DNA of 64,000 bases, from the IMG/VR virus record IMGVR_UViG_3300028844_007948, positions 32,001 to 96,000 of that record, one strand, 5' to 3'. A program made the position numbers and the translations under genes. Shown here in pieces: positions 1 to 64,000 of the stretch (position 1 is the stretch's first letter; each line of letters starts with the position of its first letter). The DNA comes from a virus. The notes below the pieces were generated by a model. The model was not told the origin of the DNA. It worked only from the letters and a program-made list of their open reading frames with translations, and searched no databases.

Positions 1-2
1 AT

Positions 3-761
3 AATTTTCTTCAGCCTCAAATTAAAATGGTTTGCAAGGCAATGGGTTTTAAAGTTTTCCCAACAGCAAAATTTGAAGAAATAGATATTAAAGATGAAGT
101 TCAGCTGCAGAGAGTAGTCACTAGATTAATTGAAATGGGGATATTGACTCCAGAACAAGGAGTTAAAGCTATTAAAACAGGAATATACCCAGAAGAATCT
201 GAAATCGAAAAAGCTCAAACTCATTATATAGAGAAAAGAAAAGAGGGAATGTATAATCCATTAGTTGGAGGGCTCCCTATGGTTGATGTAGATGGAGATG
301 GCCAGGTAGATACTATACCCAGCTCTAGCGAAGAAACTAACTCTCCTGGTCCTTCTTCAAAAACCCCAACGCCAAAAGGATCAGGGAGACCAGTGGGAAG
401 ACCTAGGGGAACCAAAGGTATACCAAGAACAGTAAATGCGGCGGAAGAGGAAATATATTCAAGAAAAGATATACAAGAAATTATATATAAAACTCAAGAC
501 CTGGAAGATCATATAAAAAAATCTTTTGCAAAAAAAATGAATAAAGATTTAAGCGATGATCATTTAGAAATGTGCAAAGAGTTAACTAAAAGTATAGTTT
601 TGGCGAAAGAGTCGAACCAATGGAAAAGATGCGCCAACTCTTGTATTAAAGATTATTCGAAGATAGAAAGTTTACCTGTATTAAAAAATATTTTAGACAT
701 TTCTGAAGAAAAAGAGTTAGAGGTTTATGCAGCATCGTTACTTTATCACAGTAAAAAATAA
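3..761 (+). CDS. Portal protein, C-terminal part (5' truncated by window)
   Basis: Frame is open from nt 3 (NFLQPQIKMVCKAMGF..P..KFEEI...DE...RLIEMGILTP), typical of portal C-termini, followed by a low-complexity GRP-rich tail. Lies directly upstream of protease/scaffold/MCP. Confidence 0.7.
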   Translation, partial: NFLQPQIKMVCKAMGFKVFPTAKFEEIDIKDEVQLQRVVTRLIEMGILTPEQGVKAIKTGIYPEESEIEKAQTHYIEKRKEGMYNPLVGGLPMVDVDGDGQVDTIPSSSEETNSPGPSSKTPTPKGSGRPVGRPRGTKGIPRTVNAAEEEIYSRKDIQEIIYKTQDLEDHIKKSFAKKMNKDLSDDHLEMCKELTKSIVLAKESNQWKRCANSCIKDYSKIESLPVLKNILDISEEKELEVYAASLLYHSKK

Positions 762-777
762 CGTTTAACTTTTTTTT

Positions 778-785
778 GTGTAATA
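778..785 (+). promoter_or_regulatory. Putative phage late promoter element GTGTAATA
   Basis: GTGTA-type motif recurs 14-39 nt upstream of many structural gene starts (see findings). Confidence 0.5.
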
Positions 786-816
786 TGCTTTGTACCAGTT
801 CCTTCAATAAATAACT

Positions 817-2436
817 ATGTATAAATATAAAACATTTTTTTCAAGCGAAATACAGGCTTCTACTTTTTCAAAGGATCAGGGGGATAACATATCTAAAGCT
901 TCCTTGGAGTCTCTGAAATCTTTAATGCCTAATAATATAGATTTAGAAGGTAATATAGATTTACTAGCTGTAGCATTTAATGCTGCGGTCGTAAATGTGT
1001 TCAATAAAAATCATGATGGAATAAATACCGAAACAGCCAAAGCGGTTTCTAAATATTTTATTCACAAGCCTACTAATATAGAACACAAGAAGCAAAAAGT
1101 AGTAGGGCATATTATATCTTCTGGTTATTCAAAATTTGGGACAAATGAAATAATTAAAGCTGAAGATATAGAAGATTCTTACGAACCTTTCAATATAGCA
1201 CTATCTGCATTAGTTTATAAAACAGTCAATTCAGACTTCGCAGATCTTATAGAGAAATCATCGAATCCAGAAGATGGAATGTATAATACAATTTCAGCGA
1301 GCTGGGAAATAGGATTCAATGATTATGCAATAGCAGTAGGGAGCAAAAATTTAAAAGAGGCTGAAATTATAACTGATAAAGTTCATAAAGAAGAATTAAA
1401 AAAATATTTAAAAGCTTTTGATGGAGAGGGATTAATGGATGATGGTACTGAAATTTATAGGCTAGTAGCTGGCGATGTATACCCTTTAGGGATTGGATTT
1501 ACCACCAATCCCGCAGCAAATGTAAAGGGCTTAGTGAATATAGATAAAAAAAAAGAAGAGGTAATACAAGACTCGGAAGCTCAGGAAAAACCAGAAAAAA
1601 TAGAAATTAATTTTAATGATTTTTTAAAAAAAATAATAAATATTAAAAAAAATTCTTCACATACGGAAAAAACGCATGTAATTTCAGACAAACCGAATTT
1701 AATTAAAACCGTTCAAAAAATGGAAACTAAAGAACTAATCGATCAACTCAAGGATACAATCTTAGCATCTAGCTCTGATAAGTTTTCTGAAGAAGCCGTC
1801 GCTAACATCGTTAAAGTAGTATCTGATGCTATCAGAGAAAAGAGCGATGTCTACGTACAAGAAAAGGCTGAATTAGAAAATGAAAAACAAGAAGCTGAAG
1901 CCGCTAAGTTGGAATCTGAAAATAAGATTAAAGAACTTGAGGAAAAATTAACAGCATCTGAAGGAATACTTTCGAAGATTCAAGCAGAGCAAGAAGAAGC
2001 AAAAAGACTTCAAATTTTCAATGATAGAATGAGCTCTATCGATGAGAGTTATGAGTTATCTGATGAAGATAGGAAAATCTTAGCTTCTGAAATTAAAGAT
2101 TTATCGAATGAAGATGAAGCTTTTGCAACATATAATGACAAGTTGCAAGTCATCTACAAGCACAAAAGCAAATCCTTTCTTGAAGAACAAGAAAAAGCTT
2201 TTAATGAAAAAGTTCTAGCAGAAGTAGAAAAAAGAATATCTTCAACTACTGAAGCATCTGAAGCAACCGAATCAGCAGAAGAAGTTGTAGAAGATCAAGT
2301 AGAAGAAGTTCTTGAAAACGTTGAATCAAGCGAGGACATTTCCTCAAACAACGGAGAGTCTACAGAAAAAGAACTATCTTTAGCCGATAAATTTAAATCA
2401 GCTTTCACCAAAGAATCCATAACAATTAAATACTAA
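817..2436 (+). CDS. Prohead maturation protease fused to coiled-coil scaffold
   Basis: N-terminal ~240 aa has HKPTNIEH, SASWEIG and GIGFTTNPA motifs like HK97/herpes-fold prohead proteases. C-terminal half is an acidic coiled coil. Located between portal and capsid genes. Confidence 0.75.
   Translation: MYKYKTFFSSEIQASTFSKDQGDNISKASLESLKSLMPNNIDLEGNIDLLAVAFNAAVVNVFNKNHDGINTETAKAVSKYFIHKPTNIEHKKQKVVGHIISSGYSKFGTNEIIKAEDIEDSYEPFNIALSALVYKTVNSDFADLIEKSSNPEDGMYNTISASWEIGFNDYAIAVGSKNLKEAEIITDKVHKEELKKYLKAFDGEGLMDDGTEIYRLVAGDVYPLGIGFTTNPAANVKGLVNIDKKKEEVIQDSEAQEKPEKIEINFNDFLKKIINIKKNSSHTEKTHVISDKPNLIKTVQKMETKELIDQLKDTILASSSDKFSEEAVANIVKVVSDAIREKSDVYVQEKAELENEKQEAEAAKLESENKIKELEEKLTASEGILSKIQAEQEEAKRLQIFNDRMSSIDESYELSDEDRKILASEIKDLSNEDEAFATYNDKLQVIYKHKSKSFLEEQEKAFNEKVLAEVEKRISSTTEASEATESAEEVVEDQVEEVLENVESSEDISSNNGESTEKELSLADKFKSAFTKESITIKY
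1651..1700 (+). promoter_or_regulatory. Putative strong internal promoter TTCACAT-N14-TGTAATTT-N6-AACC(G)AATTT
   Basis: Same blocks at identical spacing recur at 9341-9390 upstream of the tail tube gene. Lies just before in-frame ATG 1720. Confidence 0.6.
1720..2436 (+). CDS. Nested scaffolding protein (in-frame internal start, METKELIDQ..., 238 aa)
   Basis: In-frame ATG after an A-rich leader and the internal promoter motif. Product is purely coiled-coil/acidic. Analogous to the lambda C/Nu3 arrangement. Confidence 0.55.
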   Translation: METKELIDQLKDTILASSSDKFSEEAVANIVKVVSDAIREKSDVYVQEKAELENEKQEAEAAKLESENKIKELEEKLTASEGILSKIQAEQEEAKRLQIFNDRMSSIDESYELSDEDRKILASEIKDLSNEDEAFATYNDKLQVIYKHKSKSFLEEQEKAFNEKVLAEVEKRISSTTEASEATESAEEVVEDQVEEVLENVESSEDISSNNGESTEKELSLADKFKSAFTKESITIKY

Positions 2437-2442
2437 TAAACC

Positions 2443-3120
2443 ATGGCACACAGACTATTACCTTTTAGACAGTACGACGAGAATGACGTAGTCAATCTCT
2501 TCTCCCTGGACGCTAAGACCTTGAGTTCAGACCTCAAGCTCATGAAGCCAGGCGACGATGATATTAACGCAGACGGAGTTCTTGTTTCCGTAACCAACGG
2601 AAACATGACTGAGAACGATGTTATTGAACTTGGCGAAGACAGCAGATTCGCAAACAACTATAGTTCTCCAGTAGGTCGCAATCCTTATCCTACCAATCCT
2701 CTCAAAGTTGCTCCTGCAGCTTCTGGAGTTAATCCTCTTGGTGTTACTCTTAATCAAACTCTTGCAGTTGACGAGAATGGAGAAAGCTTGCTTTTCAATC
2801 CAATCAAGAAAGACGAGCTTCAAGCTGTTCTTTCTGGTCAAACCGTTCCAGTTTTAGGAAAGGGCATTATTACTGTGCATGAAAATGCCACACATGTAGG
2901 CGCAATTGGAGCTGAAGAAGCAATAATTGGATCAAATGTAATCTGCGGAGGAGAAGGTAAATTCGCATTCTTGGCGGCTCAAGCTGCTGGTGCCAGAACT
3001 CAGAGGATCGGAAAATTGATAGCTACTGGTCACAGAGGCGGAGGACAAGCGAACAGATCTCCAGGGGTCAACGCTGACTTCCAGAGCGGTACCTACTATG
3101 TAATTAATCTAGATTGCTAA
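2443..3120 (+). CDS. Head decoration/cement protein
   Basis: 225 aa between scaffold and MCP. NPLGVTL and AVLSGQTVPVLGKGII segments resemble beta-tulip decoration proteins. Confidence 0.55.
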   Translation: MAHRLLPFRQYDENDVVNLFSLDAKTLSSDLKLMKPGDDDINADGVLVSVTNGNMTENDVIELGEDSRFANNYSSPVGRNPYPTNPLKVAPAASGVNPLGVTLNQTLAVDENGESLLFNPIKKDELQAVLSGQTVPVLGKGIITVHENATHVGAIGAEEAIIGSNVICGGEGKFAFLAAQAAGARTQRIGKLIATGHRGGGQANRSPGVNADFQSGTYYVINLDC

Positions 3121-3150
3121 AATATTAACATTTAACATATAAGTTTTAAA

Positions 3151-4197
3151 ATGAATATTACACTAAAGAGAACCGACGAGCAAATCGAACTAGTCAAGGC
3201 TATGGCCTCCAAGGACAGAGCTGTTTCTTATGAAGCACAACAAGCTCTCGCTGCCTTTATCGGGCCTGTATTGGCTGAGGTAGTAGATAACGCTCCCACT
3301 TTAAGTAACCTGTTTTCCGCTTTTCAATTCGCTGCTGATGACAATCCAAGTATCCCTTTGGATCTTTATCATGATGTAACTGACGACGAGTATATCAAGG
3401 TTTACACTTCTAACACTGCTGGTGGTCTTCCTTCCAGTCATGTTACTCCCACCCATAGTGAGTTAAAGCTCGCTACTTACAGGTTGGAAAGTGCCATTGA
3501 CTTTGATAAGCGTTATGCATCACGTTCAAGACTTGATGTCGTGAGTAAGAGCATGTCTAGACTTGCTCAGGAAATTATGCTTCAACAAGAAGCTGCTTCC
3601 GCAAGCTTGATCATGGGCACCATCTCTGACAACGAGAACAAGTGCTATACCACGACTGAGGTTGGCGCCACTCTTGATATGGACGACTTTAATGCCCTTC
3701 TTACCAAGGCCAAAAGAAACAATCCTGCATGGAATGCTGGTACTCCTGAGCGTAGCCGTGGAATTACCGATCTTATTGTTTCTCCAGAGGTTGTTCAACA
3801 ATTGAGATCTTTTGCTTACAATCCAATTTCAACCACGGGTGATTTTATTCCTGCTAGCGATGCTACAAGAAACACCTTGTTCTCACAAGCTGGAATGACT
3901 GAGTTCTTTGGAATTTCCATCATGGAGATTTACGAGCTAGGACCAAACCAAAAATACCAACAAGTAGCTAAAAAGCTAATTGGCGGTCATGCTACAAATG
4001 ATTTCGCTCTTGCTCTTGACAGAAGTCGTGAGTCTATGCTTCGTGCAGTTGCTGTTGATGCTGAGTCAGGAACTTCCTTGACTGTTAATGCTGACGATCA
4101 GTACGTTACCAGACAAAAGAAGATCGGTTACTATACCGAACTTGAAGAAGGTCGTACTATCATCAACGATAGCGCAATCATCGGTTTGGGTATCTAA
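3151..4197 (+). CDS. Major capsid protein (HK97 fold)
   Basis: 348 aa, expected position, TDLIVSPEV and FFGISI P/A-domain-like motifs, strong terminator downstream. Confidence 0.8.
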   Translation: MNITLKRTDEQIELVKAMASKDRAVSYEAQQALAAFIGPVLAEVVDNAPTLSNLFSAFQFAADDNPSIPLDLYHDVTDDEYIKVYTSNTAGGLPSSHVTPTHSELKLATYRLESAIDFDKRYASRSRLDVVSKSMSRLAQEIMLQQEAASASLIMGTISDNENKCYTTTEVGATLDMDDFNALLTKAKRNNPAWNAGTPERSRGITDLIVSPEVVQQLRSFAYNPISTTGDFIPASDATRNTLFSQAGMTEFFGISIMEIYELGPNQKYQQVAKKLIGGHATNDFALALDRSRESMLRAVAVDAESGTSLTVNADDQYVTRQKKIGYYTELEEGRTIINDSAIIGLGI

Positions 4198-4220
4198 AAA
4201 TACTCAATTGAGTTTAGAAA

Positions 4221-4254
4221 ACGCGGTAGCTTTCGAGTTACCGCGTTTTTTTTT
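4221..4254 (+). terminator. Rho-independent terminator after MCP
   Basis: ACGCGGTAGCT-TTCG-AGTTACCGCGT: 11-bp stem (one GU pair), UUCG loop, then T9. Confidence 0.9.
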
Positions 4255-4325
4255 GGATTTTTTTTGATGAAAAAGTATAATATATTGTGTAGATATATTG
4301 TACACATGCCAACCATTTAAATATC

Positions 4326-4718
4326 ATGCCTAGAAAAAAAACAACCACCACAAAGAAAAGAGTAAAGAAGGAAATAGAATTTGCAGACGGCAAAGTTGAA
4401 GACGAAAAACACGCTCTATCTAAAGACATAGAAGAAATTTTAATGCCATCGAAAAATCCTTTCGGAACAAACTCTCAGGAAGAATTAGATGAAAGCCTGG
4501 AGGGAATGAACCTCAGGCAAATGCAAGAACTTGCGGTAAAGGCTAGTGTATTTCCTTCTGGGAACAAAACCACTCTTAAGAGAAAAATTAAAAAAGAATT
4601 TTCAGTAAAATTTGGAACTAAAGATGGGTCTAGGAAGTACAACTTCCCAACAGAATCCCCGCTGGTAAAAGACGAACAAGTTGCAAAAAGCGTACTAGAA
4701 ATATTAAATAAAAGATGA
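4326..4718 (+). CDS. Hypothetical protein with SAP/HeH-like helix-extension-helix motif
   Basis: MNLRQMQELAVKASVFPSGNKTTLKRKI resembles SAP/Rho-N motifs. Basic N-terminus. Confidence 0.45.
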   Translation: MPRKKTTTTKKRVKKEIEFADGKVEDEKHALSKDIEEILMPSKNPFGTNSQEELDESLEGMNLRQMQELAVKASVFPSGNKTTLKRKIKKEFSVKFGTKDGSRKYNFPTESPLVKDEQVAKSVLEILNKR

Positions 4719-5233
4719 GCTATAGCTTTGACCATTCGGTCAATGAAATCGGCAACTTAGCATCAGGAATATACAAATTTGATTTCGACGAAAATAGTCA
4801 ATTTGTAAACCCTAGTTATCTTTCTGGTTGGTTGCAGAATAATATTGGCGAACTAAATGTTCTTACCCACACTAATTATAGTGGGGTGAATCCTGGCATG
4901 GGAAGCCAAGAACAAAGTATATATAGGCATATCTTTTTACGCGATTACTACAAGAAGTTGGGAAGAAAAGCTTTATTAGGGGTGAGTTATATTCCTTCAT
5001 CTCAATCAGGATCAGGAGAAGTTGTAACATCAGATTGGACAGAACTAAGAGAAGGAGATAGTGTAATTAAGAGGAAGGCTATGCTAGCAAGTCCTTCAGA
5101 AAAAATCACCACATCAAGGCAATACACCCAGCTTTCTAATGAATCAGCAAATGAATTAGAAAAATTATTATACAAGTATAATATATCAAAAGGCGGGCCA
5201 AGGCAGGTAGCAGGAAAAGACTCTCCTGCTTAA
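4715..5233 (+). CDS. Putative head-tail adaptor
   Basis: 172 aa, helical with a beta hairpin (WTELREGDSVIKR). Positioned after MCP. Confidence 0.5.
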   Translation: MSYSFDHSVNEIGNLASGIYKFDFDENSQFVNPSYLSGWLQNNIGELNVLTHTNYSGVNPGMGSQEQSIYRHIFLRDYYKKLGRKALLGVSYIPSSQSGSGEVVTSDWTELREGDSVIKRKAMLASPSEKITTSRQYTQLSNESANELEKLLYKYNISKGGPRQVAGKDSPA

Positions 5234-6219
5234 GAAAGATCCATAAGATCTTTCATGTTAAGGCTACCCCCTTTTTTTCTCGCAGCTTCAGAAAGTGAGC
5301 TTCCAGATTTAATGGAAGTTTTTTCGACTCCCATGTATTCGTAATCTTCTGCGGTTGCGCCAAAAACAGTAGAGGCTCCATCTTTATTTAAATGCTCTTT
5401 CATTTTCTCTCTACTTTTAGAGTTGCTTGAAAAATCTAATAATGCCGCTGGATCTTTTCTTATTTTTTCGGGGATATCTTGGTTGTTATCGAATATATTT
5501 TTAAAAACTCTACTGTAAGTTAGTATAGATAACTGGTTATTAGTTAAATCAATTGCAGACTTACCAAAAAAACTATGTGGGCCGTCAGCCATATACATAA
5601 ATGGAAAAAAGAATTCCTCTAAAATTATTTTTTGTATATTTTCCTCGCTGACAGATTTTACAACAGAATTATTTATTTCTGTTAGCTCTTTTATTTCACT
5701 GTAAGATAAGCTTGCAAAAAAATCATCAGACAAATATTTAGTTTTAAGATCTTTATCTTTGTAAAAACAATTTATGATAAAGTAATCATTTATTTGTTTG
5801 GAAGAATAACTTTCTGCAGTATTTCCAAGTATAGATTGCCTCTCAGACAATTTATTATTTAATTTTCCCTGCTCTTCATCGATTATTTTTTGATGAGCAT
5901 CTCTTTCTGATTTTAAATTTAAATTAGATTTTGTTTTTAATAAGTTATCTATAAAAATTTCTTGACCATCTATAAATGACTCATCTTTTTCTGACCAAAT
6001 ATCATTTTCTATAGCTTCCTCTAAGCATTTTTTCTCAGTTTGCAGACCTCTTCCTATAGCTTTCTTTAAGAAAAGGTCTTGCTTTTCATTGATGTCTATG
6101 TAATCGTTTGCATGGAGGTGCTTTACATAAACTTCCTCTTTTTTGTAATAAGATTTGCTATACCCTAGGCAAACATCTCTAAATATTTTTCTGTAGAAGT
6201 AATCGTCTTTCTCATACAT
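5230..6219 (-). CDS. Putative tail assembly chaperone-like protein (paralog of 6212..6973)
   Basis: Shares RGLxT, [ST]ExD and TA[ED]S...FY motifs with its neighbour. Helical. Confidence 0.4.
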   Translation of the reverse strand: MYEKDDYFYRKIFRDVCLGYSKSYYKKEEVYVKHLHANDYIDINEKQDLFLKKAIGRGLQTEKKCLEEAIENDIWSEKDESFIDGQEIFIDNLLKTKSNLNLKSERDAHQKIIDEEQGKLNNKLSERQSILGNTAESYSSKQINDYFIINCFYKDKDLKTKYLSDDFFASLSYSEIKELTEINNSVVKSVSEENIQKIILEEFFFPFMYMADGPHSFFGKSAIDLTNNQLSILTYSRVFKNIFDNNQDIPEKIRKDPAALLDFSSNSKSREKMKEHLNKDGASTVFGATAEDYEYMGVEKTSIKSGSSLSEAARKKGGSLNMKDLMDLS

Positions 6220-6973
6220 TTCCAGAGTCTATATCGTCATTCAAACTATCGAAATCTTCTTTTGACGCGTTAGCACTGAAATACCAAAAACTTAATACAG
6301 ATAAAAGTTTATCTTTAACAAGGTCAAAGATTTCATGGCCGTTTTCATCAATATCATAATATTGTTCTATTTTATCTTGAACTTCTTCTCCGTTAAAGAA
6401 TGGCTTAGCATCAAGATCTTCGTCTTCTTGATAAAAAGACAAATGGACTAAATACCACAATATAACTTTATTTTGAGCTTTGCTGTCTGCGGTATGATTA
6501 AAAAGCGAAGAGTAAGATGTTTCCATGTCTACTATATCCCTCCTCTTTTCTGCCATTTCACCTAAGAGGTTACTTAACTTTTTTTCATCCTTATCATCCT
6601 TTTTTGGCTTGGAGGAAAGCCTGCTGTATCTATTTTGGAGATCTCCAAGTTCGCTATACCTTCGAGTTAGAAGTTTGGCATCATCTTCTGTTAGAAGGCC
6701 TCCTGTGTCACTATATTTTTTAGCTAGCATTGCTTTTGTAAGAATGCCCCTCTTAATGCATTTACTCATCTCAATGCTATATTCAATGTCAGCTTCTTCT
6801 AAATCTCTTCTATTTGGCTCTTTCAATATAATTTTAACTGGTACTGGCTTCTTTTTGGTTTCCTCAACGGAGTATTCTTCCATCTTGCCAGTTTCTTTAT
6901 TCTTTCTTTTCTTTGTTACTGATTCTGTGACGTCTCTTTCGACATCAACACTGAAGCTATATATTTCTTTCAT
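6212..6973 (-). CDS. Putative tail assembly chaperone-like protein
   Basis: KIILKEPNRRDLEEA pattern resembles tail chaperone N-termini. Helical. Sits in the neck/tail region. Confidence 0.4.
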   Translation of the reverse strand: MKEIYSFSVDVERDVTESVTKKRKNKETGKMEEYSVEETKKKPVPVKIILKEPNRRDLEEADIEYSIEMSKCIKRGILTKAMLAKKYSDTGGLLTEDDAKLLTRRYSELGDLQNRYSRLSSKPKKDDKDEKKLSNLLGEMAEKRRDIVDMETSYSSLFNHTADSKAQNKVILWYLVHLSFYQEDEDLDAKPFFNGEEVQDKIEQYYDIDENGHEIFDLVKDKLLSVLSFWYFSANASKEDFDSLNDDIDSGNV

Positions 6974-6984
6974 ATTGATAGATG

Positions 6985-7290
6985 TTACTCGTAATAATTA
7001 TTGAATTTAAAATGCACTATGAATTTGTCAAGATCTTCATTTTGATTCCTTAAGGAATCGTTCCCCATATCTAATACTCTTTTTCTTAAGTATTGCATTT
7101 TCTTGAAATCAAAATAATTAGCTTGGTCAATCAGTGCGTGATATTTTTCAGGTAAAGAGATTTTTAATTTAGTAAAATGTATATTATGGTCTTCGTTCAA
7201 ATCTTCAAGTAGATGAAGGAAGCTTTTAAATAAACCTTTAACATGCTTTTCATATCTATCCTGAAGTATTTCCTTGTCTTTATCACTCAT
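6985..7290 (-). CDS. Hypothetical protein
   Basis: 101-aa ORF, first gene of the inverted block, phage-like codon usage. Confidence 0.6.
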   Translation of the reverse strand: MSDKDKEILQDRYEKHVKGLFKSFLHLLEDLNEDHNIHFTKLKISLPEKYHALIDQANYFDFKKMQYLRKRVLDMGNDSLRNQNEDLDKFIVHFKFNNYYE

Positions 7291-7358
7291 GATACAATTA
7301 AGATATTATATTTTAATAAATATTTTTTTCTATAAAAAGTGTAATTTATATTTAAGAC

Positions 7359-7817
7359 ATGCCTAATTTGATACCAGATTCCGAGAAACAGGCTTTACAG
7401 CAGGCTTTCAATGATATACATGATACCTTTTCTAGGCCAGTCTACTACATAAAAGAAGCTAAAACTGTAGTACTACAAACAAGCCCTTCGTTCAATTCTA
7501 TTTATAGCCAAGGAGCGTCGTTAAAAAAATCAATTAAAAAAACAATTAATTCTGGCCAGTTCAATGCTAGAATAACATATGACACAGATAAAGCTAATTC
7601 TTACTTGAATGACCCTGAGATAGATTCTCAATTAAAATTAAGACTCCCCGACGGATATGTTAGAATAAAAGTTGACTCCAGTGGATATAATATAATTAAG
7701 GAAACAAAGAGGGTTTTATTTGATGAAAGAACTTTTTCTATAGAAAGCGATGTCCGCCCTCACGGTCTTTTTTCACCCAGCTATTATACTTTCTTTTTAC
7801 TACCTACCGAAAAATAA
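7359..7817 (+). CDS. Putative head closure/stopper protein
   Basis: 152 aa, beta-rich (VLFDERTFSIESDVRPHG...YYTFFL). Neck position. GTGTAA motif at 7339. Confidence 0.5.
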   Translation: MPNLIPDSEKQALQQAFNDIHDTFSRPVYYIKEAKTVVLQTSPSFNSIYSQGASLKKSIKKTINSGQFNARITYDTDKANSYLNDPEIDSQLKLRLPDGYVRIKVDSSGYNIIKETKRVLFDERTFSIESDVRPHGLFSPSYYTFFLLPTEK

Positions 7818-7818
7818 G

Positions 7819-8466
7819 ATGATATCTAGCAGTGTAATTAGATCTATAAATTCTCAACTACAAAGAGAGATAGGAGCCAAAGTAGAAGCTATAGTAATAA
7901 AAGAATTTGAAGCAATTAAGCGACAAATGATAGATGAATTTGAAAATCATTTAATAACAAGAGAAATAGAAGCGGGAGAATCCTCTAGTAATATTAGCGG
8001 CACTCTTAGTGGTTATGGAAATTTATTTACATTTATAGGTTTTCAAGAAGGGGATAGTCCATTATCGGAAGTGAGAAGAAGATTGGAGGCAACATCTATA
8101 AGGAAGACTTCTTATCGAGCAGGTAAATGGGAATTCATAACAACAGAGCCGACTAAAGAGGAGTTATTCTCAATGACACCATTGCCTTGGGCAAGCGGAA
8201 GAAGCTGGATAGACGGAATAGAAACTGGCTTATCTGGACTAGGTTATTATTTATACATAAGAGGTAAAGATTTAAAAGGATCGAGGTCTGGACCTGCAAT
8301 ACAGCTAAAAGGCGGAAAGAAATCAGATTCAGCTTTTGGTGGAGATTCTACAGGTGGAGCAATTAAAAACCAGAGATCCAGGTACAAGAGAGTCTCTTAT
8401 ATGTCAAAGATTTTAAGAAATTTCAATGCGAAAACTTTAGCTTTAACAAAAAGGGCTATAACATGA
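7819..8466 (+). CDS. Putative neck/tail completion protein (likely start ATG 7819, not 7750)
   Basis: Lies between stopper and terminator genes. ATG 7819 follows the upstream stop by 1 nt. Confidence 0.45.
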   Translation: MISSSVIRSINSQLQREIGAKVEAIVIKEFEAIKRQMIDEFENHLITREIEAGESSSNISGTLSGYGNLFTFIGFQEGDSPLSEVRRRLEATSIRKTSYRAGKWEFITTEPTKEELFSMTPLPWASGRSWIDGIETGLSGLGYYLYIRGKDLKGSRSGPAIQLKGGKKSDSAFGGDSTGGAIKNQRSRYKRVSYMSKILRNFNAKTLALTKRAIT

Positions 8467-9323
8467 AGCCTAATTTCGCGCATGAAGCTACGACCAGTTT
8501 CTCGATGTGGTTTGAACATCACCTAGTGGAGCATGGAGAAGCATTCGAAAACAAAACTGGAATTTTGTATTATGTTGAGGACGAAAGGCTTCCCGATGGT
8601 TTCTTTAGGTACAGTAGTCCATACAAACAATGGGTAACAGAAAGCGGTGCAGGGGGAGCATTTGTACCAACTGGAATATCTGGATCTAACGGAATAATAG
8701 AGAAAAACAATAAAAGCGATGGATATTTTATAGACTTTAATAACGGAGGAATTGTTGTAACAGGAGATTCCGCATCAGACTCAATGAATCTAAGTGGAGC
8801 ATTCTCCGTTAAAGAGTTTAATATTTATAATACTAATGAGACAGAAGAATCTTTAGTAATCGAAAATAAGTTTGTAGCAAATAGTAGATTCTCTATACCA
8901 GAAAGTGGGATCGCTCCATATGACATGGTCACCCCTGCTGTTTTTATAAATAATGAATATATGGAAAACACTCCTTATGCATTTGGGGGTGAAGATAAAA
9001 CCACAGTAAGTTTCAAGTCAGTAGTTCTTGCGGAGAATTTATACCAATTAGATGGAATACTATCTTTGTTTTCTGATACAAGGAATGTATGCTTTCCTAA
9101 AATGAATTTTGAAGACTATCCTATAAACGAATATGGAGACCTGAAGACTGGAAAATACTCATACAAGGAATTGGTTTTACAGAAAGGAAGTAACCTTTTT
9201 AATATAGAAAGAGCTGTTACATCTAAGATAAGTGAGAACGTTAGAACTAAGATATCGCCTTCACTTTATGTAGGATTTATTGATTTTGAAATATCTCAAC
9301 CCAGATTTCCTAGGATTTATTAA
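8463..9323 (+). CDS. Putative tail terminator protein
   Basis: Immediately precedes the tail tube. C-terminal PAVFI...YAFGG...VVLAENLYQLDGILSLF pattern is gpU-like. Confidence 0.5.
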   Translation: MKPNFAHEATTSFSMWFEHHLVEHGEAFENKTGILYYVEDERLPDGFFRYSSPYKQWVTESGAGGAFVPTGISGSNGIIEKNNKSDGYFIDFNNGGIVVTGDSASDSMNLSGAFSVKEFNIYNTNETEESLVIENKFVANSRFSIPESGIAPYDMVTPAVFINNEYMENTPYAFGGEDKTTVSFKSVVLAENLYQLDGILSLFSDTRNVCFPKMNFEDYPINEYGDLKTGKYSYKELVLQKGSNLFNIERAVTSKISENVRTKISPSLYVGFIDFEISQPRFPRIY

Positions 9324-9340
9324 TTTTAATAAAAATAAAA

Positions 9341-9390
9341 AAATTTTCACATTATATTATATTTAATGTAATTTAGAATGAACCCAATTT
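9341..9390 (+). promoter_or_regulatory. Putative strong late promoter TTCACAT-N14-TGTAATTT-N6-AACC(C)AATTT
   Basis: Intergenic, upstream of the tail tube. Matches 1651-1700 with identical spacing. Confidence 0.6.
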
Positions 9391-9427
9391 GTCAAAATAT
9401 CAACATTAATTAACAACTTTAAAAATC

Positions 9428-11176
9428 ATGGCCAGAAATAGAGTAATTTATCAAAGTGAAGCGCTTTTCGTTAGCCCTAATGCTACTGGCGCACACTTTA
9501 CATGTACAGCTGTCATAACAGGAATGGGACCAACTGGAGTGGCGGGTGTCGGACCTAACCTCGGAGGTCTAGGAGGACCTTCACTAGAAAGTGGAAATGC
9601 TTTAGGATTGCATACCCTAACAAACCCTATCGGTTTGTCAGAGGACCCAATTATATTAAAAAATAGAAGCAATGACAACTTTAGTAATGCAAGATTGGCA
9701 AGGGCAAGAAGTGTTGGTATAAAAATTGGTGACCCAGGGCTTTTAGACATCATTAACATTAGTGGTGCCGCTGAAGCTTCAATAAATGAAGAATTACGTT
9801 CAAAATTTGGCTGGGAGCCAGTAGGATCACCAAGTATAAATGGAGCTTCAAATCAAAATCTAGCTAGAGCTTTAATGGCTGGCGGGCAGACTGGACAATT
9901 AGCATTCTTCTCTAGAAAAGATAATTGGGATAATGCTACTGGTGCATATTATAATGAAATCCCTGGGCCAGCTGTTAGAGATGTAATACCTGACAAAAAC
10001 CACACACCTATAGGTGTGTTTTTACAACCATGGTCTGGATCATATGAAAATATGATTTCACAGGTTCATAGAGTTCAAAGTGCTAACTATAGTTTCACTA
10101 TTAATAGAACAGATGTTAATACATTTGGACAATTGGCTAGAATAGATGCTATTGCTCTTGAGCCGCCCACAGTTAACTTAGATTTTACATATTATCCTAC
10201 GGACGGCTTCAACGAAAGAAACCTTGGGTTTTATGTTCAAGGAGAAGATGGTTTAGGAAAAGGAATGGGATCCGAAGGAAAGAATGCTGCTGCAGATCAC
10301 CTTAAGGCAGATAATGCTGGCAAGAACTTCTTCATCCTTACAACTCCTGAATCTACTGATGCATTCAATACAACAGATGCGGTTTCAGAAAGAAGTGTTA
10401 TAGGTCTCGGAAATGGATTCTTGAGTGATTACACAATCGAAGCATCTGTTGGATCAATACCTACCGCAAATACTACCATTGAGTTGTACAATGCCAAGTC
10501 AGATATCGGAACTACAGGAGTAACTATCCCTGGAATTGGCCTCAAGGATGGTGTACCTTCTAGCGGAATTAACTTCAGTCTTGGTCATCCTGAGGCATTA
10601 AGAGGTGACTACAAAGGAGCATCTCCAAGTACGGGGCTTTTTGGAACTTCCTCAATCACAGCATTGAGGCCTGGAGATATCCAACTTGAGATTCCAAATG
10701 GACTATCTATGATAGCTAAGGTTTCTGGAGAAGGATCTATACATATTCAAAACTTCAGCCTCAGTATGCCATTGAGCAGAAGCCCAATCGATAGATTAGG
10801 TACTAGGTTCGCATTTTCTAGAGTTGTAGATCTTCCTGTTACAGCATCCTTGAGTGTAAGTGCTCTAATGTCTGATGTCGGAACTGGAAACCTTGCATCC
10901 CTGCTTGATGATTGTAAAGAGCATGACATCAAAGTTAAGATGATGGGGCAAGTAGGCTGTGAATTTGGTAATCCAAAAATAGAAGCTTTAACTATAGACT
11001 TCAAAGGTGCACGTGTTGATAGTGAATCGATATCATCTGATATAGGAAGTAATAAGAGTATTGATCTTACTTTTACTACCCAAATCGGTGGGCCAGAAGA
11101 TCTTATCCATGGAGTATTTATTTCTGGAGCTAACAGGAATAAAATTCCTGAGTATGCTAATGTTCCAAACAGATAA
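9428..11176 (+). CDS. Major tail tube protein (two tube-like domains plus N-proximal insertion)
   Basis: Internally repeated pattern VQSANYSFTINRTDVNTFG / IQNFSLSMPLSRSPIDRLG. Upstream of the TMP. Has its own promoter and terminator. Confidence 0.75.
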   Translation: MARNRVIYQSEALFVSPNATGAHFTCTAVITGMGPTGVAGVGPNLGGLGGPSLESGNALGLHTLTNPIGLSEDPIILKNRSNDNFSNARLARARSVGIKIGDPGLLDIINISGAAEASINEELRSKFGWEPVGSPSINGASNQNLARALMAGGQTGQLAFFSRKDNWDNATGAYYNEIPGPAVRDVIPDKNHTPIGVFLQPWSGSYENMISQVHRVQSANYSFTINRTDVNTFGQLARIDAIALEPPTVNLDFTYYPTDGFNERNLGFYVQGEDGLGKGMGSEGKNAAADHLKADNAGKNFFILTTPESTDAFNTTDAVSERSVIGLGNGFLSDYTIEASVGSIPTANTTIELYNAKSDIGTTGVTIPGIGLKDGVPSSGINFSLGHPEALRGDYKGASPSTGLFGTSSITALRPGDIQLEIPNGLSMIAKVSGEGSIHIQNFSLSMPLSRSPIDRLGTRFAFSRVVDLPVTASLSVSALMSDVGTGNLASLLDDCKEHDIKVKMMGQVGCEFGNPKIEALTIDFKGARVDSESISSDIGSNKSIDLTFTTQIGGPEDLIHGVFISGANRNKIPEYANVPNR

Positions 11177-11196
11177 CACAGGATAACTAAAAATTT

Positions 11197-11227
11197 AAAA
11201 ACCCGCCAATTAGGCGGGTTTTTTTTT
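11197..11227 (+). terminator. Rho-independent terminator after tail tube gene
   Basis: AAAA-ACCCGCC-AATTA-GGCGGGT-T8. The A-tract on the 5' side suggests bidirectional activity. Confidence 0.9.
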
Positions 11228-11260
11228 GGATATTTTACAGATGTTTTAATTCCTTTTTAT

Positions 11261-11290
11261 GTGTAATATTAGTTAAGGAATAAGGAAATG
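11261..11290 (+). promoter_or_regulatory. GTGTAA motif plus tandem AAGGAA ribosome-binding leader of TMP
   Basis: gtgtaatattagttaaggaataaggaaATG. Same architecture and length at 25885-25914. Confidence 0.5.
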
Positions 11291-14200
11291 CCTCTAAAAA
11301 TACCAACAATACAGGTCGGACTAGAAAAGTCTATACAAAAGGCTGTAAAAAATGTCAGCGCTAGAGGGGGCTTATATTTAAGCTTAAATGATAAAAATTT
11401 CACAAGACCACTAGGCAAAATAACTGGGTCTGTAAGTGAATTTAATAGATCCTTAGAGGCTTCAAATGCTAGAGTATTAGCTTTCGGAGCTTCTGTCGGA
11501 ATGATACAAGGTGTGCAAACTGCATTTAAGGCCTTGTTGCAAACCACCATACAGGTAGAAAAGCAATTAACGGAAATTAATATCGTCATGGGACTGACGA
11601 ATAGCCAATTAGATGATTTCTCAAAAGGATTATTTAAAGTAGCAAAAAATACTGCTCAATCTTTCTCTACTGTAGCTACTGCAGCCACAGAACTAGCAAG
11701 ACAAGGTTTAACAATGGAAGAAACCTTGAAAAGGACAAATGATGCTCTCATACTGACTAGGCTGACTGGATTAGACGCAGCTAGTGCGGTGAATGGTTTA
11801 ACTGCCGCATTAAATACATTTAATAAAGCTGGTCTAGATTCTACTCAAATTTTAAGTAAAATGGCTGCCGTAGACGTGCAGTTTGCTGTTAGCACAGAAG
11901 ATTTAATAGATGCTGTTTCTAGAGCTGGTGCTGTAGCTCAAGATGCAGGAGTTAGTTTTGATGAATTACTAGGTGCTGTTACTGCAGCTCAACAAATGAC
12001 AGCTAGAGGTGGTAAGGTTATCGGTAATAGTTTTAAAACTATTTTCACCCGTGTACAAAGATCTACCACGATTAGTAGGCTTGAGGAGCTTGGAATAGCC
12101 GTAAGAGATGTAGCGGGTAACACACTCCCAGCAATTAGAGTATTAGAAAACTTATCAGCCACTTATGATAAGCTAGCAGATACTACAAAAGCTGCTGTAG
12201 CTGAACAAGTTGGTGGAGTTTTCCAAATAAACATTTTAAAAGCTGCTATAAATGACCTTTCTTCATCAAATAGCATTCTAGCTAGAGCAACTCAAATATC
12301 TGCAAGTGCAAGTGATGAAGCATACAAAAAGAATGAAATATTAAATAGATCATTATCTGCATTATCATCACAAGCAGCAACGAGTATAACTGAATTATCT
12401 AATATAATTGGAGAGATTGGATTCTCGAATCAAATAAGAGATTATCTTACATTTATAAGAGATCAGGTATCAAGCATAAATGATTTTCTCGGTCAAAAAG
12501 AAGGGGAATCTGCTGGAGCTGATTTTGCCAAAGGGCTCATTAAAGGCATAGGTAATGTTATTAGTGGTCCAGGTTTACTATTAGCGGCTGGTGTTTTAAT
12601 AAAATTATTCGCAAAAACTTCTACATTTTTAGTGGGAAGTGCTAAAGAATTGATGGGTGTTGTTAGCGCTAGCCAAAGGCAAAAACAAGTTCAAGAATCA
12701 ATAGTAGCTGTATTAGGGGAAAATAGTAGTCTTCAAAAAAGAATATTAGCCCAAGAGGGAAACAGGGCGGCACAAGAGAAGACCATATTAACATTACTTC
12801 AGGCTCAGTCTAGAGAGCAGCAAAGAATAGCTGCTACAGCAAAAGCTGTTGGACCAGCTATACTAAGAGCTGGATTTAACACCTCTTTACAAAGAGGAGG
12901 GAAGATAGCTAGTAGCGGCTTAATCCCAAACTATGTCACCCCGAAAGAAAAAGAAATGGAAAAACAGGGAGCCAGGGACGGTGGATACACTCCTGGCACC
13001 GTTAAATCCATGGACATAAAAGGAAAAGGAAGAATAATATATAATACAGCGGAAAAAGTTAAAAAATTTTCAGGAATGTCTGAGCCAGCAATATTACCAC
13101 CTTGGAGAAGTAAGGCAGGAAGAAAGTACAAAAACACATTTGAAGAAACTCACGGATTCAACCCTTATGCTAATAAAGGAATGATTCCTAATTATTCAAA
13201 ATCTAGATCTAATATTACTTTTAAGGAGATGGGGGGAGGTCAAATTGGGGGCCCCCCAAGGCAGGTCTTATTTAAATCTACGGTTGGAGGGGAGAAGTTC
13301 ACAGATGCTCAAACAATGGAGATCGTAGACCCCAAAAACGGTGGCAAAATGGGACTGCAAGTTATTTTCACTGGAGACTCTCCCTCCGAAATGAGAGGAA
13401 AAGGATACGGAAGAGAGTTGTACGAATACATGGCGAAGTATGCCAAGAGGAATGGCTACGGAGGCTTATATGGAGATATGGGGACTTCCATATCAGCAAT
13501 GAGAGTTGTAGATAGCATAGCAAAAAGAAAAAGCTTTAAAGTTGAAAAAAATCCAGACTTGAAGTTCATAAAAGATGACTTCGAAGAAGAAGGAATCTGG
13601 GGGAGCGACGACTGGACATATAGATTGTCAAACAAAGGCTTAATCCCGAATTACGGAGCATTTTCTCATGATAAAAATTTATTAGGAAGCTTACTCGCTA
13701 ATGATTTCGCCAAAGATGGAAGGATAAAATATCTTGACGCTCTTAGTTATGTTGACGAAAAAGGTTTAACATCTATATTAAAAAGCTTCAATAAATATGG
13801 AGAGCATGATGGCTGGAAGGCTTCTTGGCCTGGAATGCCCGTCAATCAGTTAATGAAGAATTTCCCCAAATACAGTACTGGCGGAAAACCTTACGATAGT
13901 GGAGCCAAAGGGCTTTACAGTGGATTAACCCCAACAAGAATAAAAGAAATATTAGAGAAGCCTGAAATAACAAGGCAATTTTATAAATATATAACTGGAA
14001 AAACATCCTCAATAGATGTGGAGTCTGGCTTGACACCTCAAGAAAAAGATTATTTTAAATCTAATTTTGGGATGGTTCCTAAATTAAAACACATAGAGGA
14101 CGGTTTCGTTTCCAGTGGGGCGAATCAAAAAAAGAAAAATCTTAATGCACTAAGATATGACTTTCTTAAAGCAGGGCCTAAAGGTGGCAGCTCCACCATG

Positions 14201-17200
14201 AGCAAAATTAAAACTCAGTTCAGGGGAACTCTATTTAAAGACCCTAAAAGAAGAGCTAATCTTTTTAGGCAAAATAATGAATTAGCACCAGATCCTATAC
14301 TGCAATTACCTTATGACCCAGGCAGGAGGCATATTGACCCCAATATAAGAATGGCGCAGCCTGGTGACTACTTAAAAGCCCAGCAATTAAAGCTTGAACA
14401 AGAAATGATGGGGTCTCAATCTGGAATTCTAAGAGGATCCTCTTTTAGAGCTAGTGATATGGGTAGAATGAGGTCAGCACTGTCATTTAATACATCAGCC
14501 AGAGATTATCAAAATAAATTTTTAGTAAACGAATTCGAAGAGTTAATGAAAGGCCAAGAAGGAAAAAGAGATCCAATGTCTTTTTCTAAAGCCGAAAGAA
14601 GAATAAGCGGAAGATTAAAAGTAAATCCAAGAATTAGGAGTTTTTACGAAAATATGACAAGAGCCACTCGATCAAAATGGGGCTTTTCTGGAGGAATGAT
14701 TCCTAATTTTGGATTAAAAATAAATGCTGGAGCCATGAAAAGCATTGGACTTCAGTCTACATTAGGTCAAGCTAAAAGTAGGCAAGAAGGAGTTATAGGC
14801 ATGTCAGAGCTGGATAAAATCCTGCAAAGTAATTTATTTAAATCAATTAAATACCTCCCGCTAAAAAGCGACACTCCAATCATGATAAAAAATGCAAGGT
14901 ATGGAGTTCATAGCTTAAAGAAAGGAGCTCCCCCACCAAAAGGATTCAAAAGTTGGAAAGATTTTGACGAGAATAGCCCACTTGGTAGAACCAGAGTGGT
15001 TTATGCTAAGCCAAAAACTGAATCTGAAAAACCTTTTAAGAGGCTTAAGCTTGAAAGAATAGAAAGTATAAACCATCAAGGAAAAACCCTTACAGTTGAC
15101 CCTAATTTAGCTAACAACGGTTTAATTCCGAACTTTATTTTTAAGAAATTAAAAACTGTATCTCAGGCCGTAAAAACATTTAAAGAGGATACTGGGGCAT
15201 TTTCAGCTGGAACCAGAAATAACATTTGGAGTACTACTCAAAATAAAATCAAGCTGAGATCTAGTAATTACGATGATGTCAGGCAATTTGTTAATAGCAA
15301 GAGTTTTAGACTATTAGATCCAGCAGAACAAAAAAGAATAAAATCCGATCTGAAAGCTCAATCCGAATCATTGAACATGAATGATGTTACCAGGCCTTAT
15401 TTTCAGTATGATGATCCTGATTACCAAGGAGCAATTCATGCAAATAAAGGTTTGATACCAAATTACTCAAAGCTTTTTTCAGAAGGAGCGAAAAATGTTT
15501 TATCTAAAAACCCTCAGTATACTGGAGCTGTTCAAGAAGCAATTCAAAGAGAGGCTTCTTTTGGATTAACCCCCAAGGTCGTGGAAGCTCACTCATTAAA
15601 GAGCTCTAAGAATCCTGGTCTTGCCGTAGTAAACCAAGAGCAGGAATCTGGAAGTTTACAAAAAGCCAGAATTCTTCATGGAGGGTTGAACCCTAATCAA
15701 AAAACTTCAGCCGTTCCCAACTATGCAAAAACACAAGTTGATGTAACCAAAGTACTACAATTAAGAAAAGAATCTGTAAGAAACATAAATGATGTAGGTT
15801 TAAATTCAGTATCTAAATCTTTTGATAGAGCGGCTAATGTGATAGATAAGTTTTCAACAAGCGTCAAAAGCGCTCAATCTTACCTCGGCCAACAAGGTAC
15901 TGAATACGCAAAATCATCAGAGTTAATTAAAGAAGCTAATCTAAGAGAAAAAGCGAGGCTCGGAACTTTAGAAAAAGAGACTTCGGCTAGAAAAAAATAC
16001 ATGAGAGAGGTTCTTAGAAAGGACTCCCTAGCGAAACTTTCTTCACGATCTGGACCAGTAGGAGAATTGGCAACACAATTTATGGGCTCTAGTAATTTTG
16101 AAAAAGATTTAAAATTCAGAATGGGGGTAGCCAAGGAAGCTAATGACTTTGAAACATTAAAAGGTCTGAAAAAGTTTGACAAGGCAATAGACGAAAGTGC
16201 CAGAGGCATGTTTAATAATGCAACCACAAAAGCTAGTATATTAAATAGCCAACTCAGAGAGAGTACAAAAGACGGAAATAAACTAAAAAGATTTCAAGGG
16301 GCAGAAGGTTTTGGCAAAAGAGAAATGAGGAAATTTTTTAGTCAAAGCTTTCTTCAAGAAAGAGGCATCCAAACACTTGACAGTAAAGAGTCCATGAATG
16401 TTATGGCTTCAATGGGAGAAAGGGGAGAAAAAGCATTTCAAGATTATGTAAAATCCCAAGGCGTAATGTCTAGCAATAAAACTTTAGCAAGAGCAGGTCT
16501 TAGAACTGGAGATTTCTCATCATTGCTTGGAGGAAATGATGGAAAAAACTTCATAAAACAATTAGAAAAGTACCAAAGAATGGTTGACGGCGGTGCTAAG
16601 GGCAAGGGCACAGCCAGAAGAGAGCTTATGAGAGAGGCTGCCAGAATTGGTGCAGATTCAGCTTCTTCAGAGAAACTCCAAAGCATGGTGCTTTCAACTC
16701 AAAAACAAGTTAAAGATGATGCTCCTAAAGGAGCACCGCAATCAGCAAGAGATAGAATATCAGGAGGAAGAATTTCTGGAGCTCTTGGATCCTTCCAGTC
16801 TGGAATGTCTGGATCTGGATTAAGATCTCAAGGGTTTATGGGACTCGTTGGGAATAGAGCAGGGCAAGGAATCAATAGATTTGGAACTGGAGCGAAAAAC
16901 TTTATGAAGGGTGGGTTTGGTGCAGCTGGTGGGCAAATGGGATTAGGCCTCTCTATAGCCGCCCCAATGTTAGCGGGCATGGTGGCAAATAAAACCCCAA
17001 GGGAAGATAGAGCCGTATTACAAAATGGACAATTTAATGTTCAGGGAACTGGAGCAGATACGGCATCTAGTACATTGATGGGTGTTGGTATGGGAGCTAT
17101 ATTTGGTGCTCCAGGCGCTATTGTAGGAGGTGTTATAGGATTTGTACAGTCTCTTACGAAGGCAACTCTAACTATAGATGAACAAATAAGAGTAAGAGAA

Positions 17201-20200
17201 AAAGAAATAGCCATCATAGGTCAAAATGTTCAAGCAGCCCAATCTCTTCAGAATTTATCATCAGCTAGGGCTGAAGCTTTTGCCGTAGGAGACTCTGATA
17301 GAATCGCAGAAATTGATACAGCAATGAATAGAGCTTTGGCTGGGGTCAATGATAAAAAAACATTAACAGCTTTAGCTGCATCAGGGGGAGATTCAGATGC
17401 TTTGTCAAAAATACAAAGACAACTACAAGATCAAATGACAAACGCTGTTAGTGTTCAGAATTTTGGAGTAGCTCTAAAGAATTCCGACCAACAAAAAGCA
17501 GCAAAAAATGCTGGAGTTGCAATGGGAGGAATGATAGCCCAAGCAATAAGAAATGAAAATGTAGATGAATCTACTGCACTAGATATATTGAGAAATATAC
17601 AGACTAGTACGGCTCAAAAAGAAAAAAGTGGAATGCTTGACACTAAAAGCCTAAATGCTTTAAGGAAAAAAGCCTCAGGAGGTCAAGAGTTAACCAGTGG
17701 ACTAGGTATGGCAGGAGGTCTTGCTGGAGGACTGATGGCTGGAGGAGCTGCCTTGAGTATGTCTGGAGTAGGCATGCCGCTTGGGTTGGCAATGGCGGCT
17801 GCAGGAGCAGGAATAGGCATATTAAGCGGAAGAGCTATTGAAAGTGGAGCAGCTAAAAGTGATTTAGAAAAACAACAAAAATTAGGATTAGATGAAATTA
17901 ACGAACTATCAAAACTAGTAGATGCTGGAGCGATGACAGAGACTGCAATGAATCAATTAGTTGCAGCTTTTAGGGAGGGAGAAATAAGCATGGGAGATAT
18001 AGCTAAAGAAGCAGAATCTGCCGTTGTAGAGTTTCAAAAAATTAAAAAAGCATCTGATAGAGCAAGCTCTGCGTTATTTAATATAGATCAATCATTCAAA
18101 AGAACTATTGGCAAAATGGTTGTTGATTTAGAAGTTAACAAGATAAGATCAGCAGCTGAATCTAACGCAAGAAAATCGAATGTTAATTTCACATCTCAAT
18201 TCATGTCGCCAATTAGTGCTAGTGATTTCTTAGCAAGAGAACAATCTAAAATATTAGCTTCGGATGCTCAAGGCAGAGTAGGACAATTTCAAAGAGAAAC
18301 AGATATTAATTTCCTTAGAGGAGTTCAATCAAAATCAAAAAGTTTAAATTTCGGCGGGCCACAAATGGAGTTCGTAAGAAAGACGGTCGAAGATCAAGGA
18401 GTTGGCTCGATAGAGTCAATGATCAGAAGAAGGGAAATGTCTGGAGTAATGAATTTAAACCTAAATACAAAAAATCTTGACGATATATTTGAAAAAGTAG
18501 GAGTAAAAGGTGGGGTCGATGCTTTCAATAAAGATAGCAAAATAACAATGCCAGAAAACTTGAACGAACTGAAAGACCTTCTTGGCACTGGAGATAAAGA
18601 TGAACAAAAAAGAATAATGGATGAGCTTGTCGCAAACCTACCTAAGGCAAGACAAGAAGGATCCATGCAAACTAAATTTACAAGAGCTCTTGAAGGAGCA
18701 GATGTTCAAACTTTAACAGAAATAATAGATTTAAGGAAAGAGCAGTTTAGAATTGTTCAGGAGCAAATACTGGCTGAAAGAAAAAATTTAAGCATACAAA
18801 TAGCTCAACAAAAAATACAAACACAAATACAGGCGAAGCTTGAAAGCTTAAGGCAGGAATCTTCAAATAGAAGTATGGCCTTAGACACTAATATGATAGG
18901 TGTGAGAGGGAGGGCTGATACAAACAGATCACTCACTGGTTTTGAAGCTCAATCTCCTATTTTTAGAGGAATGTCTTCTGACGCGGAAGAGTCAAAAAGA
19001 CAGACTGGTCTAAGAAAAAGAGTTTTTGATGAAGATATAAAAGTTAGAAAAGCTGAAGCTTTAAATATGTTAAAAAAAGAGGCTGTCAGACTTTTATCTG
19101 AGAAAAATTTAGTTGATGCATTAAATGATTTAAAATCATCAATAGAAAAAGAAACTGATTTTGCAGCTACAGAAGGAAATCAAGTAGGCTCACAAAAAGG
19201 GCAACAGATTCCAGTAAAGACTGAGCCGTCATCCGCAGCCAGTTCGGCATCTGGAGCGGGAGCTGGAAAAAGTCCAGCTGTAAAAATGGGAAAACAAATG
19301 TCTTCGTTTAAAACGAGCGGAAACAATGAGGAAGGCTCAAAGAGGATAAAGGAAATAGGAAAAAAGATAGATCAAAATAATATAGAAATAAAAACTCAAG
19401 AGAGTAAGCTGAACACTGAAAGTAGTGTAGAAGACACACTAGCAACAAAACTTAAAAAATATAAAGGTGTATTAAAACAACTTGAAAACTTAAATAACTT
19501 GCCTGAAAACAAAACCTCTTTCAGTAAGCCTGGCAATCTATTCAAACGTAACGAACGAGATGATTCAAGAGAAAGCGCAAAAAGAAAACTTCAAGATTTG
19601 GATCTTAATCAATTTTCAAAAGTTACAGGAACTCGCCTTGATGTTTTTGATGGATTTGATTCAGGAGATTCTGGGGGGAGCTATGTACAAACTAGCAGGG
19701 ATGCAACTGATGCCGAAATGATCAAATCAATGACAGATCTTGTTGAAAAAACAGAATCCCAACTACAAGAGACTAGAAGTAAAAAAGGATCTACAGAGAG
19801 TGCTATAGAAAAAGCTAAATCAGAAATCCAAGAACAAAAAAAGCAGATCGAAGAAATAGAAAAGCAAATGGCAGAAGGTGTTGTTGAGCTTTCTGACACT
19901 CTTAAAGGCCAAAATATAAGTTTAAAAAACATCAATGTAGAAAAGACAGCAAATTTAACTAAAGATTTATTTAAGGCTGATTCAATAGAAGGACTTACCG
20001 AAACTCTAAATAAGAATTTAGAAGATATTAAGGCTAATGACCCTTCTGGACAAATAGCTCTTCAGCTTCAAGGATGGGGAGAGTTGGTTAACAATGTTGG
20101 AGCTAGTCTAGATGATGCCGTTCGAGCATTTAACGTAGAAGAGGCTAAGAGAGCTCAAGAAGAATTTAATAGAAATTTGACATTTTCAAATTATTCAAGC

Positions 20201-22018
20201 GGAGCATTTGAGCAGCTTAATGCCATTAATCAAGGACAGAAAACCATTCGCGCTGGTGTTGGAGTAGGAATTATGGATAAAGTTGTTGACCAGGAAAGAA
20301 GGCAACTAAATTTTGACACAATAAACCAAGATCCAACATCAACACCACTAGAAAGAGCAAGAGGAAAAGCAGAACTACAATCATTCACCATAGGAACAAA
20401 AGATCAAAGAGTTCAAATGGGGAGCCTCAGGGACGAACAAGCCCTTCAAAATAGAGATTTAATTGATGCTGAAAGAGACAGATTAAATGCAGTATCCGCA
20501 GGAAAAGCAGCTAAGACTGACGAAGCAAAGTTTGCCGCAAAAAGTGTGGAAGAATCAGCTGTTGCTAGAATAGCAGAATTAAAAGGTACAATAGAAAACC
20601 TTGACAAAAGTATGCTAGACTTAGCTCATCAAATGGAGAGAACTACCCCAAGAGATAAAGGGTTCGTCTCTGAATTTAAACAAAATACATCGATGGGGCT
20701 TGAGTTAGGTTTTGCTGAAATAGAAGCTCAATCTGAGCAAATATATACAAGACTAGGACAAGACTTGCCAATGGTTTTCAGAGATGGTCTTGTAGACGCA
20801 ATGCAAGCAGCCTTAGACGGAAGTCAAAAATTAGGAGATTCCTTTGAGCAAATAGGAATGTCTTTATTACAAAACATACAGAAAGCATTCCTGACAAGTG
20901 CTTCAAACAGAATAACTGGTGCCGTAGGATCTGTGTTTGGGCTAGACGGTTATAATACTGGGGGATATGTAAATGGTGGAAGTGGAATAAAAGATGATGT
21001 CCCAGCGATGTTAATGGGGGGAGAGTATGTAATCAAAAGGAGTGCTGTACAAAAATACGGAGTAAACTTTTTAGAAAACTTAAATCAAGGAAGTATACAA
21101 GGGTTTGCTGGAGGAGGAGCCGTTCTTAATGTAGGATCTCCAATGGCAGCAGAAAGAGAGTCTTATGTAGACAAAAGTAAATATGGAAATGTAACTAGAT
21201 ATAAAACAAAACAAGCTGGTATAGGAATCAATAGTCAGCTTACTGGATATGCAATAGCAAATGATAGAAGTATACAGAAATACTTTAGAGATCAAGAGAC
21301 TCAATTTAATCAGAATTTAAATACAAAAAAACAAGAAGAAGCAAGACAGAAAAATAAAGATTACGAGAAGAAGGCAAAGAAAAGAAGCTTTTGGAATATG
21401 GTTATAGGAATAGCTGGATCCGCTTTATTGGGGAAAGCTGTTCAATGGGGTACTGATAAGTTCAAGCAAACCGATTTTTACAAAAATAGAGCTGCAGCTA
21501 AGGCTGAAAGGTCTATGGCGGATAATGGATATGTTCAAGTAAGAGGTAAAAGCATTCAGCGATTATACCCAAAACCTTCAGACCAATCTGGTGTCAGGAA
21601 AATGATTAGCAATGCCCACAGGGATGGAGGCTGGAAAGCTGCATCTACAATAATGCGGGATAATAATATAAGAGGTACTGTTGACGAAACTGGGGTACAA
21701 CTAAATAAAGGCGGCGCAGTACCAGCAAGGCTTACTGGAGGGGAATATGTAATGAGTCCAGGAGCTGTTAAAACTTATGGCTCTTCATTGATGCAGAATT
21801 TAAACAATGGCTCCATACAAACTGGCGGTCAATCTGGTCAATCTGGTCAAGTAAGTAATGTTTCCCATGGAGATGTGAATATAAGTATAAATGTAGACAA
21901 TTCTGGAGGAGCTTCTTCTGGAGGAGGTTTAAATTCACCAGAGTTTGCGTCAAAAGTCAAGAGTGCAGTAATGAATATAATTTCACAAGAAAAAAGAGTT
22001 GGAGGGAGTTTGAGGTAA
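11288..22018 (+). CDS. Tape measure protein (3576 aa) with internal motif-delimited cargo array
   Basis: N-terminal TP901-type TMP core (ELARQG, GNSFKTIFTR), long helical/coiled-coil regions, Gly-rich hydrophobic segments, two C-terminal VPAxLxGGEYV motifs. Located between tube and tip genes. Confidence 0.9.
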   Translation: MPLKIPTIQVGLEKSIQKAVKNVSARGGLYLSLNDKNFTRPLGKITGSVSEFNRSLEASNARVLAFGASVGMIQGVQTAFKALLQTTIQVEKQLTEINIVMGLTNSQLDDFSKGLFKVAKNTAQSFSTVATAATELARQGLTMEETLKRTNDALILTRLTGLDAASAVNGLTAALNTFNKAGLDSTQILSKMAAVDVQFAVSTEDLIDAVSRAGAVAQDAGVSFDELLGAVTAAQQMTARGGKVIGNSFKTIFTRVQRSTTISRLEELGIAVRDVAGNTLPAIRVLENLSATYDKLADTTKAAVAEQVGGVFQINILKAAINDLSSSNSILARATQISASASDEAYKKNEILNRSLSALSSQAATSITELSNIIGEIGFSNQIRDYLTFIRDQVSSINDFLGQKEGESAGADFAKGLIKGIGNVISGPGLLLAAGVLIKLFAKTSTFLVGSAKELMGVVSASQRQKQVQESIVAVLGENSSLQKRILAQEGNRAAQEKTILTLLQAQSREQQRIAATAKAVGPAILRAGFNTSLQRGGKIASSGLIPNYVTPKEKEMEKQGARDGGYTPGTVKSMDIKGKGRIIYNTAEKVKKFSGMSEPAILPPWRSKAGRKYKNTFEETHGFNPYANKGMIPNYSKSRSNITFKEMGGGQIGGPPRQVLFKSTVGGEKFTDAQTMEIVDPKNGGKMGLQVIFTGDSPSEMRGKGYGRELYEYMAKYAKRNGYGGLYGDMGTSISAMRVVDSIAKRKSFKVEKNPDLKFIKDDFEEEGIWGSDDWTYRLSNKGLIPNYGAFSHDKNLLGSLLANDFAKDGRIKYLDALSYVDEKGLTSILKSFNKYGEHDGWKASWPGMPVNQLMKNFPKYSTGGKPYDSGAKGLYSGLTPTRIKEILEKPEITRQFYKYITGKTSSIDVESGLTPQEKDYFKSNFGMVPKLKHIEDGFVSSGANQKKKNLNALRYDFLKAGPKGGSSTMSKIKTQFRGTLFKDPKRRANLFRQNNELAPDPILQLPYDPGRRHIDPNIRMAQPGDYLKAQQLKLEQEMMGSQSGILRGSSFRASDMGRMRSALSFNTSARDYQNKFLVNEFEELMKGQEGKRDPMSFSKAERRISGRLKVNPRIRSFYENMTRATRSKWGFSGGMIPNFGLKINAGAMKSIGLQSTLGQAKSRQEGVIGMSELDKILQSNLFKSIKYLPLKSDTPIMIKNARYGVHSLKKGAPPPKGFKSWKDFDENSPLGRTRVVYAKPKTESEKPFKRLKLERIESINHQGKTLTVDPNLANNGLIPNFIFKKLKTVSQAVKTFKEDTGAFSAGTRNNIWSTTQNKIKLRSSNYDDVRQFVNSKSFRLLDPAEQKRIKSDLKAQSESLNMNDVTRPYFQYDDPDYQGAIHANKGLIPNYSKLFSEGAKNVLSKNPQYTGAVQEAIQREASFGLTPKVVEAHSLKSSKNPGLAVVNQEQESGSLQKARILHGGLNPNQKTSAVPNYAKTQVDVTKVLQLRKESVRNINDVGLNSVSKSFDRAANVIDKFSTSVKSAQSYLGQQGTEYAKSSELIKEANLREKARLGTLEKETSARKKYMREVLRKDSLAKLSSRSGPVGELATQFMGSSNFEKDLKFRMGVAKEANDFETLKGLKKFDKAIDESARGMFNNATTKASILNSQLRESTKDGNKLKRFQGAEGFGKREMRKFFSQSFLQERGIQTLDSKESMNVMASMGERGEKAFQDYVKSQGVMSSNKTLARAGLRTGDFSSLLGGNDGKNFIKQLEKYQRMVDGGAKGKGTARRELMREAARIGADSASSEKLQSMVLSTQKQVKDDAPKGAPQSARDRISGGRISGALGSFQSGMSGSGLRSQGFMGLVGNRAGQGINRFGTGAKNFMKGGFGAAGGQMGLGLSIAAPMLAGMVANKTPREDRAVLQNGQFNVQGTGADTASSTLMGVGMGAIFGAPGAIVGGVIGFVQSLTKATLTIDEQIRVREKEIAIIGQNVQAAQSLQNLSSARAEAFAVGDSDRIAEIDTAMNRALAGVNDKKTLTALAASGGDSDALSKIQRQLQDQMTNAVSVQNFGVALKNSDQQKAAKNAGVAMGGMIAQAIRNENVDESTALDILRNIQTSTAQKEKSGMLDTKSLNALRKKASGGQELTSGLGMAGGLAGGLMAGGAALSMSGVGMPLGLAMAAAGAGIGILSGRAIESGAAKSDLEKQQKLGLDEINELSKLVDAGAMTETAMNQLVAAFREGEISMGDIAKEAESAVVEFQKIKKASDRASSALFNIDQSFKRTIGKMVVDLEVNKIRSAAESNARKSNVNFTSQFMSPISASDFLAREQSKILASDAQGRVGQFQRETDINFLRGVQSKSKSLNFGGPQMEFVRKTVEDQGVGSIESMIRRREMSGVMNLNLNTKNLDDIFEKVGVKGGVDAFNKDSKITMPENLNELKDLLGTGDKDEQKRIMDELVANLPKARQEGSMQTKFTRALEGADVQTLTEIIDLRKEQFRIVQEQILAERKNLSIQIAQQKIQTQIQAKLESLRQESSNRSMALDTNMIGVRGRADTNRSLTGFEAQSPIFRGMSSDAEESKRQTGLRKRVFDEDIKVRKAEALNMLKKEAVRLLSEKNLVDALNDLKSSIEKETDFAATEGNQVGSQKGQQIPVKTEPSSAASSASGAGAGKSPAVKMGKQMSSFKTSGNNEEGSKRIKEIGKKIDQNNIEIKTQESKLNTESSVEDTLATKLKKYKGVLKQLENLNNLPENKTSFSKPGNLFKRNERDDSRESAKRKLQDLDLNQFSKVTGTRLDVFDGFDSGDSGGSYVQTSRDATDAEMIKSMTDLVEKTESQLQETRSKKGSTESAIEKAKSEIQEQKKQIEEIEKQMAEGVVELSDTLKGQNISLKNINVEKTANLTKDLFKADSIEGLTETLNKNLEDIKANDPSGQIALQLQGWGELVNNVGASLDDAVRAFNVEEAKRAQEEFNRNLTFSNYSSGAFEQLNAINQGQKTIRAGVGVGIMDKVVDQERRQLNFDTINQDPTSTPLERARGKAELQSFTIGTKDQRVQMGSLRDEQALQNRDLIDAERDRLNAVSAGKAAKTDEAKFAAKSVEESAVARIAELKGTIENLDKSMLDLAHQMERTTPRDKGFVSEFKQNTSMGLELGFAEIEAQSEQIYTRLGQDLPMVFRDGLVDAMQAALDGSQKLGDSFEQIGMSLLQNIQKAFLTSASNRITGAVGSVFGLDGYNTGGYVNGGSGIKDDVPAMLMGGEYVIKRSAVQKYGVNFLENLNQGSIQGFAGGGAVLNVGSPMAAERESYVDKSKYGNVTRYKTKQAGIGINSQLTGYAIANDRSIQKYFRDQETQFNQNLNTKKQEEARQKNKDYEKKAKKRSFWNMVIGIAGSALLGKAVQWGTDKFKQTDFYKNRAAAKAERSMADNGYVQVRGKSIQRLYPKPSDQSGVRKMISNAHRDGGWKAASTIMRDNNIRGTVDETGVQLNKGGAVPARLTGGEYVMSPGAVKTYGSSLMQNLNNGSIQTGGQSGQSGQVSNVSHGDVNISINVDNSGGASSGGGLNSPEFASKVKSAVMNIISQEKRVGGSLR
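12908..15724 (+). repeat. Eight dispersed peptide repeats [AS]NxG[LM]IPN[YF] in TMP
   Basis: ASSGLIPNY 12908, ANKGMIPNY 13169, SNKGLIPNY 13628, SNFGMVPKL 14060 (degenerate), FSGGMIPNF 14684, ANNGLIPNF 15110, ANKGLIPNY 15440, KTSAVPNY 15701 (degenerate). Confidence 0.9.
13196..13627 (+). other. GNAT acetyltransferase domain embedded in TMP
   Basis: Acetyl-CoA binding motif A MRGKGYGRELY, followed by helix, LYGD and SISAMRVV. Exactly bounded by two delimiter repeats. Confidence 0.75.
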
Positions 22019-22019
22019 A

Positions 22020-22850
22020 ATGGGCGGTTATGTACATAATGCGGATCAATCATTCTATATAAATGGACTGCAAATTTCTGGTGTAAGATCTGTATCTGCA
22101 AATTATCAAATACCATCAGAAGATAATGATTTTTTAGGTTATGTCGGGGCTGCAGATTTTATGCAAAACGCTCCAGGAGTGGCAAACTTTTCTGTAGAAA
22201 GGTCTATGATAACAATGGATCAACCAATAACAGAATTATTAGTTACTAATTCTGGGTTTGATGGAGGACTTACCTTCAACAATAAAAATTTTAACTTTCA
22301 GAGTGGATATATAAATTCATATCAATGCTCGTTTTCTGTAGATAGTGTTGCGGAATCATCTTTAAGTTTAACAGCATTTGGTGAAGTTGGTCCAAATGTA
22401 GAAATAAAAAAAAACACTCAGGAGCAAAAAGAATTATTTATTCCTACAAACAGCGGTATAAAAGTAGAATGCGACGGAAGGGAAAGTAATAGGGTTCTAA
22501 GTTTTTCGTTTTCTACTAACATTAAAAATGATCCAGTATATAAAATAGGTTCAATATATCCCTGTGAAATAGTTCAGTCCTTGCCTATAAGGCAAACATT
22601 TAATATTGAAATGGAAATAGATGATTTTGATTCAAAAAATGTATATGATTATATGAGGACTGGAATACATTTTGAAACGATAAGGGTTAAGTTACAAAAT
22701 CAATGCGGAGAAAAAAGAGAAGTTGAGTACTTATTTAAAGATGCTCATTTGCTGTCTCAAAACCTAAGCACAGACGCTGAAAACAATACAAAAGTTGAGC
22801 TTTCATATTCTACGGTTTCTAGATATAAACCCGATATTTTTTATAAATGA
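22020..22850 (+). CDS. Tail tube-like minor tail protein
   Basis: Duplicated VRSVSANYQIP..LG / VLSFSFSTNIKNDPVYKIG pattern, similar to 9428..11176. Confidence 0.55.
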   Translation: MGGYVHNADQSFYINGLQISGVRSVSANYQIPSEDNDFLGYVGAADFMQNAPGVANFSVERSMITMDQPITELLVTNSGFDGGLTFNNKNFNFQSGYINSYQCSFSVDSVAESSLSLTAFGEVGPNVEIKKNTQEQKELFIPTNSGIKVECDGRESNRVLSFSFSTNIKNDPVYKIGSIYPCEIVQSLPIRQTFNIEMEIDDFDSKNVYDYMRTGIHFETIRVKLQNQCGEKREVEYLFKDAHLLSQNLSTDAENNTKVELSYSTVSRYKPDIFYK

Positions 22851-23608
22851 AATATATAAGACATCAAGAATGCGAAATACAGATAAATGGAGAAAAATTT
22901 TTTGCAAAAGATGCTTCTTTGTCAACATCAACTTCTATTGAGGCAAAACGGGTATACGGAGGAGAATTAAGAAATTATCTGGCAAGCTCTGCTGAAAGTG
23001 CAAATGTACAGTTTAGTTATTATTTAACTGGGAAAGAAGACTCCATAGGATTTTTAACTGGAAATAATTCTTGCTCTGGAAGTTTTTGTGGAATAAATTT
23101 TTCTGGAGCATATTTAACTAACTATGGAATAGAGATAGCTCCATATAAGCCTGTGCAATTCAGTGCATCATTTGATATTTATAGTGGGTTTGAGAGTGAA
23201 ACTAAAACTGGATCCTTCACTACAGACCCAGTGAAATTCGCAAACGGAGCATATACTGAACTTTTAAATTTTAATAAAAATAATATAGGCTTAGATTTTC
23301 CAACAAATATATCATACTCAGTAGAATGCGAAAGAAAACCTAGCTATGTAATAGGACAACAATATCCTCAGGATGTGGTCCAGGGAAAGGTATCGAGAAT
23401 GATTTCTATAAATGGAGAAAACATTGGAAAGGTCATCGATTATTCAGGTAGGGATTTTGCAAAAGTATCCATATCTCCCAAAACAATGGATTATGCAGCA
23501 AGAGGTAGAACTATAGAATGTGAGGGAATAATAACAAGTCAAAATTTAAGCATATCAACTAAAGGCTTAATGAATGGTAGTATAGAAGTAATGGAGAGTA
23601 TGAGATGA
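22847..23608 (+). CDS. Tail tube-like minor tail protein
   Basis: FAKDASLSTSTSIEAKRVYG / PTNISYSVECERKPSYVIG duplicated tube-like pattern. Confidence 0.5.
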   Translation: MKYIRHQECEIQINGEKFFAKDASLSTSTSIEAKRVYGGELRNYLASSAESANVQFSYYLTGKEDSIGFLTGNNSCSGSFCGINFSGAYLTNYGIEIAPYKPVQFSASFDIYSGFESETKTGSFTTDPVKFANGAYTELLNFNKNNIGLDFPTNISYSVECERKPSYVIGQQYPQDVVQGKVSRMISINGENIGKVIDYSGRDFAKVSISPKTMDYAARGRTIECEGIITSQNLSISTKGLMNGSIEVMESMR

Positions 23609-24579
23609 ATACTTTAAACAAAACAAGATTCTGGAATTTAGAAAAAGATTATTATGTAGACTCTGAAAATGTGGGGTCTGATTTTTATAATAATTACGAA
23701 AGTTTTATAAAAGGATCAAAAATAGATTCAAACCTTAAAAATTTTAAATACAATAACCCCTTTTCTTTTATTCCTTCTTATAATTCATCTGTATCTATAA
23801 CTTTTTTAAATAAAGTATCTTCCTATGGAGATAATTATATATCAATAGAACCACGGTCATTGAATAGAATAATTTTTGAAGCTAACTTAAGTTTTGATAA
23901 TAGAAATGACGATGAATCTTCTAATATAGTTGAATACATTAATTCCAAAAAAGGGGCTGATTATTTTCCGCTTCAAATGATAGATAGGAATGGATTAAGT
24001 AATGAAAATGCATATAAATCCCTATTTTCGATAAAACCTTATTTTGTGCAAGAATTTAGTTGCAATAAGATTACTTCCAGTTCAACCTACAAAGGAGATA
24101 ATAATATTCAATTAATTTTTCTGAATGATTTAATAACACAAACAACTGTTAGAAATATAATTTATGTAAATTCTATGCCTGAAGACAAAAAACAGATAGT
24201 AAATGAATATTGGCATAAAGAAAAACTAGATATAAGACCTTCTTACCCACTTTCAAGAGAAGAAGATTTTAAAGTCTCTAATGTTAATTTAGGAAGTTCA
24301 AAAACATACATAGAAAAAGATGGAGTTAACCCAAAATTAGCTACAATAAACTTAAATTTTAATGGCATAGACGACGATACTTTGTTAAAACTTTTAGCAT
24401 TTTTTCTATCAAAACAAGGGTATGAAAGTTTTGAATTTGAACTAGAAAAGCCAGAAAAGAAAGTTATAAATGTAACAGCTTCGAAAATACAGCATACTTT
24501 TCTTTACATGAACTCTCATAATGTAAGCATTAGTATTTCAGAAGTCCCCGTGAGGAGAAAATTTTTCTTCAAACCTTAG
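23605..24579 (+). CDS. Lambda gpM-like distal tail protein, tandem duplicated domain
   Basis: PSY...YGDNY...LN...LSFDNR...I.EYI.SKKG.DYF and a second copy PSY...GVN...LNF...L.FF.SKQGYESF. Precedes gpL. Confidence 0.65.
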   Translation: MNTLNKTRFWNLEKDYYVDSENVGSDFYNNYESFIKGSKIDSNLKNFKYNNPFSFIPSYNSSVSITFLNKVSSYGDNYISIEPRSLNRIIFEANLSFDNRNDDESSNIVEYINSKKGADYFPLQMIDRNGLSNENAYKSLFSIKPYFVQEFSCNKITSSSTYKGDNNIQLIFLNDLITQTTVRNIIYVNSMPEDKKQIVNEYWHKEKLDIRPSYPLSREEDFKVSNVNLGSSKTYIEKDGVNPKLATINLNFNGIDDDTLLKLLAFFLSKQGYESFEFELEKPEKKVINVTASKIQHTFLYMNSHNVSISISEVPVRRKFFFKP

Positions 24580-24612
24580 TCGAAAAAACTTGAATAAAAA
24601 ATATTATATATA

Positions 24613-25518
24613 ATGGCATTTCTAAAAAAAGAAGAGGTAAACGCGGAACTATTTAATCATAGCAAAAATTCCTGTATAGAATTTTTAGAAATATCAGAGA
24701 TTCCAAACTCCAGCGATGTTATAAGATTCCACGGGGGTTTAAATTCGATACATGAATCTGTTTACTTTGATAGTAAAGAATATTTTTACATACCATATGA
24801 GGGTAGTGATTTCGGGACCAGATCTGACGGAAGAGTTTCAAGGCCGACTATAAAGATCATAAACTTTAGCGGTTTTCTTTCTAAATTTATGATGGGCAAA
24901 GATGATCTACTAAAATCAAGGGTTAAGAGAATTAGAACTTTCTTTAGATTCCTGGATAAAGAAAACTTTTTAAATTATGATTCAGAGAAGCAATTCTGGG
25001 ACTCAATGGGAATAAACCCTGATCCAGAAGCTGTACTCAGGCCTGATATTTGGTATATAAATCAAAAAATAGAAGAAAATAAATTCTTTGTCGAGTTTGA
25101 GCTTTCTAATGCATTAGATTTAGAGGGGTCAACTCTACCAAGAAGACAAATAATAAACAATTATTGCTATTGGAAATACAGAGGGAAGGGATGCAGGTAT
25201 TCAGGGGGAGTCGTTGCAGATTCTAATAATGTTAAATTTGACAAAACGAGCTTAACACCAAAAGGTGAGTGGGCCGAAGGCATTGATTATGTTTTAGGAA
25301 ATGTAGTTTATTTATGGACTAGAGAGGGGCACGGGCAAAGAGCTTTAATGTATGTTTGCACTGAACCTCACACATCTTCAGATGAAACCAGACCTTCAAT
25401 AAATTCTAAAAATTGGGCAATGGATGCATGCTCGAAAACATTAAAAGGATGCAGAATGAGATTTGGTGAGAAATCCGTACTTCCTTATGGCGGATTCCCG
25501 TCAAGTAGACTTTACTAA
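24613..25518 (+). CDS. Lambda gpL-like minor tail protein (Fe-S cluster Cys motif)
   Basis: LPRRQIINNYCYWKYRGKGCRY...DACSKTLKGCRMRFG...PYGGFP hallmark, plus RPTIKI and VEFELSNALD. Confidence 0.9.
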   Translation: MAFLKKEEVNAELFNHSKNSCIEFLEISEIPNSSDVIRFHGGLNSIHESVYFDSKEYFYIPYEGSDFGTRSDGRVSRPTIKIINFSGFLSKFMMGKDDLLKSRVKRIRTFFRFLDKENFLNYDSEKQFWDSMGINPDPEAVLRPDIWYINQKIEENKFFVEFELSNALDLEGSTLPRRQIINNYCYWKYRGKGCRYSGGVVADSNNVKFDKTSLTPKGEWAEGIDYVLGNVVYLWTREGHGQRALMYVCTEPHTSSDETRPSINSKNWAMDACSKTLKGCRMRFGEKSVLPYGGFPSSRLY

Positions 25519-25520
25519 AA

Positions 25521-25901
25521 ATGCAAGAAGAAATTTTAAATAATATAAAAAAAATATCGGAAGCTAATCCTGAAGAGGAAGTGTGCGGCTTCTGGGTCTC
25601 TTGCAAGAAGCAACCAATAATTCAATGCAAAAATGTAGCACTAGATCGGGAAAACAACTTTGAAATATCTGCGGAAGAATATATAAACACATTTAATACA
25701 AAAAATATAATTCTACTATTTCATTCTCACCCAAAAGACACCGAAAGATTTTCAAAAGAAGATTTGTATATAAGTCAGCAATTAGAGATGCCAATATTAG
25801 TATACAGTAATGCAACAAAAAAATTTAATTTTTATAAGCCAGATTCAATAAAAAAAAATAAAACACTAAATACTATAGAAAAAAGTGTAGTTACATACTA
25901 A
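25521..25901 (+). CDS. Lambda gpK-like JAB/MPN metalloprotease (no NlpC/P60 domain)
   Basis: EVCG...CKNVA...FHSHP...FSKED JAMM motif. Only 126 aa. Confidence 0.85.
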   Translation: MQEEILNNIKKISEANPEEEVCGFWVSCKKQPIIQCKNVALDRENNFEISAEEYINTFNTKNIILLFHSHPKDTERFSKEDLYISQQLEMPILVYSNATKKFNFYKPDSIKKNKTLNTIEKSVVTY

Positions 25902-25914
25902 GGAAAAGGAAATG
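25885..25914 (+). promoter_or_regulatory. GTGTA motif plus tandem AAGGAA leader of gpI-like gene
   Basis: gtgtagttacatactaaggaaaaggaaATG, same 30-nt layout as the TMP leader. Confidence 0.45.
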
Positions 25915-26625
25915 AAAATTATTCTGCACGGACATATAGGAACAAAATTTGGCAAAGAATGGGATTTAAGTGTAAAGTCTCCAAATGAAGGTCTCAGGGC
26001 TATAGATGCTAATACGGGTGGATTCTTTTCTTATTTGGGGAGTAAAGAGAATGAAAATTTATATTTTAGGATATACAGGGATAAGAATTCTATAGGAAAT
26101 CATGAAGAACTCGGACTTGAGTCGAGCAATACAAATACTGTACATTTTTTTCCTATAATTAAAGGGTCCTCCGAAAGGTCAAGAGAGGCCAATAGAATGA
26201 TGGGATATGGAGCACTTGGCCTGGGTGTATCTTGGGGTCTGGATTACTTAGGAGCACAAATAGGCGGAACATTTGGTGCAATTCTGGGTTGGGTTGCTGA
26301 TATAGGTTATGAAATAAGTGCCTCCATGATGATACAAGGAGCAATGATGCATTTAACAAAAGATCCTCCCGACCCTCCTAATCATGAAGATGCTCAAATA
26401 GCATCAAAATCAACTACATCTTATACTTTTTCTAGACCTCTAAATAATACTACCCAGGGTGCTGTTGTTCCAGTTGGTTATGGGAGATTAAGAATAGGTA
26501 GTCATGTAATATCTTCTCATTTGATGAACAGTAGACTAGCAGCATTTAATCAAGTAAGAAATTCGACAGAAGATGATAATGGAAATTTAGTAGGAGCTGT
26601 CAATGTTGATCACTATACACTATAA
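25912..26625 (+). CDS. Lambda gpI-like tail assembly protein (ubiquitin-like N-domain)
   Basis: IILHGHIGTKFG...SPNEGLRAI...HFFPIIKGS, a hydrophobic segment, then SYTFS...NTTQGAVVPVGYGRLRIGSHVIS. Confidence 0.9.
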   Translation: MKIILHGHIGTKFGKEWDLSVKSPNEGLRAIDANTGGFFSYLGSKENENLYFRIYRDKNSIGNHEELGLESSNTNTVHFFPIIKGSSERSREANRMMGYGALGLGVSWGLDYLGAQIGGTFGAILGWVADIGYEISASMMIQGAMMHLTKDPPDPPNHEDAQIASKSTTSYTFSRPLNNTTQGAVVPVGYGRLRIGSHVISSHLMNSRLAAFNQVRNSTEDDNGNLVGAVNVDHYTL

Positions 26626-26628
26626 GTC

Positions 26629-29600
26629 ATGCCTTTTAACTTATACTGTAATGCTTCTGATACTACCCCAAGATTATTTAGGAGGGAAATAAGGGGAAGT
26701 TTTCAACCATCCGAAGAAGATAAAGAAAAATTACAATCAACAGCATTTATAAAGGCAATGGACCTTTTGTGTGAAGGTCCGATAGAAGGAATAGTAGATG
26801 CAACTGGAAAATTGGCAAAGGGGTCTGATATATTCAAGGGTATATATTTAAACGAAGTCCCTGTACAATTAACAAAAAAAGGCGCTCCGCTTTATAATTT
26901 TAGAAATGTTTCAATAGCTTACAAAAAAGGAACTGAGAGTCAAACCCCTTTTTATACAGAACAAGATGACGATTTTTATTGGTTAAAAGATTTTTCTTAT
27001 ACATCAAAAACCGTACCCGTCGGAGTAAGCTTAGATAACCAAACAATATTAGAGGCAACATCTCAAGCAAAAAAATTAAATGCACAAGCTTCTTATTCTA
27101 TAGTAGATCAAGATGTTGACTATGTAGGTTTAACAATTGGCATAAGCGAATGTTACACAATAGATGAGGACGGACAACATCAAATAAATGAAGGCGGATT
27201 CCAGATATATGGAGACATAACTGGTGTTGTTCACAGAAGCCTTGGAGAAGAGGAAGTGGCAAGAATAGTAGATGATGGAGTTGATGAACAAAATGTAGTC
27301 GTGCATGTAAAAGGGCTATCTTTAAATGCTTACAAAGAAGATATATTTTTTAAACTAAAAGACTCTAAAGATATTGGATCTAGTAGGCCTAGACACATAC
27401 ATATCAAAAACACAACAACTCAATCTTTAAATTTTAGAAATAAATTTTCTGCATCTCTTGATACTGTTACTGAAATAGTAGATGTAAATTTAAGTAATCC
27501 AAATTCAGCAGTTGTAGCCGCAGTCGTAAGTGCAGAGAATTTTTCTGGGCCACCAACGAGATCATACGATGTAAAGTTAAAAAAAGTAAAAGTTCCTAAA
27601 AATTATGTAGACAAACTTGAAGGTCCAGATGGACCAACAAAAATTAGAGCTTATGGCTCTGAATATGGCGCAGCTGGATCAGAAGCTGATAGTGAAAATA
27701 GGCATGAGGGTATTTGGGACGGAACATTTAAAGAAGAATTAGAATGGACCGATAATCCTGCATGGGTACTTTACGATTTAATAACAAACGATAGGTATGG
27801 ATTAGGCGACTACATAAGAGAAGAAGATGTAGATAAATGGGAATTGTATAAGATAGCAAAATATTGTGACGACCTTGTTCCTACATCAAGGCCAGCTAAA
27901 GGCGATGGGTTTATTCAGGAAAGAAGGTTTACATGTAATCTTCTTCTAACCAATGCATCCGATGCATATCAAACTCTAAATGAAATATGCTCTATATTCA
28001 GGGGAATAGCATACTTTAACAATTTAGAGATTTTTGTAGCTATGAATTCCCTAAAGGTGCCTATGGCAACCTTTACCAATGATAATGTAGCAGATGGAAT
28101 ATTTAGATATGGAGGAGCTCCAGAGCATACAAAGTTTACAGCGGTAAAGGTCGCTTATAAAGATAAGACTGATTCATTTTTACCAAAATATGCATACATA
28201 GAAGATGCAGAGGGAATAATAAGATATGGTTTAAGATTAAAATCTTTAGCTGCGGCGGGCTGCACTTCAAGAGACCAAGCTCTAAGAATGGGAAGGTGGA
28301 CATTGCTAACATCTAATTTAGAGGAAGAGACGGTAAGTTTTGCTACAGATAGGCAGGCTGAATACATACAACCTGGACAGGTCTTCACTGTATATGATGA
28401 ATTAAGGCAATCTTTTAGAATAGGCGGAAGGGTAAAAGCTATACAAAGATCAACCGATTCTGTGGAAGGGAATTTTCTTCTGTTAGACCAGCAAATTGAT
28501 ACAGATAAATATGACATGACGTCAATATCTTTTCTTATTCCAAGCAAAGATTATCAGGGAGATGGAAACACCCATCAATTTAAAGAATTTATACATAGGA
28601 ATGGTTATAATATTGGAGCTCAAGACAATGGAGAAAGAAATTTTGAAGTTATACCCCTTCATTCAGAATCCTCAAATAACACTTCTTTACATAATTATAT
28701 AGAAAACACCCCTTCTGGGGCAAAAATCTTAACTGATGAAAATCAGGACTTGTTATTAAAAAGGACAGTATCTGGATCTCATATAAGCAATGAAGCTAGA
28801 TATAAAACTTTTAATGATTACTTACTATCTAGCGATGTTCTTAAGGATCTAAGGAATGGAGAAGATAGAGCTGAAATAACAGATAAGATAAGAGAAGGAG
28901 CTTTATATTTAATACATGGAGTGTCTAAAGACGGAACCGTTTCAGATTTTAAAGGGAAGAATTATCAGTTAATATCCAAACAAGAAAATTCAGATGGAAC
29001 ATTTGCAATTTCAGCATTAGAGTATGATTCTGGAAAATTTGATAAGACAGATGCATTATCAACAATATACACAGAGACAACATATAATTATGACCCTTCA
29101 GAAGGAGGAGATAGCGGGGGTCCAGGCGAAGATGAAGAACCCCCAGAGCAACCTCCCGTGCCTCCACCAACGGAGCCGCCAGTAGTAAACCTTGGATATC
29201 CAAAAATAAATACGGTAGATTTAATAGTTCAAAGTAGTGGGGTTATAAACTCCCAAGGAGAAACAAAGTCAAGAGTATCTTATTATTTTCATAACACACA
29301 AGAGAACAAACCTTACTATAGAAATAATTTATCTGCAGGGTACTATGGTTTTAGAGTTTCTATGATATCTGATAAATATTATGGAAGACTACTCACAGCT
29401 AGAGATAATGGAGAAAAGGTTCTGCAACATGGCCAATATATAGTGTCTGGAGAACAAGACTGCGGTGACTATAGAGTTCTATACGATAACACACAAACAG
29501 CATCGGAATACTACCTTACTCCGAGCGGAAAAGCTGTTCTTGGAGGTCAAGATAATAATTCTGTAGCTATAGCAGAATTTAAATCATCTGAATTTAATCC

Positions 29601-32600
29601 ATTTTTAACTGTTGAAAGACCTAGAGCTGTATATGAATTTGCAGACTTAAAAGCAGAAGGTTGTAACGTTTTTCAAGAAGAATACGAAGACAAAATACTT
29701 ACCGATGTTCTTTCTGGGGAATTTGACCTTCCCGACCCAGAAGCTTATTATGAATTAAGATGGTTTGAGGGAAATTCATTCGGAAAAAGCCCTGAGAAAG
29801 TAATGATATTTAAGGGGGTTAAAGATGTTACACCTCCCGCTGTTCCCACCAACTTCAACGTTTCAATAAATCAACTTTTCCCCAATCAGTTGAATTTTGA
29901 ATGGGATCACCAAGAAGGCAAAGACAGCGATTTAATAGGATTTAGGATATATACTGGGCACGAAGGGGGTGAAGACCCAAATATAAAATTCAGTAAATAC
30001 TCCGATGATATAAATCCAAGAAACTCTTTCCATACTCCCAAACAAGGGTCATCTTTCGCTGAAGTAGTAGGAAAAAATGCAAGATATTTCACTTATGAGG
30101 CTGATACTTCTGACGGAACTCTAAGAAACAATAAAGGGGAGCCTATAGGATTTGGAGATAAAGCAGCTTTTCACATAAGAGCTTTTGACTATTCTGAAAA
30201 TTTAAGCGATGGAGCGAATAGTAATACACTTTCCTTAACTAATGTATCAGCAGCGCCAGATATTTATTTATCTGGAGAAATAGTAGAGGAAGCCGTAGGG
30301 ACAGACAGTTATAGATGGAGCCCAATACTGCATGTTTTTTATTCTGGATCCTATCACACTTTTAAGTCATTCAAAAATTATCATTTAAAAATAAATGACG
30401 AAACATACGGGTTTGGATCTCCTAATTCTTATGTAATACCATTACAGGATGTCAAGCCAGCCCCTGAAAGCTTTGGAGTTCAAGGCTCTGGCTATTACGA
30501 AATAAGATCAGTTCTTCCTGGTGCCACTTATTACGGAGAAATATATGCCGTAATGAATGACGGAAGAGAATCAAGAGAAGGTAATCATACTGCAACTATA
30601 CCACAGGATACATTCCCCCCAGCAAAACTAAACGACTTTAGGGTTTCAAAACAGTTTTCAAATTTTAGATTTTCATGGGATGAACCTGAAGAAAGAGATG
30701 TTGCCAAAATTCTTTTATATACAGGAAGTGGGCATTCTAATTGGGGAGTGCAGTTAAATAAAGAAAGCGAGACAAGTAACTTAACTAACCCTGAGTTCAA
30801 ACCTCAAACAGAACACTTCTTAGTTTCAGATCCTACAGATTTCCCAGCAGCACCGATAGACAAATTCAGAGAAATAGGATCAGAGTCTTGGGAGAAAACC
30901 AAATTCCCATTTCACGCGGTTCCAGTTGACACATCTAACAATACAGGTATGTATAGCAATTATACATATAGATATGTAAATCTAGCTGGACCCGAAGTTC
31001 ATACAAGTGGAGAGGCTCACCCAGACGGTCGTTCATTAATTCATGTTTTTTACTCTGGAATAGGTCAAAATGATGAATCATTTAAATATTACGAAACAGA
31101 GTATCAAGATGTAACATCCAACGACTCTTTCTTAATAAACTCTTATTCTGATTCAAAAAAATCTAGCCTAGATCATTCTTTGATCGGAAAAGGTTCGGGG
31201 CATTTTAGCTTTGAGGCTTTAGGCACTCATTTATATGAAGTAAGAACTAGAGTTATATTCGACTCTTTTGAATCAAATTTTTCTGATGATGTTAGATTAA
31301 GCAATTATGAATATGGAATAACCTCTGATTTTATATATGCTCCGCCAGATAGAATACCTCCTGGAAGACCAGAATGGATAGCGGCTCAAAAAAATGGACC
31401 TAATGTATTTTTATCTTGGGATAATCCGCCAGACAGAGATTTAAAATCAATACTTCTTTATACTGGATATCAAAACTTTACAGGCGAAAAAGATGGAACA
31501 TATTTACATCAGAATACATTGACTAATGTCGATTTAATAGCTTTAAAAAACTTTAGAAAAAATTCAGAAAATGATTTATATTTTTGGTTAAGAGCTGTAG
31601 ACACCTCAAATAATACTGGAGAATGGAGCATAGGGAACACAGCCATAGGAAATCCAGATCAAATAGATCCTTTTGGAAAACCTTATAATAGTGGGCAAAG
31701 AATTGGAATCGGTTTACCAGAACCTCTTCATAGAGAGCATATAATAGCTACTACAGGAATAGAAACAGATGAAAAGGGAGATGGTACATCAAAACCTTTT
31801 ATATCTTATATGATAACTGGTCATCTTGATTACCAAAGAGCTTATTATAAAGTAGACCTATCAAGAAAAAATAATTATTCAATACTAAAAGGAACACAGA
31901 ATATTGATATAGAACACGGCCCAAGAACTAATACAATGACGGGCAGTGGAATATTTACAGATTTAATAGCTAACGAAGACTATTATTTAAGAGCTAGATT
32001 TCAAGAATTTGACGGAAGAGTTAGTGCATATACTGATTGCATACAAAACCCAATAAAAACACCAAAAGATACTACACCACCAAAAAACCCAACAAATTTT
32101 GTAATAGTATCTGGCCCAAAACAAAATATTATAAACTGGAAATGGGAAGGTGGGGTTTCAAAAGATTTAGCATCTTTATTAGTTTATAAAACAGGAATAC
32201 CAACAGGAAGAATAAGCAAAAAATCTTCAGAGGATAATTGCTGGGCTTCTGCTCATATAAGCGGGTATTTTCAAAAAAATATAGACGAATATGCTTTTCA
32301 GTTAGCTCCATCCACATCGTTTATTGATAACGATGTAGTCACTGGATTAAATTATAATTGGGGCTTGCCTGGAAATGTTAATGGAAAATACGAAAGGCCT
32401 TTAAATAATGTTTATTATCATTATTTTATTAAAACTATAGATAGGTCGGGCAATACTGGCATTGGATTTGTATCTGGAGTTTCTCAGGACACCCATACCT
32501 CATATCCAATCAACCCATCTAAAACAGTTCACTCATCTTTTGCTAATGATAGTTATGCACAAACACCGCACAATCAAGGTTATGTAACTGGGGGGGCAAT

Positions 32601-35256
32601 CAGTGCAAGCTACATTTCAAATGTATATGCTGGAGATATAATATCATCTAAAATCACATCTACTGATTTTATTTTAGCTCACCCAAGCGGCAGGATATTA
32701 AGCGATTCGGTTCATACTCTTGGACCCTCATACGGACCTAATCCTGGGCCAAATGTGCATGAGTATGACTACTTGGCTGGACCTGGATTATATATGGATC
32801 ATAAAATGTTCAGAATCGGTGACCCTGATGGATTTGGAATGTTTTGGACTGGAGAAAAACTTGTAGACGGATCATTTAAGCAGCCGACCTTTAGGCATGA
32901 TCCTGATGGATGGCATGCTATAGATATAGACCCTAATACTCTTGAAATCAGGGGCAATCTAACTGCTGGAACTATACAGATAGGAGCTAATCAACAAGCA
33001 GCATTAGATGTAGACCAATATGGAAATTTAAGCATAGGAGATCAAAGAAAAAACATTAGAGGTTTCTTTACTGGAGCATTAGGTTACAGTGGTATCTTAC
33101 ATGACGAATTGGGTCAACAAGAGCCCGCTTCAATACTCCCAGCGAACATCAATGATGCTGGTAAAGCATATGTTCAACTAAATCTAGATGACTATGAAAA
33201 CTATGAACTATCTGACCTTGCTGGAGGAGGGATGTTCATAGAAATGCACTGGACTAGAGATGGAGGAAAATACCACGGAATAGAAACCAGACAAGTATTA
33301 GATATCAACTTAAGGCAAGACAGGGATTACGAACAAGGATTCGGCAAGGTCAGATTAGGGGGGGCAGCAGGCTCGTTTGACGGAGTTAGTCTTACAACCA
33401 GATATGGAAATACATATGGATTAAAAGGGGTAACAACAACAGGAGCATTAATATATTGGGATAAACCCGAACATAAAAACCATGCCTTATATCAACAGCC
33501 AAAAGATAGAGATTGGTTTCAAATACATAATGCAAAATTCAAAGTTCTTAATGATGGATCTGTTTTTGCAGATAGTGCTCAAATAGGTGGAGTTGTTACG
33601 GCTGACTCTTTTCAGGCTGGCAATAATATAACACTGGGAGACGAAGAAAACAAGTACAATACATTAATATCTAGTTATGGATTTATAGATGATTTGCCCT
33701 GTAAAGACACAGCTCAAGATGGAAGAGGATGGGGGATAAGGGGAGATGGTCATGCAGTATTTAAAAGTATAGATATTAGGTCGGGAATAATTAGTGGTGT
33801 TTCTTTTGCAGCTGGAGATTGTGATAGTAGAGATCATTTTAGGGTAAATACAAGAGGGGATATATCTGTAGGGCCAAGCAATTACTATGCAAAAAATAAT
33901 TTTTATGTTACAAGGCACGGAGAACTTCATGCTACTGATGCATTCTTTTCTGGAGATGTTACTATAACTGGAACATTAGATGTAGGAGAAGGCCTCCAGA
34001 TAGCAACAGACATAAGAGGACATAAAGACGGAGACCCAGCCACATTTCATGCCGAAGGTACTAAAGGTATTTTAATAACGAAAGATGATATTAGGTCAAC
34101 TAATTATAATGATGCCAACTTTACACTACCTTCTATGGTTGGACATGGTAGACCGCAAAATAGAGGATGGAAAATTACCAATGATGGGAATGCTGTATTT
34201 TTTGGAGCATATGTAACTGGAGGTTTTTTAAGCGGAAATAGCATAATAGCTGGAGAAGGAACCTCTGAAAACCCTTATTTTAAAATAAGTTCAGATGGTG
34301 AAATGCAGGTCGGGGGTTTTGGCCCAGGTGTCACAGCCACTTCGGCACCAAAATCTGGCCAAGGACTTTTTATAAATAGAAAAGGTGCCCTTTATGCTCA
34401 AGATGCATACATAAGAGGTAATATAACAGGAGATGCGGGAAAGATAGGGTCTTTATATCTAGCAAGGAATTACTTAGCTACATACGATCATAGCACAGAA
34501 GGCAGAAATACTAGAAGCTCTCACAAATGGCAGGAAGGAAAAACAGGTCTATATCTAGGTAAGAATGGAGATTTTTCTATATCAAATAAAGAAGGTTTAA
34601 TTTTTGCATATGATCCAGATCATAATTCTAGTTATGTTACAATTACTGGTATTGCGTCAAGTAGTAATAGACAAAGTGAAATGGCTGATCTGACAAATCA
34701 AAATAGTCAAATACCATGGAAAGGCGACGGAAAAGGTAGGGGGTTTGTTTTTGCTGGTGATGGAGATAGTTGGCTAGCTAATTTTTCAACAGACCCTTAT
34801 AGTGCATCTGGAATAGCTGGGTTAGTAGAAACTCAAATAAATGGAGATATACAAAGCCCAGAACAAAATAAAAAATACACAGTAATGGCAAAGTCTCCAA
34901 TAGGGTATGATGTTTTAGGAATATACATGGAAACAGATGCGGGCACAGCAACAGTACAATGGAGTAAAAATGCAACAAATGTAGGTCAAAGATCTGTATT
35001 AGGATTGGAGCGAAATGGAGCGGGTTATGTAAATATGTCTGTAGATACAAATGGATCATATCATGATTTTATAGGAAAAAGATACAAGCATGGAACCGAT
35101 AGTTATGTAGCTGTGGTAGGATCTGCCGCTAATGTAATTAATCCAGATAATGCGGATTGTTATATAGTATGTACTCCAACCGCTGTAGCTGGAGCAACCT
35201 CATTAAGGTTTAGGATAGACTTAAAAAGGAATGGAAATTTAGACGGGAAAAACTAA
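26629..35256 (+). CDS. Lambda gpJ-like central tail tip/host specificity protein (2875 aa)
   Basis: DLLCEGPIEG, WDGTFK..WTDNPAWVLYDLITNDRYGLG, RRFTCN and GCTSRDQA motifs. Several FN3-like units (DxxPPxxP...W...RAxDxSxN). C-terminal beta-repeat fibre. Confidence 0.92.
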   Translation: MPFNLYCNASDTTPRLFRREIRGSFQPSEEDKEKLQSTAFIKAMDLLCEGPIEGIVDATGKLAKGSDIFKGIYLNEVPVQLTKKGAPLYNFRNVSIAYKKGTESQTPFYTEQDDDFYWLKDFSYTSKTVPVGVSLDNQTILEATSQAKKLNAQASYSIVDQDVDYVGLTIGISECYTIDEDGQHQINEGGFQIYGDITGVVHRSLGEEEVARIVDDGVDEQNVVVHVKGLSLNAYKEDIFFKLKDSKDIGSSRPRHIHIKNTTTQSLNFRNKFSASLDTVTEIVDVNLSNPNSAVVAAVVSAENFSGPPTRSYDVKLKKVKVPKNYVDKLEGPDGPTKIRAYGSEYGAAGSEADSENRHEGIWDGTFKEELEWTDNPAWVLYDLITNDRYGLGDYIREEDVDKWELYKIAKYCDDLVPTSRPAKGDGFIQERRFTCNLLLTNASDAYQTLNEICSIFRGIAYFNNLEIFVAMNSLKVPMATFTNDNVADGIFRYGGAPEHTKFTAVKVAYKDKTDSFLPKYAYIEDAEGIIRYGLRLKSLAAAGCTSRDQALRMGRWTLLTSNLEEETVSFATDRQAEYIQPGQVFTVYDELRQSFRIGGRVKAIQRSTDSVEGNFLLLDQQIDTDKYDMTSISFLIPSKDYQGDGNTHQFKEFIHRNGYNIGAQDNGERNFEVIPLHSESSNNTSLHNYIENTPSGAKILTDENQDLLLKRTVSGSHISNEARYKTFNDYLLSSDVLKDLRNGEDRAEITDKIREGALYLIHGVSKDGTVSDFKGKNYQLISKQENSDGTFAISALEYDSGKFDKTDALSTIYTETTYNYDPSEGGDSGGPGEDEEPPEQPPVPPPTEPPVVNLGYPKINTVDLIVQSSGVINSQGETKSRVSYYFHNTQENKPYYRNNLSAGYYGFRVSMISDKYYGRLLTARDNGEKVLQHGQYIVSGEQDCGDYRVLYDNTQTASEYYLTPSGKAVLGGQDNNSVAIAEFKSSEFNPFLTVERPRAVYEFADLKAEGCNVFQEEYEDKILTDVLSGEFDLPDPEAYYELRWFEGNSFGKSPEKVMIFKGVKDVTPPAVPTNFNVSINQLFPNQLNFEWDHQEGKDSDLIGFRIYTGHEGGEDPNIKFSKYSDDINPRNSFHTPKQGSSFAEVVGKNARYFTYEADTSDGTLRNNKGEPIGFGDKAAFHIRAFDYSENLSDGANSNTLSLTNVSAAPDIYLSGEIVEEAVGTDSYRWSPILHVFYSGSYHTFKSFKNYHLKINDETYGFGSPNSYVIPLQDVKPAPESFGVQGSGYYEIRSVLPGATYYGEIYAVMNDGRESREGNHTATIPQDTFPPAKLNDFRVSKQFSNFRFSWDEPEERDVAKILLYTGSGHSNWGVQLNKESETSNLTNPEFKPQTEHFLVSDPTDFPAAPIDKFREIGSESWEKTKFPFHAVPVDTSNNTGMYSNYTYRYVNLAGPEVHTSGEAHPDGRSLIHVFYSGIGQNDESFKYYETEYQDVTSNDSFLINSYSDSKKSSLDHSLIGKGSGHFSFEALGTHLYEVRTRVIFDSFESNFSDDVRLSNYEYGITSDFIYAPPDRIPPGRPEWIAAQKNGPNVFLSWDNPPDRDLKSILLYTGYQNFTGEKDGTYLHQNTLTNVDLIALKNFRKNSENDLYFWLRAVDTSNNTGEWSIGNTAIGNPDQIDPFGKPYNSGQRIGIGLPEPLHREHIIATTGIETDEKGDGTSKPFISYMITGHLDYQRAYYKVDLSRKNNYSILKGTQNIDIEHGPRTNTMTGSGIFTDLIANEDYYLRARFQEFDGRVSAYTDCIQNPIKTPKDTTPPKNPTNFVIVSGPKQNIINWKWEGGVSKDLASLLVYKTGIPTGRISKKSSEDNCWASAHISGYFQKNIDEYAFQLAPSTSFIDNDVVTGLNYNWGLPGNVNGKYERPLNNVYYHYFIKTIDRSGNTGIGFVSGVSQDTHTSYPINPSKTVHSSFANDSYAQTPHNQGYVTGGAISASYISNVYAGDIISSKITSTDFILAHPSGRILSDSVHTLGPSYGPNPGPNVHEYDYLAGPGLYMDHKMFRIGDPDGFGMFWTGEKLVDGSFKQPTFRHDPDGWHAIDIDPNTLEIRGNLTAGTIQIGANQQAALDVDQYGNLSIGDQRKNIRGFFTGALGYSGILHDELGQQEPASILPANINDAGKAYVQLNLDDYENYELSDLAGGGMFIEMHWTRDGGKYHGIETRQVLDINLRQDRDYEQGFGKVRLGGAAGSFDGVSLTTRYGNTYGLKGVTTTGALIYWDKPEHKNHALYQQPKDRDWFQIHNAKFKVLNDGSVFADSAQIGGVVTADSFQAGNNITLGDEENKYNTLISSYGFIDDLPCKDTAQDGRGWGIRGDGHAVFKSIDIRSGIISGVSFAAGDCDSRDHFRVNTRGDISVGPSNYYAKNNFYVTRHGELHATDAFFSGDVTITGTLDVGEGLQIATDIRGHKDGDPATFHAEGTKGILITKDDIRSTNYNDANFTLPSMVGHGRPQNRGWKITNDGNAVFFGAYVTGGFLSGNSIIAGEGTSENPYFKISSDGEMQVGGFGPGVTATSAPKSGQGLFINRKGALYAQDAYIRGNITGDAGKIGSLYLARNYLATYDHSTEGRNTRSSHKWQEGKTGLYLGKNGDFSISNKEGLIFAYDPDHNSSYVTITGIASSSNRQSEMADLTNQNSQIPWKGDGKGRGFVFAGDGDSWLANFSTDPYSASGIAGLVETQINGDIQSPEQNKKYTVMAKSPIGYDVLGIYMETDAGTATVQWSKNATNVGQRSVLGLERNGAGYVNMSVDTNGSYHDFIGKRYKHGTDSYVAVVGSAANVINPDNADCYIVCTPTAVAGATSLRFRIDLKRNGNLDGKN

Positions 35257-35264
35257 TATAATAT

Positions 35265-35429
35265 ATGAATATTAGAGAGTTAGATGCCTTAAACATAAAA
35301 GCCATGCTTTGTGACATTTTATTAGAAAAAGAACAATTAGAAAAAAATATAAATATATTAAAGGGAGAGCTGGAAAGAAGGGAAAATGACAGACAGGTAA
35401 AAGTACAAAATGGTGAAGGGGGAAAGTGA
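35265..35429 (+). CDS. Small coiled-coil protein (54 aa, not in ORF track), possible fibre chaperone
   Basis: MNIRELDALNIKAMLCDILLEKEQLEKNINILKGELERRENDRQVKVQNGEGGK fills the gap between gpJ and the next gene. Heptad pattern. Confidence 0.65.
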   Translation: MNIRELDALNIKAMLCDILLEKEQLEKNINILKGELERRENDRQVKVQNGEGGK

Positions 35430-35435
35430 TAAATT

Positions 35436-38400
35436 GTGCCATTCGATCAAATTTATTGGAATCATTACGGGGGTGGAAACTTTGCTGATAAAGGTTTCTT
35501 TGATGTTAGCGAATCGCAAGATGTAAGATTCGGAGTAACTGCAACAAGCGACAGTCATTCAACTTTTTCTTTTTACGGCAAAAGGCGAGATAAGGTTGGG
35601 TCTTTTTGGGATCTTCTATACAGAGATCCAAATTTCCCATTCAACGCTCATTCATTTGGAAATGCAAATGGAAACAATGGAATAGGAGATGGTGGGTTTT
35701 GGGATGAACCAGACGATCCCCCTCAGCCCACAGCCAACAATGGTAATACAAAAAATGCATGTGAAGAAAGTAAAGGATGGACAGACAGTGGGTTTAATGG
35801 AGTATGCAAACCAGCAAGAGAATGGCATGTAGGTATAACCGAATCGATGGTTTACAGTTGGCCTGGAATAGAAGATAGATGTTATACTAATTTTAACGTC
35901 AATGATATAAAAAAAACAGGAAACTCAGGAAATAATATCGAGGGCGTTTATGAAAATCCGACTGAAGATAATTTATTCCAATCCCAAAATAGAGAAAGCT
36001 GCCATAATATATCAAACACATCAAGAGTAAAAGATGCCCAAAACACTTTTATAGGAATACATAAAGACTATCCTCTGACAGTAACAGCGACTCAATCCAT
36101 GAGGGGGTACTATTTAATATTAAAAAGAAAGAGGTTTACTTACAATGAATATAAAAGTAAACACACCAAGCAATATGGAGGTAATAGTTCTAGCCCGCAC
36201 TGGCAAAAAGGGGGCAATATAAAATTAAGTAATACCGATTCCAGACAAGGTAATTTTTTAAGATTAAATGTCGCAGTAGATACAGACAGAGAAAATCCAT
36301 GGATAGATAAACCATATGATTCGACAGAAGAAATGGCTACCGACAACATAACTGGAATATTATGTTCTCCATTAGGAGCTCCTTTATCAACAACTAGAGA
36401 TTATGAAGAAATTTATAATTGGGGAGGTGGTTATAATTGGAGAGCAGCAGGCGAATCTGGATTATCTGGAAGAACTGTAGAAGATGATTTATTGGGTGTT
36501 TTTCGGGATTATGTTCCTTGGGCTGGGATTTTTCCAATTCCTTTAGACGATCAAGATAAAGAAATAAACGGCTGGATCTATGATTGGACTGTATACATTG
36601 TAAACATTGCATTATGGAAAACATATAAACCAAATGCAGCTTCAGAAACCGCTGCAGCGAAAACCTTATATGATAGCGCGCAAGCAACTACAAATGCACA
36701 GTGGATATCCTATCAGGCTTTACAAGACGATGCCGAAGCAAAAGAAGCAGAATATGATAGGCTTAAAGCTATTGCAGACGATGCTTTCCAAGACGCTGAA
36801 GATGCCCAGACCGCCTTAAATACTGCAAATACTGCAGAATCTAATGCATGGGATGCTTATATCGGCAGATTCAATAGTTATACTCCAGTAACTAATTCCA
36901 CATTCGAACTTAGTGAGTATTTCGAATGGGACTCATCGATTCTTGGAACAACTTTATACAACGAAAAGGTGGCTGAAGATGTCTATGCAGAATGGTATGA
37001 TTGGTGTGCAGAATATGCAGGCTATACGGATGATACTGGTTATACCTGGACGGCTAATGATTCTATTGGTTATAAATGCGCTAATGGTACAGACAATGGA
37101 AATGATTTATGGGGTGCTTATAATGACATGGTTTGGTGGCAAAATCTTGCGGATAGTGAATTAGTAGCGGTAAATGCACTAGGTGCTGCGCACACTGCAT
37201 CCGAAGCCGTTGTAGCCGATGCAGTAGCGGCTCAAGTAGCTGCTGCCGCAGCCAGCGATGCTGCGAATGAAGATTCAAATGCGGCTGCAGATGCTTCAGA
37301 TGCAGCACAGCTACTTCCTGCTCCAGCATACACAGAGTGGCAGAGGTTGGACGGAATTTCTGCTGACCTGTATGAAGATTATATAATAGCTGAAACCTAT
37401 GAATCAAGAGTTGACGAACAAATTGCAGCATGGGAAACAGAAGAGGCTAAATATCCAAATAATGCTAATTCTTCCATGAGGGATAGAATAAAAAATCCAA
37501 CATTTTACACGTCAACAAGATTAAATTGGAGATTACCTCAATTTACAAACGATACAGGGGAAATAGATACGGAATTAGATGTTATAGCTCCAACTGGAGA
37601 AGATCATGATGGATCTGTCAAGGTGATGGATGCAGTAATACATCCAACTTTTGTGCCAAGAGAAAGGGCCGAAACGGGCTCTGTATACATAAAAAGCATA
37701 ACAATTAAAAAGAATAATCAGGTGTTAAGGCCAGCTCAGGATAGTATTGGAACTTATATACAAGTTCCAAGTCAAGAAATATACACAGACAGAAGTTCTA
37801 CTATAAAAGCATCAGGAAGTAAAGATCAAAAATGGGTAACTTTTACAAATTTATACAATAATAAAACGGATATAATTCACAGATATATATCTGATACTTT
37901 TTATATAAAATTTCCATCTGGAGATTGGTATGAAATAGCATCCGTAGAAAACGCTGGTAATAAAATTCAATTAACAGAAAATTTAAAAGAAACTTTATCT
38001 TCTTCAAATTTTATACTTTATATACCTAGAGGATCTCCTAATGTTAACTATACATGGGGACATTATGACTTGACGGAATTCGATAAAGATACGTATGAAG
38101 AATTAGTAGATAAGTCAAAAAAGCACATGTGGCATAAAGATGATAATCTAGAAGAAATACCTGAAGAACTGATAGACCCGCAGGGTAATTACGGTTTTAC
38201 AGATGATGAAAAAGCTGCTTTGATGCATGTTATAAATGATAGTACAGCAATATTAGTTAGAGATTTATTTACAAACACATCGGTAGACCCAGATAGAGAT
38301 ACCCTTGATACATTATATGCAAGCCCAACAATGGGCCTGGAAACAGGACATACTGGTAAAGCAACCAGACATCCATATTTTTCTAACGAACTATCGGAAA

Positions 38401-39425
38401 GTTTACATATTAGGAATGATTTCTTTACTTGGGCTTATTATGAATATCTGTATTTTGGTGCTCCAGCAGGGCAAAGTGGACACATATCTGCAAAAGTGAA
38501 AGGAAATGTATCTTGGGATAAATATAGTTGGGTTCAATATTGGGAATGGAAAGGAACTAACTGGCAACTCGAAACAGAAGCGTTAGGCAAATATGCGACA
38601 AGTGGATTTTCAAATTTAAACCAATCAGAATTTGATGGTTTTACGCATAGATATACAGACTTATACGGAGTTGATATACCAAGTAAAGCTAAGCAGTTTT
38701 GGTATGGCGGTATTGATAAATCTTCTTCAGCTTTATGGCCGTCTTATGAAAATAATATAGCAGCATTATGCGCTGAAAATGAACATAACCCGTTTCACCA
38801 ATCCTTTACTACACACTATGGAAGTTGGGTAGATGAATTTGCAGAAGGTTACACAAACTGGAATCATTCTATTAGGGGTATAGATTTAGGAGCAGATTCA
38901 AATAATACGCCATCAACACAAAGAGTTCTAGATAGACCTTGGTTTAGTTATTGTGCATTTAATAGAGTTCCAGGCTTGCAAATAAATTATAGAAGCAGCT
39001 TGAATTACTCAAATCAAAGAATGCTAATGGCTTTCGCAATGACTCATAGAAATTTAAACGAGATGGATAATGCAGATAGAGCCAAACCAATTCATGCACT
39101 TATGGATGCTAAATATGAAAAAATATTAAAAAGGCCATCTGTTTTAGCTCAATATGGTTATGTTGGAGATTTATTTGGATACTCTAATGAAGACGTAGGA
39201 TTTGCTAATAATGATTGGATAGATCATAATATGACAATATACGAAAGTAACGAATCAATATCTGCTGGAACTACATTTGAAGTATCTTTACATCAAGCAG
39301 GGACAGAATTTAATGATGACCCAAGAACTGAATTTGAAAAAAGAGCAGTAGATGATAATCAGGTCGGAGATGGAAGATCAAAGATAGCTTTAGATAACTA
39401 TACTTTGTATGTTGTTGCAAAATAA
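35436..39425 (+). CDS. Large putative virion appendage protein (1329 aa) with Ala-rich coiled-coil insert
   Basis: Long ORF (GTG start) after gpJ. W/Y/N/D-rich. No family recognised. Confidence 0.55.
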   Translation: MPFDQIYWNHYGGGNFADKGFFDVSESQDVRFGVTATSDSHSTFSFYGKRRDKVGSFWDLLYRDPNFPFNAHSFGNANGNNGIGDGGFWDEPDDPPQPTANNGNTKNACEESKGWTDSGFNGVCKPAREWHVGITESMVYSWPGIEDRCYTNFNVNDIKKTGNSGNNIEGVYENPTEDNLFQSQNRESCHNISNTSRVKDAQNTFIGIHKDYPLTVTATQSMRGYYLILKRKRFTYNEYKSKHTKQYGGNSSSPHWQKGGNIKLSNTDSRQGNFLRLNVAVDTDRENPWIDKPYDSTEEMATDNITGILCSPLGAPLSTTRDYEEIYNWGGGYNWRAAGESGLSGRTVEDDLLGVFRDYVPWAGIFPIPLDDQDKEINGWIYDWTVYIVNIALWKTYKPNAASETAAAKTLYDSAQATTNAQWISYQALQDDAEAKEAEYDRLKAIADDAFQDAEDAQTALNTANTAESNAWDAYIGRFNSYTPVTNSTFELSEYFEWDSSILGTTLYNEKVAEDVYAEWYDWCAEYAGYTDDTGYTWTANDSIGYKCANGTDNGNDLWGAYNDMVWWQNLADSELVAVNALGAAHTASEAVVADAVAAQVAAAAASDAANEDSNAAADASDAAQLLPAPAYTEWQRLDGISADLYEDYIIAETYESRVDEQIAAWETEEAKYPNNANSSMRDRIKNPTFYTSTRLNWRLPQFTNDTGEIDTELDVIAPTGEDHDGSVKVMDAVIHPTFVPRERAETGSVYIKSITIKKNNQVLRPAQDSIGTYIQVPSQEIYTDRSSTIKASGSKDQKWVTFTNLYNNKTDIIHRYISDTFYIKFPSGDWYEIASVENAGNKIQLTENLKETLSSSNFILYIPRGSPNVNYTWGHYDLTEFDKDTYEELVDKSKKHMWHKDDNLEEIPEELIDPQGNYGFTDDEKAALMHVINDSTAILVRDLFTNTSVDPDRDTLDTLYASPTMGLETGHTGKATRHPYFSNELSESLHIRNDFFTWAYYEYLYFGAPAGQSGHISAKVKGNVSWDKYSWVQYWEWKGTNWQLETEALGKYATSGFSNLNQSEFDGFTHRYTDLYGVDIPSKAKQFWYGGIDKSSSALWPSYENNIAALCAENEHNPFHQSFTTHYGSWVDEFAEGYTNWNHSIRGIDLGADSNNTPSTQRVLDRPWFSYCAFNRVPGLQINYRSSLNYSNQRMLMAFAMTHRNLNEMDNADRAKPIHALMDAKYEKILKRPSVLAQYGYVGDLFGYSNEDVGFANNDWIDHNMTIYESNESISAGTTFEVSLHQAGTEFNDDPRTEFEKRAVDDNQVGDGRSKIALDNYTLYVVAK

Positions 39426-39431
39426 AATTTA

Positions 39432-40610
39432 TTAACAACAATCGTTGTTTCCACAAAAGGATTGGGATGTAGGGGTTTGAGAATTATTAGCTAATTGAGT
39501 TTGCCCTTCATATGTTGGACCTTGACTTCCATCATTAGAACATGTATTACCACAATTACCTCCTGTATTTGAAGCAGTGTGACCACTTCTACCTGGGAAA
39601 TAAAACCTCTGAGTTTTTGTAGGTAAATACGGGTTGGGCAACGGAATTAAAAAAGAGTTATATCCTGGATGTTGGGCTAACCTATTTTTCATAGCCTTGG
39701 ATAACAGGCCTTTATTTGGTTTCAGTTCTGAATTTTTATAGAAAAAGTTGGCTGGATTTTGATATAAAAGAGATGATATTGATTTCATATCTAAAGATCT
39801 TCCATGAGCATAAAAAACATTCTCTTCTTTAACAAAAGACCAAACTTCAGTTTGAACTTTTTTCTTTTGCCCGTTTATTGTTTTTGTTTGCTTTCTATTG
39901 GCTGAAGTATCTACATTGGATAACGATTCTACATTTTCAGCATATTCCGACAAGTACTCGCTAATATTCTGTCTGTTAGATTGGACGGTATCACCTAATC
40001 TAGCCCCAATTCTTTTCCCCTCATTAGCGCTTATTAATTGCCCTTCAATTGGATTGTCATATATAATCTCGCTTGCAAGCTTTCCATTTTTAGGATAATA
40101 GATTCTGAAAGATGTGTTTATGGGATCTCCTCTGTAAAAAGAATGAGTGCAAGTATTAAAAACATAAATATCTTTATCGCTCATCATTTCGCAAAGAATT
40201 TCCACGAAAACCACTTCTCCATTTTGAATTTTTTTTACATCTAATATTGGAAAATTTGCATCTGTATATAAGTCTCCATCCTCACCTTTCCAGCTTGCTT
40301 CAGCATTACTGGAATACTTTACTGAATTTTTGAAATTACTATGAACTGAAATTATTGTCCAAGATACTGAAACTGGTTTAAAATTTAATGCATTGAACCT
40401 TGGTATAGAACAGGCAAAATTAGCTGTAGTTCCATTTTCATTAGTTACTGTTTTTGTTACTGTCGAATCTAGATTTAAATAGGGAGTATATATATCAGTA
40501 TATATATCTATTTTTTTTAATTCCTCATTCTGTATATTAACATATTCTTCTCTTGAAAGAGCTGCTGCAGCTTTCTTAACTTCGTCTATATCTACAAATT
40601 CATCACTCAT
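39432..40610 (-). CDS. Hypothetical protein with Cys-rich C-terminus (likely start ATG 40610)
   Basis: Long ORF coupled to the upstream minus-strand gene. Ends GGNCGNTCS...FCGNNDCC. Confidence 0.55.
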   Translation of the reverse strand: MSDEFVDIDEVKKAAAALSREEYVNIQNEELKKIDIYTDIYTPYLNLDSTVTKTVTNENGTTANFACSIPRFNALNFKPVSVSWTIISVHSNFKNSVKYSSNAEASWKGEDGDLYTDANFPILDVKKIQNGEVVFVEILCEMMSDKDIYVFNTCTHSFYRGDPINTSFRIYYPKNGKLASEIIYDNPIEGQLISANEGKRIGARLGDTVQSNRQNISEYLSEYAENVESLSNVDTSANRKQTKTINGQKKKVQTEVWSFVKEENVFYAHGRSLDMKSISSLLYQNPANFFYKNSELKPNKGLLSKAMKNRLAQHPGYNSFLIPLPNPYLPTKTQRFYFPGRSGHTASNTGGNCGNTCSNDGSQGPTYEGQTQLANNSQTPTSQSFCGNNDCC

Positions 40611-40611
40611 T

Positions 40612-43002
40612 TTAAACAGTATCAAAAGGGTCTTGGTCTAATGGCACATATGATGGGTAATCGGTCCAGTCTATTTTTTTTGATTTTTCTGCGACTTGAT
40701 TAATAACCGAATCGCTGCTTGCTTCAGATGGATCAAGCTGTTCATGTTTTTTGTGTGCAAAAATTTGCGAGGGATGAACATTCCAGGCATCTGATTTTTT
40801 TTCAGGGCCAGCGCTCTCCATGTGATTATAAATATCTCCAAAATGATTTTCTACAACTTGAACATATCTTTGATTATGCGCATAGAAATATGCCCAATTA
40901 GGACTATGAGAACCTCCATCTTTATAATAAAAAGGTTCATCTGTATAATCTAATTCAACTATCCATCCTCTTACTTTAGTAAGATATTCAGCTAATTGAA
41001 CAGTAGCTGCATTGATATCATACATGGGGGCATTAGTAATTCCATGTATGGGAAGAAATTCTGAAAGAGCATTATGCTGCTTGTCTCCATCAAAATTTTC
41101 CAAAGCTTCTTCGTATTTACCATTACTGGTAATTATAAGCTCGTCTTCTCCTTCGCCTTCTTCGAATGTAAAAATCTTATTTAAAGTACTCTGTCTATAT
41201 GTTTTCATCAGATAGGGGTCGTATCTTCCAGTTATGTTTGGAAGCCCTGGGTATTTATGCACTCCTGTATAAAATACTGCCCTAGAAATCCAATCTTGAT
41301 TTTCATTCCTTTGGTTTTTTCCGTTAAAATAACCATTGTGTTGACCATTTGAATAACATGTATAAAGGGCAGCATATATACCAGTATTATTAAATCTGTT
41401 ACCGTAAAGGTTTACATTGTTAAGTTGATTATTTGTAATAAATTGAGCGAAACATCCTTTAGGAAAAAGTTCATCTTTATCTCTATCGAGTTCAGTTAAG
41501 TTGTAATATGGACACCTACTGTGAGCTGGGGGATTTTTGTAACGTCTTCTCCAGGGCTGATTTCTAACTCCATTTTTTAAAAACGATAAATCTGAAATTG
41601 GGCCCATTTGATTTAAGAAATCAAGATTACATCCAGAAACACTAAACTCAGTAAGAAAAGGCATGCATCTTGGATCGAAGTACATATACTCAAGATTTGG
41701 GCAATCCATAAATTTAAATCTTCGAACACCTTCAACAGAATCTTTAAGGCCAGGATGGATTCTTACAGATTTTAACTGATTTGTATCTGATACACTAACA
41801 ATATTAAATCTATCATATTTGTGTCCCCAAAATGAAAAAGGAGCCCCGTATTGAAAATTATACAAAGCATTGTAATCTTTAACTCCTTGTTCTATAAGAG
41901 AATATTTATTTATTCCATATGGTTGAATCCATCTGGATTTAGCTCTTGTTATTTTAAAAACAGGTTTAGCGTTGAGAACTCGTAGTTCTTGTTCTGTATT
42001 GTTTATATTTAAGGGTTTATCAAATTCAACATCCATGCTCATGTTTACATGGTTTTTGTAGGCTTTTGTTGGAATCACCATTTGATTTGCAGGTTCCCAA
42101 TAGTAACCAGTAAGAAGGTATCCGTAATCTTCTGGATCATCTTGTTTGATATATTGTCCTATTACATGATTTCTTTTTGGATCCACGGTATCTCCTATCG
42201 CTAAATCGTAAATTTTATATTGAATTCCAATTTCTGCAGTAACATCATACCTCTCTTCTCTTCCCCAAACTGCGGTACCTATAGATTCAATTCCAGTTTT
42301 TACATAATTTAGATGATAAAGAGCATAGTCATCATCAGAACCATCGTATCCTGCTAAAGTTCCGCTTATAAAGCTTGGGTCTGTCTGGTATTCTGGTCTA
42401 ATATAAATATTACTTTCCCTATCTCCCTTCGATTTTGCCTGAAGTTGAAAAGGGCCCCATCGAGGCTCTGATATATCACCTAACTTGGAAACCAGATATC
42501 CGCTCGAACCACTTACTAAATCTTCATCTATTATGGTTTGAATCTCTTCTGATGTATAACAATACTTAACTGGTCTGCTAACTTTTTCATTGCCATTAGC
42601 CTCTAAATATGAAATTCTATAAAAATTACCCCAATATTGGTTGTGGTACTGTTTAGATTCCTCGATCATACCTCCCCATATATCACCTTTCAATAAGTTA
42701 TGGTATCTTACAACATCCTGATGAACAAAAGGTTTTTCATCTTCATTCGGTTGAGTGTTTTGGAAAGATTTATTGTTTTGATGTTCTATGCCAAGGGGGT
42801 CCTTGAGATGATCGTAATCATTTATTGATATATTAAACTTTTTAGCAATCTTTTTTAGGTAATAAGTAGGCCTATCAATTAGATCCCTGACCGTCAGTTT
42901 ATCTTCTATACTATTCCAGCTGGGCAGCTGATTAGCTATCACTCCACCCCTAGGAGAAATTCTGCCTGCACCAGCCTTTATGTTACGAACTTTTTTAGCC
43001 AT
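40612..43002 (-). CDS. Hypothetical protein with LRR-like C-terminal region
   Basis: MDCPNLEYM / CMPFLTEFSVSGCNLDFL / QLNNVNLYGNRF repeats and a LTKVRGWIV cap. Confidence 0.5.
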   Translation of the reverse strand: MAKKVRNIKAGAGRISPRGGVIANQLPSWNSIEDKLTVRDLIDRPTYYLKKIAKKFNISINDYDHLKDPLGIEHQNNKSFQNTQPNEDEKPFVHQDVVRYHNLLKGDIWGGMIEESKQYHNQYWGNFYRISYLEANGNEKVSRPVKYCYTSEEIQTIIDEDLVSGSSGYLVSKLGDISEPRWGPFQLQAKSKGDRESNIYIRPEYQTDPSFISGTLAGYDGSDDDYALYHLNYVKTGIESIGTAVWGREERYDVTAEIGIQYKIYDLAIGDTVDPKRNHVIGQYIKQDDPEDYGYLLTGYYWEPANQMVIPTKAYKNHVNMSMDVEFDKPLNINNTEQELRVLNAKPVFKITRAKSRWIQPYGINKYSLIEQGVKDYNALYNFQYGAPFSFWGHKYDRFNIVSVSDTNQLKSVRIHPGLKDSVEGVRRFKFMDCPNLEYMYFDPRCMPFLTEFSVSGCNLDFLNQMGPISDLSFLKNGVRNQPWRRRYKNPPAHSRCPYYNLTELDRDKDELFPKGCFAQFITNNQLNNVNLYGNRFNNTGIYAALYTCYSNGQHNGYFNGKNQRNENQDWISRAVFYTGVHKYPGLPNITGRYDPYLMKTYRQSTLNKIFTFEEGEGEDELIITSNGKYEEALENFDGDKQHNALSEFLPIHGITNAPMYDINAATVQLAEYLTKVRGWIVELDYTDEPFYYKDGGSHSPNWAYFYAHNQRYVQVVENHFGDIYNHMESAGPEKKSDAWNVHPSQIFAHKKHEQLDPSEASSDSVINQVAEKSKKIDWTDYPSYVPLDQDPFDTV

Positions 43003-43009
43003 CAAATAT

Positions 43010-43050
43010 ATTATACACTAGAATGAAAAAAATGCTATTTTAATGTGTAA
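43010..43050. promoter_or_regulatory. Divergent pair of GTGTA promoter motifs
   Basis: GTGTATAAT on minus (43018-43010) starts 16 nt before ATG 43002. GTGTAA on plus (43045-43050) starts 15 nt before ATG 43060. Confidence 0.5.
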
Positions 43051-43059
43051 AATATTTAT

Positions 43060-44211
43060 ATGGTAAACAATTCCATACTAAGGTACAATTCGGCGAGACT
43101 ATTTGGTCAGTCAAGGACCGCTGGCGAAACTATAAATCCAATAACCTTAGTAACAGATTTCCAATTTGGTTTCAATATAAATAGAGAAACTATAAAATCG
43201 GTAGGTTATAGCGAAATACTAAGACCTGTAGTAGCCAACCAAAGGCCTTACTTTAGTTTTTCATATTACCTTTCTGATGTTGATAACGAAAAATTATTTA
43301 GAATGCCTGTCACAGCGGACGAAGCAATACACGAAAAAATGCCCATGTTTACAGGTCTTGAAACAATGGACTTTTTCTTTTTATCTTCTGAAAGTGGTCA
43401 AGATTTTATAGACATCAATAAAGATGAACTTTCAGCCTGTGTTTTTACGGGAGCGTTTTTAACTTCATATAGTATGGAAATACTGACATCTGGAGTTATA
43501 AAAATAAATGTTTCTTGGGAGGCTGACAATGTAAAATTTCAAAAATTTAAAAATGTTTCTGGTTATGAGTTCATAGATTATGATGTAGAAGATTTAAATA
43601 TGACAACCCAGAGTGATTTTGAATTAAATGATGGGGTAGAAGATATTAATTTAGATGTAGGAGGATTTGGAGTTCAAGGTGGGCTCCAGTCTTTTAACTT
43701 TTCAGCAGACATTCCAACCAAAACCCTTTATGATTTCGGTCAATATTCACACAAAAAAGATATAAAATTTCCAGTAGAGGGCAGGATCTCAGCTAAAGCA
43801 TTTGTGAGAAGCCAGATGGAAGGAAGATTGGACAATATACTTTGTTCTGATAAAGGGGTTGATTTTTTGTTCTCAAATTATAGACAAGATTGCGAAAACC
43901 CTCAATATAGAAATTATAAATCTGGGTTTTTATTTAAAAATGCACAAATTTTATCACAAAAATACAGTTTAAACACTAACAGGGGTAATTATTTCGTAGC
44001 AGATTTAGAATTTATAATATATATAACAAAAGAAAAAGGGGTATATATATCTAAACACATAACCCCAAAGACTGATGGAACATTTCAAGGGGAAGATGGG
44101 AATGAAATACTTAACTTAATTTTAGAGGTTGAGGGTGGTGGAGGGGGAATTTTATCAGAAGTTGCTGGTGATATGATTAATTCACTGAGAGATTTAAGAA
44201 ACAAAGTGTAA
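43060..44211 (+). CDS. Tail tube paralog (minor tube/collar protein)
   Basis: VTDFQFGFNINRETIKSVG...FSYYLSDVDNE aligns with tube VQSANYSFTINRTDVNTFG...FTYYPTDGFNE. Second domain LQSFNFSADIPTKTLYDFG. Confidence 0.65.
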   Translation: MVNNSILRYNSARLFGQSRTAGETINPITLVTDFQFGFNINRETIKSVGYSEILRPVVANQRPYFSFSYYLSDVDNEKLFRMPVTADEAIHEKMPMFTGLETMDFFFLSSESGQDFIDINKDELSACVFTGAFLTSYSMEILTSGVIKINVSWEADNVKFQKFKNVSGYEFIDYDVEDLNMTTQSDFELNDGVEDINLDVGGFGVQGGLQSFNFSADIPTKTLYDFGQYSHKKDIKFPVEGRISAKAFVRSQMEGRLDNILCSDKGVDFLFSNYRQDCENPQYRNYKSGFLFKNAQILSQKYSLNTNRGNYFVADLEFIIYITKEKGVYISKHITPKTDGTFQGEDGNEILNLILEVEGGGGGILSEVAGDMINSLRDLRNKV

Positions 44212-44220
44212 TAATAATTA

Positions 44221-46650
44221 ATGGCTATAGATAGAAAAATATCGGACCTTGACAACTTACCAGGTTTGCAGTTCACACCACCTCAAGATGGTGACTATTT
44301 CCTTATAGCTAGAGAGGATGTAAATAACTATAAATTAAGCTACGGAAGAGTTTATGCTCAGTTGCGTGAAAATGTAGTTTTTACTACTGGAAATCAAGCA
44401 ATAGAGGGAGAGAAAACTTTCCATGATTATATACACGCCCCACTCATTAAAGGCGGGTTAGAAGGTAATGTAACAGGAGATCTTCAAGGTACAGCTAGAT
44501 ATGTGCAAGATGGACTATATCTGACTGGGGATCAATATGTTAGTGGAATAAAAACATTCGAACAATTTATTGTTGGTAATGTTAGTGGTGATTTATCGGG
44601 AATAGCTAGGCATGTGGTCCATGGAGTATACACTACTGGGGATCAAGATATATATGGGGTAAAAACTTTTGACGAGTTTTTAATAGGTAATGTAAGCGGA
44701 AACCTCTCTGGCACAGCAAGATATGTAGTAGACGGGGTTTATGTTACTGGAGATCAAACCATATATGGTCATAAAACATTCAACTCTTTTATATCCTCTA
44801 ATGTAAGCGGAAATCTTTCGGGGATAGCAAGGTATGTACAGGATGGTGTGTATACCACTGGTAATCAAACAATAAGTGGGGTTAAAGATTTCAGAGAAGA
44901 CCTACTTGTAAGCGGTAAATCTATTGAGGTTTTAATAAAATCTGGAATATCTGATGTAGAAAAAGAAATTAGCTCCCTTCAAGAGTTTTCTGTTCTAACG
45001 ACAGGAGATCAAATAATAAGTGGGGTTAAAACTTTTGATTCATTTATCTCAGGAAATGTTAGTGGTAATCTTTCGGGAACAGCAAGGTATGTACAAGACG
45101 GCGTATATACAACAGGTAACCAAATCATTAGCGGAGTAAAAACTTTTGATTCGTTTATCTCAGGAAATGTTAGTGGTAATCTTTCGGGAACCGCTCTTTA
45201 TGTCCAAAGTGGAGTCTATACTACTGGAGATCAACAAATAACAGGTAGAAAAGATTTTCTGGGAGAGCTTTACATAAGCGGAAAGCCTTTCTCTCAATAC
45301 AGTACAAAATTAGACGAACATCAAGTTTTAATAATTACTGGGTTTAATCAAACAGTAAGCGGAAGAAAAGTTTTTCAAGACTACTTAGTTCCATCTGGAG
45401 GGATAACAACAACAGGGGAAGATAAAAGTTTACTTATAACTGCTGACGAAAATGAGCTAGTAGATGTTCCAGGAAAATCTTTAGTTATAAATTTCGAAAG
45501 TGGGGTTTATATTACTGGCTCCGACCTACATGTCCAAGGTAAAATTTATGCTGATGAAATCGAAGCCGTAGACTCTATTATGGGGAACTCTGGGGCTATG
45601 GTTCTCACCGATGGTAGAGACCCAACCTTATTTGAGGGTCCAGATGAAAGTCTTATTATGGGAGACTCTGGAGCTATGGTTCTCACCGATGGTAGGGACC
45701 CAGCCTTATTTGAGGGTCCAGACTATAGCCTGTCTATGGCCTTCAGGAGTGGAGTATTCATTACAGGGGGGGCAGACTTACATGTAGAAGGAAAAATTTA
45801 TGCCGAAGAGATCGAAGCTATTGATTCAATAGCTGGCGAATCTGGAGCTATGGTTCTCACCGACGGTAGAGACCCCGCTTTATTCGAAGGACCAGACTAT
45901 AGCCTTACAATGGCCTTCAGGAGCGGGGTCTTTATCACAGGTGGATCCCTGAATCTAGATAGACCACCAACGATAAAAGGAAAAAACATTTTAAAAAGCT
46001 CAATAAAAAGAACTGAAATAGCTTGTAATTTTTGGTGGAGTTCTGATTCTAAAAATGTTTACTTACCAATAGCAGACTCTTCTTCAAGTAAAATTACTAA
46101 ATCTGAAATGGGTCTTGAGTCAATTAGACTTATGAGCTACCAAGGAAGAGTTGCTAGAATTAGCTATTCTATAACAAAAACAAATCCACATGGAATTAAA
46201 AACCCTCAGTTTAATATAATAACAGGGCAAGCAGTAAATCACAGTTGTGCCGAACCATTTGAGGAATGTAAATTATCTTTTATTGATGAAGACGGTTTAA
46301 CATCAGAAGATATATCAGAATCTTCTAATATAGAATATGAAAAATGGATGGATACATTTGGAATATATAATCAATTTGGACCATCGAGCCCCAATGTTCC
46401 TTGTTGTTATCCATATCCTGGAGTAACTCCAATCAGGCGAGATGAAAAGCAAGAAGGGATAATTGAATATAGCACGCCTCAGCAATATATTGTATACTCA
46501 CAAGAATTTGAAAATAAATTTCATTTTAACGAAAAAACATTTTTAGCTATACAAATGGATAAAGACGGTAATGAAGGCGATAAATGTTTTCAAGGAAATA
46601 TAAATCAACCTATTATGGTTACTATTGAACTCGAAGAGTTCTTGAATTAG
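44221..46650 (+). CDS. Tail fibre-like repeat protein
   Basis: N-terminal RKISDL anchor-like motif, 37-aa TGxQxIxGxKTF...GNVSGNLSG repeats, second repeat type SGAMVLTDGRDP. Confidence 0.7.
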   Translation: MAIDRKISDLDNLPGLQFTPPQDGDYFLIAREDVNNYKLSYGRVYAQLRENVVFTTGNQAIEGEKTFHDYIHAPLIKGGLEGNVTGDLQGTARYVQDGLYLTGDQYVSGIKTFEQFIVGNVSGDLSGIARHVVHGVYTTGDQDIYGVKTFDEFLIGNVSGNLSGTARYVVDGVYVTGDQTIYGHKTFNSFISSNVSGNLSGIARYVQDGVYTTGNQTISGVKDFREDLLVSGKSIEVLIKSGISDVEKEISSLQEFSVLTTGDQIISGVKTFDSFISGNVSGNLSGTARYVQDGVYTTGNQIISGVKTFDSFISGNVSGNLSGTALYVQSGVYTTGDQQITGRKDFLGELYISGKPFSQYSTKLDEHQVLIITGFNQTVSGRKVFQDYLVPSGGITTTGEDKSLLITADENELVDVPGKSLVINFESGVYITGSDLHVQGKIYADEIEAVDSIMGNSGAMVLTDGRDPTLFEGPDESLIMGDSGAMVLTDGRDPALFEGPDYSLSMAFRSGVFITGGADLHVEGKIYAEEIEAIDSIAGESGAMVLTDGRDPALFEGPDYSLTMAFRSGVFITGGSLNLDRPPTIKGKNILKSSIKRTEIACNFWWSSDSKNVYLPIADSSSSKITKSEMGLESIRLMSYQGRVARISYSITKTNPHGIKNPQFNIITGQAVNHSCAEPFEECKLSFIDEDGLTSEDISESSNIEYEKWMDTFGIYNQFGPSSPNVPCCYPYPGVTPIRRDEKQEGIIEYSTPQQYIVYSQEFENKFHFNEKTFLAIQMDKDGNEGDKCFQGNINQPIMVTIELEEFLN
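44374..45375 (+). repeat. Tandem ~111-bp (37-aa) fibre repeats
   Basis: Nine TG[DN]Q-type motifs, six full units. Copies at 45031 and 45142 are nearly identical in DNA. Confidence 0.9.
45589..45945 (+). repeat. Three copies of SGAMVLTDGRDPxLFEGPD (78-bp and 174-bp offsets)
   Basis: Near-identical DNA copies starting at 45589, 45667 and 45841. Confidence 0.9.
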
Positions 46651-46986
46651 TTACTTATTTTTTACTAAAGTAAAAAAAAGATAAGATATATATGGCCAAG
46701 AAAAGGTTGATGCTAAAATCAGCCAATAACTAGATCCAGATAGTTGACATATAATAAGACTTATCATCCATGATAAATGGGTTGATAAACAAAGCGGACA
46801 CATTAAAAGCTCCCCAAACCAACCTCCGTTCATACACAAATAGTCTTCAAGATCTTCCGTTGTAAATATTTTTTTATTTTTTTTAAAAAAATTAAAAAAG
46901 TGAACAGATATATTTGTCAACTTCCATATACATATAATGTTAGAAACTATTAAAGCTCCCAATATATAATACATAATTATATTCAT
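46651..46986 (-). CDS. Small membrane protein with CPxC motif (DUF1360-like)
   Basis: Hydrophobic helices and GELLMCPLCLSTHLSW. Confidence 0.55.
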   Translation of the reverse strand: MNIIMYYILGALIVSNIICIWKLTNISVHFFNFFKKNKKIFTTEDLEDYLCMNGGWFGELLMCPLCLSTHLSWMISLIICQLSGSSYWLILASTFSWPYISYLFFTLVKNK

Positions 46987-47207
46987 AACCCTATTTGAAT
47001 CATTTTTGCATAAATGATTTGCCTGTATTTACTATATATAGAACTTTTTTTGCATGAGCTACAGCCTGGACCCCCTAATTCTTTTTGGAGTGAAGCTTTA
47101 ATGTCTTTACAGTTGACCATTTTAGATCCATATTCTTCTTGGCAAAAATTTTCATTACTAACGAAAAGTGAGAAAACCTTTTCTCTTAATTGTTGCTGGT
47201 TGCTCAT
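46983..47207 (-). CDS. Small hypothetical protein with CSSC motif
   Basis: 74 aa, translationally coupled to neighbours. Confidence 0.55.
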   Translation of the reverse strand: MSNQQQLREKVFSLFVSNENFCQEEYGSKMVNCKDIKASLQKELGGPGCSSCKKSSIYSKYRQIIYAKMIQIGL

Positions 47208-47209
47208 AT

Positions 47210-47593
47210 TTAAAAATCAATTTTGTAATCTTTAGTTTCTACGGTTTTCTTTTTATCTTCAGGATGTTTTGCTCCACCTCTTTTTTTTGAATAATCTTTA
47301 AAATATTTCTTTTTTACGGGATCAACTCCACCATTTTTTTCTGCTCTAGCATTGGAGAGTTCAGCACTTCTATCCAGTAAGTCTCCATATGTTCCTTTTG
47401 TGTTTCTTGTCTTTTCTACAAAATCTTTATTACTCCATGGGTCAATTGTGCCCTCGGTATTCAGTTGGCTAGGAGTAAAAAATCTATTCCACTCTAAGCC
47501 ATTTTCGTCAAAATAAACATGATCATCCTTCATTGATTGAATAACCTCTATCAATTCACTAGTTTCAGGATTTTGATATACATATATAGGCAT
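47210..47593 (-). CDS. FmdB-family-like protein lacking the Zn-ribbon cysteines
   Basis: MPIYVYQNPETSELIEVIQSMKD matches the FmdB pattern MPxYxYxCxxCGxxFExxQxM without the Cys residues. Confidence 0.55.
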   Translation of the reverse strand: MPIYVYQNPETSELIEVIQSMKDDHVYFDENGLEWNRFFTPSQLNTEGTIDPWSNKDFVEKTRNTKGTYGDLLDRSAELSNARAEKNGGVDPVKKKYFKDYSKKRGGAKHPEDKKKTVETKDYKIDF

Positions 47594-47594
47594 T

Positions 47595-47936
47595 TTAGTC
47601 CCAGTTTCCTCTCGCTGGTAATTGAGAAAAATCTACAGAAAAACAATACTCATCATCGTCATCATCGTGAATTTCATTATCTAATTGCTTTTGCTTGTTT
47701 TTCGTAAGTTTAGCATTCATGCGTTTTCCCATCCAAAAAGCTTCTAATATTAGAGAACGAGCCGCATTGACATTAGTTGCTTCTTCTTGCATACAGCTAT
47801 AAGCTAACCTAAGTACATTACAAATAGTTCTTTTGTTATCAGGGTCTGAACTTATACCATCTAAAGCTTCTTGCAGTTCATTAATGCCAAATGATTTAGG
47901 TGTGTATGCTTTTGATTCAAATTTAATCTCTTTCAT
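47595..47936 (-). CDS. Hypothetical protein
   Basis: 113-aa ORF in an operon. GTGTAC motif on minus strand at 47950-47945. Confidence 0.55.
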   Translation of the reverse strand: MKEIKFESKAYTPKSFGINELQEALDGISSDPDNKRTICNVLRLAYSCMQEEATNVNAARSLILEAFWMGKRMNAKLTKNKQKQLDNEIHDDDDDEYCFSVDFSQLPARGNWD

Positions 47937-47949
47937 ATATTATAGTACA

Positions 47950-49035
47950 CTAAACATCCATTTCTTTTAATATCAAGTCTACAGTATTTTTATACGTAAA
48001 TTTATCTTTTAGTTTTTCTCCTTCTGTATTAATTTTACCCTTGAAGTTTTCTGCCAACTCAAACTTAGAGATTATTTCATCTTCACTTACTGTATTTATA
48101 GAGCCTTGATTAAATGGAGAGTTTTTGGTGAAAAATACTCCGTCTTCAGAGCTTTCTTTGTCTTGTGGGTTTAATAGTATTGAATTTTCAGAAGTCGCCC
48201 AGTCTTTATGAGATGTATGATTCATGACAATACTCCATTTACCTAAACATGAAGCATTAAAAGAAGGTAAGTTCCAACCTTCGGCGCCGCTCAATCCAGA
48301 TAAATCAAAATCTATAGAATTTAAAACTTCATTAACTTCTGAATTAGTACCTAGCCTACCAAGGAAATTTATATTACCATATGTTTTACCTTCAAGAGCT
48401 TGGCCTATGATTTGGTTCATTTCTTCGTTTTTGAAGAACGGATTAAGAACACAGCAAGTGAGTTGGTACTTGTGGTTATTTCCGTATTTTTTAGCCCAGG
48501 CTTTTATTATTTTACCAGTATGTTTTCTTTTTTCCCATTTTCCTATTATACCAAAATGTATTTTATCTTTGATGTATTCTTTATTTGTCTTGCAAAAGTC
48601 TTCGTCAAAACCAAGAGGAATAGATTTTACATTTTCGCAACCTACATTTTCGAAACATTTTCTTGCATGAGAACTGCTAAATATAGCCTTATCATGAATA
48701 TCAACTATATTCTTTTCAGTGAATGTGGGGCTGTCTAATTCATAAAAAGAATAAAGAAAACTTTTTTTTCCAATGGTTGACTCGCTATCATTAAGATGCC
48801 ATATTGAAAGACAGGGAGTATCCTTACTCATGCTTGTCAGTCTATTATTTGCAGAATCTTCAAGCCATGCCTTGAAGTCAGGATCAAGTTTATCAAAAGC
48901 AGAAAAATCAAAGTTATTGGATATTGGAAAAATAGAAGTCTTTATATCCCTTCTATACAATTCTCTAGCTATATTGTAGGATACATTGCCAAATGACAAA
49001 GAATTAAATGCAGCTTTTAAAATTATTTTTTTCAT
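47950..49035 (-). CDS. GT-B glycosyltransferase (GT4-like)
   Basis: IGKWEKRKH and SGAEGWNLP donor-binding motifs. Likely start ATG 49035. Confidence 0.75.
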   Translation of the reverse strand: MKKIILKAAFNSLSFGNVSYNIARELYRRDIKTSIFPISNNFDFSAFDKLDPDFKAWLEDSANNRLTSMSKDTPCLSIWHLNDSESTIGKKSFLYSFYELDSPTFTEKNIVDIHDKAIFSSSHARKCFENVGCENVKSIPLGFDEDFCKTNKEYIKDKIHFGIIGKWEKRKHTGKIIKAWAKKYGNNHKYQLTCCVLNPFFKNEEMNQIIGQALEGKTYGNINFLGRLGTNSEVNEVLNSIDFDLSGLSGAEGWNLPSFNASCLGKWSIVMNHTSHKDWATSENSILLNPQDKESSEDGVFFTKNSPFNQGSINTVSEDEIISKFELAENFKGKINTEGEKLKDKFTYKNTVDLILKEMDV

Positions 49036-49049
49036 CTTATTATTATAAA

Positions 49050-49478
49050 TTACCAAGGCTCTTCTTCAAGTTCTTCTTCTAAAGCTGATTCTTGAGTGTG
49101 TTTTATTTCAGAGTTAATTTTTTTTATATCCCTTAATTTATGTATGCTTTCGATTTCAACATCTTCTTTTGATGAAGATTCTTTGTTGTTTAATATTTTT
49201 ATAAAATCGCAGACACAGAACAATTTACTTTTAGACTCTCCTTTTTTTGTTTTCCAAGAAGAAAACTTCATTTTCCCTTCAACGAAAACTAAAGACCCTT
49301 TCTTGACAAAAGAATTGCAGTTCTCGGCAATTTTATCCCAACATTCAACATCTACCCATGTCGTCTCTTTTCCATAATTAATCCCTATAGAAAATGATGC
49401 TTTGCATTTTCCTGAAGAGTATTCATTAAACTGAGGTTCTGAGGCGGCATACCCCATACATATATATTTGTTTATCAT
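49050..49478 (-). CDS. ssb: Single-stranded DNA-binding protein
   Basis: INK...MG....P; TTWVDVECWDKIAENC..FVKKGSLVFVEGKM...W; acidic C-terminal tail EEPW. Confidence 0.9.
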   Translation of the reverse strand: MINKYICMGYAASEPQFNEYSSGKCKASFSIGINYGKETTWVDVECWDKIAENCNSFVKKGSLVFVEGKMKFSSWKTKKGESKSKLFCVCDFIKILNNKESSSKEDVEIESIHKLRDIKKINSEIKHTQESALEEELEEEPW

Positions 49479-50044
49479 TTTTCTATTCTATTCTGTAATT
49501 TTTTTAAAAATTTATTGTGTATATTTATGCATCCCTGCACACTTAATGAAAGTCTTGAACTAACAACCTTCCAAGCTGTAAGCTTATTATTCTTAGATTC
49601 AAAATACCTAATTTTAAAAATTTCCGCAACCCTTTCGTCACTATCTTTTTCTATTTCTTCATGAATTTTATTGTAACGCTCTTTTTTTAACAGGAAAGGT
49701 ATTGTAGAAATAGAATCATCTTTGATGTTCTCATACTCAAGTTTTGTTTTCTTTTTTTCTGAATTGAAAAAATTAAGACAAAGCCATCTTGCCTTATTAG
49801 CTAGATAGGAAGAAAATTTAGCCTTTTTGAGATGTTCAGGATTGTACTCAAGTGCAGCGAAGTAAATATGATACTTACATTCTTCTATTAATTCTTTCTT
49901 TTTATCTGGAAAAGAATTGCAAGAAAAGTATTTATGTATTATTTTATAATAAATTTTAGAATGCATTTCGTATAGTCGGGAAAGGCTTTGATTCAAATCA
50001 ATGCTTTCTTTTATATTATTAATGTGTTGTTCTTCTTCTTTCAT
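49475..50044 (-). CDS. Sigma-70-family-like factor (regions 2 and 4)
   Basis: AALEYNP....AKFSSYLANKARW (region 2) and IFKIRYF...TAWKVVSSRLSLSVQGCINIHNKFLKKL (region 4 HTH). Confidence 0.75.
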   Translation of the reverse strand: MKEEEQHINNIKESIDLNQSLSRLYEMHSKIYYKIIHKYFSCNSFPDKKKELIEECKYHIYFAALEYNPEHLKKAKFSSYLANKARWLCLNFFNSEKKKTKLEYENIKDDSISTIPFLLKKERYNKIHEEIEKDSDERVAEIFKIRYFESKNNKLTAWKVVSSRLSLSVQGCINIHNKFLKKLQNRIEK

Positions 50045-50047
50045 TAC

Positions 50048-50611
50048 TCAAGGGATTGTTTGTTGTTTTAAAAATTGTTTATGTAAAAAATCAGAGACCA
50101 TTGAAGAAGCTATGCCATTAGTAAACTCTTCTTCACTGAAGTTAGGCCAATTAAAATGATAATCACACTCTTCTTTTACGATTGGGTCATTGGTCAGTTC
50201 CTCTGAATTGATTGGCCCAACTCCTTCCCTCTCTATGTGTATGCAAAAGCCTTTTGATTTTTTTATTTCAGAAATTTCATTTGGGAATCTTACATCTGTA
50301 ATAAAGAAATTTTCCTCTTCTTGATCGTTTATTTTTTTAAATACTTGATCTATCCAATATCTACCATTAGAAATTTGTCTTTTTGCCATTCCATAGGAGA
50401 CTAACATTGGCCTTATTACTTCTTTTTCTTTTAAGTCTTCAGTAAAAGAGCTTATATTAAAGTTTCTCAACAAGAAGTAATCCAACTCTTCCTTCAAGCA
50501 TCCAGCAAAAGCTATACTTTGATTTGGGCGATTATTAAAATTAATGTTTTTACAGAAATTATAAAATGAATCTTTGCCACTACGGGCAACACCAGCTAAA
50601 CCTATTATCAT
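50048..50611 (-). CDS. Deoxynucleoside monophosphate kinase
   Basis: IIGLAGVARSGKDS P-loop, FAGCLK, RPMLVSYG, ITDVRFPNE. Confidence 0.85.
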   Translation of the reverse strand: MIIGLAGVARSGKDSFYNFCKNINFNNRPNQSIAFAGCLKEELDYFLLRNFNISSFTEDLKEKEVIRPMLVSYGMAKRQISNGRYWIDQVFKKINDQEEENFFITDVRFPNEISEIKKSKGFCIHIEREGVGPINSEELTNDPIVKEECDYHFNWPNFSEEEFTNGIASSMVSDFLHKQFLKQQTIP

Positions 50612-51147
50612 TTTCCAGTACTCCCAAATCCGCCATCTCCCCTTTGGCTGTCAGTAAGACTATCTTTTATGAAAATTTTTGGATGTATATGTTTGCTGAA
50701 AACAAGCTGGCCTATCTTATCTCCCTTGGAATATATCATGCTTTCATCAATACCTAAAGCTAAATTCTTACCTTCGTTAACTAAATAATAATTCTCTGGT
50801 TGCGGGATGTATTTGAATCTAAGTTTGATTGTGTCTCTGAATCCAGAATCTATAACTGCGACAGAATTACATAAAGAAAGATTGTATTTAGATATGCTAG
50901 ACCTTGGGAATACATTGCAATACAGCTCGTAATCGCTGAACTCGTCTTTTCCTGGTTCAATAGCTATATTGGTCTCATATTCTAGGAAGTATATTTTTTT
51001 ATAGAGTTTTTTTATGTAAATATCTCCCATTATTCTGGGGTAATCTACCGCAATTAAATCATATCCTGCATCACCTGGGTTTTTTGGAGATATAATTTGA
51101 CCCTCTTTAAGGTTCTTTTTGGAATTAAGGGTTACATTTATTTTCAT
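50608..51147 (-). CDS. dut: dUTPase (trimeric)
   Basis: All five motifs: AGYDL, PRSS, VIDSGFR, GDKIGQLV, RGDGGFGSTG. Confidence 0.95.
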   Translation of the reverse strand: MKINVTLNSKKNLKEGQIISPKNPGDAGYDLIAVDYPRIMGDIYIKKLYKKIYFLEYETNIAIEPGKDEFSDYELYCNVFPRSSISKYNLSLCNSVAVIDSGFRDTIKLRFKYIPQPENYYLVNEGKNLALGIDESMIYSKGDKIGQLVFSKHIHPKIFIKDSLTDSQRGDGGFGSTGK

Positions 51148-51455
51148 TTCTCTTTTTTCATTAATTTAATTATTTTATTATATTTGTTCGATAAGTCATA
51201 CATACCAACATCAGCCAATACATCTGGTGTGTATATAAGATGAACATCATCAACCACATCCATTTTTTCAAAAATGGATGAAATATCAAGGATTGTTATT
51301 GAAGGGGCTAAATTTAAATCTTTTCCAAATTTATCATTAGCTTCTTCAACGGCTAATGCCGCAGCCTCATTAGGGTCCTTAGCCTTAACCATGCACTCCC
51401 AATTAGCACAAGTCACATAGTAGCTCTTCTTTTTAGTGTCTACATCAAAAATCAT
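51144..51455 (-). CDS. Hypothetical protein
   Basis: 103-aa ORF overlapping the dut start (ATGA coupling). Confidence 0.6.
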   Translation of the reverse strand: MIFDVDTKKKSYYVTCANWECMVKAKDPNEAAALAVEEANDKFGKDLNLAPSITILDISSIFEKMDVVDDVHLIYTPDVLADVGMYDLSNKYNKIIKLMKKEK

Positions 51456-51574
51456 ATTCGTATCAAGAATACCCTTTTTTCTAAAAAAAACAACCTTTTT
51501 TTATTTTATATTAAAGAAATATATTGAATAATATATAAATTCTATAATAATATAATAATTAATATATTATATAT
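51456..51574. promoter_or_regulatory. Extremely AT-rich divergent intergenic region
   Basis: Separates the minus-strand nucleotide-metabolism operon from the plus-strand glycan operon. Several TATAAT hexamers. Confidence 0.45.
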
Positions 51575-52468
51575 ATGGAGGAAGGTAAGGTATGCTTTAT
51601 AGACGATTCTGTTTCTGGTGTAGGAGGTACAACATTGACCCTAGATGCTATAGTTGAGCCGAAAAAAGAATTCGTTCAATTTATAAGCACCGATCAATTT
51701 AGTCTCAAAGATGTTTTTTCTGGGTTTGAGGTCTTTATTTTAGGAAACCTAACTAGGTTTACCAAGAACTCTCTTGATGCATTAATTTTATTAATGGAAT
51801 CAAAACGGTTCTGCAAAATTGAATTTGATTACGGGTATTGCGAATTCAGAGGTTCTATTCCTCATAAATTAATAAAAGGCGAAGATTGTCAATGCCCATT
51901 TGGGAGCACTGGGAATAAAATATTATCTATGATTTACTCTTTGATAAAAGAAAATTGCCTCCACACTTTCTACATGTCAGAATCTCAGCTCAACATCCAT
52001 TCAGAAAAATTAGAATGGATCGACTCAGATAAGAAGTCAGTGCTTTCATCTTGCTTTACTGAAGACAATATGTTAAAGTTCCAATCATTGAAACCTAAAC
52101 CTAAAAACAATAAGTATGCAATCATAGATGGTCAAGGAGGATGGCACACACAAGCAAAAGGAATCAAGCAAAGCATAGATCACGCTAATAAAAAAGAACT
52201 GGACTTTGATTTAATAAAAACTGAAACTCACAATGAAATGCTTAACTTGCTATCGGAATACAAGGGGTTAATATCACTCCCCATAATAGAGGACACTTGT
52301 CCCAGGATAACCATAGAAGCTAGATATATGGGTTTAGATGTTATTACAAATGAAAACTCGCAACACATTACTGAAGATTGGTGGAAGTCTGACGACGAAA
52401 CAGCCTTTAACTTCACTAAAAACAGGCCAAAATATTTTTGGGAGACAATAAAATGTTTAAAATCTTAA
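51575..52468 (+). CDS. Divergent GT-B glycosyltransferase
   Basis: GVGGTTLT N-loop and KG...LPIIEDTCPRITIEARYMGLDVITN GT4-like signature. Confidence 0.6.
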   Translation: MEEGKVCFIDDSVSGVGGTTLTLDAIVEPKKEFVQFISTDQFSLKDVFSGFEVFILGNLTRFTKNSLDALILLMESKRFCKIEFDYGYCEFRGSIPHKLIKGEDCQCPFGSTGNKILSMIYSLIKENCLHTFYMSESQLNIHSEKLEWIDSDKKSVLSSCFTEDNMLKFQSLKPKPKNNKYAIIDGQGGWHTQAKGIKQSIDHANKKELDFDLIKTETHNEMLNLLSEYKGLISLPIIEDTCPRITIEARYMGLDVITNENSQHITEDWWKSDDETAFNFTKNRPKYFWETIKCLKS

Positions 52469-53184
52469 TACCTTGCCATGGCGACAAAACACAAAATTTA
52501 GATTCTTTAGTAAAAAGCATCGATTTTCAGAATTATGATTGCAAGGTTGAATGTTATTTTTTAGAAGATCAAATAGCTCCTAATTTCAGAGAATCGTTGA
52601 TTGATTTATGCAGTAACTCATCTGATAAATTTTTAATAAAAAATGAATCAAAGGAAAGACTTTATGGTATTTATAACATCTATAGATTTTTAACTCCACT
52701 AGATTCAGAGAAAGAAAAGGATACTATTTTCGGCATAATAGATTGCGATGACCAGCTTTGGGGGAAAGATTGTTTTACTAACATTAAGTCTGAATATGAT
52801 TCTGGCCATAGCTGTGTTTGGACAGCTAATGAACTTAAAGGTATAGGTATTAATTTTTCAGGGCCTTTAGTTCAAAATTGTGATGTATATTCTCACCCTT
52901 GGGTTTCCAGCCATTTTAAAACTTTTAAACTTTCAGATTTTAAATCAGTTCCTTTTCAAAATTTTCAAGATGAAAACAAAGATTGGTTTGAAGCATGTTA
53001 TGATCAAGTTTTAATGCTCCCAATCCTTCATAATATTTTTAAAAGAGGTGGTTCTGTTAAATATATAAACAAAGTTCATTATATTTACAATGGCACAATT
53101 AATCCAGACCCAGAAACTCGTTATAGAAAATCTCAACTTGAAACAGAAAATTTCATAAGATCAAGGGGGTATGTAAATGAATGA
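52453..53184 (+). CDS. GT-A glycosyltransferase (GT2-like)
   Basis: ILIPCH...SIDFQNY, IIDCDD, SHFKTF motifs. Likely start ATG 52453. Confidence 0.7.
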   Translation: MFKILIPCHGDKTQNLDSLVKSIDFQNYDCKVECYFLEDQIAPNFRESLIDLCSNSSDKFLIKNESKERLYGIYNIYRFLTPLDSEKEKDTIFGIIDCDDQLWGKDCFTNIKSEYDSGHSCVWTANELKGIGINFSGPLVQNCDVYSHPWVSSHFKTFKLSDFKSVPFQNFQDENKDWFEACYDQVLMLPILHNIFKRGGSVKYINKVHYIYNGTINPDPETRYRKSQLETENFIRSRGYVNE

Positions 53185-54085
53185 TTTCTTTATAAATAAT
53201 TTCTCCAATATTGACGGTCCTTCGATATTCTCGAAAAGACTAAAAGAGGAACTCGAAAAACAAAATTATAAATTCTCTTCGACCTCTAAAAATAGAATTG
53301 CCGTGACTACAGGTTCTTACGAAAATGATAGCTTTAATATGTTAAGGCTTGACGGGCTTTATTTAGATTCTGGAAATACACTGGGCGACAGTAACATGCT
53401 AAACAAACCTATATTTGAATGTTACGAGAGGTTTGATCATATTATTTTTCAATCTGAATATGCTAAAAAAAGTTACGAAACATTTACAGGAACAAAAAAA
53501 TCTAACACTGTTATATATAATGGAGTCTCTTCAGATTTTTTTAAAAAAGTAGACCCAATAAGCAAGCCAGATGGTTTTGAAAAAGTCGTCATTGCTTCTT
53601 CAAAATGGCGTAGGCATAAAAGATTAGAGGAGTGCATAGAAGCATTTAAAAACAAAAAATTAAAAGATGTAGCTTTGGTTGTATTGGGTGGTTATGAAAA
53701 TGTAGACATGCCAAATGTTTTTACTTTACCAATGATACGCCCAACAGAACTGCCTAAGTATTATCAAATGGCAGATGCAATGATTCATTTATCATGGTTA
53801 GATTGGTGTCCTAATACAGTCGTTGAAGGGTTAGCTTCAGGATTACCTGTTATTTGTAGTCATAATGGGGGAACTAGCGAATTAGTTAAGGGCGATGGTA
53901 TTGTTATACAAATAGAAGATACTTATGAGCATGGAGCAATGGTTGACTTATATAACCCTCCTAAAGTATGCACAGAAACTATAGTTAGTGCTATTCTAAA
54001 ATCTTTAGAGATAGGAGAGATTGAGCCAAGACTAGATCTAAATATAAGGAATACGGCGCAAAACTATTCAGCTCTCTTTAAATAA
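53177..54085 (+). CDS. GT4 glycosyltransferase
   Basis: VIYNGV, HKRL, DWCPNTVVEGLASGLPVI..GGTSELV. Confidence 0.85.
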   Translation: MNDFFINNFSNIDGPSIFSKRLKEELEKQNYKFSSTSKNRIAVTTGSYENDSFNMLRLDGLYLDSGNTLGDSNMLNKPIFECYERFDHIIFQSEYAKKSYETFTGTKKSNTVIYNGVSSDFFKKVDPISKPDGFEKVVIASSKWRRHKRLEECIEAFKNKKLKDVALVVLGGYENVDMPNVFTLPMIRPTELPKYYQMADAMIHLSWLDWCPNTVVEGLASGLPVICSHNGGTSELVKGDGIVIQIEDTYEHGAMVDLYNPPKVCTETIVSAILKSLEIGEIEPRLDLNIRNTAQNYSALFK

Positions 54086-54888
54086 TGGGTATGGGTGGAC
54101 ATTTAATGTGGACTGCGGTAGCAAGAAACATAAGAAAACACAAGGGTCAAACATGCTTAGCATTAGAAAATTATAACTTTTGTATGAGTGACATACTTAA
54201 AAACAATCCTAATTTTTCTTTTAATGGAGATTTTCATTTAGACTTTTCTTTACCCGAAACTAATTACATAAAAAAAGACGGAGAAAGAATTGAGTTCTCA
54301 TGTCCAGGCAAACATGCCATTGAGTATGCTTTAGATTTTTATGGGATAAAAAATGACATAGATTTAAAATGCGAAATATATTTAACGGAAGAAGAAAAGT
54401 TCAATTCAAATTTAATTAAAAACTTATTACCTAAAAAATATGCATGCATTGAGCCGCATTCTAAAACAAGCTGGATGCAATCAAGAATGTATTCTTTTCA
54501 AAAATATCAAAATGTAGTAAATTCTTTAAAAGATAAAATTAATTTTGTGCAGATTGGATCTCCAGAATCAAAAAAATTAGACAACGTTATCTATACTAAT
54601 GGAGATCTTACTTTCAGAGAAACTCATAAAATTTTAGAAGGAGCGTCATTTTTACTATCAACAGAAGGCGGTTTAGTTCATTTAGCGAACAGTGCCAATG
54701 CAAAATCTTTTGTCATTTACACTAGCTATCAATTTCCCGAAATGACAATGTACCCAGAAAATCGCTGTATAGATATATCTTTGTATAGGGATGAAATATT
54801 AGGCTATAAGAGCCACAGGCTTTATTTAGATGAGGTAGAAAAACACGACGAGTCAATTATAATAGATTTAATTAAAGAAGAAATATGA
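54085..54888 (+). CDS. GT9 (heptosyltransferase-like) glycosyltransferase
   Basis: MGMGGHLMWT N-motif, FVQIG, STEGGLVHLANSANAKSFVIY. Confidence 0.7.
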   Translation: MGMGGHLMWTAVARNIRKHKGQTCLALENYNFCMSDILKNNPNFSFNGDFHLDFSLPETNYIKKDGERIEFSCPGKHAIEYALDFYGIKNDIDLKCEIYLTEEEKFNSNLIKNLLPKKYACIEPHSKTSWMQSRMYSFQKYQNVVNSLKDKINFVQIGSPESKKLDNVIYTNGDLTFRETHKILEGASFLLSTEGGLVHLANSANAKSFVIYTSYQFPEMTMYPENRCIDISLYRDEILGYKSHRLYLDEVEKHDESIIIDLIKEEI

Positions 54889-55814
54889 AAAATGTAGAAG
54901 TAACAATAGGCATAACATCATTCAATAGATTTTATTATTTATCTTCTTTATTAGATAGTCTTGCTGTTTGTATGCCTAAAGATATTTTATGCAAAATTAT
55001 TGTTGCTGATAATTCCTCTATAGAGTCTGATTTAGTAAAGCTTAAACAAGACTACTCTGATTATCAAAAAAAAATTCACCCACACAAAATAGAATTTGTA
55101 ACCTGTTCACCTAATCATTGGTTAGAAGCTGAATATGTTGCAAGAAATGCTATCTTAGATAATGCAGAGGGTAAATATTTATTATTTCTCCAAGATGATA
55201 TTCAGTGTGTTGTTAAAGGCTTTTTTATTAATGATTTAAAAACCATAATAGATAATTATGATTGCAGTCAAATACTACTTGATGGAGTTAGAAGGCAAAC
55301 GGTTTTAAGAAAACTAGTTCGGCCAATTAGACATTTTGGAGAAAGTGTTGATATATGGCAAACTGGACATAAACACTTTCCCACCATGGGTTTTGCTTCT
55401 TTAGATCTATATAAAGAAGTTGGACATTTCATGATTAATGCTTCTGCGGGATGGGGTCAAGGGGAAAACGATTATAGTAATAGGGTGAATTCAAAATTCC
55501 CAGAAAAATCAATCTTCTTCCTGCAGGTTCCACCTTTTGTTGGTATATGGAATGACCCCAGGGGACACTATTCCTTCATAAGAGATGGTAAAAGAAAAGG
55601 TCATTATATAAAAGCTGCTTCATCTGATAATTTTTATTATGAAATATTATCAGAGCCAAAAATAAAAGAGTTAAACTCAATGCAGATCCCATGTTCATTT
55701 AGAGAAATAGCTCACCCAATTGGTTGGGATTATGCAAAAGAGTCAGACGGAGAACAAACAAAATATCCTCAGCAAAGTATCATAGAAGAAGGACCAAGTG
55801 AAGATATACTTTGA
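54885..55814 (+). CDS. GT2 glycosyltransferase
   Basis: IGITSFNR, IIVADNSS, ARN, YLLFLQDD, GENDY. Confidence 0.75.
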   Translation: MKNVEVTIGITSFNRFYYLSSLLDSLAVCMPKDILCKIIVADNSSIESDLVKLKQDYSDYQKKIHPHKIEFVTCSPNHWLEAEYVARNAILDNAEGKYLLFLQDDIQCVVKGFFINDLKTIIDNYDCSQILLDGVRRQTVLRKLVRPIRHFGESVDIWQTGHKHFPTMGFASLDLYKEVGHFMINASAGWGQGENDYSNRVNSKFPEKSIFFLQVPPFVGIWNDPRGHYSFIRDGKRKGHYIKAASSDNFYYEILSEPKIKELNSMQIPCSFREIAHPIGWDYAKESDGEQTKYPQQSIIEEGPSEDIL

Positions 55815-56709
55815 ATATAAATTCGAGAATGGCCCCTGGGGAGGAGGTAATCAATTCTTAAAAGCTTTATACAACGAGCTCAATAATGATTCTCTCATCA
55901 CGGAATCTCCTGAGGATGCGGATGTTATTATTTTTAATGCCCACCAAAATATTCAAGAAGTTTTTCTTTTAAAACAAAGGTTTCCTAAAAAACTTTTTGT
56001 TCATAGAATGGATGGGTTATATAAATTATACAACAACGAGAACGACGAAAGGCAAGATTTAAGTATAGCAATCAATGAAAGTGTTGCAGACCTCACCGTC
56101 TTTCAAACCCAATGGGCTTTAAACGAATATATTAAAGAGGGGTTTAACCTCAATAGATCGCACTCGGTTATAGTTAATGCTCCTAATTCTGATATATTTA
56201 AACGTCCTGCGTCTAAATTTTATTACAAAAAAACAAGACTTGTTTGCACCTCTTGGTCTATAAATAAAAACAAAGGGTTTGATTATTATAAATATTTAGA
56301 TGATAATTTAGATTTTTCAAAATACATTTTTACATATATAGGAAACGATCCAGGTATAGAATTTAAAAACATAAGAAAAGTTGGACCTTTTGATTCTCAT
56401 AGACTATCGAAAGAATTAGTAAACCATGATATTTTCATTACAGCGAGCAAGCACGAATGTTGTTCTAACTCTTTATTAGAAGCAATGTCATGCGGTCTCC
56501 CAGCTATTGGATTAAATAGCGGCGGAACTCCAGAATTAATTAATAAAGGAGGGGAGCTTTTTGATAATCAAGAAGATTTAAAAGATAAAATAGATTTGGT
56601 ATCTAAAAACCTAGGCTCTTATTCTGATTCGGTAAAAGTAAAAACTATAAAAGAAATAAAAAACGAATACTTAAATTCTATAAATAATAATAAAGATGAT
56701 AGATTTTAA
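55798..56709 (+). CDS. GT4 glycosyltransferase (paralog of 53177..54085)
   Basis: HRMDGLY, NKG, ECCSNSLLEAMSCGLP..SGGTPELI. Confidence 0.85.
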   Translation: MKIYFEYKFENGPWGGGNQFLKALYNELNNDSLITESPEDADVIIFNAHQNIQEVFLLKQRFPKKLFVHRMDGLYKLYNNENDERQDLSIAINESVADLTVFQTQWALNEYIKEGFNLNRSHSVIVNAPNSDIFKRPASKFYYKKTRLVCTSWSINKNKGFDYYKYLDDNLDFSKYIFTYIGNDPGIEFKNIRKVGPFDSHRLSKELVNHDIFITASKHECCSNSLLEAMSCGLPAIGLNSGGTPELINKGGELFDNQEDLKDKIDLVSKNLGSYSDSVKVKTIKEIKNEYLNSINNNKDDRF

Positions 56710-57358
56710 TTTTAAATTTAACGATTCTGAGTCTGAGTTTTATTGGAATTCAATATCGAAGGGGCAATGGGAGCCAGAGACTTTCAAAATTTTAGATCAA
56801 TATAAAGACTCTAATTTAGTATATATAGATATAGGGTCCTGGATAGGCCCCACAGTTCTTTATGCATCTCAAAAATATAAAAAAGTAATATCCCTTGAGG
56901 TTGATCCCGATCCAGTTAAAAAGTTAAAAAATAATATATCAATTAATGATATTTCAAATATTGATTTTGTTGAAAAAGCTCTCTATGATAAAACAGGTCA
57001 GGTTAACTTTTTTTCTAGATCAAGTTCCATGTCTACATTTTCAACAAAGAACCCTAAAGGGCAAAAAGAAACTGTTATAAATGTTGATACTATAACATTT
57101 GAAGATTTGTTAGATGAATGTAAAATACAGGCTAAAGATATAGCTTTAATAAAAATGGATATAGAGGGTGGAGAAATTAAAGCGATTCCTTCAATGGAAA
57201 AATTTTTAACCAAAAACCCTATACCTCTTTATATCAGCCTTCATCCTATGTTTTTAGATTATGAAGAAATTGATTATTTGCAAAATATACTCCGCTCAAT
57301 TTATAATAATATCGAAGTTGTAAGAGGTAAACATCCAGAATTTATTTGCCATAGCTAA
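56696..57358 (+). CDS. FkbM-family SAM methyltransferase
   Basis: WEPET, YIDIGSWIG, LIKMDIEGGE. Confidence 0.9.
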   Translation: MIDFNFKFNDSESEFYWNSISKGQWEPETFKILDQYKDSNLVYIDIGSWIGPTVLYASQKYKKVISLEVDPDPVKKLKNNISINDISNIDFVEKALYDKTGQVNFFSRSSSMSTFSTKNPKGQKETVINVDTITFEDLLDECKIQAKDIALIKMDIEGGEIKAIPSMEKFLTKNPIPLYISLHPMFLDYEEIDYLQNILRSIYNNIEVVRGKHPEFICHS

Positions 57359-57359
57359 T

Positions 57360-58106
57360 ATGAATAAACTCTGTATAATTTGCCCAGCTATTCTTGATAT
57401 AGAATGTTATCAAAAACATTTCGATACTCTTGATAATATTTTCTTCAATAGAAATACTTTTTTTGAATATATTATTCATTTGGACGACCACCTCAGAGAA
57501 TCTTCTTCTATTTGTACAAAAGATGATTATATTAACCTCGTAAAGAAGATAAACGAAAAATACACTAATGTTAATGCTAGCATTTTTATATCAAATCCAA
57601 GGTTAGGTCTTCCCAGAAGTATGCAATTTCTTTTTAAAAAGTTTCTTGATACTGACAGTCAATACTGTGTAGTCATAGAGGACGATTCTGAAATAATTAA
57701 CAAAATTTATACAGACAGTTTTCTAAAACTACTAAGCTCTAAAGAATATATTTATAGACTATCCTTTGGTGCTGGTCATAGGTCGAGCGAAAATCCATTT
57801 TTAGTCAATCAATATTTTTCTACTGAAGGTCACAATATTTTTGAAAACAAAAAAAATTTTTGCTCTCAAAATGGAACCTTCTTCTCTAGGTCATTGGTCT
57901 CATCTATCTTAAACAACTATAGAGATGACATAGAACCTGAAAATTTCATATCAAGTTGCGAAAGTTTTAAAGACAAAAAAATTAGGACTATATTTTCAGA
58001 CCTGAATGCGGATTTTAATAAGTCCTCTAAATGGAGGTTACCTAAAGAATGTCATATCCTATATGATTCTATTAGATTCCTTAGGAGAGTGGGTTGGAGT
58101 GAATAA
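57360..58106 (+). CDS. GT-A glycosyltransferase-like protein
   Basis: IIHLDD and YCVVIEDD DxD-type motif, cluster context. Confidence 0.5.
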   Translation: MNKLCIICPAILDIECYQKHFDTLDNIFFNRNTFFEYIIHLDDHLRESSSICTKDDYINLVKKINEKYTNVNASIFISNPRLGLPRSMQFLFKKFLDTDSQYCVVIEDDSEIINKIYTDSFLKLLSSKEYIYRLSFGAGHRSSENPFLVNQYFSTEGHNIFENKKNFCSQNGTFFSRSLVSSILNNYRDDIEPENFISSCESFKDKKIRTIFSDLNADFNKSSKWRLPKECHILYDSIRFLRRVGWSE

Positions 58107-58818
58107 TTTAAACATAAGTATAGATGATGTAAGCCCGCATCCCCAGTCTTCAACAAAAGTCCTTGAAAGATGTTTTGAGTTAATAGAGATTTTTAACGAT
58201 ATTAAATTCACCCTTTTTATTCCGACTGCTTACTGGAGAACAGTAAAGCCTGATATATCAACAGACACCCCTTTAGTTTTATCTGATTACCCAGAATTCT
58301 GTTCTGAGGTAAGATCTCTTCCGAGTAAAAATTTTGAAATAGGATATCATGGACACTATCACGGTATTCCTGGCTATAATGACAACGATGAATTCAAAAA
58401 CCTCAGCTATCAAGAAGCATTAGACAAAGTAAGACTAATGAAATTAACTGTCAAGAATGCTGGTTTAGAAAATACTTTTAGCCCCATTTTTAGACCTCCT
58501 GCTTGGAAAATGAGCCCAGATTCTTTTAGAGCTTTCCACTCAGAAGGCATTAGCAATTTCGCTATTTTTCCTTTGAGCTTTTGTGATATTGGTTACACCC
58601 AGGCGAAAACATATAAGAATGAAGATGAAAATAAAAAATATAAAAAATCTTACGCCACTTGCTTTCCGCCTTTTGTTCCCCTTGCTTTAAAAAGTCAAAC
58701 CAATATAGTATATCATGCCTGCGAATGGGATAAGAATTATTTAAGCAAAGGTCTTACTGATGAACTTAGACGATTTATATCATCAAATAATAACACAATA
58801 AAATTTAATTTTTTATGA
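58099..58818 (+). CDS. Polysaccharide deacetylase (NodB/DUF2334-like)
   Basis: ISIDDV, EIGYHGHYH, FRPPAW. Likely start GTG 58099. Confidence 0.8.
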   Translation: MNNLNISIDDVSPHPQSSTKVLERCFELIEIFNDIKFTLFIPTAYWRTVKPDISTDTPLVLSDYPEFCSEVRSLPSKNFEIGYHGHYHGIPGYNDNDEFKNLSYQEALDKVRLMKLTVKNAGLENTFSPIFRPPAWKMSPDSFRAFHSEGISNFAIFPLSFCDIGYTQAKTYKNEDENKKYKKSYATCFPPFVPLALKSQTNIVYHACEWDKNYLSKGLTDELRRFISSNNNTIKFNFL

Positions 58819-59714
58819 ATATTTTAGTAACTGGAGGGGCTGGTTTTGTAGGAACATCTTTAATTAAAAAACTTTTAAAAAAATATAATGATTGTAAAAT
58901 TATATCTATAGATAACTACAGTTGTGGCAAAATAGAAAATCATATCGTATCCAAAAGGGTGCTGTATTTAAATAAAGACACTAGGGATTTGAATAATGTT
59001 GACGCCCCTCTGCTCTGGAACAATAAAAAGTTTTCTCCCGATGTGGTTTTTCATTTTGGAGAATATTCAAGAATAGTTACTAGTTTTGATAATATAAATC
59101 TTTGCTGGGATTATAATATGCAGGGAAGTAAATCTGTTTTAGATTTTTGCATATCAGAAAATTGCAAACTAATATATAGTGCAAGTAGCAGTAAGTTTGG
59201 AAACGACGGAAAAGATGAAAACCTATCTCCTTATGCTTGGATGAAAGCAAAGATAGTAGAGTTAATAAAAAACTACTCAGACTGGTTTGATTTAAAATAT
59301 GAAATAACTTATTTCTATAATGCTTATGGTCCTGGTCAGGTCAGGTCAGGAGATTATGCTACGGTTATAGGGATATTTGAGGAACAATACTCTAGAGGCT
59401 CCCCATTGACTGTTGTTTCTCCAGGAGAACAGTCTAGAGATTTCACTCATATTAATGATATTGTCAGAGGTGTTATTTTAGCTTATGAAAAAGGTCAACA
59501 AGGAGAGTATCCGCTTGGCACTGGTACTCCTCATAAAATTATAGATGTTGCTGAAATGTTCAAACATAAACATGTTTTGATTCCTGAAAGAAAGGGTGAA
59601 AGATTTTTTGGTAAAGCGGTTCCTTCTTTGACTTATCAGCATTTGGGATGGAAGCCGCAGATTAAATTAGAAGATTATATATCAACCGTTATAAAGAATG
59701 AAGAGAAAAATTAG
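58815..59714 (+). CDS. NAD-dependent nucleotide-sugar epimerase/dehydratase
   Basis: TGGAGFVG, YAWMK (YxxxK), YNAYGP, RDFTHINDIV. Confidence 0.9.
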   Translation: MNILVTGGAGFVGTSLIKKLLKKYNDCKIISIDNYSCGKIENHIVSKRVLYLNKDTRDLNNVDAPLLWNNKKFSPDVVFHFGEYSRIVTSFDNINLCWDYNMQGSKSVLDFCISENCKLIYSASSSKFGNDGKDENLSPYAWMKAKIVELIKNYSDWFDLKYEITYFYNAYGPGQVRSGDYATVIGIFEEQYSRGSPLTVVSPGEQSRDFTHINDIVRGVILAYEKGQQGEYPLGTGTPHKIIDVAEMFKHKHVLIPERKGERFFGKAVPSLTYQHLGWKPQIKLEDYISTVIKNEEKN

Positions 59715-60279
59715 GTTTATAGATTGTGGTGCAAATGTAGGTCAATCTACAGAATGGGCTTTAGAATTCTTTTCAAATCAAGATATTAAAGTTGATTGCT
59801 TTGAGCCATTACCTTATAATTATAATATTTTAAAAAAAAAGTTTTCTAAAGATATTCGTGTAGAAACTCATAATTTTGCAATTAGTAACAGTTCGGAACC
59901 TAAAAAATTTTATTGTCAAGACTGGGGGGCTAGGACAGGCTCTTCATTAGTTGCTGGAAAATCTTCAACGACCATAAATGATTATATAAATGTTAATTGT
60001 TTAGATATATCAGATTGGATTAAAAAAAACATTTTAGAGACAGAAGTTGCGGTTCTTAAAATAGATATAGAAGGCTCAGAGTACGATGTTCTCCCTCATT
60101 TGTTTGAGAATAAAATACATGATTTCATTAAATATTGGTTGGTAGAGTTTCACCCTGAAGTTAAAACTCCTAATTACAATAATTCTGTTAGGCTGGACTC
60201 AAAATCTAAAATAGCCAACTTATGTGAATGGGATCTCAGCTACCAGGATGCTGAAGAAATGTTGCAAGAATTAAAGTGA
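59698..60279 (+). CDS. FkbM-family SAM methyltransferase
   Basis: FIDCGANVG, FEP, LKIDIEGSEY, VEFH. Confidence 0.9.
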   Translation: MKRKIRFIDCGANVGQSTEWALEFFSNQDIKVDCFEPLPYNYNILKKKFSKDIRVETHNFAISNSSEPKKFYCQDWGARTGSSLVAGKSSTTINDYINVNCLDISDWIKKNILETEVAVLKIDIEGSEYDVLPHLFENKIHDFIKYWLVEFHPEVKTPNYNNSVRLDSKSKIANLCEWDLSYQDAEEMLQELK

Positions 60280-61232
60280 ACTTCATCTTATATGAAATGA
60301 CTTATCTCCGTTATTTCCTTCCGTTAATAATAGAGGGAAATAAACAAGGTATAAAATCTTTTGTTTACTATGGTCAAAACCAAAAATATAACAATCCTTT
60401 AGCTTGTTTAGATTTTTTAACCAAGCTTTCGTGTTTTTATAATTTTGAGTTAATAAAACTTTCTCCCCGATCTCTTCGTGATCCTACTTTTTTTGTCGAA
60501 GGCGAGTATTCACAACACATCAACTGTGACAAAAAAATATCTTTAACTTATATGACTGACTTCAGAATGAGTTTCAAAAAATACATAGATAACATTAACT
60601 TTTGTGTTTTCCCTTCTAGATTTTTTGCTTCACTTGGAGGTTTCGAAAATCACCCTAAGTCTGTGTTTTATGGAAGTCCAAAGTATGATATCAACTTTAA
60701 CTTAGATGAAATTTTCGAGAAATATAAACTCTCAAAAAAAGATAAATATATTTTCATGCCTATGCCTCGACTTAGAGACTCTACCAAGATAGATTTAAAT
60801 TCAATTTGCGATATAGCTAGAGATATAGGTTATAAAGTTATTACTAAAACAAGGGGTAAAGACCCATATAAGATCAACTCGGATTATCACTTTATGGATG
60901 AATCTTGGTTTCCACATGACAGCATGGAGCTTATTTATGCTAGCGACATGGTTATCAATTTTAGCTCTACAATAACTAAAGAGGTCCTTATGTTAAAAAA
61001 GAGAATGTTAAACCTGAACATAAAACCATTCCCTCAAAGGCTGATAAAATTTTATGAGTGTAAGAATTTCAAGAACATGAATTCTGATTTCAATAATCTT
61101 GATTTAATAAAATCCAATATAAAAGATCTACTTGCTAAAGAGTACGATTATGATTACTATATAAAAAAGTTTTTATCTTCAGGTAGTGCTTCAAAGAGAA
61201 TCATAAATCGCTTAGTAAAGAATGAATGTTAA
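60276..61232 (+). CDS. GT-B protein, TagF/sialyltransferase-like
   Basis: GSPKYD, ASDMVINFSSTITKE and terminal GSASKRI motifs. Directly upstream of neuA/neuB. Confidence 0.5.
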   Translation: MNFILYEMTYLRYFLPLIIEGNKQGIKSFVYYGQNQKYNNPLACLDFLTKLSCFYNFELIKLSPRSLRDPTFFVEGEYSQHINCDKKISLTYMTDFRMSFKKYIDNINFCVFPSRFFASLGGFENHPKSVFYGSPKYDINFNLDEIFEKYKLSKKDKYIFMPMPRLRDSTKIDLNSICDIARDIGYKVITKTRGKDPYKINSDYHFMDESWFPHDSMELIYASDMVINFSSTITKEVLMLKKRMLNLNIKPFPQRLIKFYECKNFKNMNSDFNNLDLIKSNIKDLLAKEYDYDYYIKKFLSSGSASKRIINRLVKNEC

Positions 61233-61803
61233 TATTATTATACCCGCAAGAGGGGGTAGCAAAAGATTAAAAGATAAAAATATTTTTCCTATTTTCGGAA
61301 AACCTATGATTTATTGGGCTATTAGAGCTGGGTTATCACTAAATCCAGATTACAAAACCAAGGTTTGGGTCACATCTGATAGCGAAAAAATCTTATCTGA
61401 ATCTAAAAAATATGGAGCCGAGACCATCTTACGTGATAAAAGTTTAGCTTGTGATCGTACATTCAAACAAGCTGCAGTTAGAGATGCTGCTAGCAAGATA
61501 TCTCAAAAAAACCCTTGTAATGTATGGATTTCTCTTCAGCCTAATTCTCCAGAAATAGAAGGTCTTCATTTAAAAGATGGCATCAATCTTTTATTGAACA
61601 GAAGTAAAGATGAAATCTTTAGTGTTGATTCTGATTTAATGCAAAATGCTGCCTTTAGAATATTTAAAGGGGATTATGTTTTTCAAAAAGATCTTAGTAC
61701 TAATTGCGGGGTGATTGTTTGTGATATCCAAGATGTTCATACAATAGATGATGCCCAGTATATAGAGTCAAAACCTCCAGCGAGAACAGTTTCTTGGTCA
61801 TGA
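61222..61803 (+). CDS. neuA: CMP-nonulosonic acid synthetase (acylneuraminate cytidylyltransferase)
   Basis: IIPARGGSKRLKDKNI..GKPMI, VTSDS, LQPNSP, DVHTIDD. Confidence 0.85.
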   Translation: MNVNIIIPARGGSKRLKDKNIFPIFGKPMIYWAIRAGLSLNPDYKTKVWVTSDSEKILSESKKYGAETILRDKSLACDRTFKQAAVRDAASKISQKNPCNVWISLQPNSPEIEGLHLKDGINLLLNRSKDEIFSVDSDLMQNAAFRIFKGDYVFQKDLSTNCGVIVCDIQDVHTIDDAQYIESKPPARTVSWS

Positions 61804-62486
61804 GTGTTTATATTATAAGTGAATTGTGCGGTCAATGGGGAGGCTCCATTGATAAAGCAAAAAAAATGATAGACCAATCCGCCGAAGGTGGAGCTAATGC
61901 TGTTAAAGTTCAACTTTATGACACTTACAGAATGCCTGGAAAAGATAGACACAAGTGGGAATACCTTTCTATGTCCAAAGATGTTTTTCTAGAGCTCAAA
62001 TCTTATTCCGAAAGCAGCGGTTTAGATTATTTCGCGTCAGTTTTTCATTTAGATAGGTTTGAGTGGGTTAAAGAGTCGGGCTTATCTATAAATAAAATAG
62101 CGAGTGGTTTAATAAAAAATGATTTTGAGCTTTGCTGTCATATGGTAAAATCTAATATAAAAACATATTGCTCTTTAGGCAAATGGGAAAATGATGGGTT
62201 ACCTTTTGATAATATTAATGTTGATTATCTTCATTGTGTTTGCAAGTATCCTCATACTGAAGAGGAGGGAATATCCTTGCTGCCAAAATATTTTGATAAA
62301 AATTTAGTCGGTTATAGCGATCATTGCGATGGAATAAATGCTTGTAAAGAGGCTATTAAAAGAGGGTCCACTGTTATAGAAAAACATTTTACATTAGACA
62401 AAAACCTTCAATCGGAAACGGAAGCAGCTCATCATTGCTCAATGAACCTTAAGGAGCTCAAGGAACTTTCTAAATTTTGTAAGTAA
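61800..62486 (+). CDS. neuB: N-acetylneuraminate synthase-family protein (no C-terminal SAF domain)
   Basis: GANAVKVQ, KIAS, LHCVCKYP, GYSDH, IEKHFTLD. Likely start ATG 61800. Confidence 0.85.
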   Translation: MSVYIISELCGQWGGSIDKAKKMIDQSAEGGANAVKVQLYDTYRMPGKDRHKWEYLSMSKDVFLELKSYSESSGLDYFASVFHLDRFEWVKESGLSINKIASGLIKNDFELCCHMVKSNIKTYCSLGKWENDGLPFDNINVDYLHCVCKYPHTEEEGISLLPKYFDKNLVGYSDHCDGINACKEAIKRGSTVIEKHFTLDKNLQSETEAAHHCSMNLKELKELSKFCK

Positions 62487-63347
62487 ATGGATGTAGGTAT
62501 TTTTCTTTCTTGTTACAACTCTGAAAATACAATAGAAGATTGTATTAATTCTATTCTATCTCAGACTTTTCGTGGTTTTTCTCTGTATATATTTGATGAT
62601 AACAGTACTGATGATACTGTTAAAATGATATCAAAGATAAAAGATGATAGGGTAAAGTTAATTTGTTCTGATTCAAATATTGGAACATATGCATCTAAAA
62701 ATTTTTTATTAAAAAAATATGGAGGTTTACATAAATACATAGCACTTCAAGATGCCGATGATATAAGTATCAAAGATCGAATACAAGAACAGTACGACTT
62801 TCTTGAAAATAGCGACGAGTTAACAGCTTGTTGTGGAACAAATATTATTGAGTTCTGGGAAGATGGTTATACCCCTCATACAGTTTCTAAAGAAAAAGCA
62901 GTTAAGAATAGTAGAAAAAACCACTACCCTGTAAATGTTAAAAGGTCAATATTAAGAGATATATGTAATTATCTTTCAAGCGAAGATCTTTACAAAGATT
63001 ATATGAAAGTTAAAATTTGCATGAATGGATCTCTAATGTTCAAAAGAAGCGTTCTGGATGAGCTTGAAGGCTGGGACGGGAACACCCATATAGCTGCGGA
63101 CACAGGAATTTTTCTCAGAATATTGTCAAAGTATAAGATATTTAATTTGCAAGAGTTTTTATATAAACGCAGATTTTCAAAATCATCTTTGACTGCCAGT
63201 AGTAATTTTGGTGTTTCTTCTGATCTCAGAAAATCATACAATTTGAAAAGAAGTGAAATCCCAAAACTCTCCTTAGCTGGGGTAGTGCAAAAAGAGAATT
63301 TTTTCTTTCCTGAATTTAACTTTAAAATTATCGATCTCAAATCATAA
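62487..63347 (+). CDS. GT2 glycosyltransferase
   Basis: YNSE..I..CINSILSQTF, FDDNSTD, ALQDADD. Confidence 0.9.
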   Translation: MDVGIFLSCYNSENTIEDCINSILSQTFRGFSLYIFDDNSTDDTVKMISKIKDDRVKLICSDSNIGTYASKNFLLKKYGGLHKYIALQDADDISIKDRIQEQYDFLENSDELTACCGTNIIEFWEDGYTPHTVSKEKAVKNSRKNHYPVNVKRSILRDICNYLSSEDLYKDYMKVKICMNGSLMFKRSVLDELEGWDGNTHIAADTGIFLRILSKYKIFNLQEFLYKRRFSKSSLTASSNFGVSSDLRKSYNLKRSEIPKLSLAGVVQKENFFFPEFNFKIIDLKS

Positions 63348-63353
63348 TATATC

Positions 63354-63986
63354 ATGGCTCCTTTATCGAATAGCCCACTTGTTTCAATTATAGTCACTAA
63401 TTATAATTATTCTAAATATATACAAAGATGCATTAGGAGTTGTATAGATCAAAAGTATGTTTCTCACGAGGTTATTGTAGTAGACGATTGCTCAACAGAC
63501 GATTCGGAAGAGCAGCTCGTTCCATTTTTACAAAATACAACCCTCTTAAAAACAGAAAAAAATTCTGGTGTTGCTAGGGCAGCAAACTTAGGAGTTTCAA
63601 GATGTAGAGGCAGGTTTTTCATTAGGGTTGACTCTGATGACTATGTTCATAGCGAAATGTGCCATATGCTTTCTAAGTATTTACAAATGAACAGGGATTC
63701 TTTTTGCGTTTCTTGTGATTATATTCTTGTCGATGAAATGGAAAATAAAATTACCAGAAAATATGCAGAGGTTGACGACATTTCCTGCGGTATAATGTAC
63801 AGAAAAGATCTTTTCGTTGAACTCGGTTCTTATAATCCAGAAATGAGACATAAAGAAGAAAGAGAGTTAAGAAAAAGATTAGGTTCAGACTATAAAATAG
63901 ACCACTTAAGAATGCCATTTTATAGATATAGAATGCATGACTCTAATAAAACTAAATCTAAAGAGTACGAACAAACAAAAGTATGA
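63354..63986 (+). CDS. GT2 glycosyltransferase
   Basis: LVSIIVTNYN, VIVVDDCSTD, GVARAANLG, RVDSDD. Confidence 0.9.
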   Translation: MAPLSNSPLVSIIVTNYNYSKYIQRCIRSCIDQKYVSHEVIVVDDCSTDDSEEQLVPFLQNTTLLKTEKNSGVARAANLGVSRCRGRFFIRVDSDDYVHSEMCHMLSKYLQMNRDSFCVSCDYILVDEMENKITRKYAEVDDISCGIMYRKDLFVELGSYNPEMRHKEERELRKRLGSDYKIDHLRMPFYRYRMHDSNKTKSKEYEQTKV

Positions 63987-64000
63987 CTAAATCAAAAGCG

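Follow-up and report, generated by a model that had tools for sequence, protein, structure and literature searches.

Motif-fenced modules in a siphophage tape measure protein and their candidate role as injected cargo

Tape measure proteins (TMPs) have so far been regarded as rulers and DNA channels. The TMP analysed here raises a further question: what is the function of a short peptide that recurs along it, and what becomes of the protein modules that the peptide separates? The gene lies in a 64,000-nucleotide window of a 163-kb phage genome, and all features described below are on the plus strand. The source phage is uncultured and marine, and no annotated phage matching it was found.

Layout of the cassette and its delimiter

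The gene (positions 11,288–22,018) encodes 3,576 residues, none of them cysteine, and has the properties of a siphophage TMP of the TP901 family: residues 118–310 are matched by PF10145, the N-terminal part is matched by PHROG tape-measure families, and the protein is very long and encoded before lambda-like tail-tip genes. A hydrophobic segment defined by hydropathy alone (residues 420–440; 12,545–12,607) lies about 120 residues before the cassette, and a comparable segment is present by hydropathy in 71% of homologues.

The sequence-only reading had described eight motif copies cutting the protein into seven segments. All eight copies are present where it had placed them and the boundaries are real except at copy 4, so that there are seven delimiters and six modules. 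Copy 4 (GMVPKL, Gly 928; 14,060–14,086) is a degenerate, motif-like sequence within a folded module of about 340 residues. It was rejected as a linker and excluded from the delimiters because it lies in a predicted strand (pLDDT of about 84 in the AlphaFold model) and because the third and fourth of the original segments form a single ~340-residue module in homologues. The other seven copies fall in stretches with pLDDT below 50 in the AlphaFold model and are predicted to be disordered.

Of the six modules, two are conserved brackets and four are cargo. Delimiter 1 (Gly 544; 12,908–12,934) is followed by the first bracket, a small predicted alpha/beta unit (residues 550–627; 12,935–13,168), and delimiter 2 (Gly 631; 13,169–13,195) by a module with a GNAT acetyltransferase fold (residues 637–780; 13,196–13,627). 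Between delimiter 3 (Gly 784; 13,628–13,654) and copy 5 (Gly 1136; 14,684–14,710) lies the ~340-residue module, whose fold is unassigned (13,655–14,683). Next come a WYL_2-like module predicted to be an SH3/Sm barrel (residues 1142–1274; 14,711–15,109), copy 6 (Gly 1278; 15,110–15,136) and a mostly helical module of about 100 residues with no assigned function and 26 relatives in the TMP set (15,137–15,439). Copy 7 (Gly 1388; 15,440–15,466) introduces the last bracket (residues 1394–1471; 15,467–15,700), which is closed by copy 8 (15,701–15,724); this final delimiter lacks the glycine, keeps Val-Pro-Asn-Tyr and ends at nucleotide 15,724.

The outermost segments had been counted as cargo. They are instead conserved brackets, the first being the first module in 108 of 158 homologous TMPs and the last the last module in 132 of 158. 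The last bracket is possibly a paralogue of the first; with the motifs removed, the two match at only E = 0.04 (hhalign). The C-terminal part of the protein contains a unit of a common TMP type, [FY]xxGG ... GE[YF]V (20,951–21,142, with a second near 21,700), to which the brackets show no similarity by hhalign. In two homologues (P0114 and P0108), copies of the brackets fenced by the motif lie in the C-terminal half of the protein, and the motifs of distant TMPs are intermediate in form.

The delimiter has the consensus [YF]-A-x-G-[FLHY]-[IV]-P-N-[FY], in which the proline is present in 100% and the asparagine in 96–99% of copies. A profile built from the homologue motifs scores six copies in this TMP above 12 bits, compared with 0.02 per shuffled TMP, and passes this threshold in none of the other ORFs of the whole genome, which bears out the claim that the motif is confined to the TMP. 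Codon use within the motif is close to background in about 330 copies. Thus, as had been proposed, selection acts on the motif peptide, and the delimiters are conserved as peptide rather than as DNA. A fixed DNA recombination site was considered and rejected; synonymous codons vary while the proline and asparagine are fixed. Two structure models were used, both of modest confidence (mean pLDDT 57 and 64). In both, the modules fold independently and the motif linkers are of low confidence, and in neither is the motif predicted to dock onto the bracket modules.

Module families and their exchange among related phages

A complete GNAT domain had been described as filling the space between two delimiters. 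The fold is real and begins at delimiter 2, but it ends about 14 residues before delimiter 3. Compared with GNAT structures, the modelled module gives a Foldseek probability of 1.0 and an r.m.s.d. of 3.4–5 over about 105 columns, with an E value of only 4e-3; a GNAT entry from the Atlas aligns to residues 635–767. The acetyl-CoA motif A (R-G-x-G-Y-G) is kept in 13 of 13 copies. On the basis of the model, residues 637–780 are a GNAT fold with motif A and a putative acetyltransferase. The GC3 of this module is 42%, compared with 21–32% in the rest of the gene, and a search for close free-standing relatives returned only TMP fragments and one generic GNAT.

The module at residues 1142–1274 has no direct Pfam match to WYL_2 (PF10902). 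Its predicted structure matches that family with a TMt of 0.73, and its profile picks up free proteins of about 100 residues at E values near 1e-4. One of these proteins scores above the WYL_2 cut-off, and the module is linked to WYL_2 by predicted fold and by sequence. The GNAT and WYL_2-like modules are thus the two cargo modules whose folds could be recognized, each framed by delimiters. Atlas feature searches with the WYL-like and ~340-residue modules were weak or empty. Pfam matches are few across the cassettes of the family, and PADLOC returned a single weak match, to mad3.

Cargo families in homologous TMPs include GNAT, ART-PolyVal, SNase, PGDYG, reprolysin-like zincin and ParB-like domains, and PD-(D/E)XK-like and kinase-like motifs also occur. 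In the inner module of minimal cassettes from outside this window, the PD-(D/E)XK motif E...D...(D/E)xK is conserved and the secondary structure is compatible with an alpha-beta-beta-beta core; the 496-residue model gave no fold match (Foldseek, VIA).

We compared 159 homologous TMPs with 2–23 motif copies each (some counts are over 158). RNA-labelled sequencing runs, which proved to be contigs of doubtful type, were left aside. The set contains 173 module clusters in 107 architectures, and 63 module pairs are found in both orders. Modules between motifs are about 70–360 residues long and cassettes about 20 to 2,670. Homology ends no more than 1–2 residues from the motif, identity being 15–33% on the shared side and 5–10% beyond. 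Module trees disagree with the core tree: homologue L001 and this TMP share 90% identity in the core and 63% in the GNAT module, whereas the GNAT module of L001 is 94% identical to that of L016. A contig from another sample tracks the GNAT module up to delimiter 3 and then continues with different sequence. Spacers of 20 residues or fewer between adjacent motifs occur in 17 cases, and both micro-duplications and whole-module duplications are observed.

These comparisons show that, through recombination at the DNA that encodes the motif, modules are gained, lost, reordered, swapped and duplicated among related phages. The proposal that the TMP is a carrier of exchangeable cassettes is borne out by the architectures and by the sharp boundaries of homology; the collinear, unswapped segments named beforehand as evidence against it are clearly not what the homologues contain.

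Exchange of this kind raises the possibility that the motif is a recombination scar and nothing more, and that the modules only fill out length or are selfish passengers, without a role in infection. Motif copies match one another at 14–21 of 27 nucleotides, which is sufficient for microhomology, and the duplications and the wide range of cassette sizes fit such a history. A scar does not, however, explain why proline and asparagine stay fixed while synonymous codons are free, or why diverged copies retain the acetyl-CoA motif of the GNAT modules and other motifs of catalytic type, and we consider this explanation improbable.

Three GTDB matches carried the labels Neomarinimicrobiota or Halobacteriovorax. 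They are contigs in MAG bins so labelled and were not accepted as evidence of the host.

Tail passage, cutting and delivery

Only five cysteines occur in 130,837 module residues, compared with a median of 1.7% in other genome-encoded proteins, and 94% of inner modules have a net positive charge. That the modules are nearly free of cysteine and basic suggests that they travel through the tail. Cysteine is also lacking from the TMP as a whole and from two further virion-related proteins, and WYL_2 relatives that occur as free proteins are likewise poor in it (3 in about 770 residues). The composition of the modules and the nature of their carrier, a TMP, are indirect signs of delivery, and the host probably receives ready-made proteins through the tail.

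The cassette could instead be excised in the cell that makes the phage, while the tail is being assembled, and act there or be discarded; it would then be a co-expression device rather than injected cargo. Folded domains of 100–340 residues fit poorly in a tail lumen a few nanometres wide, and lambda gpH is cut during assembly, with possibly only half of the gpHC copies retained. However, modules that remained in the cytoplasm throughout would give no obvious cause for the purge of cysteine from 173 unrelated clusters, and free-standing genes would be a simpler route to the same job, which makes excision in the producer cell an unlikely fate.

Cutting of the motif by a protease is plausible, the chances being about equal either way. 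Lambda gpH and T5 pb2 are both cleaved, and gpH* forms a trans-envelope channel (PMC12617516). The two processors suggested earlier found no support. The motif is absent from the prohead protease, capsid, portal, gpI-like and gpJ proteins. The JAB protease gene (25,521–25,901) encodes an HSH-type active-site motif and stands where lambda ordinarily has gpK, next to a gpI-like gene; that the best-conserved motif residues are Pro-Asn-aromatic, and not a terminal glycine, also counts against it. Nor was there support for an S8 subtilase, present in only 3 of 7 complete genomes, or for zincins encoded in the cassettes, as HEXXH modules occur in only 12 of 158 homologous TMPs and this TMP has no HEXXH. 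No co-conserved protease was found among the prohead, JAB, S8 and zincin candidates.

This result also fits modules that are delivered and act as beads on a membrane-anchored TMP, the motif being a hinge or a signal for binding, whether of a tail assembly chaperone, in threading or against misfolding of neighbouring domains. The evidence for exchange and tail passage fits such tethered cargo equally well. The virion RNA polymerase of P23-45 is proposed to be active while fused to its TMP (PMC10770324), that of N4 is packaged unprocessed (PMC5512222), and in more distant TMPs the WYL-like module is retained but the motifs on either side of it are eroded and have lost Pro-Asn-Phe. A plain hinge, however, would not require Pro-Asn-aromatic to be nearly invariant at as many as 23 joints, and docking of the motif on the brackets is not predicted. 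We regard tethering as possible but doubtful.

We favour, with a probability of roughly 0.5, a modular cargo bay in the siphophage TMP from which the modules are injected, with the motif as an endoprotease site. The modules would be packed in extended form in the tail tube with the remaining TMP and would exit with it at infection, when flanking hydrophobic segments may anchor the TMP in the envelope. On the cytoplasmic side the basic, cofactor-dependent modules (acetyl-CoA, NAD, ATP) would refold and, ahead of phage gene expression, modify proteins or nucleic acids of the host. Cleavage at the motif, itself an even bet, would free them in the maturing tail or after entry, with predicted fragments of 9.8, 17, 40, 16, 13 and 9 kDa. 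More tentatively, and at somewhat less than even odds, the TMP may be a polyprotein injector in a widespread group of 140–205-kb aquatic phages. Cutting at the Pro-Asn-aromatic site would then free up to about 20 ready-made effectors into the host, and the phages would recombine at that site to draw on a common pool of more than 170 effector modules, most of unassigned family.

The cassette family suggests that a TMP can, in addition, be a bay into which proteins are plugged and which makes them available from the onset of infection, ahead of phage gene expression. Module boundaries can be read off the delimiter by rule, and this gives a library of about 170 domains, candidates for host takeover or counter-defence, that can be cloned and screened singly. 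Where and how TMPs are cleaved is a long-open question, for which the delimiter offers a defined candidate site. If the injector reading is true, the tail of these phages would be a protein delivery system that has a processing code of its own.

Comparison with known systems

No earlier description of the motif or system was found in full-text literature, the coverage of which excludes most subscription papers; novelty is not proven. By analogy only, MARTX toxins and viral polyproteins also hold interchangeable effector domains between conserved ends and free them at conserved junctions. The cassette TMP has no homology to these and no built-in cysteine protease, and cleavage at its motif is only proposed.

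Among TMPs, lambda gpH and T5 pb2 have one cut near the C terminus (PMC12617516), whereas the cassette family has up to 23 repeated internal joints and swappable cargo; gpH has no known enzyme. Catalytic domains inside a TMP have precedents in the gp96 virion RNA polymerase fusion of Thermus phage P23-45 (PMC10770324) and the peptidoglycan hydrolase motif of mycobacteriophage TM4 (PMC1796659), both used at infection. Those TMPs have one or a few fixed domains, and no repeated delimiter is described in the sources consulted; the present family has more than 170 shuffled module clusters. Two internal [FY]xGG units in the TMP of PDB 8zdo resemble the C-terminal unit of the cassette TMP.

The closest parallel is with the polyvalent proteins of phages and conjugative elements, which are predicted to be injected with DNA and possibly processed, and in which a single mosaic polypeptide unites enzymatic domains as disparate as GNAT, ART-PolyVal, kinases, zincin peptidases and nucleases (Iyer et al. 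2017, PMC5512222). The cassette TMPs share the disparate domains (GNAT and WYL_2-like here; ART-PolyVal, SNase, PGDYG and zincin in homologues) and the mosaic, rapidly reshuffled architecture. The zincin MPTase hub is absent from this TMP and no zincin is family-wide. The carrier is a TMP, a class that goes unmentioned in the polyvalent-protein paper (PMC5512222), with one fixed joint peptide and two fixed brackets. By analogy, the cassette TMP works like a polyvalent-protein system built on a tape measure protein, set apart by its carrier and its fixed joint peptide.

The motif array of the tape measure protein

The 163,424-base record containing the window is that of a virus and is found in marine and viral metagenomes. 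Its tape measure protein (TMP) gene (11288-22018) is an open reading frame of 3,576 aa. Downstream lies a lambda-like tail-tip set: genes for two PHROG minor tail proteins and a JAB protease, a gpI-like gene, and one for a Phage-tail_3 protein of 2,875 aa; we read the gene after JAB as gpI-like from its sequence and position. Within the structural region, opposite-strand genes occupy 5230-7290 (-) and 39432-43005 (-), and a Pfam scan of those at 5230, 6212, 39432 and 40612 gave no match. A long gene cluster at 51575-64000 and further has the look of glycosyltransferases and sugar-nucleotide enzymes. Outside the window, the same genome (G000) encodes a candidate ClpA/ClpC-type chaperone of 805 aa, judged by its N terminus (127290-129707, +).

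The sequence-only reading described eight copies of a short motif cutting TMP aa 541-1479 into seven segments. All eight peptides are present at the positions reported, but copy 4 is not a delimiter. In relatives, segments 3 and 4 form a single module of ~340 aa, and AlphaFold modelling of aa 535-1490 places copy 4 in a confident strand and the other seven copies in stretches with pLDDT <50. The array therefore comprises seven delimiters and six modules. A profile of the homologue motif recovers six strong copies in this TMP, against 0.02 per shuffle, and has zero matches in the genome's other ORFs.

Homologous TMPs from IMG/VR, metagenomes and a protein collection gave 161 non-redundant proteins, 159 of which carry 2 to 23 motif copies (median position of the first copy, aa 543). 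The consensus is [YF]-A-x-G-[FLHY]-[IV]-P-N-[FY]-A, with Asn at 96-99% and Pro at 100%, the latter an upper bound because the detection rule partly presupposes it. Because codon use in the motif is near background, the constraint acts on the peptide, as had been proposed. An [FY]AxGG element, common near the C terminus of TMPs, may be the ancestor of the motif; in distant TMPs, the same WYL-like module as here is flanked by forms intermediate between the two. Motif-fenced copies of the bracket modules (the conserved first and last modules of the cassette), which point the same way, occur in the C-terminal half of two homologues, P0114 (aa 3044-3125 and 4371-4467) and P0108 (aa 2880-2960 and 4156-4252). 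Both proteins are without the usual C-terminal [FY]xxGG ... GE[YF]V unit, and profile comparison of the bracket modules with this unit gave no sign of homology.

Module exchange at the motif

The first and last modules are fixed, but the cassettes vary widely. Clustering of the 840 modules delimited by motifs gives 173 clusters, arranged in 107 architectures, with 63 pairs of clusters seen in both orders. The commonest architecture has four motifs and one inner module of ~250 aa with an apparent PD-(D/E)XK-like residue pattern, an assignment that a fold search did not confirm. The motif is the exchange site: in TMP pairs that share a module but differ in its neighbour, identity is at background one or two residues beyond it. 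The architectures, the reversed orders and this abrupt loss of identity bear out the earlier proposal of exchangeable modules.

Individual comparisons follow the same pattern. The relative L001 is 90% identical to this TMP in the core but 63% in the GNAT module, which is 94% identical to that of another relative, L016; L016 and a third relative, P0011, are 93% identical in the core and 97% in the GNAT but 40% in the WYL-like module. Module histories are at odds with core history. In a contig from an independent run, 130 of 136 bases agree with the end of our GNAT; the contig then has its own motif copy and goes on into different sequence. Seventeen very short spacers running from motif to motif look like footprints of recombination there; that the motif is a mere recombination scar is, in our estimate, improbable. 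In the relative L014 (11630-16585), one module occurs twice almost unchanged, and after each copy comes a WYL-like module that has diverged, which points to a recent duplication or exchange at delimiters. The comparisons show that modules are exchanged at a linker, predicted to be disordered, with selection on its peptide, and the modularity of the TMP cassette is well supported.

The cargo in the window comprises a GNAT fold, the 340-aa module, a WYL_2-like barrel and a helical 100-aa module; homologues add ART-PolyVal, SNase, PGDYG, zincin, ParB-like, kinase-like, HAD-like and P-loop types. The GNAT module (13196-13627) has a GC content of 41.8%, and 42.5% at third positions, compared with a GC3 of 21-32% in the rest of the gene, which suggests a more recent arrival. 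For both the GNAT and the WYL-like module, near relatives are found almost only within TMPs, and free WYL_2 genes are distant, so the modules resemble a long-resident pool common to TMPs. A possible donor or escapee is P0141, an apparently free-standing protein of 98 aa that lacks the motif and closely resembles the TMP WYL-like module (E 7e-20).

Proposed processing and delivery

We give roughly even odds that the motif is a protease site, a reading favoured by its near-invariance at every joint and by the lambda and T5 precedents. No protease for the motif was found among the head-associated, S8 subtilase, JAB and in-cassette zincin candidates. Head proteins are without the motif. The phage-encoded S8 subtilase (G000 15249-16457, -, outside the window) is present in 3 of 7 complete genomes and 4 of 12 related records. 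JAB, found in 6 of the 7, occupies the usual gpK slot adjoining the gpI-like gene, and its substrate is presumably the ubiquitin-like domain of the gpI-like protein. In-cassette zincins are rare. The main rival, that the motif is a tethering or chaperone signal and no cutting occurs, seems to us distinctly less probable than a protease site, and excision of the cassette in the producer cell would be a long shot. Cutting at the motif would, speculatively, leave Phe, Tyr or Leu, all of them bacterial N-degrons, at the start of most fragments.

Cysteine is scarce in the modules (5 per 130,837 residues; 2 per 33,219 in the non-redundant set) and in the rest of the TMP alike; the genome's other proteins have a median of 1.7%. 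The presumed prohead protease-scaffold protein (817-2436) and the gpI-like protein (25912-26625) have zero cysteine as well. Net charge is positive in 94% of inner modules, and in most homologues a hydrophobic segment precedes the cassette by ~120 aa. From these features we infer delivery of the modules: they fit chains that lie extended inside the tail tube and are extruded together with the TMP. Enzymes dependent on acetyl-CoA, NAD or ATP would need cytoplasmic refolding. The lambda TMP forms a trans-envelope channel (PMC12617516). That the cassette is a genuine processed polyprotein delivery system is a tentative reading, with a probability of about 0.4.

Relation to known systems

Cleaved TMPs are already known from lambda and T5 (PMC12617516), and enzyme-bearing TMPs from P23-45, with its vRNAP (PMC10770324), and TM4, with a hydrolase motif (PMC1796659). 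A full-text literature search found no report of a recurring delimiter combined with a pool of shuffled modules. Such modularity would surprise a tail specialist, and delimiter-defined boundaries make many experiments direct. The study of phage polyvalent proteins nowhere mentions tape measures (PMC5512222). The zincin hub of those proteins is absent from this TMP, but the cassette resembles them in how it works (PMC5512222).
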